Shown here: positions 1-64,000 of the stretch, in pieces
Layout of the letters: every line of letters begins with the position of its first letter
Numbering within the stretch: the stretch's first letter is position 1
Source: Selaginella moellendorffii
Taxonomy: Eukaryota > Plantae > Lycopodiophyta
Assembly (NCBI RefSeq): GCF_000143415.4
Contig: NW_003314374.1
Coordinates: forward strand, 22,604 to 86,603
DNA: 64,000 bases
Reading direction: 5' to 3'
Position numbers and translations under genes: made by a program
Notes under the pieces: generated by a model
Told to the model about the DNA's origin: nothing
The model's database searches: none
The model's input: only the letters and a program-made list of their open reading frames with translations

Positions 1-30
1 AAAAAAAGAGAGAACACGAAGAAAACTTAC

Positions 31-435
31 CAATTTCGTAGTAAAAATCTCCAATTCCTAGAAGCTCGGCCCAGAAACCTTTGTTGGACGCTAAAGGATC
101 GACTCCGACTTTGGAACACATCTCATGGAACTGAGCCCGGAACGCTGGATTCTTCTTGATATCATGCTAAGAAACAAACCAAAGCAATCCCATTCACGCT
201 CACGATTCCACTCCCATACCTTGTGCTTGCGCGCAAATTCTTCTAGCTGCGTCCTAAACGTCGCCAGCTGCTCTTTGAGAAGATCCGTCCGGATTCTCGC
301 CACATTCTCGCCAACAGACCGATACTGATCCTGGAATCAACGAAAGCACAGCGTCCGATCCCCACAGCTGAAACAATCTCATACCCTAGCTGCAGCCGCG
401 GAATGCAATCCCGAGATCCCAGGGCGCCTCTTCAT
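31..435 (-). CDS. VPS22: ESCRT-II subunit VPS22/SNF8 (EAP30 family), first three exons; gene continues off the left edge
   Basis: Exons 435-385, 330-220 and 166-31 with GT-AG introns splice to [99 protein letters not shown], which matches the SNF8/VPS22 N-terminus. Confidence 0.95.
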
Positions 436-1879
436 CGTCCAACAAGAAGAGCCCTAAAATCATGGCTTTCGAGGTAAATTTCTCTTTTATTCATTTCCAA
501 AGCTATGTAAAGCTATGTTGTTCACATAACTGGAGTGGTAAATTGCAACACCCATGCTATGGCCAATTATGTCCCAACCAACCAGAAAAGAACGTGATTT
601 TTTTATGTTGGTATCTTCTTTCTCATCCCGACATAAATCCTTTACAGTATGTTTCTTAAGAGTGTTTCCAAGGGAAAAGGCAAAACGCTCGTGTATAAAA
701 AAACCATCATCTAGAAAATGTGGCCTCCACTCTCCAGCAGTTATCATCACTGAAAACCATTCGTAAGCTTGTTCATCTCCACCTTTCATTTTATTCTTCT
801 TCTTTAGTTTTGAGCTTGATTTTGATTGTGTGGGGATTTGGCCACCACTTTGAGGCAAAGTGACATAACTAGAGCTGTAAAGAGTGATGCTGGTTTGTAT
901 ATCCCAAGCACATCCAGGACAAACCATGACATGAAATTAGTCCACCCTAACTCCATACTTGCACAAGATGTGATTTTCTTATCCCATTGCAACACTCCGT
1001 TAAGAATCGGAAAAAGCATGATTTTAACAGGTACAAAACTTTGTCAGAGTTGTCTCACAAGATGTAAATGAAAAATTTATGGTTGAAACAACATTAATCC
1101 CAAGGTAGATAAGAAATTAAAGCTTATCTAGAAAAGGCTTCCACCACGAATATTGACTTGACATCCCTGTAGTTTTCTAGATTTCTGGAAAAAAACAAAC
1201 TCATTGACTTGTTAAACCCATAGGATGAAGTCTTACAATTCACACTTTATTGTAGAATATAGAGATGATAGAACGTGTTCATAACTGGAAGATCGATGAA
1301 ACAACAATTCCAACCTCTCTTTCAGTGGAAGGTGTTGGGAGGGTCGTTCTTCATGACTGGGAAGCTTAAACCATTCAAATATCTAAAAAGTCAACGTGAT
1401 CTCAATATATATCACATACAAAAACATAGTTTGCCAAAGCGTCCTGGAGTGCAATAATAGCGGCTTATCGCATCACGGCATGGAAAAATCGCCGCAGCTG
1501 TGCCTCTTATATTTCAATGGGATGTCAGCTTTCCGGGCAATTGTGCGATCTTACTGCAAATCCTGAGGCTAAGACTGACCGCGGTGCCTTTCTGAAGCCC
1601 CGCAAAGCTCGCAAATCACTGGGTCTCCCAGGTGGTGGAATGGCCGTTGTGCAAAGTGCTTGAAGCTCACCACCAATAGGTCTTTGCCCGTGAACTCCCT
1701 GCCACAGTTCTCGAGCTCCGCAAGTGCTTCGCAAAGATAGCACGCGGCCAAAAGCGACGCTACAGTAAATGCAACGACATGATCCATGGACATTTGCTAT
1801 TTTTTAAGAGACAGGCAATGCGTGTTCAGACAATCGCCACTCAGGAATGGGAAGAGTACAGCGTCCCTTGCCTGATATT

Positions 1880-2650
1880 GAAAGCCAAGGCACTCAAGCT
1901 CAGGTGCAATCGGCCATACAGGACCTGCCGCTGGGCAAGGCACTTGATCATCTTGGATTCACGATGGAGATGCTTCGAGCTGCGGGGCCAGAGTGGATTG
2001 CTAGTGGAGATCTTTAATTAAGTAGAGGCTTCCCCATGGCCTGAACGGTCAATAGAGTTATCCTCCTATACAAATCCGGGGATCCCTCTGTTGTCACCAG
2101 CTACAAAACATTGGATGTGGCCAGCATTTTTGCAAAGATATTTGCCTGCTTGCTGGAGAAAGAGCTCTCTAGTTGGATGGAAAGGAGTGGGAAGGGTTTC
2201 CGGAGGCATTATTCTTGTAAAGACCAACTCCTGACACTCCAGAACGGAACTGAGTCCTTTTCCTGGGATATGTGGACTTAGCGGATGGTGCAATTGCAAA
2301 TCTTTGACAGCCTGCCGATTGAGTCACACATCGGTGTACGCCATCTATCCCCAACTTTGTTCGCCATCTACGTGGATGTTGCAGGGGAAGGTGCTCTCAC
2401 GTCTTACCAACTCTCTGGCATGCACCTATATGCGCTGCTCTATGCCGATGATATACTCTTGCCAGCTCCGTCAGCGGCTAAACCTGGGTCTACGTGCTCA
2501 ATGACGTTCTGTCACACACCCTGGCATCATATCGATGTGATCATATGCTCCTTGTGGAAATGGGACTAAGAACACCCCTGCATCTTCGCATTTGTTGCTT
2601 ATGCCAAACAGATCAGGTGGAAGATGTGTTTCATGTTGTTTACAACTGCA
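1880..2650 (+). mobile_element. Degenerate, internally deleted LINE (non-LTR retrotransposon) ORF2 fragment
   Basis: RT motifs across frames: ILLYKSGDPSVVTSYKTLDVASIFAKIFACLLEKELSSWMERSGKGFRRHYSCKDQLLTL, then SHIGVR..LSPTLFAIYVD and ALLYADDILL, then a C-terminal Zn motif RICCLCQTDQVEDVFHVVYNC. Confidence 0.85.
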
Positions 2651-5600
2651 TGGCCTTTGTATTATTAAGCTCAGGTGAAGAAAGAAAACGATACAAGTCA
2701 GCCAACACTACCCCGGGAATCGAGATCACCACCTCCTACAGGATTTGAATTTCAAACGCGCGTGTGGAGCTTTGATTTCTTATACTCTGCCACAACTTAC
2801 TACTCAGTGTTGCCAGAAAATCCACCCCATGTCTCTTCTTATGCATAGGAGCTGAGGCACCACTCTTTTATCATGTCATCCTTGTGCTCCTTCACCGTCT
2901 TGGCGTGGGGTGCTCGTTGCTTTCTCCAGGAGTGTTGCCGGGAGTTTTTTCTCCAGTGCTACCACCCCAAGTAGCGTTGTTATCACGAACTTCTCGACTG
3001 CCCCAGCCATTTCCACCACCATCTTCACCAGTATTCCAGCCTCTGCCACCATTGTTGCCAGTGTTCCAGCCTCCACGGTCGTTGCTGGGTAACGCCACCA
3101 CCATTGTCGCCAATGGCTCGCCCCTTAAGGTGGTCCGGCTGTTTGCAGCTTTCGGATCAAGTTTTTTTATTTGCGAGAATTTTACTACTGAGTTGCTATG
3201 ATCTTACGTGGTTTGTTGTGGCAGTCATGCTCTCGAGAACATGTACTGCCAGACAAATCTTAGTACACATGGTAATGTTTAATTGGACTGACTTAAACCT
3301 CCACTTAGGATTGCCAAGTGTACTGCCTCAACGGGCTCGCCACGTGCACGTTAAGGCGGTTCACTGGCAACCCGTGAACCAATCATCGTCAGCTTCACCA
3401 TTTTCCCGGGATTTCTACCACAAGGTTGTTGCAGTGATGCACCGTCAACGAAGCTATTATCTGAAAAAAAAGTCGTTACAAACAGAGAAATCAGGATTTC
3501 TCCAGCTACATGGAATTTCGATGGTAGTAACTTCGATCTCTTTTTCCAATGCGTCCTTCTTGGAGGAACGCAAGATTATAAGATGATTCTCCGGTCGAAG
3601 AGAAAAGACTGTCTGTTTTGGAACATCGAAGGACTTTCATACCCACAGGAGCGATTTTCCGCGTGGTCTGAATTGTGAACGAAAAGAAAGTCCTTGAAAA
3701 TCATTTACAAGAGAAAGAAGAAGAGAAACATCACCTTTCGCTTATAGACCAAAATTCTTGTGCATCCTCTATACATTTCCCTCAGACATCTCGGTCAGGT
3801 GCTCTACATTAGCTGAAGGAATCCTATTGCAGCACCGGATCGTGGGAAGCTGTGGTCGTGGTTTTCTCATACAGCTTTTGCCTTCTCGCTGTTTGATCAT
3901 CATTTACAGCAGCACTCGAATCGTCAACATCCCGGTCTTCCTATCTGACAGATCGGTAGGGCTCCGTTTTCCTTTCAGGATGCATAAGAAGGGAAGCGAG
4001 ATGGATCGGACAGTGTGGGAGGAGCGTCGCCATGCCCCGGCATATCTAAAATGCGCGATCATATCAGGTCTTAGCGTTGCAGGGAGGCCGATCTTATCTT
4101 TGCGTGCGTGCATGAGCGCTACAAGATGCCCGGATGGTCGCCTTGAGCATGTTCGCAAGGTGCTCGCGAGTGTGCTGTGATTTTTGCGTGAAGGAGAGCT
4201 ACAAGATGCCCGATTTTGTCCTGCTTCTAGTCGGCAAGAAAGGGAGCTCGCCAGTGGGATCTTTGGCGCTGTGATCAGGAGCGCTATTTGTCTTGCTTCT
4301 AGTCGGCAAGAAAGGGGTCGCCGTTGGGCTGCTCGCGGCTCGCTCGCGGATGGATATCTTTGAAGGCATCCCTCCCAGTCTCGGATCGTCAAACTCTATA
4401 GGAGGGTAGTCACGCCACTTTGGATTCGCATTCTCACTCATCTATGCTACCCTCGAGAAACTTCGAGGTCGCTGTTATCCTTTGAGCATGCCCCGAATGG
4501 CTGGCCGCCAATAACCTCACGCGCTTAGATTGTGTTCCACGCCGCCTTTGTGATCGTGCCATCAGGATGCCGCTCCCACTTGTAAAACGAGACCCCGATT
4601 GAGCAATACGCCTTAGAGAACGTCGCTCTCTTGATCATCGCCGACCTGTTCAAGCTTCTCGTCTAGTGCAGCATACATGTTATACCATTTTGCGCACAGG
4701 AAGAGGATCCCGCCTGGCCGCCTGCCGTCGAATTCGCCACTGAAAAAAGTGCGACTCGCAACGCGCAAGCAGCAAAAGGATTTACCTGTACGACATTAAC
4801 ACCCGGAAAGGAAGCCCGCGGGATCCTTCCATGGATCTGGGAGATGCCTGATGATCCAGCTCTCCCCGATAACAATCCGTGGATGCGGCAAGAGCTCCTC
4901 AAGCGACAAGAGTGCCATCAACCTGGAAAAGTGCAGTGTAGGATTTTAGGATTGCCAATTTATTCTATACTGGTAAAGAATCCAGAAAAATTCCACAGCA
5001 TGGGTGATTGATTGACAATTGATTCACAATCCCAGTCGCAGTGGTGGCCGATATGATCACCCTTGTCGTCTCTTGGAATTGCAGTATATGGCAACTCTCA
5101 TTTAATAATTGCTAACAAGTTCTCTTCCATCCATGACAACATTTCAATGGAAGTTTAAACAAGTATGGTGAACATTAGTGTATGCAGAGAACATTCGATG
5201 ATAAGATAGAAACGATTTTCTTGCTATGTTTTTCTTGTAAACCATGACAAGGATAGGAAAACTATACAGATATTGTGGGATGTGCTCAAGCTGTCTACCT
5301 CAAATGCCAAGTTCAATTCTTGCTGAAACTCTAGTTTCCCAGAAGACAAGTTTACATCTTCTTTGACTTTCACTACTTTGCTAGAAATTATTAGTGATAA
5401 GTAAACCTTGATTACAAATATATTGGAGGAATGTACTCGATTATTAATCAAACCATCTTCATGAATAATTTAGGAATATACAATGGCCTTTCACCCTAAA
5501 AAAGGACTGCCTACAGTCAAATGATTTTCTTGACTTGGACATTGAGCACTTTTACCTGTTAAGAACACCACTGCCAGAATGAGAACATTGCATTCTTCCA

Positions 5601-5794
5601 TATGTATATGGAGCTTGGGTGGATTGCATTGGCCTAGACGTCTTGGCTAGAGCTATATCCCTGCAAGCATCACTCTTCACAAGTCTAGCTATGTCTGATC
5701 TGACATGCTTTATACTTTCGCGATCAACATGCTCTTGATCAAGCTCAAAACTCAAAAAAGAAGAAGAAAATGAAAGCTGGATGAACGAGTTCAC

Positions 5795-5842
5795 ATTTGG
5801 TTTTCCAGTGACAACTGCTGGAGAGTAGCCATGGAACTTAGA
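5795..5842 (-). pseudogene. Isolated glutamate dehydrogenase exon fragment
   Basis: Encodes [15 protein letters not shown], the conserved plant NAD-GDH motif, followed by a GT donor; no other GDH exons seen. Confidence 0.7.
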
Positions 5843-6126
5843 ATTCCATGTGGAGGCCACCTTTTCTGGATGATGGCTAGACTTTTAGGCATTAGTGTGC
5901 TGCCAGACATCAGGACGGGTACTACTTTGTAATTGGATGCACCCCTGTGCTCAAGTGCGACTTTCCAATCTCCAAGCTGCTGTTCTATGGTGTAAGCTAG
6001 GATGAGAGCACTCTCCACCAGCATTGGCTCTCATAGGACTGGGAAGTCACAGTGGCATTCCAGTAGCGCTTCAAGTGGTACATCCAGTTGCAAAACAAAG
6101 TAATGTATCCAGTTTTGGTTTTTCTG

Positions 6127-6178
6127 GCTTGGATACTTCAAGTTCCATGGGTACTCTCCAGCAATTGTGACTGGAAAA
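6127..6178 (+). pseudogene. Second glutamate dehydrogenase fragment, opposite orientation
   Basis: AWIL, then a small deletion/frameshift, then [13 protein letters not shown]; compare GDH [22 protein letters not shown]. Confidence 0.65.
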
Positions 6179-6680
6179 TATTGGACGAACACCAGCAAAG
6201 GCCTCTTATCTTTGAAACCACTTGCTGTAAGAAATCTCCCACGCCAGATCCACACTTCGTAATCAGACACTGGGAGCAGGGAAGTAGAACTATTTTTTCC
6301 TGTGCTTTTATCTCAAATCCCCCACCGGAATTGAAAGAATAGCAAAGAGGAAGAGCTATGAAAAACTTCGCAATTTCCAAGTGATACTCGGGCTTAACAA
6401 GAATGCACACTAATCTAAAGAAAGGACAATAAGCGCTCACTAGGAGAGCCGCGAATATGCCCCGCATTTAAAGGCCCGCATTTAAACGCTCGTTCTTTGG
6501 CTGTTTGATAACGAACATAAAGGCCGAGATTTAATAAACGAGGATGAAAGGATTTGGTTATAAGAGGAGAAAAAATTTGATCCATCATAGAGTACGAATT
6601 AAGATATCACCAGTAGCATACAAAACCATACTAGAAAACCTCCCTTGCGAACCACTGATTGATCGAAGAACACTCGCGAC

Positions 6681-7270
6681 TCAGCACTTGACTTCCTTGA
6701 GCGCGTGCTTGAAGTAGATGAAGGTGGGATCCGACCTGCCTTCCTTGTAGTATGCCAAGACGTACGTGGCATCGTCCTTCATGCTCTCGCCGACGAAGCT
6801 ACCAAAAAGCACCAGAGATCTCATCAGTTCCAATCGAGCTCGGAGCAGATCCTAGAGCAAACGAGAGAAGAGAGAACTTACAACTGGAAGTCATTGAGCT
6901 TGGAGAGGATCCACTTGACGGCGGCCTCCACATTCTTCTTGAACTCGGCCTTCTCCTCCTCGGGGAGGATCTCCGTGAGGTTCTTGATGAACTTCTTCAT
7001 GCAGCCGAGGAACGTCTTCTTGTCGAAGGCTGGCTGCTCCTGGAGGCGAAAGGTGTCGACAATGTCCACCACTTTCGCTGCCTGATCGTCCACGCCTTCG
7101 TCATCCTCGCCGCCCTCCTGCGATGGATTGGCGCCGATGTCCACGTCCACACATCCCGTCACGACCCATTTGCCCTCGACCTCCCACAGCACGCCATTCT
7201 GGATCTCCTTGTAGGGGAAGGAATCCGACAGGAGCTCGTCGCCAGACAGCAAATCCTGGTACACGAGCAT
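6681..7270 (-). CDS. TCTP: Translationally controlled tumor protein (TCTP), 2 exons
   Basis: Exons 7270-6882 and 6798-6681: [35 protein letters not shown]...DIGANPS...[13 protein letters not shown]...LNDFQF|[38 protein letters not shown]. Confidence 0.97.
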
Positions 7271-7720
7271 GGCGATCGACCACGCGCCGCCTCGATCTAG
7301 ATCTGCCGGAATTCCAGAGGCGAGAGAGCGCCTACTTACTTGCGCGCCTCCAAACCCTAGCTCGTCACAAAGAGGGGCCGGCGCAAAGCCATATCCAGGG
7401 TTTCTAGAGGCATATTCCACCATCTCTAACGGAATATTCTCTAGCGGAATGCATCAAACCGAATATGCTCATGGACTTTACGACAGAATGTTCTCCTTCT
7501 TTTAGGTTAAGAAGCCCATCGGATTGGAGGCTCTATCTCCATCAAGAGTGTTTTTTGCGTTGCGCTGCGCTCGCGGCCAGGTATTTTGTTTCGGCGATTG
7601 ATGCCAGATCGATCCAGCGAGCAAGCTCCTTTTGCTGCCGCGAGGAGGTCCGGCTAGGGTTGAGAGGATTGTCGCTCTCCATGGCGAGATTGTAGCTAGA
7701 TTAGTAGGGCGGCGGCGATA
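7271..7720. promoter_or_regulatory. Shared divergent promoter/5' UTR region of TCTP and SSU72, with a telo-box
   Basis: The two start codons face away from each other 450 bp apart; AAACCCTA telo-box at 7352-7359. Confidence 0.5.
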
Positions 7721-8959
7721 ATGAAGCTCCGCCATGCTATGGTGTGTGCCTCCAATCAGAATCGGAGTATGGAAGCTCACGCCCTCTTGCAAAGAGAAGG
7801 CTTAGATGTGAGCTCGTATGGAACAGGCAATCAAGTGAAGCTCCCGGGGCCGACGATTCGAGACCCCAATATCTACCAGTTTGGAACGCCGTATACCGCG
7901 ATAATCGAAGATCTCAAGAACAAGGATCCCGACTTGTATGTTTTGCAATTTTTTCTTTTCTTCGTTTCTTCCTTTGCCTTTGTCTTCTTGCTCTTGTTCT
8001 TGGTCTTGGTTTTTGTGAACCCCTTCTTTTTTCGTTGTTTCTCACGACCTTGTCGCTTCATTGGCCATTGCAGATACAAAAGGAACGGCTTGCTACCGAT
8101 GCTCAAGCGCAACGCGAGTGTCAAAGACGCTCCCCAGCGCTGGCAAGACAACGCTGGCGATGGCGCCTTCGATGTGGTGCTGACTTTCGAGGAGAGAGTT
8201 TTCGACCTTGTCAACGAAGGTACATTTTCTTTTGTTACTCGGCTTGTTTGTTTCGCAAATCTTTTGCCTGTTCTTAGTTTTTTTATGTGTTCCTGGCAGA
8301 TCTCCAAAACCGCGAGCAAACGCTCTTCAAGACGGTGCTGGTCGTGAACTTGGACGTCAAAGACAACCACGAAGAAGCAGCGGTTGGTGCCAAGCTCGCG
8401 CTGGATTTGTGCAAAAAGGTAAAATTCCTCTCCCTCGATCCCAATCTTGATCCTTCGCGATGCTTGCTAGAGATTTTCCGTATGGTGTTTGTCCCGCTAA
8501 CACTCCTTAGAAAGAAGATGACAAACGAAAGAGGATTTTTTTTTCTTTCATCTCCACTCCAAGCTCGATAGAATGAATCGATCTGGAAGATCGCTCTTGG
8601 AAATCGATGGGCAGTGACAATTGGTTGACGGGGACACGGGATATCACTAAACCCTATCAATGAAAGAATGAAAATCCATCCATTGCTATGTACATAGCGA
8701 GTTCTTTAAACTTCTGGGGGAGTTTACACCACACTACTAAAGAAAGATCACGATGGTTTGTGTTCTTGGCTTATGTTCTTAACTTCCCTCGCGATTTCTC
8801 TGTTCTTTTTTCACTTAGAAAGGTGGTTTTGATCGAATCTCTCGTGTTTTGCAGCTAGAGGAGAGCGAGAAGAACTGGGAGGACGAGATCGACGATATCG
8901 TGCGGAGATTTGAGAAGCAACACAAGCGGAGATTGATCTACACCATATGTTTCTATTGA
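7721..8959 (+). CDS. SSU72: RNA polymerase II CTD phosphatase SSU72, 4 exons
   Basis: Exons 7721-7935, 8074-8219, 8300-8418 and 8855-8959; catalytic VCASNQNRSMEAH motif, GTGNQVKLPG, FDVVLTFEERVFD, DVKDNHEEA, ending YTICFY*. Confidence 0.96.
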
Positions 8960-9146
8960 GACGATGAAAGAGAAAAGCTGGAAAAATGTGATACCAAGTT
9001 TGTTTGCCCTAGATTCTTTTTGGATATTCTATTTGTAACGTGTCCTAGATTCGTGTAGAATGTTCTATTTGAAACGTTATGCCATATTTCTCGGTGTGTG
9101 TGAGCTAAGTAGGGTTTAGGGTGTGTGAAAGTAAGGGAAGAGCGCC

Positions 9147-12100
9147 ATGGATTTCATGCGCGGGGTCGATCAAGCGGTGGCTTTGTGCCGCGCATGCGTG
9201 GAGACGAATCGCGGCACGCGGATGCTCGTTATAGTGCCGTCCGGGACATCGGCGGAGGAGTTTAGAGGTATGGAGCTCGATCCATCGATCGATGATCGCC
9301 GGGTACTTGAGGGCTTTTTCTTCTTGCAGAGAGGGTGAGGGCTGTGCATTCTACCAATTTTCCGGAGCACGGAAATGTAGGCATCAAGAACATCATGGTA
9401 CGAAACCGCTGGAGAAAAAGCTCTGGGAAGTTTCTGAGATTTCTTGTGTGTTTTCCAGATCATGGTTGCGGGGTATTGGTATGCTTTCACCCATGGCAAC
9501 ATTGGAACGGCTGCTCAAGGAACCGATGCGCGATTTAGAGTCGAGCTTTTCGAGGAACAGGAGGAAGTCGTGGATCCTTCTCCATCCGGGACTCCCGCGA
9601 GAAGGGAGCTTGCGGCCGGAGAGGATGTGCGTCAGCAGCCGGCGAGAGAGGAGAGTAGACTTGGCAGAGCCGTGACTAGTTTGCGACGAACCCTCGAGGA
9701 GATGGAGGACATTCGTGGAACTGGTCCTGGAAGGGTGGTGAACAATGCTCAAGGGGTGAGGATCACTGCTCCTCCTCCAGCGAACGAGGTTATGGTTGGA
9801 TCTGCCGCGGACGAAAGGAATGACGACGTCCAGATGGTGGATGGTTCTGAGCCCGAGTCTAGAGCAGTGGCGGAAACCGATATCGCCGAGAGTAGCGGAC
9901 AGGAAACAAGGTCCGGCCCTTCTCTGCGATGTAACGACGTTCAGATGGTGGATGGTTCTGAGCCCCACTCTAGAGCAGTGGCGGAAATGGACGTCCCTGA
10001 GAGTAACGGACAGGAGACAAGGTCCGCCTCTTCTCTGCGACGATCGCACGACATGCCTTCTGAAAATCCAGCCGATAAGTCGCAGAACGGTTGTCGAGGG
10101 GTTTCTCCTCCTCCAGTGAAACTTGCCAGCTCCGCGACGAGCGACTGCAACATGGTGGATGTTTCCGTGCCCGAGGCTGCGGCGGCGACCGCACAGGAAA
10201 CAGAAGTGGAAGTTATGAAGGAGCTGGGAGAAAGAACTGTGGAGGGTGGTAACGATGAACAAGGGAGAGACGAGGTAGAGGTAGAAGGAGCTGGAAGGGA
10301 GGGACAGAAACTAGAATCGAGTACGGACGATTCGGAAGGATCTGAGGAGGAGGAGGATGAACTAGAAGGCAGGAGAGATGAGCGACAAGAAAACGAGGAA
10401 AAGGAAGTAGAGGCAGGACTGCAGATTGGAGACGAGAAGGAGCTAGAAACTGAGAAAGGCAGTTCTGAGAAAAATGTAGGAGACATGGAGGCTCAGAAGG
10501 ATGCGACAGCGTCATCAGTGCTTAATATTCTTCTCGGCTCCTCTGAGGGAACTGAAGATCGCTCGAACGCGAAAGCTAGTGGCGAGCCTACTCGAATCGA
10601 TGAGCCTGTTGCTACTGATGGCAATGGCAGTGCCTCAGGACACGATTTTATAGCCGAGAAACCTACAGCCAAGCGAAAACACGACTGGTCTTTGGATGCA
10701 TCGCACAAGAGGTCGAGAGTGGANNNNNNNNNNNNNNNNNNNNNNNNNNNNNNNNNNNNNNNNNNNNNNNNNNNNNNNNNNNNNNNNNNNNNNNNNNNNN
10801 NNNNNNNNNNNNNNNNNNNNNNNNNNNNNNNNNNNNNNNNNNNNNNNNNNNNNNNNNNNNNNNNNNNNNNNNNNNNNNNNNNNNNNNNNNNNNNNNNNNN
10901 NNNNNNNNNNNNNNNNNNNNNNNNNNNNNNNNNNNNNNNNNNNNNNNNNNNNNNNNNNNNNNNNNNNNNNNNNNNNNNNNNNNNNNNNNNNNNNNNNNNN
11001 NNNNNNNNNNNNNNNNNNNNNNNNNNNNNNNNNNNNNNNNNNNNNNNNNNNNNNNNNNNNNNNNCGCTGCTGATGGGCCTGTCTTGGACAACTTGTGTGA
11101 CAACGTCATAAGTCAGCATTTTTCTTCTGAAGCTTCTGGTTCAGATAGCGAAGAGGACGAGTCTCAAGCTCCCGTGGAGAATCCCGCATCAAGTCAGGTG
11201 AAGGCTCCTATGAAAGAGGCGGTTGGAAAAAGGAAGACTGTTACTTCCGATTCAGATAGTGAGGATGAAGAAGCTGCCACCCAAGCTCCGGTGGGAAAGA
11301 AACAAGAAGAGGCTGCTACAGTTGGATTAAAAAACACAGGCAGTGCTACTTCTGATTCAGATAGCGAGGACGACACTCAAGTTCCGGTGGAAAAGAATCA
11401 AGAAGAGGCTACTACAGTTGGAGTAAAAAAAACAGGCAGTGCTACTTCCGATTCAGATAGTAAGGACGAAGAAGAACTTCCGGTAGAAAATAATCAACAA
11501 GAGGCTGCCACAGTTGGAGGAAAAAAAACAGGCAATGCTACTTCCGATCCAGATAGCGAGGACGACACTCAAGTTCCGGTGGAAAAGAATCAGGAAAAGG
11601 CTGCTACAGTTGGAGGAAAACAAATACGCAGTTTAGAATATCAAACTAAGACGCAGGCTCCGCTGCAAAGTCAGAAGAAGAGTGCCGCGAAACAGGCTAC
11701 TGCGGGTAGAAAGAAGACGACCGACGTGGACAAAGACGATGCACAGCATAAGCCTGGAGGAAAAAAAACAGGCGGTAGCGAGGATGAAGAGGCCGACGCC
11801 GTAGAAACTCACACTAAGACTCGGGCTCCTCTGCAAAGTCAGACGCAGACCGTCGTGAAGCAGGTTACTGCGGGTAGAAAGAAGACAAGCGTTTCCGGCG
11901 ACGACGAAGACGATGCCCTGCATAATCTTGGAGGAAAAAAAACAGGCAATATCGAGGACGAAGAAGCCGAAGAAACTCAGACTCAGACTCAGGCCCCTCC
12001 GCAAAGTCAGACGAATACTGCCGCGAAGCAGGCTACTGCGGTTAGAACGAAGGCAAGCGTTTCCAGTTCACAGAAGCAGAGGCTTGAGAGTCGTGCAGCT

Positions 12101-13148
12101 TCTCAATCCGACTCGGAGCAGGAGTTGCCAAGCTCTCAGCCACCAAAATCTGGGAAAGCAAGAGACAGGCGCCTTTCTGGGACGCGTAAGCGAGGAAAAC
12201 CTCCAGCTAAAACCGCTTCCGGTTCCGATGCTAGCGAAGAGGAATCGGATACGGACTTCAAACTAAGGTTGAAAGGAGCAAGTACTCCGAGGAGAAATCC
12301 TCGCAGAACCGCCGTTGATTCCAGGTAAGCTAGTCTGTTCAGTTTCGTCTTCGAACGCTGATACTTGACAATTGAACTTGCAGGTTCCAGATGTTTGTTG
12401 ATAAAAACGACGGCTTGGACTCGCTCTTTACAGCACGGAGCTCCAGTCGACCGGTCACGGAGCCGGACGTTGTCCCGGAGACGCAAAACGTGGAAGAAAC
12501 TTTGACGGGCCCTCAAGGTGGTCAGAAGAAAACAGCGAGCCGAAGAAGCTCGCAGGCCCAAACTCCTCCGGTCATTCAGCAGGATCCTTCTCCAGTGATG
12601 ATCATCACTCCGGAAGGAGTGGTGAGCTCTCAAGAAGCAGCGCCAGGGGCAGAGAAAGCTCGCGGCGAAACGAAAAGAAAGCGTCCTTCAGCGAAGGCAA
12701 GCAAGCGCCGCGCCAAGAGCAGCGAGCAAACTCCGGCTCCAACGCGCACTACTTTCACTCCGGCTCCATCTCCGACTACTCCTTTGGCTCCGATTCCACT
12801 CATGGAGAGAATGCCAACGTCGAGTGGTAAGAAGAAGCGTAGGTAAATATCTTCTCGCTCTCACCTTTTTTATCGCGCTCTCTGGTTTTTTCCTTGATTT
12901 TTCTTACTTTCTTTACAGGCAGGCGTAGAGAGCCCGTGGATTGTCCATTCTGTGGTAGAACCTATTCCTACCAGACTGGAGCGTTTAAGAAAGCTTGTGG
13001 AAGAAAGAGGAATCTTCTTTTTCAAAAGCAGGATATGCTTTTAGGGGTAAGATATTCCGTCTATAGGACGGTATATTTCTTTTTGTTTTTTGAAAGAGGT
13101 ATATTCGATGTTTATCAGATCCATTACGCTTTAGGGGTTTTTGTCTGA
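9147..13148 (+). CDS. Large low-complexity acidic/Ser/Lys-rich protein of unknown function; spans an assembly gap
   Basis: Spliced N-terminus MDFMRGVDQAVALCRACVETNRGTRMLVIVPSGTSAEEFRERVRAVHSTNFPEHGNVGIKNIMIMVAGYWYAF; long open frames 9444-gap and 11084-12328; further exons ~12384-12842 and a last exon with CPFCGRTY; 3' end uncertain. Confidence 0.65.
9820..10040 (+). repeat. In-frame tandem duplication of about 38 codons
   Basis: NDDVQMVDGSEPESRAVAETDIAESSGQETRSGPSLR / NDVQMVDGSEPHSRAVAEMDVPESNGQETRSASSLR. Confidence 0.85.
10724..11064. other. Assembly gap
   Basis: Run of N. Confidence 1.
11240..12060 (+). repeat. Coding tandem repeats: about four ~31-33 aa units, then about 2.5 ~58 aa units
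   Basis: Units such as TSDSDSEDD..QVPVEKNQEEAATVGxKKTG, then TQAPLQSQ..AAKQATAGRKKT..GGKKTG..EDEEA. Confidence 0.85.
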
Positions 13149-13160
13149 GGAATTAGAGAG

Positions 13161-14696
13161 ATGGGAATGGGGGGCGCCGAGCGGCTAGAATGCATCGATC
13201 TCTCCTGCCCGGACGTGGAGCGCCTGGCGCAGCAGCTCAGGAAGGTAACGGTCGATCGGTCGGTTTTCGATTTTCGCGTGTGGAAATCTCGTGATATAGG
13301 CCTGCCTGGAGACGGGGTTCTTCTATGTTGCGAACCACGGGATAAGCGAGGAGTTTATGGCACAGGTGTTTGAGCAGAGCCGGAAATTCTTCACGCTTCC
13401 CTTGGAGGAGAAGATGAAGGTCTACCAGGATGAGAACTTCCGGGGCTACACCCCGATCTTTGACGAGAAACTGGATCCGGCAAAGCAGCGCCTTGGTAAA
13501 GACGTTTGTGTTGTGTGATGCTCATCGTGTTTTCATGTCGAGAACAGGGGATGCGAAGGAAGGGTATTATATTCGACGTGAAGTTTCAGGGAGTGATCCC
13601 AGAGCGAAGGATCCTTTGCAAGGACCGAATCAATGGCCATCTCCTGGTTTGATTTTCTCTTGGTCCTTCTTCTAAACGTTACTGTGTTTGTTTTTCTCCA
13701 AACTTTGCCAGATACACTCCCAGAATGGAAGCAAACAATGGAAATGTATTTCGACCAGGCCGAGTACGTATATTTCTCTTTTTCTCTTCTTGAACAAAGA
13801 AAGAGACTTTGGCTTGCAGAAAGCTCTCGCGGAAACTAATCAAGCTCATTGCGCTAGCGTTGGAACTAGAAGAATCGTTTTTCGACAAGCCTGGGATGTT
13901 TGACCACCCCATGGCAGCGGTTCGTTTGCTTCACTATCCAGGTAAGTTAATTGAGATCTTTTGAGAGTTTTTTCCTTTGTCCTCGATACAGCTCAAGCTT
14001 CCGATCCGGAAGAGGGATTTTTTGGTGCTGGTGCGCACAGTGACTATGGAATGCTCACACTTCTCGCCAGCGATGGCGTTCCTGGTCTCCAGGTAGGTGT
14101 ACGTGTTCTAATAATAAAAATTATGATCGGCACTTGGAAAGGATAGATTTGCAAGGAGAAGGATGCAAAGGAGCAAGTCTGGACTAATGTCCAGCCACTG
14201 AAAGGGTGGGTTTGAGGACTAGCTATGAAGCCCACTTACCTGTGGATTTGATGAGCAGGGCATTTATAGTCAACTTGGGAGATATGCTAGAGCGCTGGAC
14301 AAACAACCTTTTCAGGTAGAAATATTGAGATTGTTTGAGACTCCGACGTTGGTTCACATTGTCTATCAAGGTCAACATTGCACCGGGTGCTCAACTATGG
14401 GGTCGAACGCTACTCGGTGAGCAAAATGCTTGACGTGTTTAGAATCGTGATGGATTACTTTCGACAGATTGCTTTCTTCATGGGGCCAAATTTTGACTGC
14501 ATTGTGGAGTGCATTCCAACGTGTTGCAGCGAGCTGAATCCATCAAAGTATGTAGCTAGCTTTCTCCTGGTGGTATTTCTAAGTTTGCTTGCTTTGTGAT
14601 AGATTCCCTCCTGCCAAGAGTGGCGACCATCTTTTAGGAAGATATAAAGTCACTCACAAGGATTATGAAGCTGTGGCAAACCGAAAATATAAGTAA
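13161..14696 (+). CDS. 2-oxoglutarate/Fe(II)-dependent dioxygenase (DIOX_N + 2OG-FeII_Oxy), 11 exons, intact
   Basis: Exons 13161-13244, 13300-13495, 13548-13646, 13712-13763, 13820-13941, 13992-14092, 14147-14205, 14259-14315, 14371-14416, 14468-14547 and 14603-14696; motifs GFFYVANHGI, RLLHYP, HSDYGMLTLL (HxD), VNLGDMLERWTN, STLHRV, RYS. Confidence 0.93.
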
Positions 14697-14994
14697 TCTA
14701 TAATACTAAAAACGAATTGTTGGATGTCACTGTTTCATCGGCATTGAACCACAATCTGCTTCCCGCAAGTCTTTCTCTTCCGTGCCAATGAAAAGGACTG
14801 AAACTCTCTTGTTTGAAAGTCCCACTCGTACAGCGAGCGTGAAAAATCTCCAGTGCAAGGAACTCCCCTTTAGCGGATGGCCTGATAACTCATGCTCTAT
14901 TTTTCAGTACCTCAAGGAGAACGTCGATGAAAAGCGCACCAAGAGGCCTCTTTCATCTCGAAACTCCTCACCACTGCTGCAGGTTGGAATGGCC

Positions 14995-15665
14995 GGCGAG
15001 AGAGCCACTTCCGCCGCTATGAACGCGCTCTTGTTCGCTACGCTATCATCCAGAGTGGACCAGCTCTGGATCAAACGCAGTGCTCCATTCCCCGGATCAT
15101 ACGAGAGCTGGCTCACGGTGTTTGCGAGCTCGTTGAGCACGTATGCGAATCGCTCGTCGCGGGAGAAGATCATATGCCGAGGACCCGAGCCAGGCTCAAG
15201 TGAAACCTCCGGAGTCGCGGCCTCCAGTCGGGACGTTGAGAACTCGGACGTGGATCTTATCGGTGCCGAGATCACAAACGAAGACCGAGGAGTCCGTGAT
15301 GATCTGGTGGGGATGAGGACCGTTTTGCCAGGGATTGTTCCTCGGCCCCGTGAGACCTGGAACCTTGATCAGCGAAACCGGTGGAGATCGCAAACAAGAT
15401 CCACTTGCCGCTCCGGGACCGAGCCACAAGGGATGGCGAGACGAGAGAGATGTGGAGAGAAGGAGAATGCCTCGAGAGCGCCACTCTCCACTTCGTTTAC
15501 CGCATAGATAACATTGCCCAAGTGGGGATGCCTGGTCAGAAAGGTGGGATTGGTACCTGATGGAAACGAGGCGATCGAGTGGAGCTGATGTTTCTCAGCC
15601 ACAAGAATTGGAGAATCTCGTCTGGATGTGATTATGGTCATCAAATATATTGGCACTGAGGCCAC
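14995..15665 (-). pseudogene. Frameshifted, intronless Pgl/YbhE/YkgB-type 7-bladed beta-propeller lactonase remnant
   Basis: Four frame segments: GTNPTFLTRHPHLGNVIYAVNEVESGALEAF; SRSGKWILFA; GPRNNPWQNGPHPHQIITDSSVFVCDLGTDKIHV; LEPGSGPRHMIFSRDERFAYVLNELANTV...STLD..AAEVALSP. Truncated before the expected YvSNRG blade. Confidence 0.8.
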
Positions 15666-17425
15666 TGAAGAATCTATTGCTTAAAAGTTTGTGTTTGAGA
15701 GCGAGTTCCTGAATTGTTTTTATAATGCTAAATAATCAACAACTAAATAATTTAAACTATTGAATGTGCAACTCTCATGACTGCAACGACGAAACTGCCT
15801 GGCCAAAACATACAATAAAAACAAATAAAATGCCTCAACAGAAGAAGAAGATCTAGAAGTTTGATGTTCTTTTTAATTCTGCCAGGGGTCAGCGCTCGAG
15901 CTCTGTTATCAAAAAACCAAGAATCACAATTGCAAGCGAGTTGTTCAGACTTGTTCGCACCATTGATAACTTCTCCTACCCACAAACTTAAGATGCTGTT
16001 AACTTTTCTGAAATAAGATAGACCAACAAAAGTAAGTTCCATCCAGTGCCTATTCATGTTCCTTCATCTTGCTATAATATTAGTGAATTAATGATCGTAG
16101 CATACAGTCCTCTTTGCAAAATAAAGTTCTGGCCCAATTTTTGAGTGAGTAACTTCTTTTTTTCTTGCTTATAATTATTCGATAATTGAGGTGGAAGAGG
16201 TATTTGCAGCATCCAGCCTCCAGAGATGATACATGGATTCTTTCACAACAACTTCAATACGTGTCCTATTGTGTGGTGAGCTCTTCCAAGAACACGGAAG
16301 TATGAAGTAACGGGAGTAATGGTGATCCATGAAGAAAAGACACTTCCATTGCACTGCATTGCATCAGTTCTAATCTTGGAAATGTTAAAATAGGGAGCAC
16401 TGGCTGTCAATGTTTTGGGACTACAAATCCATGAGAGATGGCCTTGAGTTGTTTACATGTGGTTTCAATTTATTGAGGGAATGTTCCAGCTTCCTTCTAG
16501 GTCAAGCTAACCATCATGATATGTGAATAAGAGCCTAATAATACCAGGTGTACAGCCAGGATTTTTAGTCATGGAAAGTCTTCATGGATCTCTAGAGAGT
16601 GATTGAAAGAGACCTTAATTTAGGTGACAATGATGGAAATTAGAAAAATGAAGAATAGCAAAAGATGGGATATATTTATGAATGCCTAATGTGTTTAATT
16701 TCATTTTCAAGAGTAGAAACATGCTTTGTTTAGTAGTATATTATATTTTAAGCAATGAACTCATGCCATTTGTTTCGATACCATACATTTTATATTTCCC
16801 TTTAATCAAACTAAAAAAAATGTAATTGTTTAATGAGAAAGCATATATACCCCTAAAGTTCTAATAGTAACAATATATTCAAATTTCATCCTATGATTAT
16901 ATACACTACAATAAATTCAAAAAGAAGAATAAAAACAATTTGTGCAACATTTGTAAGAAGCCAAAACACTAGGCAAGAAATAAAGAAGCCAAGAGAGCAA
17001 AGGGGCAAGAATAGCCAAGAGACAGAGTGGCCAATAGTAAAAAGTCCACCAACTTTACTAGTATGGCAAAGAAGGGTAGCAGGTTGTTCATGGCCATAAG
17101 CATCTAGAATTAGGCCACTTCCAGGATGAGACAGGTGTAGCTTGATTTAGGGGCAAACAAGCACATGACACACTTTGGAAAGTTTTTCACAACCCTCAAT
17201 TCCATAAAATAGAAAGATTTTCCTAGGCTCGAATGAGGTGGAGGGAGTTGTCAAAACTCCATCAGAAACAAGACATTTTTTTCACTAACAAAAATAGTAA
17301 ATTATGACTTTTAAGAATGATTTCAGCCTCAGTAGGCAATACTATTGCATGTGGGAGGAGATAAAATGGGCTGTATTGTCTGAATATTGCCAGAGTGGGC
17401 CTACTTTTCAGGACCAAAACAAGTA

Positions 17426-20400
17426 CTTCTCAATCTGACTCGGAGCAGGAATTGCCAAGCTCTCAGCCGCCAAATTCTGGGAAAGCAAGAGACAGGCGCC
17501 TTTCTGGGACGCATAAGCAAGTAAAACCTCCAGCTAAAACTGCTTCCGGTTCCGATCCTAGCGAAGAAGAATCGGATACATACTTCAAATAAGGTTAAGA
17601 GGAGCAAGTACTCCCAGGTAAGCTAGTCGGTTGCTTGGACTCGCTCTTTACAGCACGGAGCTCCAGTTGGAGCCGGATGTTGCCCCGGAGATGCAAAACG
17701 TGGAAGAAACTTTGAAGGGCTCTCAAGGTGGTCAGAAGAAAACAGCGAGCCGAAGAAGCTCGCAGGCCCAAACTCCTCCAGTCATTCAGCAGGATCCTTC
17801 TCCAGTGATGTGATCACTTTGGAGGTGAGCTCTCAAGAAGCAGCACCCGAGGCAGAGAAAGCTCGTAGCGAAACGAAAAGAAAGCGTCCTTCAGCGAAGC
17901 AGAACGCCAAGAGCAGTGAGCAAACTCCGGCTCCAACCCGCACTACTTTCACTCCGGCTCCAACTCCGGCTACTCCTTTTGGCTCCGATTCCTCTCATGG
18001 AGACGTCAAGTGGTAAGAAGAAGCATAGGTAAATATCTTCTCGGTCTCACCTTTTTTATATTGCGCTCTCTCTGGTTTTTTCCTCGATTTCTTTTGGCTT
18101 TGGTTCTTACAGGTTTAGAGAGCCCGTGGATTGTCCCAAGTAGGATATGCTTTTAGGGGGGACGGTATATCCCCTTTTTGTTTTTGAAAGAGGCATATTC
18201 GATGTTTCTCAGACCATGATGCTTTGGGGAATTGGAGGGGCGCGAGAGCGGCTAGAATGCATCGATCTCTCCTAACAGCTCAGGAAGGTAACGGTCGATC
18301 GATCGGTCGGTTTCCGATTTTCGCGTGTGGAAATCTCGTGATTTAGGCCTGCCTGGAGACGGGATTCTTCTATGTTGCGAACCACGGGATAAGCGAGGAG
18401 TTTATGGCAGAGGTGTTTGAGCAGAGCCGGAAATTTTTCACGCTTCCCTTGGAGGAGAAGATGTTCTACCACGATGAGAATTTCCGGGGCTACACCCCGA
18501 TCATTGACGAGAAACTGGATCCGGCAAAGCAGCGCCTTGGTACAAACTTTTGTGTTGTGTGATGCTCATCGCGTTTTTCATGTCGAGAACAGGGGATGCG
18601 AAGGAAGGATATTATATTGAACGCGAAGTTTCAGAAAGTGACAGCGAAGGATCCTTCGCAAGGACCGAATCAATGGGCATCTCCTGGTTTGATTTTCTTT
18701 TGGTCCTTCTTCTAAACGTTACTGTGTTTGTTTTTCTCCAAACTTTGCCAGATACACTCCCAGAATGGAACCATCGGACAATCGGTTTTTAGTATTATAG
18801 ATTACTTACATTTTCGGTTTGCCACAGCTTCATAATCCTTGTGAGTGACTTTATATCTTCCTAAAAGATGGTCGCCACTCTTGACAGGAGGGAATCTATC
18901 ACAAAGCAAGCAAACTTAGAAATACCACCAGGAGAAAGATATCTACATACTTTGATGGATTCAGATCGCTGCAACAAGTTGGAATGTACTCCACAATGCA
19001 GTCAAAATTTGGCCCCATGAAGAAAGCAATCTGTCGAAAGTAATCCATCACGATTCTAAACACGCCATGCATTTTGCTCATCGGGTAGCGTTAGTTGAGC
19101 ACCCAGTGCAATGTTGACCTTGATAGAGAATGTGAACCAATGTCAGAGTCTCAAACAATCTCAATATTTCTACCTGAAAAGGTTGTTTGTCCAGCTCTCC
19201 ATCACGATTCTAAACATGTCACGCATTTTGCTTGCTCATCAATCCATATGTAAGTGAACTTCATATTTAGTCCTCAAACCCACTCTTTCAGTGGCTGGAT
19301 ATTAGCCAGATTCGCTCCTTTGGATCCTTCTTCTTGCACATCTATCATTTCCAAGTGCAGATCATAATTTTTATTATTAGAACACGTACACCTACCTGGA
19401 GACCAGGAACGCCACCACTGGCGAGAAGTGTGAGCATTCCATAGTCACTGTGCACACCAGCACCAAACAATCCCTCTTCCAGATTGGAAGCTTGAGCTGT
19501 ATTGAGGACAAAGGAAAAAACTTCCAAACGATTTCAATTAACTTACCTGGATAGAACCAATGCCATGGGGTGGTCAAACATCCCAGGCTTGTCCAAAACC
19601 AATTCTTCTAGTTCCAACGCTCACTCAATAAGCTTGATTAGTTTCTGCAAGAGCTTTCTGCAAGCCAAAGTCTCTTTTTGGATCAAGAAGAGAAAAAGAG
19701 AAACTTACTCAGCCTAGTCAGATACATTTTCATTGTTTGTTCATTATTTCATCGCATTGAACCACAATCTACTTCCTGCGAGTCTTTCTCTTCCGTGCAT
19801 ATAAAAAGGACTGAGACTCTCCTGTTTGGAAGTCCCACTCGTACAGCTAGCGTGAGAAGTCTCCAGTGCAAGGAACTCCCGAAAATCCTCTTTAGCAGAT
19901 GGCCTGATTACTCGTGCTCTATTTTTCAGTACCTTAAGGAGAACGTCGATGAAAAGTGCACTGAGAGAGCTCTTTCATCTCGAAACTCTTCATTGGTTTA
20001 ACCACTGTTGTAGGTTGGAATGGTGAACATGAAGTTTGTAAAAGCCATGAAGAAGGTGTGCCACTTCCATTGCACTACATTGCATTAGTTCTAATCTTGC
20101 AAATGTTAAAACAAGGAGTGCTGGTTATTAATGTTTTTGGATTACAAATCCATGAGAGATGGATATAAGTAACTAAAGAAAACAACTTTCCATAAATGTT
20201 CAAATATAAAAGGAAAATAATGCATTTTATTTTCCAATCGGTTTAAAGTTTTAATTTTTATGTGATTCCAATTTATTGAGGGAATGTTCTAGCTTCCGTG
20301 AAAGTTGACCATTGTGATTTTTAGCTGGCTTAGCTTTGTTTCTTCCTCATTCTTATATGTCAATAAGAGTCTGGTTGTGCTCAGGTGAGGATTTTTAATC

Positions 20401-21200
20401 ATGGAAAATCATAATTCTACTTCATGGAAAAGGATCTCTAAGGAGTGATTAAGAAAGACTTTAATCCAGGTGACAATAATGCAGATAAAAAAAAAAGAGT
20501 AGGGTGGTTCTAGAACATTTTATGGATGCTTAATATATATGATTTTAATTTTAGGAGTGATATATTATATTTTATATCTTCAAAATTATACCATTTATTT
20601 TACACTTTATCTTTCCCCTTAATCTAATTGAAAAAAATGTAATTGCGTAATGAGAGGTTATTTTATTCCCATATATACCCTAAAGTTCTAATGATGCCAA
20701 TATACTTAAATTTCATCTTATAATCACATACACTACAATGAGCAAGAAACTGAACAACAAGAAATTCATCTGCAACATTTGTAAAAAGCCAAGACATTAA
20801 GCAAGAGATGAGGAGGCTAAGAGAGTACAGGAGGTAAGAAGAGCTGCAGCTAGCAGAAGAAAGTCCACCAACCTTACTAGTATGGCAAAGAAGGGCAGTG
20901 AAGATGATTGGGATGACTATGGCAGCTTGTTCATGGCCACAAAAATCTAGAAGTAAGCCACTAACTTCCAAGACAAGGCAGGAATAAAGGTTGTGTGGCT
21001 TGATTTAGGGGCAAACAAGCACATGACACACTTTGAAGAGTTTTTCACAACCCTCAATTCCAAAAAATAGAAGGATTTTCCTAGGGGATGATTACTTCAT
21101 AAGGTGGAGGGAGCTGGCATGATGGACATCAAAACTCCATCAGGGGATATTGTGAGTATACACATGTTTACTATGTTTCTGACTTAGACATCACTTTCAA
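17426..21200 (+). repeat. Tandem duplication unit 2: decayed copy of ~12099-17270 lacking the lactonase block
   Basis: Near-colinear matches to 12099-13730 (at 17426-18770), 14730-14990 (at 19740-20020) and 16330-17270 (at ~20040-21150). Confidence 0.9.
18230..19739. pseudogene. 2OG dioxygenase copy 2: deletions in exons 1-3, 3' half inverted
   Basis: Plus-strand homology runs to ...ccagaatggaa (18770); 18771-19739 is the reverse complement of ~13732-14730. Confidence 0.9.
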
Positions 21201-21939
21201 GAAGTAGATGTGCATGATTGCAGACTCAGTAGGTTCCAGATGTTTGTTGATAAAAACGAGCTTGGACTCGCTCTTTACAGCACGGAGCGTCCAGTCGACC
21301 GGTCCCGGAGCCAGACGTTGTCCCGGAGACACAAAACGTGCAAGAAACTTTGACGGGTTCTCAAGAAGAAAACAGTGGGCCGAAGAAGCTCGCAGGCCCA
21401 AACTCCTCCTGTCATTCAGCAGGATCCTTCTCCAGTGATGATCATCACTCCAGAGGGAGTGGTGAGCTCTCAAGAAGCACCGCCAGAGGCAGAGAAAGCT
21501 TGCGGCGAAACGAAAAGAAAGCATCCTTCAGCAAGCACAGCGCCAAAAGCAGCGAGCAAAATCCGGCTCCAATGCGCACTACTTTCACTCCGGCTCCAAC
21601 TCTGGCTACTCCTTTGGCTCCGATTTCTCTCATGGAGAGAATGCCAACGTTGAGTGGTAAGAAGAAGCATAGGTAAATATCTTCTCGCTCTCACCTTTTT
21701 TCTATTGCGCTCTCTCTGGTTTTTTCCTCGAAATTTTTTGGCTGGTTCTTTGGATTGTCCATTCTGTGGTAGAACCTATTTCTACCAGACGAGCGTTTTG
21801 GGTGCATAAGAAAGCTTGTGGTTGCGGGAAGTAGGGAGGATATGCTTTTAGGGGTAGGTCTTTTGTTTTTGAAAGAGGTATATTCGATGTTTATCAGACC
21901 CATTATGCTTTAAGGGTTTTTGTCTGGGAAATTGGAGAG

Positions 21940-23475
21940 ATGGGAGAGGCGGGCGCCGAGCGGCTAGAATGCATCGATCTCTCCTGCCCGGACGTGGAGC
22001 GCCTGGCGCAACAGCTCAGGAAGGTAACGGTCGATCGATCGGTCTGTTTTAGATTTTCGCGTGTGGAAATCTCGTGATTTAGGCCTGCCTGGAGACAGGG
22101 TTCTTCTATGTTGTGAACCACGGGATAAGCGAGGAGTTCATGGCACAGGTGTTTGAGCAGAGCCGAAAATTCTTCACGCTTCCCTTGGAGGAGAAGATGA
22201 AGGTCTACCAGGATGAGAACTTCCGGGGCTACACCCCGATCTTTGACGAGAAGCTGGATCCGGCAAAGCAACGCCTTGGTAAAGACGTTTGTGTTGTGTG
22301 ATGCTCATCGTGTTTTTCATGTCGAGAACAGGGGATGCGAAGGAAGGATATTATATTGGACGCGAAGTTTCAGGGAGTGATCCCAGAGCGAAGGATCCTT
22401 TGCAAGGACCAAATCAATGGCCATCTCCTGGTTTGATTTTCTTTTGGTCCTTCTTCTAAACGTTACTGTGTTTGTTTTTCTCCAAACTTTGCCAGATACA
22501 CTCCCAGAATGGAAGCAAACAATGAAAATGTATTTCGACCAGGCCGAGTACGTATATTTCTCCTTTTCTCTTCTTGATCCAAAAAGAGACTTTGGCTTGC
22601 AGAAAGCTCTCGCGGAAACTAATCAAGCTTATTGCGCGAGCATTGGAACTAGAAGAATCGTTTTTCGACAAGCCTGGGATGTTTGACCACCCCATGGCAG
22701 TGGTTCGTTTGCTTCACTATCCAGGTAAGTTGCTTGAGGTCTTTGCTTTTCTTTTGCTAGTTGTTTCCTTTCCCCGATACAGCTCAAGCTTCCAATCCAG
22801 AAGAGGGATTGTTTGGTGCTGGTGCGCACAGTGACTATGGCATGCTCACACTTCTCGTGATGGTGTTCCTGGTCTCCAGGTAGGTGTACGTGTTCTAGCA
22901 TAAAAAAAACTTTGACCAGCGCTTGGAAACATTAGATTTGCAAGGAGAAAGATGCAAAGGAACAAGTATGGACTAATGTCCAGCCACTGAGAGGGTGAGT
23001 TCGAGGAGTAACTAATGTTCACTTACGTATGGATTTGATGAGCAGGGCATTTGTAGTCAACTTGGGAGATATGCTAGAGCGGTGGACAAATAACCTTTTC
23101 AGGTAAAAACATTGCGATTGTTTTGGTCACATTGTCTATCAAGGTCAACATTGCACCGGGTGCTTAATTATGGGGTCGAGCGCCACTCGGTGAGCAAAAT
23201 GCATGAAGTCGTTAGAATCGTGATGGATTTCGATTTCTTTCGACAGATTGCTTTCTTCATGGAGCCAAATTTTGACTGCATTGTGGAGTGCATTCCAACT
23301 TGTTGTAGCGAGCTGAATCCACCAAAGTATGTAGCCAGCTTTCTCCTGGTGGTATTTCTAAGTTTGTTTGCTTTGTGATAGATTACCTCCTGTCAAGAGT
23401 GGCAACCATCTCTTAGGAAGATATAAAGTCACTCACAAGGATTATGAAGCTGTGGCAAAGCGAAAATTTAAGTAA
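21940..23475 (+). pseudogene. 2OG dioxygenase copy 3 (duplication unit 3, starting ~21231): full length, frameshifted in exon 6
   Basis: All 11 exons are present. Exon 6 reads cttctcgtgatgg versus cttctcgccagcgatgg in copy 1 (4-bp deletion); RYS has become RHS. Confidence 0.8.
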
Positions 23476-23484
23476 TGGGAGGAT

Positions 23485-26160
23485 TGTCAGGCACTGAGTT
23501 AGGATAATAAGATAAGAAAAGGCCTTACAATTAAGTGCTTGAAAGAGAAAGTCCAAAACATGAAACAATTCCCAGAGGAAAAGGACAAGCATGCTCTTTG
23601 AAGAATTGACACCAAGAGGTTCTATTATGAACCTCAAGCAACACTTATTATTTTTGACACGATTAAAAAATGATTCAACAACATAAAGAAGTAGAAGAAG
23701 AAGAAGAAGAACAAGAACAAGAAGTAGAAGGAGAAGAACAAAGAGAAGCAGGAGAACAAAAGAAGAAGACTGAAGTATAAATAGGAAGAAACAATAAAAC
23801 TCAAGAAAATTAAGCATGGAAGATCAGTAGCGACTAAGACAAACAACAAGTTCCATACCTCTTTTGTTCATCCTTGTTGAGAGGATAAGATGATGTAGTA
23901 GGTGGTTATGCCTACATGGCAGATATTTATAGCAGTTGTATCTATAGAAATACAAGTTTTCCTTGCGCGTCACTCCCTTTGTTTTCATGGTATCAGAGCT
24001 TTGACTTTATTGGGATGACGGTCACTTGAAATTCCAACGGCTATTCAGACGGTATGACTGTAGAAATATCCAGATCGGATCTACAAGATGACGTTGAGAC
24101 CATGTAAATATTTATATGGTGAAACTACAAAGTGGTGTTAGGGAGAAAATCCATAACTGCCTCAGAGTTTAACATGGTATTGGAGCCCAGGCAAACAGTG
24201 CTTTGGGGAACTGATGGGGAAGTCTTGGCAAGAGCAAGCAGATCTTGATCACGCACAAGCCACTCTCCAACATGTGAATGATTGATTACAAAAGAGGACG
24301 TAGGAAAATTGACATTGAGCAGTCAAACACTTCATCGTCCAGCAAGGTTGGCCAGTAGTTGAGACCCTTGCAGCCATGATGACAAGCAAAGCCCTTCCAA
24401 TCCAGGTGTTTAGTGGGACTGACTTCGAAAACTGGGTGAAAGAAATTTCATTCATTTTTCTCATGGACAATTGTCTTCAAATTGTCCAGGGAAGAGAGCT
24501 CAAGGCAACAGCCATTGATATCTGACTGGCAAGTGAGGAATGACAAGGCACATAATCCATGAGAATTGGACTTGGAAAGCTTCATCACCACCATCTTGAT
24601 TTCACAATAAATTGGACAGCCTTAAGACCATATTTGGCAATCAAGCGAGCAAGGAAACCAAGGAAGTGGAGCTGAAGTCCAAGCTTTTCACGCTTAGAAT
24701 GAGACCTGACAAAAATTGTTTTAGGCCGTATGAAGTCCATCCTCTCACAGTTGACTGGCTTAGATGAAGCGGTCAAAGAAGCAGACAACAAGACAGTCTT
24801 ATTGAATGCATTGGCGGTACATAAGATGTTGAGGAAAGTCTTGAAAAACTCAACCAAGACATTTGTTGAGATGTAAGCATCATTGCTAAATGATACAGGC
24901 CCAAAAAAATCTGCTAAGCCAGAGCTGCACTCTTTGTAGCTGGCTCAAGTTTAAGATTAGGAAGGAATTCCTCAGGCTGAATATAAATAGTGAAATGAGG
25001 ATGACTCCCATGTGCAGTGTTAGACAAAGGCAAATGTCACGAGTCTAAATTAACGCAGGCCTCAAAAGCTGACCCAAGGGAAGGTCAAGGAGATAGTAGT
25101 CTAGCCACAAGCAGTTTCTAGAAGGCTTGTGGTAGGGACAACATTGGTGGCAGTTCAAAGGTCGCAAGTAAGAAGGGCATGTGCAACTATTGCAAGCGGA
25201 TAGGACATTATGCAAGAGATTGCAGAGACAAAGCTGCAAACAGGCCAAGAGGAGTGGGCAAGAAGAATGACCAAGCGAGAGCACTAGTTGTCTGAGCTCC
25301 ACATGATAGTGAGGATTCGTGTAATCTAGCTCGATTCTGGGGCCACGATGCACATGACCCACATTCAAGAAGCCTTTATGACATACATTCCACAATGGCT
25401 TGTTCGCACTTGATGTAAAAAACTTCTTCTAGTAATTGGTGACGGCACAGTGGAGGTCCAGAAACCAGGAGATCCTAAGCAAGAGCTCATCTACATGTAC
25501 TATGCACCAGGGCTGGACACCACTCAAACAATTCCAGTTTGCGATTTATTTTTGATTCAGATATGTGCATCATGTGCTTGATCCTTGAGGGATCTCTCCT
25601 AGAGGGCAAGGTCCAAGCAAGAAAGTAGGCCACCTTGCTCCTCAATAGTGTAGGACGAAAGCCATCGTAGCATATGGTGTTTGATATAAGTTGCTGTACA
25701 AGCTTGATGCAGAGGTCGTTGTGCTAACTATAGCTCAAGCCTTGGTGCCAGGAAACATGCAACGTTCGCATGAGAGACTGGACACCTCCACGATGGAGCT
25801 GTCAAGACAATTGTTGGCTTGCAGCAAGAAACACACGGACTCACAGGAAATCTCAAGTTTTGTGAGGCATACACTCTCAACAAGAAGACCAGGACGCCAT
25901 TCCCACAACAATCAGAAAGTTGAACTACCTGAATGGATGAGCTGCCAATGTGGAAAAGAAACATTCATTTGCTATCTCAAGAAAGCACTCTATAAGCTGT
26001 GGCAATCTCCTAAAGCATGGTATGACCACGTGGACAGGTTTCTCCAACACCTTAGCTTCATCAAAATTTAAGCAAATGGCAACAAAATGGCAACATCTAC
26101 ATGTTCTCCCCAAAAAGCAGTTTTGCTATACTTGCTCTTTATATGTGGACGACAAATGTT
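23485..26160 (+). mobile_element. Degenerate Ty1/Copia LTR retrotransposon: LTR ~23485-23987 plus deleted gag-pol
   Basis: TG..CA LTR, then Met-tRNA PBS TGGTATCAGAGC (23988-23999); gag FSGTDFENW; Zn knuckle CNYCKRIGHYARDC (~25180); protease LDSGATMHMT (~25330); RT LKKALYKLWQSPKAWY and LYVDD (~25970-26150). Confidence 0.9.
23686..23770 (+). repeat. (GAA)n-type microsatellite inside the Copia LTR
   Basis: aagaagtagaagaagaagaagaagaacaagaacaagaagtagaaggagaag... Confidence 0.85.
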
Positions 26161-27299
26161 CTCCCCAAAAAGCACTTTTGCTATCCTTGCTATGGATAGT
26201 ATATAAAGGAAGTGGACTCGGGATAAAGGTAGGTTATTTTTCCTTTATTTCTTGCTCTTTCTCATCTTTGGCTATGGCTGTTTTTAAATATCAATCGTTT
26301 CTCTTTTACGTATATTGACTCTTGATTGGTTTTGAGAGTCAACATCGTGCCATGAATCTTCAAAACCCCAATCACATGAAAATTTCCCTTCTTTCCTAGT
26401 TTCTTGGACAGATTCCCTCTCTCCTCGCTTCCCCTCTTATGTGTGAAGTGTCATTTGGCTCTTCTTGCACTGCCGTTTGGCTCCATTGAGAAAATTCCCT
26501 CTTCTTGTGCCCTGTCGGGGAAATGGACTGGGAAGTGTGTGTGAGATCCTTTCCCACGGTGGTCCCCTGAACAAACTCAGATGCTCCAATACATTCTTGG
26601 TTCTTTGCAGTCGTGGGAAGAAGCCGGCAGCTACAGTACCGGAAGGATCTCCATCTCCAATTGATGCTTTCAAGGAGCCGATCGACATTCCTCCGCTTCC
26701 TCTAGAAGAGCTTCTAAGCAGGTAGGTAAGCATCTCGCACCAGCAGGAGCTTAAGGATGCCATCAACACGATGAAGGCATCCAAGAGGATGGAATGGCTT
26801 TCATCTAGGAGATCCAGAAGAACCAGAGGGGCGGGTGGATGGAGCTCAAGGGAACATCTTTGATGCATGTGCTGACCCAAGGACTCCCGGCCGACAAGCC
26901 TCGATGGAACAAGAGTCCACACACGTTTGCAGTGGCATCCTAGGGTTTTGGTCCTCAAGATCAGTCCCTTTCCTTGATCCATACGGTTTTCACTTTGGGA
27001 ACATTGACAAGGGAGATGGATTGGGCATGGGAAATGGACTGCTGACCAGAGGATCTTTGTTCCCAAGGCAGTCAATGCCTTTTGGGGGTTTGTCAGCATG
27101 TTCACAAGGTCCAGTCTTTTCTAGCATTCCAACATTTTCATTTCCTCCACCGCATTTCCAATGAGCACCAGTCACAGAGGAAGCACATTCTCTCAATAGG
27201 ACCCCCCAATATTCAGCATGGGTTGAAGATCATCTCACACTTTTGCAATAAGGTTAAAACTTTAATAACTAAACATTGATAATTAATATCATATTATCC

Positions 27300-27840
27300 A
27301 TAAATTAAATAGAGAGATTAAATGATGTATTGTGCAACATTTTAAGAAAGCTAACTGTTAAAGATTGGGACAAATGGCTATTGTTGGATAAAGTAGCAAT
27401 AAATTTCACTCATTTTTAACTAGTTTATGGGATATAAACTATGTTTTCAATTGAGTTGAAAATCCCAACTCTACAATTAGCACTGAAGCATAGACTAAAT
27501 AATAATGAGGACTTGTAGTTGAGGCTAATTCAACTTAAAAGGATGGATGAGAATCAATGTCAAGCTCTTCAATAGATAAAAGTAATTCAGCAGTAAAGAA
27601 AACATAAATTTGATAAAAACTCTATAAAGGTTTTCCCAATTAGCAATCTGGTTATAAAATATGATAGTAGAATTGACAAAACATTTATAAAAAGTTTCTT
27701 CCACAAGGGGATAGCATATATCAAATTGTTGAAATCTACAATAATGGATCATATTTGCTAGCAAAAATCTTGATGAAAAAAAATATAATACCTAAATGAA
27801 TTGATATAAGTTGAAAAAATTTCATGTTCGATTATGAGAC
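27300..27840 (+). mobile_element. Degenerate Gypsy integrase C-terminal remnant
   Basis: Stop-ridden DWDKWL, LVYG..FSIELKIPTL, YQIVEIYNNGSYLLA. Confidence 0.55.
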
Positions 27841-28480
27841 AACACTACTATTGGGTTGCAAACAACTTGCATGACTGTAAGCTATGTGGTTTGTTTGGGT
27901 GGAATTATGTGAGCAATAAAAGTTTTGAGCAAAAAATGCCATATTCAAAGTTGACACTTCACTTGATCATTGGATCCTTGAGAGTGATTTATTGAGTTTA
28001 GCACTTTAGAGCCACATTCTTACTACAGATTAGAGCTCTCCACCTTGCCACAACTGTGGTCTAGGTTTTCTCACAAGGCTATGCACTTCCATCTCAAGTT
28101 TTCACACTATCCCACATTAATAATGCATGGAGAACAAACTTGCTTTAGTGGTGTATTAGGCCTCCTCCAGGACTCCCTACAGCCTCTTGAACTTGTAAAA
28201 GTTGCACTTTCTTCTCCAACTTGTAAGTGGTGTCATCACTATTTTACAACTTTGGTACTATGCCAAGATCACACACTTGTATAGAGATAACATACTAAAA
28301 AACTTATCCAAGTTTCCTTTCATTTTTCATAATAGTCAAGTGTTTTTTGCAAATCACTTAAGCTATCTATACTTGCTACATAAAGGTGACTTCCATCATA
28401 ACATGATGCCTCCTTGTTGGTACTTTTCATGCTTTAAGCTAAGTACTTGACTTCACATGCATGTGTTATTTTCCTTTACT

Positions 28481-28904
28481 GAGCTAAGGGGAACTAACAC
28501 CTCCATTTCCACACTAAATTTACCAATCTATGTGAGGCAACTAATCATTCATCTGTACTATAGTCTTATAGTGGATATTTTCATCTGTGGATGCTCTACA
28601 AAACGAAAGATGCACTTATGGATGCCCAATACGTATGATTTCAATTTTAGGAGTAGAAATATATCTTGCTCAAGAGTATATTATATTTTAAATAGCCACT
28701 AATCAATGAGAATTAAACCTATGCCATTTGCTCCAATACCACATGTAACACACTCTATCTATCTCCCTTTAATCCAACTGGAAAAAAGGCAATTGTTTGA
28801 TGAGAAAGCCCTTAGCAGCTATTTTATCCCCATTTATCCCCAAGGTTTTAAAGATTCACGGTGATAATATATTCAAATCTCATCCTATGATCACATGTGC
28901 TTCA
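28481..28904 (-). mobile_element. 5' LTR (28744-28904), PBS and leader of the same short-LTR family as the TRIM at 35625
   Basis: Colinear with 35846-36272; TG..CA-like ends; PBS-like tggtattggagc at 28730-28741. Confidence 0.8.
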
Positions 28905-31102
28905 GATGCTCCTATAAAACTACATTTCTTGATTGTTTTTTATATCTTCTTGGTTTCCAACTTTCACATCATACCTAGACTTCAAGAGTCACTACTACTA
29001 GCATGTTAGACAATATGAATAGAATTGCCAACACATATAGGTTTTGGTAAAAGGATCAATAGAGACTATCTAAGGGATTAGAATGCACTATCACTAAATA
29101 TGTGCTCAAGAACACACCCATTATTAGAGATTGCACCAAACATAGTCTGGAATGAGATCTAATCAAGCCAACTCATCACAAAGAGAGTTAGCAATGAAGT
29201 AGAGGCCAGGTTATGGAGAATTTTTATAGAAAAAAGATTGATGAAGAGCAATAGTTTATAATTAGTGTCAAAAGTATCAACAATAGAGAACCCCACATTA
29301 CCACTTTCAACCAAAAAAGAGCATTCATCCTTGACTCTTCACTCTACTTCTCAAGAACTTGTCAACATACTTGCAATAGTGACCAAGTGAAGGGCAAAGT
29401 ATGATTGATTAGGCCTTTACATTTCTTTGTTTGCTTTTGTATATGCTTTAGAGTTTCAGCCTTGGTCTTTATGCAAGAATGACTTGCAGCTTGTTATGTT
29501 TTGATTTGCATCCATACATGTGACTTTGATGATCTTGGCTAAAGTATGAGAAAGTATTATTAAAAGTGCATATTAGAGATCTTAGGTTTACACGTCTGGG
29601 CCAAATGTGGCCAGATGGAGGTTGCTATATATCCCATAGTATATATAGAAGTATATTCCTAGAGTTTGTCAAAGATGAGTGGAGAGCACATGTAAAGAGT
29701 TCTTTTGGTATCAATCACAATTTCCTCACACCATTCACTTTGTCAAGTTCAACAACTAGTTCTTTGTCACTTGAAAGCTTGCATTATCCAGGTTGTGACA
29801 AAAAATGATACACAAACACTAGATTCCCAAATTGTGTCAAAAGAAAAGGAGATTATTGACAAGGACAACATGATTAATCATTGCCTTGACAAAGGTTATA
29901 AAGTCTCAAGATTCTTCTCTAACTTTATACCCATGCAAAACTTATATATAATGCCTCCAACTACTTTTATGAAGATTGGGGTAGTTGGTTTTTCTTGAGG
30001 CAAAGGGAACCTATGTCTTGAGTGCATGATAGAAACATAAGCATGCCATGTTTGAGGAGGTGATCTTGAGCTCATAGATCCCCCTCTCACTACATGATTT
30101 GCTGTATTCCTTGGTGGAGGAGACATCATTGTGAATTGCTAACAGAACACTGTATTGTTACCCCACAAGTGGCAGCTTGAGTGAGGTAGAAATTTCCATT
30201 TCCTCCTAAAATTATAATAATGTTACCTTCTTTTGTAAATTTAAGCAGTGACTTCAAGAAGAATATCAACAACTCTTTTCCCTCTTGCTTACTGATATAT
30301 AGTGTCAACAATGTCATCTAGAGCAAAAAGAGCCCATGAATGTCTTGATGTCCAGTTTACTACAAGCAAACTCTCCTCTAGACACATAATAATTAGGATA
30401 TATAAGTCAGCTCTTCCCTAGATAGCTTTCTTTCTGCCATATAGCTCAACATTCTAATGGCTCAGGATGCATCAGTATCTTAAAAAGAAAAATTCTATCT
30501 CTCTCACATATATAATAATAAGTTAATATCTAATGTATTCAATCACCTTACACAATTAAGAAAAAATAATTTATTGTGCTATGAAGAAATGCTTGGTTTA
30601 CTTTGAATTTTATTGTTTTTATTTATTGAGCAAATTTTAAATTTCTAGGCCAGATTTAATTAGTGTTTAAGAAAGTTTATAATTTTAAATGTAAAAAATC
30701 AATCTAGATGTATATCAACTATCAGATGATAAAATATTAAAGAATGACATATTTGATATCTATTATGGTATTACTATTCTAGGTTAACATAACCAAACAA
30801 TAATTAAGCTTTAAATAAAAGTAACAATAGTTTTGGCATATTATATAGGTTAAGATAGAAGTAAAAGAAACTAAATAACTATATTTATAAATAAAATAAT
30901 CATTTAAGATAAAAATAAAAACTAAAAATGGGATAACTTTAAAAAAATAAAATTAAAAAGAACTATACCTATTTATCTATATTCAGAAGAATTTATTGAA
31001 TTTTAGAAATTATTTTTATTTAAAAAATAATCAAAGTTTTTTGATAGCTAGTTTTTACAAAATTAAAATAAAGGAAGTTTTAAAATATTATATTATTTAG
31101 CT

Positions 31103-32014
31103 TTATATAGAACATAAAGTATGATATCCTGTGTTTGATGACCATAATAGTTTATTAGGAAATTTAAATGAATAAAGGACTAAATTGCAGTCGTTTTGAA
31201 GACTTAAAAAGGTATCTATAAAGCAAAATGATTGAATTTTACAATATAAATTAATAGACCATTCTACACTATTTAATGATGAATATAAAACTAAATTTCC
31301 ATCATTTTGAAGTTTGAGCATACAAATTTGTAAATACTTTTTACCACTTTTTGTTTCCCAAATCATTTTACTTCTAGAATAAAGAACAAGATTACAATTT
31401 GATTCTAATATAAGGATATTTTTTTTATTTGAAGATAATATAAACTGGCCAGAATATAAATGATTATGTGACATTCCATTAGTAAGAGTAGTTAAAGAAT
31501 CATCACAATCAATTGAAAAGCCTGTATGTTTAAACTTTAATTGTTCTTTAAATATAAATTTATTAAATAGTTCATCATGTTTTATTATAAAGTATGATAA
31601 AGAATAATTTTTTCTTATAATTTTATATGAGTCACAAAAATCGGATAAAAAATCAGCAATATAATCATCTAAAATGCTTCAAAATCCTGTTGCCATAGTT
31701 CTTGATGATATTATTTCAGGTAATTTACCACTTGTTTCACAATATTTATTTAAGTGATCAAAAAGATTAAATCTTGCTAGTCTTATGGTAGCTCTTCCAT
31801 TTATAATTTGAAAACTTGCAGAATCAGACCAAATTGGAGGAAAATTTCCACCATTTCTGATATTTGAAATCATTTCTTCAAATTTTGTAATTATTTTTCT
31901 CATATATTCATAATTTATTTCATTTTCCTTACCTTTCTCAATATTAGCTGAATAGAAAGAACTTATAAAGTTTAAAATAAAAATAAATAAAAAGCAGATT
32001 AAATGTTGTGCCAT
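31103..32014 (-). pseudogene. Secreted chimeric GNA/bulb-type (B) mannose-binding lectin: 304-codon frame with one in-frame TGA (31679-31681)
   Basis: ORFs 31679-32014 and 31103-31474 share a frame and the 68 codons between them are open. Hydrophobic signal peptide MAQHLICFLFIFILNFISSFYSA; lectin motifs ESNCNLVLY, QNDGNLVLY, QNDCNLVLY, LWSSNT. Confidence 0.8.
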
Positions 32015-32119
32015 TAAATGAAATAAATTGTGCTTTTATAAGGTTTCTAAGATTGTGAATTTAGTAAGCATTACCTATCTAACTTAAATATTCTTTTCAA
32101 CTATTAATTTTTTTATATA

Positions 32120-35050
32120 TGTGTGTACTAGTTCAGATTTTATACATACATAATAACAATCTGTGAATAGAATATAAAAATATGCATATTTGATTAGCCC
32201 CACCCTAGCTTATATACAAGAGTAAGTGGTCTAGATTAAAACCAATCTAATGGCTACCAAAATCTTTACTATACTAATAATAGTATATAACTATAATCCA
32301 TACACTTGAACTTCACATTATCCCCTCCTCTTAAAAGGATGGGAGACAATTAGGTCATTGTGTTGATGGGCCAAGATCTGGAGGAACATTAAGTGAAGAC
32401 ATTGGTGGATTTATAGGCAATGCAATGTGTTTTTAATCCTTTTGTATGAAACATTTCAATTATTGTATATATACAATTTTTAGAGGATCGGCTTATTGAA
32501 TGTCATGCTAATTATGGTTTAACTTGCCACAACATTTGATATGGTCCTTTCTATTGGGCAATAAACCTTTTAGACAAACCATATACTATAAAATTAGGAA
32601 AATGAATCAACACTAGATCATCCATTTTGTACTTTGCAGATGCACATTGTAACGTTGTTGTTGTCCCACTTGTATATGGCTTAAGTGTTTAACAAACTTT
32701 GGTTGCATTAATGGAAGAATGCTCATCAAATATTGATTGCAAGATCTAGAATTGGCAACTTGTGGCAATTGTGAAGGTAAACTCAACTCTATCACAAATA
32801 TAAAATCATGACTATATAAGAGTTTTTATGGTGAAGCACCAACAATATATATATACCAAGATATGGTAAATAACCATCCCAATGTGAATGCTGAAAATTT
32901 ATATACTTCGCAATCATCCTTTTAAAGGTTTAAATGAGCCACTTCACTAAACCATCTATTTGTGAATGATAAACACTTGTGAAAGTGGCATATAACTAAT
33001 TCGGACATCAAGATATGAAATGTCTCAGCTATAAATATGGGCCTATTGTCCTAGAGAATTTGCTCTGAATAAGATTATTGGAATAACACTTGATTAAAGA
33101 GGAAGTATCTAATAGTAGTTGTAAACACATCAACAACAAGCCAAGTAATCGAAAGCAATAATAATATATTTATTGCTAGCAATTGATTGTGGAAAAGGCC
33201 CAATGAGATCAAAGGCCATTAGCTCAACTAATAGAAAATTATAATTGGCTCCAACTATCCTTCTGCAACACGAGGGGGAAATATTATAAACTTAACACTA
33301 AATACAGCTATATACATATTGGATGACATCATATCACATCTCTAGCCAATAGAAAGACCTGTACAGCTTCTCAATCACATAACGATGTCCTATATACCTG
33401 CCTAGAATAGAAGAGTTATGGTGAGCATAGAGAAAGTGTGGAATAAATATTGAATGCACCACCAATATTAAAGATTAAAGGTAAATGATCATTAGAATTG
33501 GTCCCCACAAATTAAAAAAGATTATTCTCAAGGTGATATTGAAAATGTAAATGCCAAAATGACAAGTCATTAGTGAGATAAAATTCTTAAATCCATCACG
33601 AAGCCTTTGGATTTATGGCTCAACCTTTTAAGTCTTACAAACCTCATCAAGAGAAGATAAATCTAATTCTACACTTTGTGGACATTGAATACACCAATAA
33701 CACCATATCTTCATTTAGAAAATCCATTAATGCTAGAATAACAAGCTCATTAAAAACATGAGAAGAAAGCAAAGAAGGGAGAGGAGCTCAAGAAAAGGTG
33801 TTAGCATCAACTATATAACTCTTCAAGCAATGAACAAATTTGAAGTTATATATTTAAAATTTGAAAGCCTATCAAGCAATATAACCAACCAAATTCTTCT
33901 ATTTTAATAATGAAGTGACTATAGCATAATCACCCTCTAACAATGTCCCTAAACTATACAAGTATACATGAAGCTTCTCAAAAGCTCAAACTACTACTAA
34001 ACACTCTTTTTATATCATGGAGTAATTCACCTTTGTTTGTTATAATATACAACTGATATATGCAATGAGATGATACTGACTAAGCACATTCGTGCTTTCT
34101 TGCATCAATACAACTTTGAGACTTATATTAAAAGCATCTACACATAAGATGAAAGATTAAGTGTAATCAAGATATGCCAAAACTAGATTGAGTTATCAAC
34201 ACCTTTCTGAGATTCGCAAATGCTTGCTCACAATCCCTAGACTAAAGGAAAGACAATATTGACGACTTTAGCAACACTTGTAATGGTGGAATATGATAAA
34301 AAATATGATTAACAAAACGACTAAGATATTGCACCTTGTCGAGAAAGCATTGCACATCATGCACACACTTTGGAGTAGGGAATCTTAGAACAACCACAAG
34401 TTTGTTAGGATCAATTTGCAAACATTTGCAAAAAATATAATGCCTAAGATAAATCATGTCCTTGGATCTAACACACACTTTGACTACTTCAACTTCAAAC
34501 CAACATCTTGTGAATATCACATATATGCTCTTGCCATGTCCCATCTAAGTGGATCAAGACATCATTGATGAAATCAGCAATCACTTTTGATATATCACAA
34601 AGAACCTTATTCATCATCCATTAGAAAATTGCCAAAATTTTGTTATGAGTACTAGCAAGTGCAAATAGTCAAGAAGGATGTTCCCAAAATTGCTATCCAT
34701 ACAAACAAGTTCACCCTAGACAATCCAAGAGGAAGAGGGTATATATATGGGATAGTCACTTTGTTTAGTAGATGATATTTGATGCAAAATTAAATACTCC
34801 CATCAAGCTTCATCACAAAGTGAAGTTCACACACCCAAGGACTCCAAAACTTTCAAATAACACCCTTCTCTAATATCTCTTTGACATTTACACGTAAAAT
34901 CCTAATCTCCTTTGGTGACTAATGCTAAATAAAAACCTTAATTGTACAAGCATCCCTAGTTGAAATAGGATGATATGTTACAATCTTGGCCCCAAATGAC
35001 AAGTCTGAGTTGAAGTCAAAGAGATCAACATACTCCTTGATCTAATCAAC
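32120..35050 (-). mobile_element. Degenerate Ty3/Gypsy element: RT/RH/integrase remnants, PPT and short 3' LTR
   Basis: RT thumb IDPNKLVVVLRFPTPKCVHDVQCFLDKVQYLSRFV (34242-34544); PPT (plus-strand tcccctcctcttaaaa, ~32320); LTR homologous to 54099-54240. Confidence 0.8.
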
Positions 35051-35624
35051 TATTGCAACACAAAATCTATCTAAGGGATCTAGAGAGGGAATAGAAGAAG
35101 TGGGGGCTTGTTATAAAGCCTTTTAATTTTGAATCATCTATGGAAATATTTTACGATAAATTAGGGGTTTGATGTGATATTTATTGTAGTGAATCGGATT
35201 TCTAATATGGCATATTTCATATCCACCACGATAGAAGTGGATGTAGGTGTGGTGAAGTTGTTCTTCAAACAAGTGGTTTGAGTGTACGGAAGGCCAAAAG
35301 AAATTATCTCAGATCAAGATAAAATTTTCACTAGTAGCTTATAGAGAACTCTCCTAGAACAATATTGCACTAATTTGAAATTTAGCATAGCCTATCACCC
35401 ATAAATAGGTGTTGAGTATTGAGGCAAGTATGATGGCAATAACACTTCTTGATAGATGGATAAATGAAAAAGGTGAATATTCATTTGGAGGATTATTTGC
35501 GATGCTAAAGACCAAACTAATTGGGTAAGTCATTTATGACTTACAGAAATATGTTATAATAACTCACCACATTCGAGTATTAGAGTGAGTCTATGGGAAG
35601 CCATCAATGGGCAAGCTATTGAAG

Positions 35625-36272
35625 TGTAGCACACCTTATCTCTCTTCCCTTAAGCCAACTAAAAAAGGGGCAATTACTTGATAAAAGAGCCCTTAGTGGC
35701 TATTTTATCCCCATTTATCCCCCAAGGTTCTAAGAATCCATAGTGATAGTATATCTAAATCTCATTTTATGATCACATCAACTACACTCACCCCCCTTTG
35801 AAAGATGTTAATGTCCTTATTGACTATTGACTAACAACCCCTATTGAGTTAAGGGGAACTAGCACCACCATTTTTGCACTGAATATACCAATTCTTCTAT
35901 TGTATAGATCAGCTATTCCATGTGAAGCAACTAATCATCCATCTATACCGCAGTTTCATGATAGATACCTTTGTCTATGGATGCTCCACCAAAAGAAAGG
36001 ATATACATATGGCCCAATATATATGATTTCAAATTTATGGGTAGGAATATATCTTTAAGTAGCCACTAATCAATAGGAATCAAACCCATGCTATTTGCTT
36101 GGATACCACATATAATGCATCCTATCTTTCTCCCCTTAAGCCAACTGGAAAAAGGGCAATTGTTTGATGAGAGAGCCTTTAGTGGCTATTTTATTCTCAT
36201 TTATCCCCCAAAGTTCCAAAGATCCACGGTAATAGTATATCTAAATCTCATCCCATGATTACATGTGCTACA
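35625..36272 (-). mobile_element. TRIM (terminal-repeat retrotransposon in miniature), 648 bp
   Basis: 162-bp direct repeats 35625-35786 and 36111-36272; outer TG..CA ends; PBS tggtatccaagc (36097-36108); PPT 35787-35799; near-TSD tgaag/tgaaa; non-coding 324-bp interior. Confidence 0.88.
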
Positions 36273-37419
36273 TGAAAGTCCTGTAAAACTCGGCATAACT
36301 GAGTATCATGGAGAATTACCCACAGTGGAGGTGCTTACGGTGGAAAGACTCAACATTTGAAATCTAGTGAAGGATTCTTTGGAATGGGCTCAACAAATGC
36401 AAACAAAATACATGAACCAGAAGCATCAAGACGTAGAGTTCTAACTTAGAAAGAAGGTGTGGCTAAACACCAAGAGCATAAGGTTATCAAGTGGGATCAG
36501 TCAGAAATTGACCCAAAGGTAAAATGTATGTATTCCTAGAAATGAACAAATCTTGAGTTCCATAAGTAAGTTTGCATAGTCTTATGAGATTGAGGCTCGA
36601 ATTGGTAAGGTGGCTTACCACTTTTGATTTCCTTGGGAGACGAGAAAGATGCACCCTGTGTTCCATGTGACCTTACTCAAGCTATACTTTGAAGATTTGC
36701 TTCACAAAAACCAAGTAAGACCTTTACCCAAGGTTATCCAAAGGGAGGAGAAATATAAGGTCAAAGCTATCTTTAATGTGTGTAAGAGAAAGCGATAAAG
36801 ATGTGAAGTGAAGGAGTTCTACATAAAGTGAAAAAAATGTGAAGCAACATGGGAACTAGAGGAAAACCTAACAAATGCATAAGATTTAGTGAAGGAATTT
36901 TTGCAAGGTAAAACTTTATATACTTATGCAAAGTTCAATTAAATTGTCCCATGTGAAATGGAGTAATGTCATATATTAGGGACCCGAAGGCACGTCGAAG
37001 GTAAGCTAATTAGCATGGGTTTAGCTAAGTCGACTAGGTGTAAGGAGCTATACCCGACTCTTTGAAGGGATGTCAAATCCATAGACCTATTCTACGGAGG
37101 TTGGATTTGAGTCCCAACCTTCTAGTAAAGCAAGGTTGGGTTCAAGTCCTAACCCTTTACGAAGTGAGGGGTATAGGGACACTTGTATCTTGTTGTTATG
37201 TGCTCTTAGCTGGGGAGGTTGACTTAAGTGCACTATTAAGTGGGGGGATGCCCCTAGAGACATGGTTAATAGGTTGTAGGATTAAATAGAGACATTTGAT
37301 GTGTGTATTGAACTTTTTCTATAGGTGGTGGAGTTTGAAGGAACGAAAATTCCTGAGATTTTGTAAGCTAAAGGATCCTGAAAACATGATCGGAACAATA
37401 AAGAGTTCATCAGATAAAA

Positions 37420-37560
37420 CCAAGTCCGAGATCAATTTCGAGACTAACTCCAAGACCGAGTTTGAGACTGAGTCCGAGATCCAATATTAGGTCTAAGACT
37501 GAGTCCAAGATCAAGTCCAAGACCAAGTCCAAAATCAAATTTGAGATCGAGTCCAAATAC
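37420..37560 (+). repeat. Degenerate 6/12-bp minisatellite (gagtccgagatc-like) in the LTR
   Basis: aagtccgagatc..gagtttgagactgagtccgagatc..gagtccaagatcaagtccaagaccaagtcc. Confidence 0.7.
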
Positions 37561-38747
37561 TAATAAGGGTCATGGGGTGAAACCCCAAAGCGAAGGGGGT
37601 TCCAAAAGTATAATAGGGATAGTAAGATCTAGGAATTAGTTTTGAAAGAACTCTCCAATAGTGTTTCTAAATCAACTTGAGGTTGGGACTGGGGGTTAAG
37701 GGCTTTGGGTTGGAGTAAGCACAAACTCAGGTGGTGCCAGAGAGCCCATCCAAGGAAGTGCTCAAGAGTAGCTCTCACTTTGGGAAGGGAAGTCAGTTAT
37801 AGTGCTTTTGGCTCATGTGGAGTGGTGAGTGGTGCCTTATTTGAGTACCATATAACTCATTGGTCTTTGCTCCTTCCTAAGGGTTTAAGCCTTTCCTTTA
37901 TGACAAAAGTGAGGGAGTAAAGGTACCTATACTAGGCCGTTAGGCTATAGTGTTTCCCCCATGAGGTCTTGAAATAAGAGATGCACTCAAGGCTTGGGAT
38001 TTAAAAGTCCTATGATCAAATTTTATTGTACCAAGGGATGTAAAAACTTGAAGACTTGGTGTGTTTGGTTACTTGTGCTTGTGGGGAATGTAGCCGAACT
38101 CTAAGTTCAATTTAACCCAAGGAAGGGGATTGAGAAAGAATTTGAGAATCCATGGATGGATGGCTAACACCTTATTGCTCATGTAGTGAGTAGCTAAATC
38201 TAAGTAAGACTGAGTAGGAGCTAATACAATAGGTAAGAACTTTGGGAAGGGAATTTAAGTAAAGCTAAAGCAGTGGTGGTCTAATAGACTAGGTAAGTTG
38301 GCAAATGAGAAAGGGAAAATTTATGGCTTACAGGTTTGTGGTATAGCTCCTCTTGCTCTTGTTGCCAATCTTCATGTCTAGCTAGAGTTTTTTGTGGGAG
38401 ACTTAGGAATGATGTACACAATTGGTTCAATCACTTTACGGTGATTGTTATATATCATTCTTGGGATAATGCTTGATATTTATGTGAGTTTCCCATGTGT
38501 CTCCAAGGGAAGGCACTATAGTGATACAATGGTTTGAGCACAACCACTCATAAGGATTGGAGCATTCTCCTAGACATCTTTAAATATGCATTTGGACATA
38601 CTAACGATTGTGATGATGCCTTTCAACAATTGTATTATCTTTGTCAAGGGCCATTTGAGTTAGTGATGCAATTTAACATTCATTTCTAAAACCTCTTACT
38701 TCATGTAGAGCAAAATATATTAGAGTGGATCAAATTAGGAATGTTGT

Positions 38748-41700
38748 TGTAGCGCATGTGGTTTTTACCCTTTATCCTATGGTGATTTACCATAGGATAA
38801 CACCACAAAGCGGAACCTAAACCCTCTTTGTGCCACGTGACAGATGCCACGTGTCCAAAGGAACGTGGTGCAGAACTCAAGGTTCAGGGTTTTGGGCCAC
38901 TGAACGAAGGAATGGTGCAAAACTCCCAAGCATGGAGCCAAGGAGTGACGAAACTGAACCACGGAGCAACTCCCGAGCATACAGCCCAAGGAGCGAAGGG
39001 ACAGGAGCCCGGAGCGACTTGGAACAGTCCTAGAGCAACCAGCATCCCAATGCTAGGACCAGCATGCAAAATGGAGCCAAACGAAGTCTGGTGCTATTTC
39101 GGCATACCGGTGGCCTAACGTGAGGATATGGGTACTCCAGTAGCTAGCATGGAATGGAACTTGAGCTTAGACCCAAGCCGGACGCAAAACAAGGACAGAC
39201 ACGCAAGCGGAAGCTAGACTATGCCTCAGGTTGGTGGGCCATGCCCGACCTACCCATTATCCCTACTATACATTTGGAACCCCCCACAGCCCCTCCCCCC
39301 CCCCCCCCCCTTGAGGAGCACACGCTTTGGGCTTTCACCCCAAGCCTCCCTTAGTATCAGGAGTTAGTCTCTGGGACAAGCTCGAAACTTACTAAATATG
39401 GAATGTCTTTAGATTGCGAATTTGGACACGGGACGAACACCATTGTGTTCAGGCCGATTTCTACATTCCGTAGATATGCCAAATGAGCAAATCTGGACAC
39501 TTTCCATAAATAGCATTTGGGACCGAAATGAAACTAACACAAAGGGCATGATAGCGAGGGTGTTTGGCAGACACAATAAGCTATCATCCAGCGATATTGA
39601 GGGACCAATCTCAATACACGAGGGTTCTTGTCACTAGCCAGTGCAAGACATAACGAGACGGGAACTCCTTACCGGGCTAAGTATGCTTAGCTAATAACAC
39701 GTAGGAATTTTGTCCTTATGCTCGTCCGGTCTAAGTACACTCGAAATGCCCAATTAACTCCACTAGCACAAGAGGGACTAATAAAGGGTCTAGCAATACC
39801 GACCTCCTGCCGTCGTGGTAGTAAGGTAAGAGTGTCCGTAAGGACTGGTCGACAGGTAACTTTCGATACCCGAAGTCACATTCGCGACACTCTCCCCCCC
39901 TAGGGAAGATCAACGTCTTCGTCGATGCATACTCGAGTCTAGAATACTGCCAAGGAAACAACTCCAAAAAAAGTTCACGGTACTCACACTATATGAGAAA
40001 TGCACCAACTTAAATGAGTTAGGGGGCAACCTCTTTGTCTAACGCTGATGCGCTACCAACTCAGACACCTTCCGGCCGTCGCCGACAAGGAAATGACCAA
40101 CAAAGTTAGCCACCCTTGCTGCTCTGGGTGTCACCCAGCTACAAAAGTGTGATACGCCCCTACCCGCAAGGACATAGAGAGAGAAGCCAGAGGCCCCAAC
40201 CCTCCTGAGCAAAGAAACCAAACCCGTCAGTAAAGTTTAGATAGACTACTGTAAACAGGCAGTTAGAGTTGTTTACACGGTCACGCCCTTTCAACGGAAT
40301 AAGGAACATCGACAGAGAGGCGGGTTATGTAACCAGTCGACAGTAGCTACCCCATGACTAGAGATTTCAACATGCACACGAAGTGCCGAAGCCAGTCTGC
40401 CTATACTGGCCCAAACTTCAAAGATTAATATAGGGACTATATCAAAGTTATAGACAATGATATCTTAGAGTCGTAAGTATCATTCGATAAACTAGTATGA
40501 TAGGATAGGAACCACCAAGATCACTATTTTTGGAAAACATAGGATTCACCATCCAACAAAATTCAATAGCAAGTATATCATCAAGTAAACTCAATGAGAA
40601 AACTTAACTATCGAAGATTGGAGACAGTATGCTAAATAACTTACAAAAGATAACTCAAAGAACACAAGTATCCTTAACCAACAAGCACAATGCTCGTGAA
40701 TGTATCACCCGAAGGAAATAACATCATAATCTATCAAGACTAACTCGAGCAACAATCAACAAAACAGAATGAATATGGTAAGACCAACAAACACTTAGTC
40801 ATGCTAACCATCACATAAGTTAATATGAATAGATCCCGGTCAATAATACCAAGGAACTAGAGTTGCTTAAGTAAGTGTTAACAACGTCCTACCGATATCT
40901 CAAACCCAAGAGACCAATCCAGAGCAAACCACAAAGAACATGTGGTATTGCGAAAAGCCATAAGCCACTAAAAAGAACAACTAACCACCATGAAAGATCA
41001 TCAATCATCCCATATGCAGAATCTCCAATAACTTCTAACAAATGGAACAATGAGCACAAAACTCAAAGAACCAAAACTCGAAGAAGCCTATAACCAAGTC
41101 TTGCCTAATAATGATCACAAGTCTCATAAAAGCTAACTTCAATGCGAAAGAAGAAATCATGATGCAACTCACAATATCTTCCTCAACACATCCATAAGCC
41201 AAACTTCATAATGCCAAATCTAATGAAGAGCATATCTGCATCAATCCAAAAGCTAAGTATAACGAAGCTATGCTCAACAAGTGATCATCAAACGATCCTC
41301 CATGAATCCATCTATAGCAAGACATAACTCACTTCATAACAAGCCCAAAAAGAATCATTAATGATCGCTATATCCCAAACTCAAATCCAGCAAGGACTCA
41401 ACATTCTAATATCGATCACTAACTCTTCCTCTTGTAGAGTTAGCATAGTCCATACCTAAATCACTTTTCAAGGAAAAGCTAAAGCTCAGCCCTCTACTAA
41501 ATAATCTCGTCTAGAACACAACTAACTCAACTTGCCACTCAGTTTGTTTGAATGTCAACACAGTTGCTAACTAGCAAATGCACGAATGCCAACAACACAA
41601 AGCTATAGCCAAATCATCGACACTATCTTCATCAAGACTAATGAAACTCAATATCAATCCTTGGAAGGATATCTCATTTCACTCAGATCTCAATATCAAC

Positions 41701-44700
41701 AATGTCAATGACAAAGCATCACTTCAATGCCATCAACACCAAAACAAAGTTAGAAGAAAGCACGAGTGAATCACCACTCAAAACTCTCCAGCAACCAAGC
41801 TAACCAAAGTCGAAGATACCTTAGTCAGTATCCGAGACCAATCCTCCAACAAAACTTAGTTACAGATAACACTTCATCAAAGAGTGAGTCACCACGTCCA
41901 AGACTCAATGAAATCCAACACTACGGACTAGATGTAACCAAATGATATCGATAGAGGTAGAGTCGACATGTCAACATGAAAAGCTCATGTAAACCTAACG
42001 ACACGATCCTCCACAACACCATCCGGTAAAGCAAGCCTATCACTGCTAAATCATCATCGAGCGAAGCAAGTATCAACAGTCTTTTGACAAAGTCTACAAG
42101 TAATCACTAGTTGCAAAGCAACTAACAATCACCCTTCAACTTGCCTTCACAAGACCCGAACACTCATGTCATCGAGTCACATACTTGTCCAACATGAACA
42201 CAATACCCCAGGTATGAGATCAAAGTTCATAGACAAGCACAAACTAAATGACCACTCGAATCCAACTCAACCACAATAAGCTCACTAATGCATTTAGTCA
42301 ATAGCTCTGAGCATGCCTTGAAGAGGCTAGCTATGCAATCAACACTCAGTCGAAACTAAAGTGAAGACCATAAGATGGACTCATATCGGTACACAACCTC
42401 CTAATAGACATAGCTATAGTACGGGTACCAACATCTCAACCTTGAACAACTAAATTGAACATCACCATCCTTAGCCAAGACGTAGGGCCACCAAGACTAA
42501 GTCAAGATCAGTGAAAGCTCACTACTCTCATAGAGTTTAACGTAATGCAAGGTGCAACCTACCACCAAGCACAACGCTACAAAAGAAAGGTACAAGATCA
42601 CCTTTCTGAAAAAAGTGTATAGCCACTTTTCTACACCAACTCCAGACTCTATCCAACTCAATTGCCACAGCCCCAAAAGTCAGCATCCCTGTCGGGTCGC
42701 ATTATACAAACTATTTACTAAGGTTTAAGCCAACTGAAGCCAACTCCAACCCCTTCAATAGTTTGTACTAGCTTACGAAAACGGAATGGTTTTCGAGCAA
42801 AGTGACTAACAGATTAGCTATTGGAAAAGCCTAAGAAAATTTGTGGAAAATTTCCATCCTAGAGAAAGAATGATTCTCAGTCTAGGATTGCAAACTTTCA
42901 AAACTCAACCAACTTCCTCCTACTAACAACTTCATATAGGTTCACCTCAACACAAATTCTCATGATCTATCAATATGCTTAAGCATCGAACATCTTTGCC
43001 CGTTTAACTGATATCCAACACAGACATCCGCAAAGTGCAAAATGAACATCCAAAGTTTGATCACGAAGACCACATCTTCGGATATCCACATTGCACTAAC
43101 ACTCTTCCTCAATTACCTTCAAGATCCAATGTGAAGCCAAAACACTAATAAGAAAAATGACATGGAAAATCAAGTTTCAAGGAAAATTCCTCATCACTTG
43201 AAATAACAATGCCACCTCCACTAACACAAGTGTTAGTGATGTCAATGCCCCAACTACACATCTTCTCCATTCGATAATCTACTCCAAGTGTTAACGGATA
43301 AACGAACAAGTCATAGCAAGTGAATGTTATAACCTTTTTCCAACATCTAAGGGGCAAACTCAAGGAAACAAGGTGCCAACTTAAACTCAGCATAATGGAT
43401 CACCATTGAGAATCCAGTCAAAGCTACTACAATGCTACTTTGTGCAAGTAGACTTAGCTTCTCCACTTTGGGGTTGATCATCGTCTAACCAAGCAACTTC
43501 GTAAACACATTGCTCATTATCACATGGATATGATATAAAATCACAATGACTTGATCATCAATTGAGCAACACCACGAGCAACACCTATGTCACTACTACA
43601 AAAGTTTATGTAAGTATCAAGTGTCAACTCAATTCAACAAAATGCAACATAAATGCCACACTTCACTGATAGAGATTTACAACATTGAACACCACTAACT
43701 TTTGTTCATAACACAGACAAGCTCATGCCACTCTCTTTCCGACCAAACTCAAAACTAATCCAACACCAAGCTACTCAAGGAGCAATAGCAAGGTTCCCCA
43801 GAAAAGAATTGAACATTGCAACCCAAGTCTTCCAATAGCAAGCCTAGACAAAATGGTATAGCACTTCACCGCTATCCATCCCACAACTTACCATTGTAAG
43901 ACCATCATCTCCAACATGCATCAAAGTAGGGACCCTTGATTGCATAATATGAACATGAGCAATGAGTTAACACCTCATTGCAAATCATCTCTCCAAGAAG
44001 AGAAAATGATTTACGTGTTTGATCCTTCGTCCCCGACGACTCTCTTTTCGGTCTCATCTTTGACTAAACCTCAAGCTTGCTTTCGCACTGCCTTCAGTTC
44101 AATCGAAGAAAAGTTTATGAGAGAGCACGGCCATGACTACTTGAACTAATAGACTAATCCCTATAGTCTTGATTGATCCACTTATAATCATGCCTAGGAA
44201 GGATCCACTAGTGCCGTGCTAAACAGTTACAGACCAGCCTATTTGCCACTCATAGCAAACCCAGGGAGTTTGCTTTCACCTATGGTACAAAGAACAACTC
44301 ATAGAACCACCGATAGGCTAACATTAATCCTGCCAACTCAAAGTGTAACCTTGAGTTGCTAATGTGCCTCACTCATGAGCCCAAGCGCAAACTCGTACTA
44401 TTGGAACAACTCAATCCTTCCTATGAGCCCAAGAGCAAGCTCATATAATACGGTACAAAACGGTACAACTCAATCCTTCCTATGAGCCCAAGAGCAAGCT
44501 CATATAATCCGGTACAAAACGGTAACCAAAACCATACCCAAGGAACTATTGCGAAGTCTTTGCACCCAAACGTGTACCCACTCGGATCATCGTTTTCATC
44601 TCTACGTATGCAACGAGACTAGTTGCCCAATCTCATTGAATAGTACTCGCTGAGACTCATCCTCTGATACCAAATGTAGCACACTTGGTTTTTACCCTTT

Positions 44701-45216
44701 ATCCTATGGTGATTTACCATAAGATAACACCACGAAGCGGAACCTAAACCCTCTTTGTGCCACGTAACAGATGCCACGTGTCACATGCCACATGTCCAAA
44801 GGAACGTGGTGCGGAACTCAAGGTTCAGGATTTTGGGCCACTGAATGAAGGAACGGTGCCAAACTCCCAAGCATGGAGCCAAGGAGTGACGGAACCGAAC
44901 CATGGAGCAACTCCCGAGCATACAGCCCAAGGAGCGAAGGGACAGGAGCCCGGAGTGACTTGGAACAGTCCTAGAGCAACCAGCATCCCAATGCCAGGAC
45001 CAGCATGCAAAACAAAGCCAAATGGAGTCTGGCGCTATTTCGGCATACCGGTGGCCTAACGTGAGGATATGGGTACTCCACTAGCTAGCATGGAATGGAA
45101 CTTGGGCTTAGACCCAAGCCGGACACAGAACAAGGACAGGCACGCAAGTGGGAGCTAGACTATGCCTCAGGTTGGTCGGCCATGCCCGACCTACTATACA
45201 TTTGGAACCCCCCACA
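38748..45216 (-). mobile_element. LTR retrotransposon with paired ~541-bp LTRs and a non-coding interior (LARD-like)
   Basis: LTRs 38748-39288 and 44675-45216 with TG..CA ends; Met PBS tggtatcagag (44662-44672); G-rich PPT at 39289-39316; no long ORF in the 5.4-kb interior. Confidence 0.9.
44376..44525 (+). repeat. ~59-bp tandem repeat (about 2.5 copies) in the LTR-element leader
   Basis: acaactcaatccttcctatgagcccaagagcaagctcatataat..ggtacaaaacggt repeated. Confidence 0.85.
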
Positions 45217-46004
45217 GGAATGGCCAGGAATGCGGTAGTGAGATTCCTCGCGACCTTAGTGGTGGGTGTAAGCTCGTTTTGAGCTATCCCCAAACAAACA
45301 CTTCGTTGGCGCTGCTCATTCTTGCAGTGCGCAATGAAGCGGCTGTTGATCCTGGAGTGGGCGAGAAATGTGCGTGGTTGTGCTAGCGCACAGCCTTGCA
45401 GTGGCCCAAGCGTGCTCTGCTTGTGGATGCGCTCCTGGAGAATGCGGCGGCGGCGGATGCAAGCGAGAAACCCTAACGCTAGGGTTTTTCCCGTCGCTTC
45501 ATACCTTTCGGTGTGAGAAAATCCAGCGCCCGCAGCCATGAAGTCGAGTAGCTATAGCTTGTAATTAGGTTTGCCTATCCGTACGGCGTGTTTCTTTGCG
45601 CGAGATTCTGTGAGAAATCCAAGGTTTTTTTTTTTACCATGCCACGTCTTCTCATGTATCCCATTAGTTTATTCATGGGAAAACAGAGTTTTCTGTAAGT
45701 AAGGTTTCCTTAACAATTATTTTTAAGGAGGACCTTCCTGTGATTAAGGCGTGGGATCTGTCTCAGAGTAAGAGCACAGCAACTTGTGTTGTTTTTTTCT
45801 TTTTACCAATCAAAACACAGTTGTAGTCAAAGGTGCGCTTACATATTTTAGTTCAGCGCGTAACCAAGGACTGCATGGTAAGTTTGGGGGAACTAATCCT
45901 TATGTTGTTCACAGTCCAAAGAGGCATAAATATCGAATCTATTATGTTTCGATATGATGCTAAAGTGATGGATAGTCCTGTCTAGAAGACAGAGTTCCTG
46001 GTGC

Positions 46005-48158
46005 TCAGCTTGAGTTTGCTGAGTCGTCGAGCTGTGGTGGCCTATTGGCCGGTTCTCTCCAGATATCAAAGAGAATTTCCAAGACCGCTTGTACCGGTGT
46101 CAGGGGGCTGGTGAGAATGATATGATCCAGACCACTAAGGATGAGTCGTCTCAATGCATAGCGATGGAATCCTTTTTCCACGAAGCATTCAACGAGATTA
46201 TCAATCTCAAGGACGATACCACCAGCGGTATTAATCAGATAAAAAAGTGCAAAGACTTGCCCCAGGATCACTTTGGATGATTTTGCAGCGGGCCAGTTTG
46301 AATCTCGATGAATGTATAGCAAGACTTTGAATGGAAGTGATCGGTGCTTATCATATTTTGTGGTTAAGAAAGTACCGTCAACCCGTATGATCTGGATCTG
46401 AAGGCTCAAGAAGTGAGCGGACAGATTCACAAGCGAGCCGTCCGTGCCTACGAATGGATTATCCATCTCGTTCTGCATGGCAAGAAATCGTAATGGATAT
46501 ATCCAGAATGGATTTCCTTCGGATTTGACTTGATCAGGGTCAAGGAAACGGAGGATCATGGGGTTATTCATTGACACCAGATCGTCCATGTACCGGAAAG
46601 TGTGTTCGAATAGGCGCAGCAGATCATACCGGCCTAAACGAGTGAGTCGAGTGATAAAGTTATACTCGAAATAGAATAGGTACAGGTTACACCACAAAGG
46701 TGAGCATGAGAAGCCCATAGGAATCCCTCGGACTTGTCTCCATACTCTGTTACCCAGCCGGACATATGTGTGCCGGATGATAAAGTGATTTAGCTCGATG
46801 ACTTTCGTTGGATCCATTCTGGTGGCCTTTACTGATGAGTGGTGTAGAGGTTTCCATTCAGCCTCAAGCTCGCCGTTCTTCTTTTGAATCAGAAAAAGGT
46901 CTTTATGGAGGTGGTTTTGGTGCGCAAAGGCCAAATTGACAAGGTTTGTCATGCCCGTCGTGAGGCCTTGATCCCCCTCGAGGGGGATGGCCTCATAGCA
47001 CTTTGTGATATCTCCCGTATAGATCGTGGTGATCTTGTCGGGAAGATTAATCGCGAACTCCTGTGTGGATCCAAGGATCCAGCACGCGTTCGTTTTTCCT
47101 CCAAAGAATTTTGCCCGTGCGTAGAAATCATCGGCTACGTTTTGTAGCGCCTCCTGTATCCCTTTTAGGATAGCTGTTAGGCAAATAGTGATTTCAGAGA
47201 AGACACATCCATCCGCATTTGTTAACCAGTGCATCTTATTCTTGTGCACTTTATAGATTCCCATGAGGTAAGGGAGATCTGGTTGCTGCGGCGGGAATTC
47301 CTGTAAGGGTGGTTCACTGAGCAGTTGTTTTACAACTTGCTCAGGCATCTCAGGGACATTATTGTCCGAGACCACTAGTGAAAAGTCGTCACTATTCATC
47401 CGTGCAAGCGCTTGCTCCTGGGCCAACGTTTTGCAAAAGAAGGTGGGTGTGTTGGCCGCTTTATCTGTGCCACTGATGTACAAGTGTTTGTGTACCCACT
47501 CCAATTGCCGCTTTGCCTCCGGGGTGGTCATCACATCTACAATCGGGGTGGTCTGGCAATTTTGTACTGCCATTTGAACCCGGTAGTTGATATGCTGTTT
47601 AACAGCAGCTTCGTTGCTGGGCCAGTTACGGATGTAGACATCGGGGATTATACTGGCAATCCGATCCCAGGCTTCACAGACTTCAGCAATGACTTTTGCT
47701 GTCTGGAGTGGTTTCGGGGTGTTGTGATTGAGACCTTTCTCAATGACAGTTGTGAGTATGCGTGAGCCAAGGATCTTTGGATCCAATGTACGCACATGTC
47801 CAGTCTCGTCGAGGTAAGTCACCCATGGCCACCGTTTGCATTCGCAACCCAGTGGTGCCTGAGTGTCCCAATTACAGAAAACCTCTTTGGGTTTATAAAA
47901 GTCGTGTTTGATCTGGGGTTCATACCTCCAGCCAAATACGATGGGATCCAGGAGTTCCGCGTCTAGGCCTATCATTTCCAGGCACTCCCTCATAAGAGTA
48001 CAGATACTGATCCTCTCGAATCCGGCGCTAATATATCGGAGATGTACAAATTTTTGTTCACACTCCATTTCCTCTTTGACCAACCATTTACGTCTGGCCA
48101 AATGATGGATGTAGTGTAAAGTACACTGTGGAAGCAATCACATGAGCGCTTTCGTTAG
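46005..48158 (-). CDS. Penelope-like reverse transcriptase with CxC domain; no endonuclease visible
   Basis: CECKRWPWVTYLDETGHVRTLD (CxC), DKAANTPTFFCK, YTGDITKCYEAIP, WRQVRGIPMGFSCSPLWCNLYL, FRYMDDL, AHFLSLQI, YDK. The 710-aa frame is open; a splice acceptor at 48159 is followed by one in-frame TGA just upstream of the ORF. Confidence 0.9.
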
Positions 48159-48192
48159 CTACCAATCATGGAAGGAGAAAACAGAAATTTAT

Positions 48193-50773
48193 TTATCGCT
48201 GCTTTCTTGCACCAAGCCTTTTGCATAGCTTCTGTTTATTCGAGCTTGCATTGGCCTCGGACGTCTTGGAGATTGATGGTGGTGTGCCTGTCTCCTGTGA
48301 TGTCAGTCCCGTGGATGTTTGTCCGTTAGGACGATCACGTTTCCGATTAGGTGGTAAGCCTTGAGACCTTGCCGGCGTGCGTTGTGAGGATAGAGTAGGT
48401 GAGAAAGCTCCATTGCTTTCGCTACCGTCATGTCGTGAAGTCGTTGGGGATCGGTACTGCTGGACGGGGATGAACTTACATATGTTCATCTTAGTTTGTC
48501 CATGCGGGATGAACTCCAGATCCGGGTTGGCTGGTTTTTTCGCCACCTCAATAGCAGCTGCTTGCATCCATTCTCGGATTTGAAGGAAGGCAGCTATCTG
48601 GAGGATCACTTGCGGATTAGCCGTAAGTAGGGACAGGAAGATGGCGAGGCAGTCTGACGACGTCAAGCTTGAGTCTGGCCAATACTTGTCCAGGTTGTTA
48701 AGCATGTACCAGAACAAGGAGTCAAGCTAGACAATTCCTCCTTCACATCCCTGGCAATCACAGTGACAGTACGGTCGAAGCTGATTCCATGTACGTTGAT
48801 CTCCTTGTGATAGGTTCCAGCTTTTTGTATTCAAAAAGGCATCACCATCACAGCATCCATGGAAGGCAGCCTGCTTGAAAACCTCATCCGCGGTCTTTTG
48901 GAATGGGATAGCTGGTTTGTAAGCATAGTTTCCCAACGTTGCATGTCGGTATGATTCTTCCAGTGTCTGTTTTGACCACTGTACTGCATCCGGTCGTAAC
49001 AAAGCCGCCATCTGGATCCAGTCGGATGCCTCCAAGGGGGATGTCCATCCTAAAGGATTCGTTAGCATCCAGAACTTATGCGGTTCTGGAAGGCGGTGGG
49101 AGGCTGCATTGAGAACTCGTGTGGTGGCGAAGGGAAATTTCCATCCACTCAAATTCTCCAACGGGTCAAACATGATACGACCATTGTCAATGCGGTCCAC
49201 GTTTGCTCCTTCCAGAGTATCCGGCTATGATGGGATGAGTCCAGTCATGAGCGTCCGTGCACTTTGGCTCAAGAACTCGAAGCCATTGCTAAGGTCGATC
49301 TGTGGTTTTCCCAGATCAATACCTTTCCCGTATGAGCCTTTATACCCTGTAACCCGGTTGTATTCTTGGGAACACTGGAGCATTCCAAGTAATCCCTGGT
49401 TTGGCGGAGGAGAAATTAACAAGTTCTTTTTCCATGTCTGCCATCCACCGTCGTAGTAGAGCCTGGTTATCATTGACTTGATCGGTAAGGAGTGTCCAGA
49501 CTAGGCGCCACCATTCTTTGGTTTCAACCTGCTGGAAGAGGCAGAGGTATTGCTTGTTCTCGCCAACTGCCTCGGATTCCGGTACTGTGAGCAGCTTATC
49601 CGCAATCTTTTTCTCATATGCAAAGATCTCACGTAAGCGCTCAGGTTTCTTTGCGGCTAACAGCAGTAAGAAGTACTGCACTACCGGGACGGGAGCCACA
49701 AAATCATCAGTGTTCGCGTACTCCGTCATCTCGGGTAGCCAGAAATCCTGGAAAGCCACGCATCAGTCCATATCCGGTATGGTGGGAAAGTAGGGATGGA
49801 TCGCATGGCGTTTTGTATCGGCAGCCAGGTATCACACCTTGGCACGGCTGTCCCTCGCGGGTATTTTTGGTTAAGCAGATCGACTAGGCCGTTTTCGGTA
49901 CATTCGTCCGAAGCGTAGGATCATCCGCCCGGTAACCCGATACCGACCACGACCAAAACGATTTCCCTAAGAAATTCCTATGTCACCTCCTACGGTTTGG
50001 GTGTCCGGGGGGTACCTGTATCATGGAAGACGAGGATTAGTAATGCAATCTCCACTAGCTCTATCTCTCATTTTGTGAAAGTACGAAGCTAGGTTTCAAA
50101 ACTGAACTGAGATTTGCACGACTGATGCTCGCGAGCCAATGTACTCAGGTACATGCCCGGGCCGCACATCAGAAGTGACTTCCAAGGATTAGAACTAAGG
50201 AACATGCTCAACCTGATCGCTATCCGTTGACTCATGGATCTCGCCGTCTGGACCAGTCGCTGTCATCCCGCCTTTTTTCTAAGCGGATGATTAGAAGCTG
50301 GAACAGTCGGGAGTACAAGCGCTACCTGGGCAGAGTCAAGGAGAGCCCCTTGTGTTGCTGTGGTGTTTAGTTCCAGCGCTCTAGCCGAGAGAGATTCCTA
50401 CAGGCCAAGGGTAAGAAAACGCAGAAAAACGAATCGCTTATACCCGTTTTTGCGTGGCCAGGAATGCGGTAGTGAGATTCCTCGCGACCTTAGTGGTGGG
50501 TGTAAGCTCGTTTTGAGCTATCCCCAAACAAACACTTCGTTGGCGCTGCTCATTCTTGCGGTGCACAACGAAGCGGCTGTTGATCCTGGAGTGGGCGAGA
50601 AATGTGCGTGGTTGTGCTAGCGCACAGCCTTGCAGCAGCCCAAGTGTGCTCTGCTTGTGGATGCGCTCCTGGAGAATGCGGCTGCGGCGGATGCAAGCGA
50701 GAAACCCTAACGTTAGGGTTTTTCCCGTCGCTTCATACCTTTCGGTGTGAAAAAATCCAGCACCTGCAGCCAT
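48193..50773 (-). pseudogene. Intron-containing upstream ORF of the PLE (unknown protein), disrupted by stops and frameshifts
   Basis: Exons 50773-50444, 50397-50326 and 50278-50213 separated by 46-47 nt GT-AG introns; acceptor at 50016; ORF segments 49759-49340, 49473-49225, 49200-48727 and 48717-48193 join into about 600 codons. Confidence 0.65.
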
Positions 50774-52299
50774 GAAGTCGAGTAGCTATAGCTTGTAATT
50801 AGGTTTGCCTATCCGTACGGCATGTTTCTTTGCGCGAGATTCTGTGAGGAATCCAAGGTTTTGTTTTTTACCATGCCACGTCTTCTCATGTATCCCATTA
50901 GTTTATTCATGGGAAAACAGAGTTTTCTGTAAGTAAGGTTTCCTTAACAATTATTTTTAAGGAGGACCTTCCTGTGATTAAGGCGTGGGATCTGTCTCAG
51001 AGTGAGAGCACAGCAACTTGTGTTGTTTTTTTCTTTTTACCAATCAAAACACAGTTGTAGTCAAAGGTGCGCTTACATATTTTAGTTCAGCGCGTAACCA
51101 AGGACTGCATGGTAAGTTTGGGGGAACTAATCCTTATGTTGTTCACAGTCCAAAGAGGCATAAATATCGAATCTATTATGTTTCGATATGATGCTAAAGT
51201 GATGGATAGTCCTGTCTAGAAGATAGAGTTCCTAGTGCTCAGCTTGAGTTTGCTGAGTCGTCGAGCTGTGGTGGCCTATTGGCCGGTTCTCTCCAGATAT
51301 CAAAGAGAATTTCCAAGACCGCTTGTACCGGTGTCAGGGGGCTGGTGAGAATGATACGATCCAGACCACTAAGGATGAGTCGTCTCAATGCATAGCGATG
51401 GAATCCTTTTTCCATGAAGCATTCAACGAGATTATCAATCTCAAGGACGATACCACCGGCGGTATTAATCAGATAAAAAAGCGCAAAGACTTGCCCCAGG
51501 ATCACTTTGGATGAGTTTGCAGCGGGCCGGTTTGAATCTCGATGAATGTACAGCGAGACTTTGAATGGAAGTGATCGGCGCTTATCATATTTTGTGGTAA
51601 GAAAGTACCGTCAACCCGTATGATCTGGATCTGAAGGCTCAAGAAGTGAGCGGACAGATTCACAAGTGAGCCGTCCGTGCCTACGAATGGATTATCCATC
51701 TCGTTCTGCATGGCAAGAAATTGTAATGGATATATCCAGAATGGATTTCCTTCGGATTCGACTTGATCAGGGTCAAGGAAACGGAGGATCATGGGGTTAT
51801 TCATTGACACCAGATTGTCCATGTACCGGAAAGTGTGTTCGAATAGGCGTAGCAGATCATACCGGCCTAAACGAGCGAGTCGAGTGATAAAGTTATACTC
51901 GAAATAGAATAGGTATAGGTTACACCACAAAGGCGAGCATGAGAAGCCCATAGGAATCCCTCGGACTTGTCTCCATACTCTGTTACCCAGCCAGACATAT
52001 GTGTGCCGGATGATAAAGTGATTTAGCTCGATGACTTTCGTTGGATCCATTCTGGTGGCCTTTACTGATGAGTGGCGTAGAGGTTTCCATTCGGCCTCGA
52101 GCTCGCCGTTCTTCTTTTGAATCAGAAAAAGGTCTTTATGGAGGTGGTTTTGGTGCGCAAAGGCCAAATTGACAAGGTTTGTCATGGCCGTCGTGAGGCC
52201 TTGATCCCCCTTGGTCAATTTTTCATTTTGCATGTGGATGCTTGTAATATTGGTTTTGGAAGTGTGTTGATGTAAGAGAGCTTGAGTGTGTCTGGTCAA

Positions 52300-54290
52300 T
52301 ACCATCTTAACCATACATTACAACTAGTAAAAGTAAATTACTCCATGACAAAAAAGGAGTGTTTAGCAACAGTTTGGGTTTCGAGAAACTTTATATTTAT
52401 TTATATGGTTCTCAAATATTACTAAAAGGTGATCATGCTGTAATTACTTCATTATTGAAGTAAAAGAACTTGGTTGATCTTATTATTTAGTGGGTTTGAA
52501 AGTTAATATATATGATTTTGATGTTGTTTATCATCCGGGGAGATCTATGGCTAATTTTAACACTCTTTCTTAAACTCCTTTTTTTTCTTCACCTTCTTTT
52601 AATGTTTTTGACGAGCTTGTTATTCCAATATCTGTGGATTTTTTTACGAGGACTTTGTGCTGTCAATGGATTTTGTACTTGATGTTCAGTGTCCACAAAG
52701 TGCAGAGTAAGATTTACTTTTTCTTGATGGGGTTTGTGAGGATCAAAATGTTGACTTGTGAATCCAAAGGCTTCACGATGGGTTTAAAAATCTTGCATCA
52801 CTTGCTAATAACTTGCTATATTGGTATTTACATTCTCAATATCACGTTAATGATAACATTCTTTATTTTGTAGAGACGGATTTTAATGATTATTTACGGC
52901 TGGTGGTGCCTTCAATATTTATTCCATGCTTTCTCCATGCTTACCATGATTTTCCTATTCTAGGCAGACATATGAGATATTGTTGTGTGACTAAGAAGCT
53001 ATAAAGATCTTTTTATTGATTGGAAATGCAACATAATATTATTTAGTATGTGCATAGCTAGATTTGGTGCCAAGCTTATAATATTCCTCATTATACTGTG
53101 AAAGTACGGTTGGAGTCAATTGTAGTTTTTTGTCTATTTGCATTGTTGGCTTTTGATCTAATGGGGCCTTTTCCACGGTTAATTGTTGGCAATGAGTACA
53201 TTATTATTGCTTCTAACTACTTGACTTATGAGGCAGAAATCAGAGCTCTTGCTAGTGCATCTACAATTATTGTTAGATACTTCTTCCTCAATCAAATGGT
53301 ATTCTAGTATTCTTATCTAGAGTAAATTCTTTCAGATAATGGTCTTACATTTATGGCTAAGGCATTTCATGTTTTATTAGGATACACCATACTTTCATGA
53401 GTGCTTATCATCTACGCTAGATGGTTTAGTGAAACGGTTTGTTCGGACCTTCAAAAGAATGATCATGAAATACTTGAATATTTTTTAGCATTCGGATTGG
53501 GATGATTATTTGCAATCTCTTAAATATGCATATGTCATAGAGATGTAGAGTTTTATTAGTGCTTCACCATATAAACTCTTATATGGTCATGATCCAATAA
53601 TACCAACTGAATTGAGTTTACCTTCATGATTAGTATGAGTTGTGGATACTAGGTCTTGGGATTAGTATTTGATGAGCATTCTTCCACTGGTCTGAGTTGA
53701 GTCTGCCAAACACTTGGGCCATGTACAAATGAGACAACAATGGCATTATAACTTCTATTATCACACCTGTAAAGTACAAAGTGGATGACTTAGTGTTAAT
53801 CCATTTTCCAAATCTTACAGTAGATGGTTTATTTAAGAGGCTTCTTGTTAAGTGGAAGGGACCATATTGGGTGTTGTGGCAAGGTGGACCAAAAGTTTAT
53901 AAAGTTTGGCATGATGTCTAATAAGCCAATCCTTTAGAAATTGTGTATGTGCAACAGTTAAAACACTTCATACAAAGGGATCAAGAATAATTAGCACTAT
54001 CTACAAATCTACCGATGCCTCCTCTTGATGTTCCTCTAGCCCAGCTCGTCCACTAGAGAACCCTAACTATCTTCCATCATTTTAAGAGGAGGGGATGATG
54101 TGAAGTCTAAGTGTACAGTTATGATTTAGTATATTAATATTAGTGTAGTGGGATTTTGATAGCCATTGAATTTGTTTCAATCTAGACCATTCACTCCTAT
54201 ATATAAGCTAGGTTTTTGGGCTAATTGATATGCACATTTCAGTATTCCATTTCCATATTTTATGCACTCGCAATATAAATTTTATAAACA
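52300..54290 (+). mobile_element. Degenerate Ty3/Gypsy RNase H-integrase, PPT and 3' LTR
   Basis: NYSMTKKECLATVW, LLAFDLMGPFP..GNEYIIIASNYLT, SDNGLTF; PPT aagaggagggga, then LTR tgtgaagt from 54099. Confidence 0.85.
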
Positions 54291-56559
54291 AGATAAATTT
54301 TACAATATATCTAGGGAGACGTTCCACCTCTTTCCTTAAATTTATTCCTTGCTAAAAGCATTCTCTTGTCTAAGCTTTCCTCCACCTCTATAGGTTGTGC
54401 ATTTAAATTTTATAAAAAACACAAAACTACTAGAAAAAATCCCAACCTTAAAGCAAACATGGCTTAGCATAAAAAGTTATTTATTTGTTGAGGATAATAG
54501 AAGAATTCGACCAAGATTGTTTTATTGGTTTGTTTACAATTCGAATATGTGAATGAAATAGAGTTCTTTCAAGAGGTATGTAAACTTTTTAATTACCATA
54601 AGATCATCTATTAAGTCCTCTCTATCTTGCTAAACTTGGTTATCAAACTCTCATAATGACACAAGAAAAATCTTGAATTCATTATTTAAAAATCAAATAA
54701 AATAGGTGAAATTCATGAAAGATTTAATTATAAATAGCATCAAATTTTTCAACATTGTGAATCATAAAAGTGAAACTTTCTCCATTTCATCAAATGTTTT
54801 TAGTTTGTTAGCTTGGAATTCAAAACACTTTATTACCTAATCATGGTCTTATCACTATCTATATGGATAATGAGTGCCATATAAGCTTTACCACATCATT
54901 GTCTATGTGATAATAAATGCTACAAAATCATGGATAATAAATGCCACATTAGTGAGAAATCAAGATCATTTGAAATCTATTGTGCTACTCATGACTACAG
55001 TTGAATTGCTGTATGCTTTGTTGTGGCTGCACCATTGCACTATTGGATGGAGCTGGATCAATACTTGCTCAGCTCTGGCTGGTCTGCTACTGCTGGCTAA
55101 AGTTGAATGGCTCTCAACTCACACTATTCTGGCTAGTCTACCACTTGAAGTTTTGCTCTTGGATTGCTCTTAGATCACTACTTCCTTGGGTTGTGTTGAT
55201 AGCTAGAACTAGATCACTATTTTTCTTGTTGGCTGCTTAGTCTTGTTTGCTATAATGGCAATTAGTCACTCTAGAGTAGAACAAGCTAGCTTAAAGAAAA
55301 ACTAGAACTTTTACCAAGTAGGACGACAAAGAATTGCTCACTCTAGCAAGAAATCTGTAAAAGGAAGATTAGATCATAAATGACAATCTAGCTTAACTCT
55401 TGATTAAAATACTAAGGCTCTTGAAAAAAATCTTGATAAATTCACCAAGGCTGACCTAAAAAAAGCACACAAACACAGAGGTAGAATGGGAAGTTTTTCA
55501 GCAAGTAAGCACAAAGAAATCAAGGCATAAAGAGATACTTATCTTCATGAAAAGCTCTCAACTTAACACTGCCAAGTGATCCATGATTGCCATGGACTAG
55601 AAATGTGACTTTTCTTCAAGGATGAAGCATCTGCGACCATTTCTATGACCATTGGTTGCTTATTTTTATCCATTGGGACCTTATATTTCTAGCACAAAAG
55701 AAAAGAAACACTTTTATATAAGAGATTTAGATCTGAAAAACTTGGAATAAAAACTTGTTTTAATGCTTTGAGCTCACTAAGCCTTGTGAACATGTTGCCA
55801 TAGAGCATGGCTTCCCACTTGTTATATATTACTTGCTTCTGCTTTGTACTCCATTCTCAAGTCCTTGTAAGATAAATGTTAGAGCCTCAGTTTGATAGCA
55901 ATTTCTGTCTTTTTTTTCTTGAGGAATGGAGTGCAAGTTCACTACACAGATGTATGAGGATGGATGCTGAACATAAAGGCTCTCTATTGCAGAACTCAAA
56001 CTTACACGTGTACTGCTGATTTGGACTTTGGCTGAGTGTGATATAAAAAGGCAATAGAGATTGATCTACAAAACCAATAAGATCATTTTATCCCTGGATC
56101 TTCCACCACTACTTCCATTGCCTTGCTACACAGGAAGCAAACTCAAAGATCTCAGAAAATGAATTCTCTCATAAAAACCTACTATATATCTTGTATAAAA
56201 CATTGTTGAGAATGCTAAATGACATGAACTACAAGAATATTCTAAGAATATATATGCCCTTGGCTAGTCTAGGGTTCACCTTGTTAGCATATTCTTTTGG
56301 GGATATAATGTTGATCTTGATGAGTAGTGACGATGGCTATGAGGAGACTTTGATAATGTCATTGTAAGAACACCAAGGTAAGAACACAGGTAAGAACACC
56401 AAATTACTAAGGATCAAAACGACAAAGAGGTGAAGGATTTTATCAATCTCATTAAGCATTTCGTGCTTTATATGGACCCCTAAAGTTTGAATCAATCTCA
56501 TGTTCATGATTATCATTAATACATTAAGCATGTTAAGGATTATAGTATGGTAAAATGGA

Positions 56560-57300
56560 AATTGTCACTAAATGTTTGTGAATGCTAGGAGCTTGATTGT
56601 TAATTAGAGTTGTGGAAATGTTTTTGGTCTCCTAATCCTTGTAAAGATAAAATAAAGATTGATATTTTTGTGATGAAGCTTCTAGGTCATGTTTTTTTGT
56701 GGTGGAAGAACTACATCAAAGCTAATTTAAAATTGATTTTTTGGAGTGATTTGATAAAGTTTTTTCATATTTTATTTGTCAAAAGTTACAAAAGATTGAT
56801 CTCGTGAGCCAATTGTTAGAGATCAAGTAGGGAATTTTGTCTTTAGATATGTATGCCCACAAGTTCTATGGTCTTTGGCTTAGTTTTATGAGCACCTATA
56901 ATGAGCTGTTAAAGGTGCAATATTCTATCAAAAGTTTGAGTTCAATGGATATGCAATAGAAAGTCAAAAAGGATTTTCTAGCAATCTTAACTGATGCTAT
57001 CATTAAAGCTTATATCTTTTCACCAAAACCACTAGTCAATTTGGTCAATTATAGTTAATAGGATGGTCAATAAAAAAGTTAATGTAATGACCAGCTAACT
57101 AATGCTTTATATTCAGGGAAGAAATGGCTATTGCTATATTGGGGATTAAAGAATGAAAATGGTAATAAAGCTAAGAAGTTTTGGTCAAAGTAACAAAAGA
57201 AGGATAAGATGGATGACAATTTTTTTTGTTGCAAGAAGCCTAGACATCATGGCAAAGATTATCCTTTTGTAAAGGGGTTAGGAAATGCTAAATTAAATGT
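56560..57300 (+). mobile_element. Degenerate retrotransposon gag remnant
   Basis: KLLGHVFLWWKNY...FWSDLIKFF and a decayed Zn knuckle FCCKKPRHHGKDYP. Confidence 0.6.
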
Positions 57301-59589
57301 GATGGAATCTATTATGAATACAATTTAGGTGTCTATTGTAGTGGCTCTTCCACATCTAGTGGCAAAAGTTCAAAAACTTAAGTTTTTAGTTCATATCAAC
57401 TCTATAGAGCTTAATAGTTCTACAATCAACTAGTGAAGGTTAAGGCATTCTTTTTTATCCATGTATTACTATAGATAATATTTAGAGCTCTAAGGTAGTG
57501 AATAAACCTTGTTTGTCTATAAAAAAAAGTTTGATGATCTATGAAGTGGTTATGGAAAATGGAGCATAAACCATTCTTGAGCTCATGAGTTGAAGAGTTG
57601 AGCTCATAAGTTGAGTTCAAGTTTCAATTATAGTCTAATACAAAAATTATAAATATTAAAATATTAAGGTTATAGTGAATTTAATAATTTCACAACTCTC
57701 TATATATTATATAGATCAAAATGATCTAAATAACACTTTTTTATTCTAACAATTTAAGATTTATTATATGCTATAATATGGATGTTTGTTAGAACATAAA
57801 ATAAAATGTTTCTAGAAAAAGTATCCTTGTCACTTTCTTAATTCTATACTCTACTAGCTAGTAAATATCAGGTTTTTCAGTTTAAAATTTTAAAATTATT
57901 AATTTTAAATAAAATTCAATATAAGGCCATAAAATTGTTTGAAAGAAAAAAAAACTGTTGATGTAAGTTTGTTGCATATAAAAAGAGAGATTTAATTCTT
58001 TTCTAGAATACATTCTTAAGGGGTTTATCATAGCATACTATCTAGAATTTATAAATCTTCACTCTCACTCTCATTTGAAAACAGGGAAATACACACAAAT
58101 GTCTATGGGTTTAAATATTCATAATTTTAATTCTTAAATTTTTTTTCCCAGAGTTCAAGGGCTAAGAGCTATAATAGTTATCCCATTGCACAATATAACC
58201 AAACCATACAAGAAAAAGAAAGAGAGGATAATGGTTATAAGTTGGAGATAAATGCAATGATAGAAAATACACCAAATTGGGTGAAAAAAATGCCTCCTAC
58301 TTATTTTAGAAAATTACAATTCTATAACTTTTAAGAAATGCCCTTTATATTTTCTAGCTTCCGATAGAAATAATAGTAATGATCAATATGATAGTATATA
58401 TACCCTCAAAACACATTGCAATATCACACACTCAAAGATTATCATGAAATATTTTTTGAGATGGTAAAGACAGAAATGGAGATATATAAGTACTATGGGT
58501 AGTATTGCAAAAAGAACACTTACAAGTATCTAAAATGAAAAGTAAAATGAAAAATTATTTTTTATTAATTATATAAAGTATAATAAGTTTATATTATTAA
58601 TAAAGAATAAAGATTGATAGTTTTGGCAAATCTAGTTAGCTACAAAAGTCTTTTATAATTCAGCAATAGTAAGCTTTGCCTGGTATATATGAATATCCAC
58701 TTTAGGATCTTGGTGTAAGGCGTTGATAAAGATGTAATATATATGCTTGCAAGAAGCATATTCCTTGTGCTTTATAAAGTTTAAACATGTGCAAAAAGAA
58801 AAGTCTTAAATAGCACTCTCCACCTTCTATTTTGACTATGTACTCCTTTGCAAGCTAATGATATATTTTGTAGAGAAAATCTCACACTCAAGCATTTAAG
58901 CTTAGTTTATTTTACCCTACTTTTACTTGGAGATAGTACTAATAAATTTAACTACCTTACCTTTTCTTGCTTGTATCTTTGTGGTTCTATCACTCATGTC
59001 TTCAACTCTCCTCTCAAGATTGAAACTAAATTTCTCAAGGTTTTCAATCTCATTCAAAATGAGTGTAACCTCATTAGCAACTAAGGTTTAGTCACTATAG
59101 TGTCTTGAAGCCGCTTCGTATGGTTGACATCAATATTGCAACAATATAGCCAACACTATTTAAAAAATACTACTTGCTTTTATTTCTCATAGAAATATGG
59201 GGCTGAAACAGAGGAAAACTTGTCACTATGGATTCAAGCCCAACAATAGCCCCTCAAAAACATCCTTATACATCATATATTGGATTTTGCTGGCAGTTGG
59301 ATGGATTGTATATTGCCTTGGCTTTAAGCTATAGTAAGAGATTTCAATTTGTTGTAATGCATTCTTTTCATCAACCACTTAAAATGGCTCTGTCCAAGGG
59401 TGATGCTTTAGAGTGGAATGGTACTTAATATGAAACTTATGAGTGCTTTTTGCTCCAAGGTCATTGCCAACATTTTCATAGTAAAGGAAAAGTGACACTT
59501 TGAATAGACAATCTTCATATCACTAATAGAAGCCTGAGGAGTGTATATGCTGTGAACCACTTCCTCAATTACAATTGCCATTGTGAATT

Positions 59590-61521
59590 AATTGATGAAG
59601 ATTTATCAATGATGGGCTTGTTTTACCGGATGGTGTTATGGACGATCATATCGTGGCTTGCATGGTTTTTCTATGTTTGCATGTAGATTCCTTTATAGAT
59701 ATCATTTGGTTACGTTTAGTTCATAGTGTTGGATTATATTGAGCCTTAGACATGGTGAATCACTTCTTGATAATGTGTTATCTGTAACTGAGTAATGTTA
59801 AAGGATTGGTCTCAGATACTGACTAAGGTATCTTCGATTTTAGTTAGCTTGATTGCTAGGGAGATTTGGGTGGTGATTCACTTTTGCTTTTTTCTAGCTT
59901 TGTTTTGGTGTTGAAGTGATGCTTTGTCATTGATAATATTGATGTTGATATTCAAACGAAATGTGATGTCTCTCCTTAGGATTGATATTGAGTTTTATTA
60001 GTCTTGATAAAGATAGTGTTGATGATTTGGTTGTAGCTTTGTGTTATTGGCATTCATGCATTTGCTAGTTAGCAACTGTATTGACGTTCAAATGAACTGA
60101 GTGGTAAGTTAAGTTAGTTGTGTCTAGATTAGATTGTTTAGTATGGGTTGAGCCTTAGATTTTCCTTGAAAAGTGATTTAGTCATGGACTATGCTAACTT
60201 TACAAAAGGAAGAGTTAGTGATTAATGTTGGAATATGAATCCTTATTGGATTTGAGTTAAAGTATATTGATCATTAATAATTCTTCTTGTGCTTGTTATA
60301 AAGTGAGTTACGTCTTGTTATAGATGGATACATAAAGGATCGATTTGGTGGTCACTTGTTGAGCATAACTTTGTTGTGTTTGGTTTTTGGATTGATGCAG
60401 AAATACTCTTCATTAGCTTAGCATTATGAAATTTGGCTTATGTATATGTTGAGAAGGATATTATGAGTTGTATCATGATTTCTTCTTTAGTATTGAAATT
60501 AGTTCATGCAAGGCTTGTAATCATTGTTAAGCACGACTTAGCTATAGGCATTTTCAAACTTCTGGTTCTTTGAGTTCTTATATTCATTATTTCATTTGTT
60601 AGAAGTTGTTAGGGAAGGCATTTTGGCTCATAACTTTGATGTTAAAATTGGCTTTTGCATGTAACAATTATTGGTGATGATTGACTATTATCTAAGATAG
60701 TTGATTATTTTTGTCAAAGGTTTTTCTTGATTATTATTAATATAGAATGATTTGCCATTCTTTGAGATGGTGGATTTCTTCTTCAATGATGATTATGCAT
60801 CTCTCTAATGATGGGATGATTGATGATCTTTCATGATAATTATTCATTCACTTTGATGGTTTATGGTTTTTCGCAATACCATATGTTTTTGTGATTTGTT
60901 TTGGATTGGTCTTGAGATATTGGTAGGATGTTGCTAACATTTGTTTAAGCAACATGAGTTTCTTCGTATTATTAATTGGGATTTATTCAAAATGGCCAAT
61001 GCGATGATTGGCATGAATGAGTTTTTGTTGGTCATGCAATATTCATTCTGTTCTGTTGATTGTTACTATCATTGGTTCTAATAGATTGGATGTTATTTCT
61101 TTTGGGTGATACATTCAATAGATTGGTTGTTATTTCTTTTGGGTGATACATTCACAAGTATTTTGTTTGTCAGTTAATGATACTTTGTGTTCTTTGAGTT
61201 ATCTTATGTAAGTTGTTTAGCATGTTATCTACAATTTTTTATAGTTAAATTTTTATCATTGAGTGTTTTTGATGATATAGTTACTATTGAATTTTGTTGG
61301 ATAGTAAATCCTATGTTTTTCAATTATAGTGATCTTGGTGGTTTCTATAAGCTAATACTGGTTTATCAAATGATAACTTACTTGGAATACTTTTATGTTC
61401 TAATTTAAGATTTATTCATTGATAATTAAGTCTCTAAGATATCATTATCTATGACTTTGATAGTCCATTTATTGATTTTTGAATTTGGACCAGTATTTTG
61501 GTACTAGGATAAAGGGAAAAG
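59590..61521 (+). mobile_element. Diverged copy of the LARD-like interior, inverted relative to ~40400-42070
   Basis: For example, 59880-59930 is the reverse complement of ~41705-41775. Confidence 0.75.
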
Positions 61522-61683
61522 NNNNNNNNNNNNNNNNNNNNNNNNNNNNNNNNNNNNNNNNNNNNNNNNNNNNNNNNNNNNNNNNNNNNNNNNNNNNNNN
61601 NNNNNNNNNNNNNNNNNNNNNNNNNNNNNNNNNNNNNNNNNNNNNNNNNNNNNNNNNNNNNNNNNNNNNNNNNNNNNNNNNNN
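61522..61683. other. Assembly gap
   Basis: Run of N. Confidence 1.
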
Positions 61684-64000
61684 CAAAACATCACTTCAAT
61701 GCCATTACCACTAAGACAAAGCTAAAAGAAAGTAAGAGTGAATCACCATTCAAAGCTCTTTAGCAACTAAGCTAACCAAATAACGAAGATATGTTAGTCA
61801 GTATTTAAGATTAATCCTTCAATAATACTCAGTTACAGATAACACATTATCAAGGAGTGATTCACCACATCCAAGACTCAATGCAATCCAACACCACAGA
61901 CTAAACATAACCAAATAATATTAACAAAGGTAAAGTTAATATTAATAAAGGTATGCTAACATGGAAAAACCATGTAAGTTTAAAAGACATGATCCTCCGC
62001 GATACCATTCGATAAAGCAAGTTCATCATTGATAAATTTTCATCGAGCAAGATAAATGTTAACAGTCCTTAACGAAGTTTTCAAGCAATCATTAGTTGCA
62101 AAACAACTAATGATCACTTTTCAACTTGCCTTTATAAGACCCAAACACTAAACTTATGCCATCGAGTTATATACTTGTCTAACATGAATATAATACCTCA
62201 AGTACGAGATATAGGAACATGATTAAGCATAAAGTAAATGACCACTCAAATCCAACTCAACTGCAATAAGCTCATTAATGCATTTAGCCAATAGCTCTGA
62301 GCATACCTTGAAGAAGTTAGCTATATATGATTAACACTTAGTCGAAACTAAAGTGAAGACTATGAGATGCACTCATATTGGTACACAACATCCTCATAAA
62401 CAAAACTATAGTATAAGTACTAACATCTTAACTTCAAATAACTAAGTTGGACATCACCATCTTTAGCCAAGGCATAAAGCTACTAAGACTAAATCAAAAT
62501 TAGTGAGAGCTCACTACTCTCATAGAGTTTAACAAAGTACAAGGTGCAACCTACCACTAAGTACAATGCTACAAAATAAAAGCATAAGGGTCACCTTTCT
62601 TAAAAAATTGCAATTGCCACTTTTCTTCACCATCTCTAAACTCTAATTAACTCAATTTCTTTAGCCTTAAAAGTTAACATCCCTTTTCGAGTTATATCAT
62701 ACAAACTATTTACTAAGGTTTAAGTTAATTGAAATCAATTCTAACCTTTCATTAGTTTATACTGGCTTATGAAAATGGAATGGTTTTCAAGCAAAGTGAT
62801 CAACAAATTAGCCATTAGAAAAGCTTAAGAAAATTGTGGAAAATTTCCCATCCTAGAGAAAGAAGGACTCTCAGTATAGGAATACAAATTTTCAAGACTC
62901 AACAAACTTCCTCTTACCAACAACTTCACATAGGTTCACCTCAACACATTCTCATGACCCAACAATATACTAAGCATCGAACATTTTTCTCATATTTCTG
63001 ATATCTAACACCGACATTCATGAAATATAAAATGAACAAGGCTTAATCACGAAGACTATATCTTCATATATCCACATTGCACTAACACTCTTTTTCAATC
63101 ACTTCCAAAATCCAATGTGAAGCCAAAACACTAACAAGAAAAATGACATGGAAAATTAAGCTCTAAGGAAAATTCCTCATCACTTGAAACAACAATGTGA
63201 TTTCCACTAACACAAGTGTTAGCATTGTTAATATGTCAACTACACACTTTTTCCATCCAACAATATATTCTAAGTGCTAATGGATAAACCAACAAGCCAT
63301 AGCAAATGAATGCTATAACCCTTTCCAACACTTTATGGGTAAACTTTTAAGGAAACAAGGTACCAACTCAAGTTTAGTATAATGAATCATCATAAAGAAT
63401 TTAGTCAAAGCTATTACAATGCTACTATGTGCAAGTAAATTAGCTTCACCATCAACCACTTTGGAGTTGATCATCGTTTACCTAAGCAACTTTGTAAATA
63501 CATTGCTTACGATCACATAGATATGATATAGAAATCACAATAACTTGATCATCAATTGAGTAATACCACGAGCAATGCTTATATCACTACTATAAAGGTT
63601 TACATAAGTATTAAGTGTCAAATCAATTTGATAAAATGCAACATAAATGTCACACCCCACCAATAAAGATTTACAACACTGAACACCACTAACTTTATTG
63701 GCAACATAAACAAGCTTATGCCATTCTCTATTTGACCAAACTCAAAATTAATCCAAAACCAAGTCACTCAAGGAGCAATAGTAAGATTCCATGGAAAAGA
63801 ATTGAGCATTGTAATCCAAATCTCTAATAGCAAGCCTAGACAAAATGGTTTAGTGTTTCACTACTATCTATCCTATAACTCACCATTTGTAAAACCATCA
63901 TTTTTAACATGCATCAAGGTAAAGACTCTTGATTGCAATGTGAACACAAGCAATGAGTTAACACTTCGTTGCAAATTATCTCTCCAAGAAAAGAAAATAA
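61684..64000 (-). mobile_element. Diverged copy of the LARD-like interior, colinear with ~41712-44010; runs off the window edge
   Basis: Continuous similarity from catcacttcaatgcca to gcaatgagttaacac..tctccaaga. Confidence 0.85.

What the first reader, a model, noticed from the sequence alone, without database searches (positions are those of the whole stretch)
45221..52211. Interstitial Penelope-like element with a CxC-RT, no visible endonuclease, and an extra large ORF
Seen: a 710-aa RT with a CxC..GHV motif, DKAAN, GIPMG and FRYMDD, arranged as a long copy plus an upstream 5'-truncated copy (pseudo-LTR). Known: CxC-linked PLE RTs (Naiad/Chlamys) typically carry an N-terminal GIY-YIG endonuclease, and EN-minus PLEs are mostly at chromosome ends. 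Here I see no GIY-YIG motif on either side of the RT and no telomeric array; about 600 codons of unknown protein sit where the EN would be. Inference: an EN-less PLE that integrates internally using another protein or pre-existing breaks. EN-minus PLEs have been reported from Selaginella, so this may be a known family in an unusual context.
Basis: partly seen in the sequence, partly recalled or inferred. Interest (0 to 1): 0.8.

Follow-up and report, generated by a model that had tools for sequence, protein, structure and literature searches.

The report
Known EN-less Selaginella PLE-X copy outside rDNA
This is a dead, partly duplicated copy of an already published endonuclease-less Penelope-like retroelement of the spike moss Selaginella moellendorffii that normally sits at one exact spot in the 28S rRNA gene; here it has landed elsewhere, and its relatives carry a short 28S-derived 3' tail that may explain how the family inserts without a nuclease.

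Summary
On the minus strand, 45221-52211 is a Penelope-like element with an intact 710-aa RT (CxC, GHVRT, DKAAN, GIPMG, FRYMDD), an upstream partial copy, no GIY-YIG and no telomeric array.

It is not new. The host is Selaginella moellendorffii, and the family matches the EN-less, Chlamys-related 'PLE-X' elements of Craig et al. 2021 (PMC8557442): CxC RT, no endonuclease, and an N-terminal extension with a CxCX1-8C motif. Sister copies 95-98% identical in DNA sit at one precise 28S rDNA site (L001, L009, L010).

The 'extra ORF' is that extension, a roughly 520-codon ORF1. Relatives carry it as a separate gene. It has a C-terminal RGG-rich tail and no recognisable nuclease fold.

The window copy lies outside rDNA and is dead. 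ORF1 has a 2-bp deletion and a TAG stop.

One addition: every canonical 3' end, including two non-rDNA copies and all tandem junctions, ends in 16 nt matching the 28S sequence just downstream of the target. This suggests homology-primed, nuclease-free insertion, which is inferred, not shown.

The canonical hammerhead reported for the family was not found. A scan note on the same stretch (s1-431201) proposes alternative splicing; RNA-seq gave no reads to test it.

The parts
45221..52211 (-). Whole PLE-X-derived insertion: an upstream partial copy plus a 3'-truncated copy.
   Evidence: Self-BLAST. BLAST to sister copies L001, L003, L009, L011 and L012. No 28S at either flank.
49864..52211 (-). 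Upstream 5'-truncated copy (pseudo-LTR). It holds the last ~2.35 kb of a unit: the RT C-terminal half (frameshifted ORFs 51502-52314 and 51239-51505), the 3' UTR, a 593-bp terminal module and the tail.
49864..49879 (-). Canonical 3' terminus TCTGCTTAACCAAAAA. It matches the 28S sequence immediately downstream of the family's rDNA target. Here it forms the tandem junction with the next unit.
   Evidence: The tail is present at every canonical 3' end and every tandem junction: L001, L009, L012 and the window, plus the non-rDNA copies L003 and L011. Its 28S identity is shown by the Rfam LSU alignments.
49864..50454 (-). The 593-bp 3'-terminal module of the unit (ref 4804-5396). The downstream copy lacks it.
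   Evidence: The window copy and the old copy L010 both stop just before it.
45221..49863 (-). Downstream copy. It starts at the full-length 5' end (TACCCGCGAGGG...) and ends prematurely at unit position 4803. It is 94.8% identical to the intact 28S-resident copy L009.
48193..49729 (-). ORF1, the published 'N-terminal extension', about 512 codons from the ATG. It is broken by a 2-bp deletion near 49384 and a TAG at 48729-48727. It ends in a Ser/Thr/Pro/Arg/Lys-rich tail in this family; the relatives' ORF1 has an RGG-rich tail.
   Evidence: It is homologous to the separate ORF1 of relatives L004, L007 and L008.
48745..48768 (-). ORF1 cysteine motif CHCDCQGC, the CxCX1-8C motif of PLE-X.
   Evidence: The cysteines are conserved across the ORF1 family.
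46005..48137 (-). ORF2, an intact 710-aa PLE reverse transcriptase. It has no ATG upstream of its conserved N-terminal module.
47838..47846 (-). CxC motif (CEC) of the RT.
   Evidence: Invariant in the N-terminal alignment A5 and nearly invariant (at least 90%) in A1.
47451..47465 (-). DKAAN (the DKA variant of the PLE DKG motif).
46581..46727 (-). RT motif B (GIPMGFSCSP) through motif C (FRYMDD).
45221..46004 (-). 3' UTR segment. It contains a palindrome with the plant telomere/telo-box unit (AAACCCTAACGCTAGGGTT, 45468-45486; its twin is at 50702-50720).

Best explanation
The stretch is a defective copy of the published EN-less 'PLE-X' Penelope-like retroelement family of Selaginella moellendorffii, a Chlamys-related lineage that lost the N-terminal GIY-YIG endonuclease.

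Shown:
- A full unit is about 5.24 kb. It comprises a ~130-nt 5' UTR; ORF1 (~520 codons, with a helical N-domain and a Cys-rich CxCx..C domain followed by a low-complexity tail that is RGG-rich in relatives); ORF2 (a 710-aa RT with CxC, DKA and a long motif A-B spacer); and a ~1.4-kb 3' UTR ending in TCTGCTTAACCAAAAA.
- Sister copies sit antisense in the 28S gene, exactly between CGCCAGT and TCTGCTTACC. There is no target duplication or deletion.
- The terminal 16 nt of the element equal the 28S sequence just downstream of that site.
- This tail is carried to non-rDNA sites and into every tandem junction.

Inferred:
- The RNA's 28S-like 3' end base-pairs with a pre-existing 3'-OH end of the 28S sense strand, such as a nick, a break or nascent DNA. 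The RT then extends that end. This would give site-specific insertion without an endonuclease, much as Athena/Coprina use telomere-complementary 3' ends.
- ORF1 acts as a Gag-like nucleic-acid-binding or chaperone protein, not a nuclease.
- Occasional priming at unrelated breaks, or later DNA rearrangement, gives dispersed copies.

The window copy is one of these dispersed copies. It lies outside rDNA, is a partial tandem, has ORF1 broken twice, has lost its 3' end, and shows no transcripts in the runs tested.
For: Host and family: the RT is 95% identical to SELMODRAFT_427748, and longer gene models carry the same N-terminal extension.

Published description: the features match Craig et al. 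2021.

28S insertion of the same family:
- L001 has an LSU hit spanning the element.
- L009 has a 28S right flank and L010 a 28S left flank.
- The exact site comes from the Rfam LSU alignments.

3' tail: it is present at all canonical ends and junctions, including the non-rDNA copies L003 and L011.

Coding state:
- L009 has both ORFs open, 523 and 710 codons.
- The window copy has a 2-bp deletion, a TAG stop and a truncated 3' end.

No endonuclease: Pfam, PDB sequence and fold searches were all negative.

ORF1:
- It is a separate ORF conserved in relatives.
- HMMER found 430 representative clusters.
- The model shows an N-terminal helical bundle, and no nuclease fold was matched.
- Some members are fused to a zf-CCHC knuckle or give a weak Ty3-capsid hit.

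Position: no telomere arrays in the window.
Against: - I could not align the copy to the authors' consensus, because the supplement is not held. Family identity therefore rests on matching features and the 28S target.
- The canonical hammerhead ribozyme stated for PLE-X was not detected by Rfam in the window or in 12 related loci.
- In 28S-resident copies the tail cannot be told apart from the flank itself. In dispersed copies it could be passive 3' transduction from rDNA donors rather than a homing device.
- No uninterrupted Selaginella 28S was on hand. It is therefore unknown whether the extra A (TTAACC against the consensus TTACC) is native.
- The window copy does not end in the tail, so its own insertion mechanism is not shown.
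- The ORF1 C-domain was modelled only at moderate confidence and was barely tested by the fold searches (note).
Confidence: 0.75

Rival explanations
1. The 28S-like tail is only 3' transduction, that is, read-through from rDNA-resident masters. Targeting is then done by protein: the CxC domain or the ORF1 Cys motif binds the 28S site and recruits a host nuclease, or exploits rDNA-specific breaks.
For: Craig et al. suggest the CxC domain may guide targeting. The tail equals the flank in 28S copies, so read-through would produce it automatically. The non-rDNA junctions of L003 and L011 show no obvious homology to the tail.
Against: A transcript would have to end reproducibly at exactly CCAAAAA in all lineages. 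All tandem junctions keep the tail. No DNA-binding or nuclease domain could be recognised.
Confidence: 0.3
2. ORF1, or the conserved pre-CxC module of ORF2, is a novel or highly degenerate endonuclease, so the element is not truly EN-less.
For: ORF1 is large, conserved and of unknown fold, and its C-domain was poorly tested. The pre-CxC module is predicted as beta-beta-beta-alpha-alpha-beta-alpha, loosely like the GIY-YIG topology. Craig et al. infer secondary loss of GIY-YIG in this lineage.
Against: No GIY-YIG or other nuclease was hit by Pfam, PDB profiles, Foldseek, VIA-align (best Z 2.4) or the Atlas. The conserved residues of the module are G, R, Y and W, with no conserved Glu or Asn. 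The RGG-rich tail in relatives and the gag-type fusions of ORF1 family members point to nucleic-acid binding.
Confidence: 0.1
3. The window copy did not arrive by retrotransposition. It is a DNA-level fragment of a tandem PLE-X array that moved or was broken by rearrangement or by insertion of other repeats.
For: It lacks the canonical 3' end and shows no target-site duplication. Both borders abut other dispersed repeats: 44675-45217 recurs at 38748-39289 and in L002/L003, and 52217-54263 recurs inverted at 32153-34158. Loci L010 and L012 show rDNA/PLE-X fragments rearranged on large scaffolds.
Against: No 28S sequence accompanies it. A 5'-truncated upstream copy is the usual product of PLE retrotransposition. 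The same 3' endpoint recurs in L010 with a different flank, which hints at a real alternative RNA end.
Confidence: 0.2

Closest known systems
PLE-X families of Selaginella (PLE-X1_sTam and its S. moellendorffii counterpart), Craig et al. 2021, PMC8557442
   Same: Same host species. CxC-type RT with DKA. No GIY-YIG. N-terminal extension with a CxCX1-8C motif. Partial tandem (pLTR) structure. Sister copies inserted at one precise 28S site.
   Different: This copy is outside rDNA, 3'-truncated and mutated. No canonical hammerhead ribozyme was found. In relatives the 'extension' is a separate ORF1 rather than a spliced N-terminus. The 28S-derived 3' tail is not mentioned in the paper's main text.
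Chlamys / Naiad (N-terminal EN+ PLEs)
   Same: CxC linker, DKA motif, long spacer between RT motifs A and B (the IFD position), pLTRs.
   Different: They carry an N-terminal GIY-YIG endonuclease and mostly insert genome-wide or in microsatellites. Here there is no endonuclease, and there is an extra ORF1.
Athena / Coprina (EN-minus, telomere-associated PLEs; Coprina Sm1/Sm2 are reported from S. moellendorffii, PMC13159263)
   Same: No endonuclease. According to PMC8557442 they attach to exposed DNA ends using RNA 3' sequences complementary to the target. That is the working model proposed here, with 28S in place of telomeric repeats.
   Different: Those clades lack the CxC motif, sit at chromosome ends and carry telomere-repeat complements plus hammerheads. 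This element has none of these at its end.
R2 and other rDNA-specific non-LTR retrotransposons
   Same: Insertion at one conserved 28S position. Two-ORF layout similar to some LINEs, with a Gag-like ORF1.
   Different: R2 encodes its own restriction-like endonuclease and has a different RT clade. PLE-X has none, and it lies antisense to the rRNA.

Membership tests
Penelope-like elements (general) | PLE-type RT (DKx motif upstream of the core, motifs A-C, thumb) and partial tandem/pLTR organisation | tested here: met
   Motifs located. RVT_1 weak hit. 98 homologues with the same motifs. Partial tandem structure. No RT phylogeny with reference clades was possible.
Naiad/Chlamys clade | CxC motif between the N-terminal region and the RT | tested here: met
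   CEC at residues 98-100, followed by HVRT. The two Cys are invariant in A5 and nearly invariant (at least 90%) in A1.
Naiad/Chlamys clade | DKG changed to DKA/DK | tested here: met
   DKAAN at 225-229.
Naiad/Chlamys clade | Insertion-in-fingers domain (longer spacer between RT motifs A and B) | tested here: inconclusive
   About 95 residues lie between D376 and G471. No canonical PLE was aligned for comparison.
Naiad/Chlamys clade | N-terminal GIY-YIG endonuclease | tested here: not met
   Pfam, PDB sequence profiles and fold searches were all negative.
PLE-X (EN-less Chlamys subgroup) | CxC RT without GIY-YIG, plus a unique N-terminal extension bearing CxCX1-8C | tested here: met
   ORF1 has CHCDCQGC at 48745-48768. 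It is homologous to the extension in gene models P0002, P0003 and P0007.
PLE-X (EN-less Chlamys subgroup) | Insertion at a precise 28S rDNA position (spike-moss families) | tested here: met
   Met at family level: L001, L009 and L010. Not met by the window copy itself.
PLE-X (EN-less Chlamys subgroup) | Canonical hammerhead ribozyme | tested here: not met
   No Rfam hammerhead at gathering score in the window or L001-L011 (L012 was not scanned). None at E<=10 in the UTRs. The only sense-strand CUGAUGA lacks helices I and III.
PLE-X (EN-less Chlamys subgroup) | Sequence match to the published consensus | not testable with these tools
   Supplementary files are not held.
Athena/Coprina | Telomeric position and a terminal telomere-repeat complement | tested here: not met
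   No tandem telomeric repeats in the window. The element ends in 28S-like sequence.

The most novel reading that the evidence does not exclude
The 16-nt 28S-derived 3' terminus is the homing device. A plant retroelement would then insert site-specifically into rDNA with no endonuclease, by annealing its RNA end to an existing 28S DNA 3' end. It would be helped by a previously uncharacterised, widespread Gag-like ORF1 family. Dispersed copies like this one would be its mis-primed products.
Probability: 0.35. Interest if true: 0.6.

Novelty: already known. Interest (0 to 1): 0.3.

Why it matters
The element family, its lack of an endonuclease, its extra N-terminal protein and its rDNA targeting were all published in 2021, so the finding is not a discovery. 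That paper leaves open how the family inserts without a nuclease.

- A 28S-matching 3' tail is carried by every canonical copy, including those outside rDNA.
- At least one 28S-resident copy has both ORFs open.
- ORF1 is a separate, widespread gene with no nuclease fold.

If the tail is the targeting device, PLE-X would extend the end-annealing strategy of telomeric PLEs, and by analogy telomerase, to an internal chromosomal site.

Tried and rejected
- Hammerhead or other ribozymes: Rfam found none at gathering score or at E<=10 on the whole region and on both UTR pieces. Regex for CUGANGA...GAAA hit only coding sequence. Folding the 45221-type junction was not significant (z -1.9).
- GIY-YIG or any nuclease: Pfam, PDB sequence searches, Foldseek, VIA-align and Atlas on the ORF2 N-terminal module and on ORF1 all gave nothing. 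Language-model look-alikes gave only unnamed fungal clusters and weak viral capsid leads.
- Expression and splicing: three RNA-seq runs labelled as the same species gave 0-1 partial reads. The proposed intron between ORF1 and ORF2, and the alternative-acceptor idea of scan note s1-431201, therefore could not be tested. The GTAAGT at 48479-48474 joined to the acceptor-like CCACAG at 48131-48126 (splice point 48126/48125) would be out of frame.
- Telomeric context: none.
- Empty site or target-site duplication for the window copy: none was recoverable. Both flanks are other repeats, one bordered by a poly-G run in its second copy.
- The authors' consensus and Gladyshev & Arkhipova 2007 could not be read.
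- An RT phylogeny with reference PLE clades and TERT was not run, because no tool supplied reference sequences.
Full report
**What is there.**
- The element lies on the minus strand. ORF listing gives an intact 710-aa ORF at 46005-48137. Upstream of it are three shorter ORF pieces: 49759-49340, 49200-48727 and 48717-48193.
- Self-BLAST shows 50455-52211 equals 45221-46978 at 97.7% over 1758 bp, so there is a partial tandem.
- Pfam sees only a weak RVT_1 match and nothing in the other ORFs.
- The window has no tandem telomeric repeats.
- Rfam finds no family at gathering score anywhere in the window, so there is no rRNA. It finds nothing of note at E<=10 over 43500-54000.

**Host and family.**
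- The RT is 95% identical to a Selaginella moellendorffii protein. Longer gene models of that genome (P0002 at 1002 aa, P0003 at 949 aa) carry the same upstream protein fused to the RT.
- More distant relatives occur in Chara braunii, the moss Ceratodon and many unnamed metagenome or Logan contigs.
- Craig et al. 2021 (PMC8557442) describe exactly this kind of element as 'PLE-X'. It is a Chlamys-related family in Chara and two Selaginella species. [quoted passage not shown] It has a unique N-terminal extension thought to be separated by an intron and carrying a CxCX1-8C motif.
- According to that paper the spike-moss families insert at one precise 28S position. The authors state that how they insert without an endonuclease is unknown.
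- I found no later paper on the mechanism.

**Sister copies and the true unit.** I fetched seven other copies from the S. moellendorffii assembly and compared them with the window.
- L001 and L009 (95-98% identical in DNA) are inserted in a 28S gene, antisense to the rRNA. L010, an older copy, has a 28S left flank.
- Four copies end at the same 3' terminus...GTCGATCTGCTTAACCAAAAA. They are L001 and L009 in 28S, and L003 and L011 at two unrelated non-rDNA sites. The same string joins successive units in L001, L009, L012 and the window.
- The real unit border in the window is therefore 49864/49863. 52211-49864 is the 3' 2.35 kb of an upstream copy. 49863-45221 is a copy that starts at the full-length 5' end (TACCCGCGAGGG...) but stops at unit position 4803 and lacks the last ~593 bp.
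- The old copy L010 stops at the same base with a different flank. I cannot explain this.

**The target and the tail.**
- The Rfam LSU alignments of the two flanks give the uninterrupted 28S as ...GGGCCAYUUUUGGU-AAG-CAGAA(C/G)UGGCGAUGCGGG....
- On the element's strand the insertion lies exactly between CGCCAGT and TCTGCTTACC, with no duplication or deletion.
- The last 16 nt of the element (TCTGCTTAACCAAAAA) equal the 28S sequence immediately downstream of the site, apart from one extra A relative to the eukaryotic consensus.
- In 28S-resident copies this stretch could simply be flank. Its presence in non-rDNA copies and in every tandem junction shows that it travels with the RNA.
- This is the basis for the proposed mechanism. 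The 3' end of the RNA pairs with a free 3'-OH of the 28S sense strand, and the RT extends it. PMC8557442 says Athena and Coprina use telomere-complementary 3' ends in this way.
- The mechanism is inferred, not shown. Passive 3' transduction is the main rival.

**The 'extra ORF'.**
- In L009 the upstream frame is open for 523 codons and the RT for 710, so at least one rDNA copy may be functional.
- In L001 and the window a TAG replaces a Trp codon. The window also has a 2-bp deletion near 49384.
- Related contigs L004, L007 and L008 carry a separate 532-581-aa ORF about 110-130 nt upstream of an ATG-initiated RT ORF. It aligns with the Selaginella ORF1.
- The conserved core is WN..RP[YF].RC.C......C.G..IW.DHA.W...N.LD.FFP. 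In the relatives it is followed by an RGG-rich tail; the Selaginella tail is instead Ser/Thr/Pro/Arg/Lys-rich.
- A profile search of 1.8 billion representatives found 430 clusters, 84 of them below 1e-30.
- Some members are fused to a CCHC zinc knuckle, give a weak Ty3-capsid hit, or are fused to WD40 repeats.
- An AF2 model (pLDDT 67, pTM 0.70) shows a confident N-terminal helical bundle, a disordered linker and a moderately confident C-domain.
- Foldseek/PDB, VIA-align (best Z 4.7, generic helix bundles) and the ESM Atlas gave no meaningful match. Sequence searches of Pfam and PDB gave nothing either.
- My reading is a Gag-like nucleic-acid-binding protein. This is an inference, and the C-domain was barely tested by the fold searches.

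**No endonuclease.**
- The region of ORF2 before the CxC holds a conserved module, LGR..[LIV].K...G..H..Y.SRA.EW.
- Its model is beta-beta-beta-alpha-alpha-beta-alpha at pLDDT 74.
- Neither a PDB sequence profile nor Foldseek, VIA-align (best Z 2.4) or the Atlas links it to GIY-YIG nucleases.
- It has no conserved acidic or Asn residue. A dead relic cannot be excluded, but an active GIY-YIG can.

**Points that do not fit.**
- Craig et al. say these families have canonical hammerheads, and Cervera and De la Pena 2014 found canonical type-I hammerheads in S. moellendorffii PLEs. I found none in the window or in eleven related loci scanned (L012 was not scanned). The hammerhead-bearing elements may be the Coprina Sm1/Sm2 families of the same genome.
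- ORF2 of the Selaginella family has no ATG before its conserved module. A good acceptor (CCACAG|TGT, 48126/48125) precedes it, which fits the published intron idea. The obvious GTAAGT donor at 48479-48474 would be out of frame.
- RNA-seq from three runs gave essentially no reads. Splicing, and the alternative-acceptor idea of the scan's other note on this stretch (s1-431201), therefore remain untested.

**Verdict.** The element is a member of a family published in 2021. This particular copy is a dead, off-target or rearranged one. The 28S-derived tail, the open-ORF rDNA copy and the breadth of the ORF1 family are modest additions that make the open mechanistic question testable.

Noticed in passing
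L009:5129-10365 (GL377659.1, S. moellendorffii): A 28S-resident copy of the same family has both ORFs uninterrupted (523 and 710 codons) and a canonical tail. It is a candidate active master copy.
   Followed up: partly
window 45221; L010:9573: Two independent copies end at the same internal position (unit position 4803/4804) with different flanks. The 15 nt before it (CCGCATTCCTGGCCA) loosely resemble the 28S left flank CCGCATCGCCA. This may be an alternative RNA 3' end or the border of a 593-bp terminal module.
   Followed up: partly
window 45468-45486 and 50702-50720: A palindrome, AAACCCTAACG(C/T)TAGGGTT, containing the plant telomere/telo-box unit lies in the 3' UTR and is conserved in sister copies. 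Its role is unknown.
   Followed up: no
window 48729-48727; L001:9003-9005: The same TGG-to-TAG nonsense change in ORF1 occurs in the window copy and in the 28S copy L001. It is absent from L003 and L009. It is either a shared ancestry of defective copies or a hypermutable CWG site.
   Followed up: no
window 50017-50016 and 48160-48159 (minus strand): Two similar acceptor-like strings, tcttccatgatacag and tccttccatgattggtag, lie upstream of ORF1 and of ORF2. Scan note s1-431201 also remarked on them. There was no RNA evidence either way.
   Followed up: partly
window 44675-45217 = 38748-39289 (90%); also in L002 and L003: The 3' flank is a dispersed repeat. Its other copy in the window is bordered by a run of about 17 G on the minus strand at 39290-39320.
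   Followed up: no
window 52217-54263 = 34158-32153 inverted (70%): The AT-rich 5' flank is another old repeat whose alignment stops exactly at the element border. The whole window is repeat-rich, with several further pairs in 12-24 kb and 40-64 kb.
   Followed up: no
window 44403-44520: Two tandem copies of a 59-nt unit lie just beyond the 3' flank repeat.
   Followed up: no
L002 (GL377639.1) 8001-11930: A second S. moellendorffii PLE-X-like family (P0007, 43% RT identity) has the same ORF1 motif. At this locus it is not in 28S and lacks the 28S tail.
   Followed up: partly
L004:9000-9230: A Replitron HUH fragment lies next to a PLE-X-like two-ORF element on a metagenome contig. The host is probably an alga or bryophyte.
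   Followed up: no
P0186, P0229, P0239: ORF1-like domains occur fused to a G-beta-type WD40 propeller and to a CCHC zinc knuckle (with a weak GRF zinc-ribbon hit over the Cys motif). One also gives a weak Ty3-capsid hit.
   Followed up: no
L010 and L012: rDNA fragments with PLE-X pieces are scattered and rearranged on megabase scaffolds. They share a recurrent breakpoint at position ~1580 of the L001 right flank. L010 has a PPR-DYW gene between the pieces.
   Followed up: no
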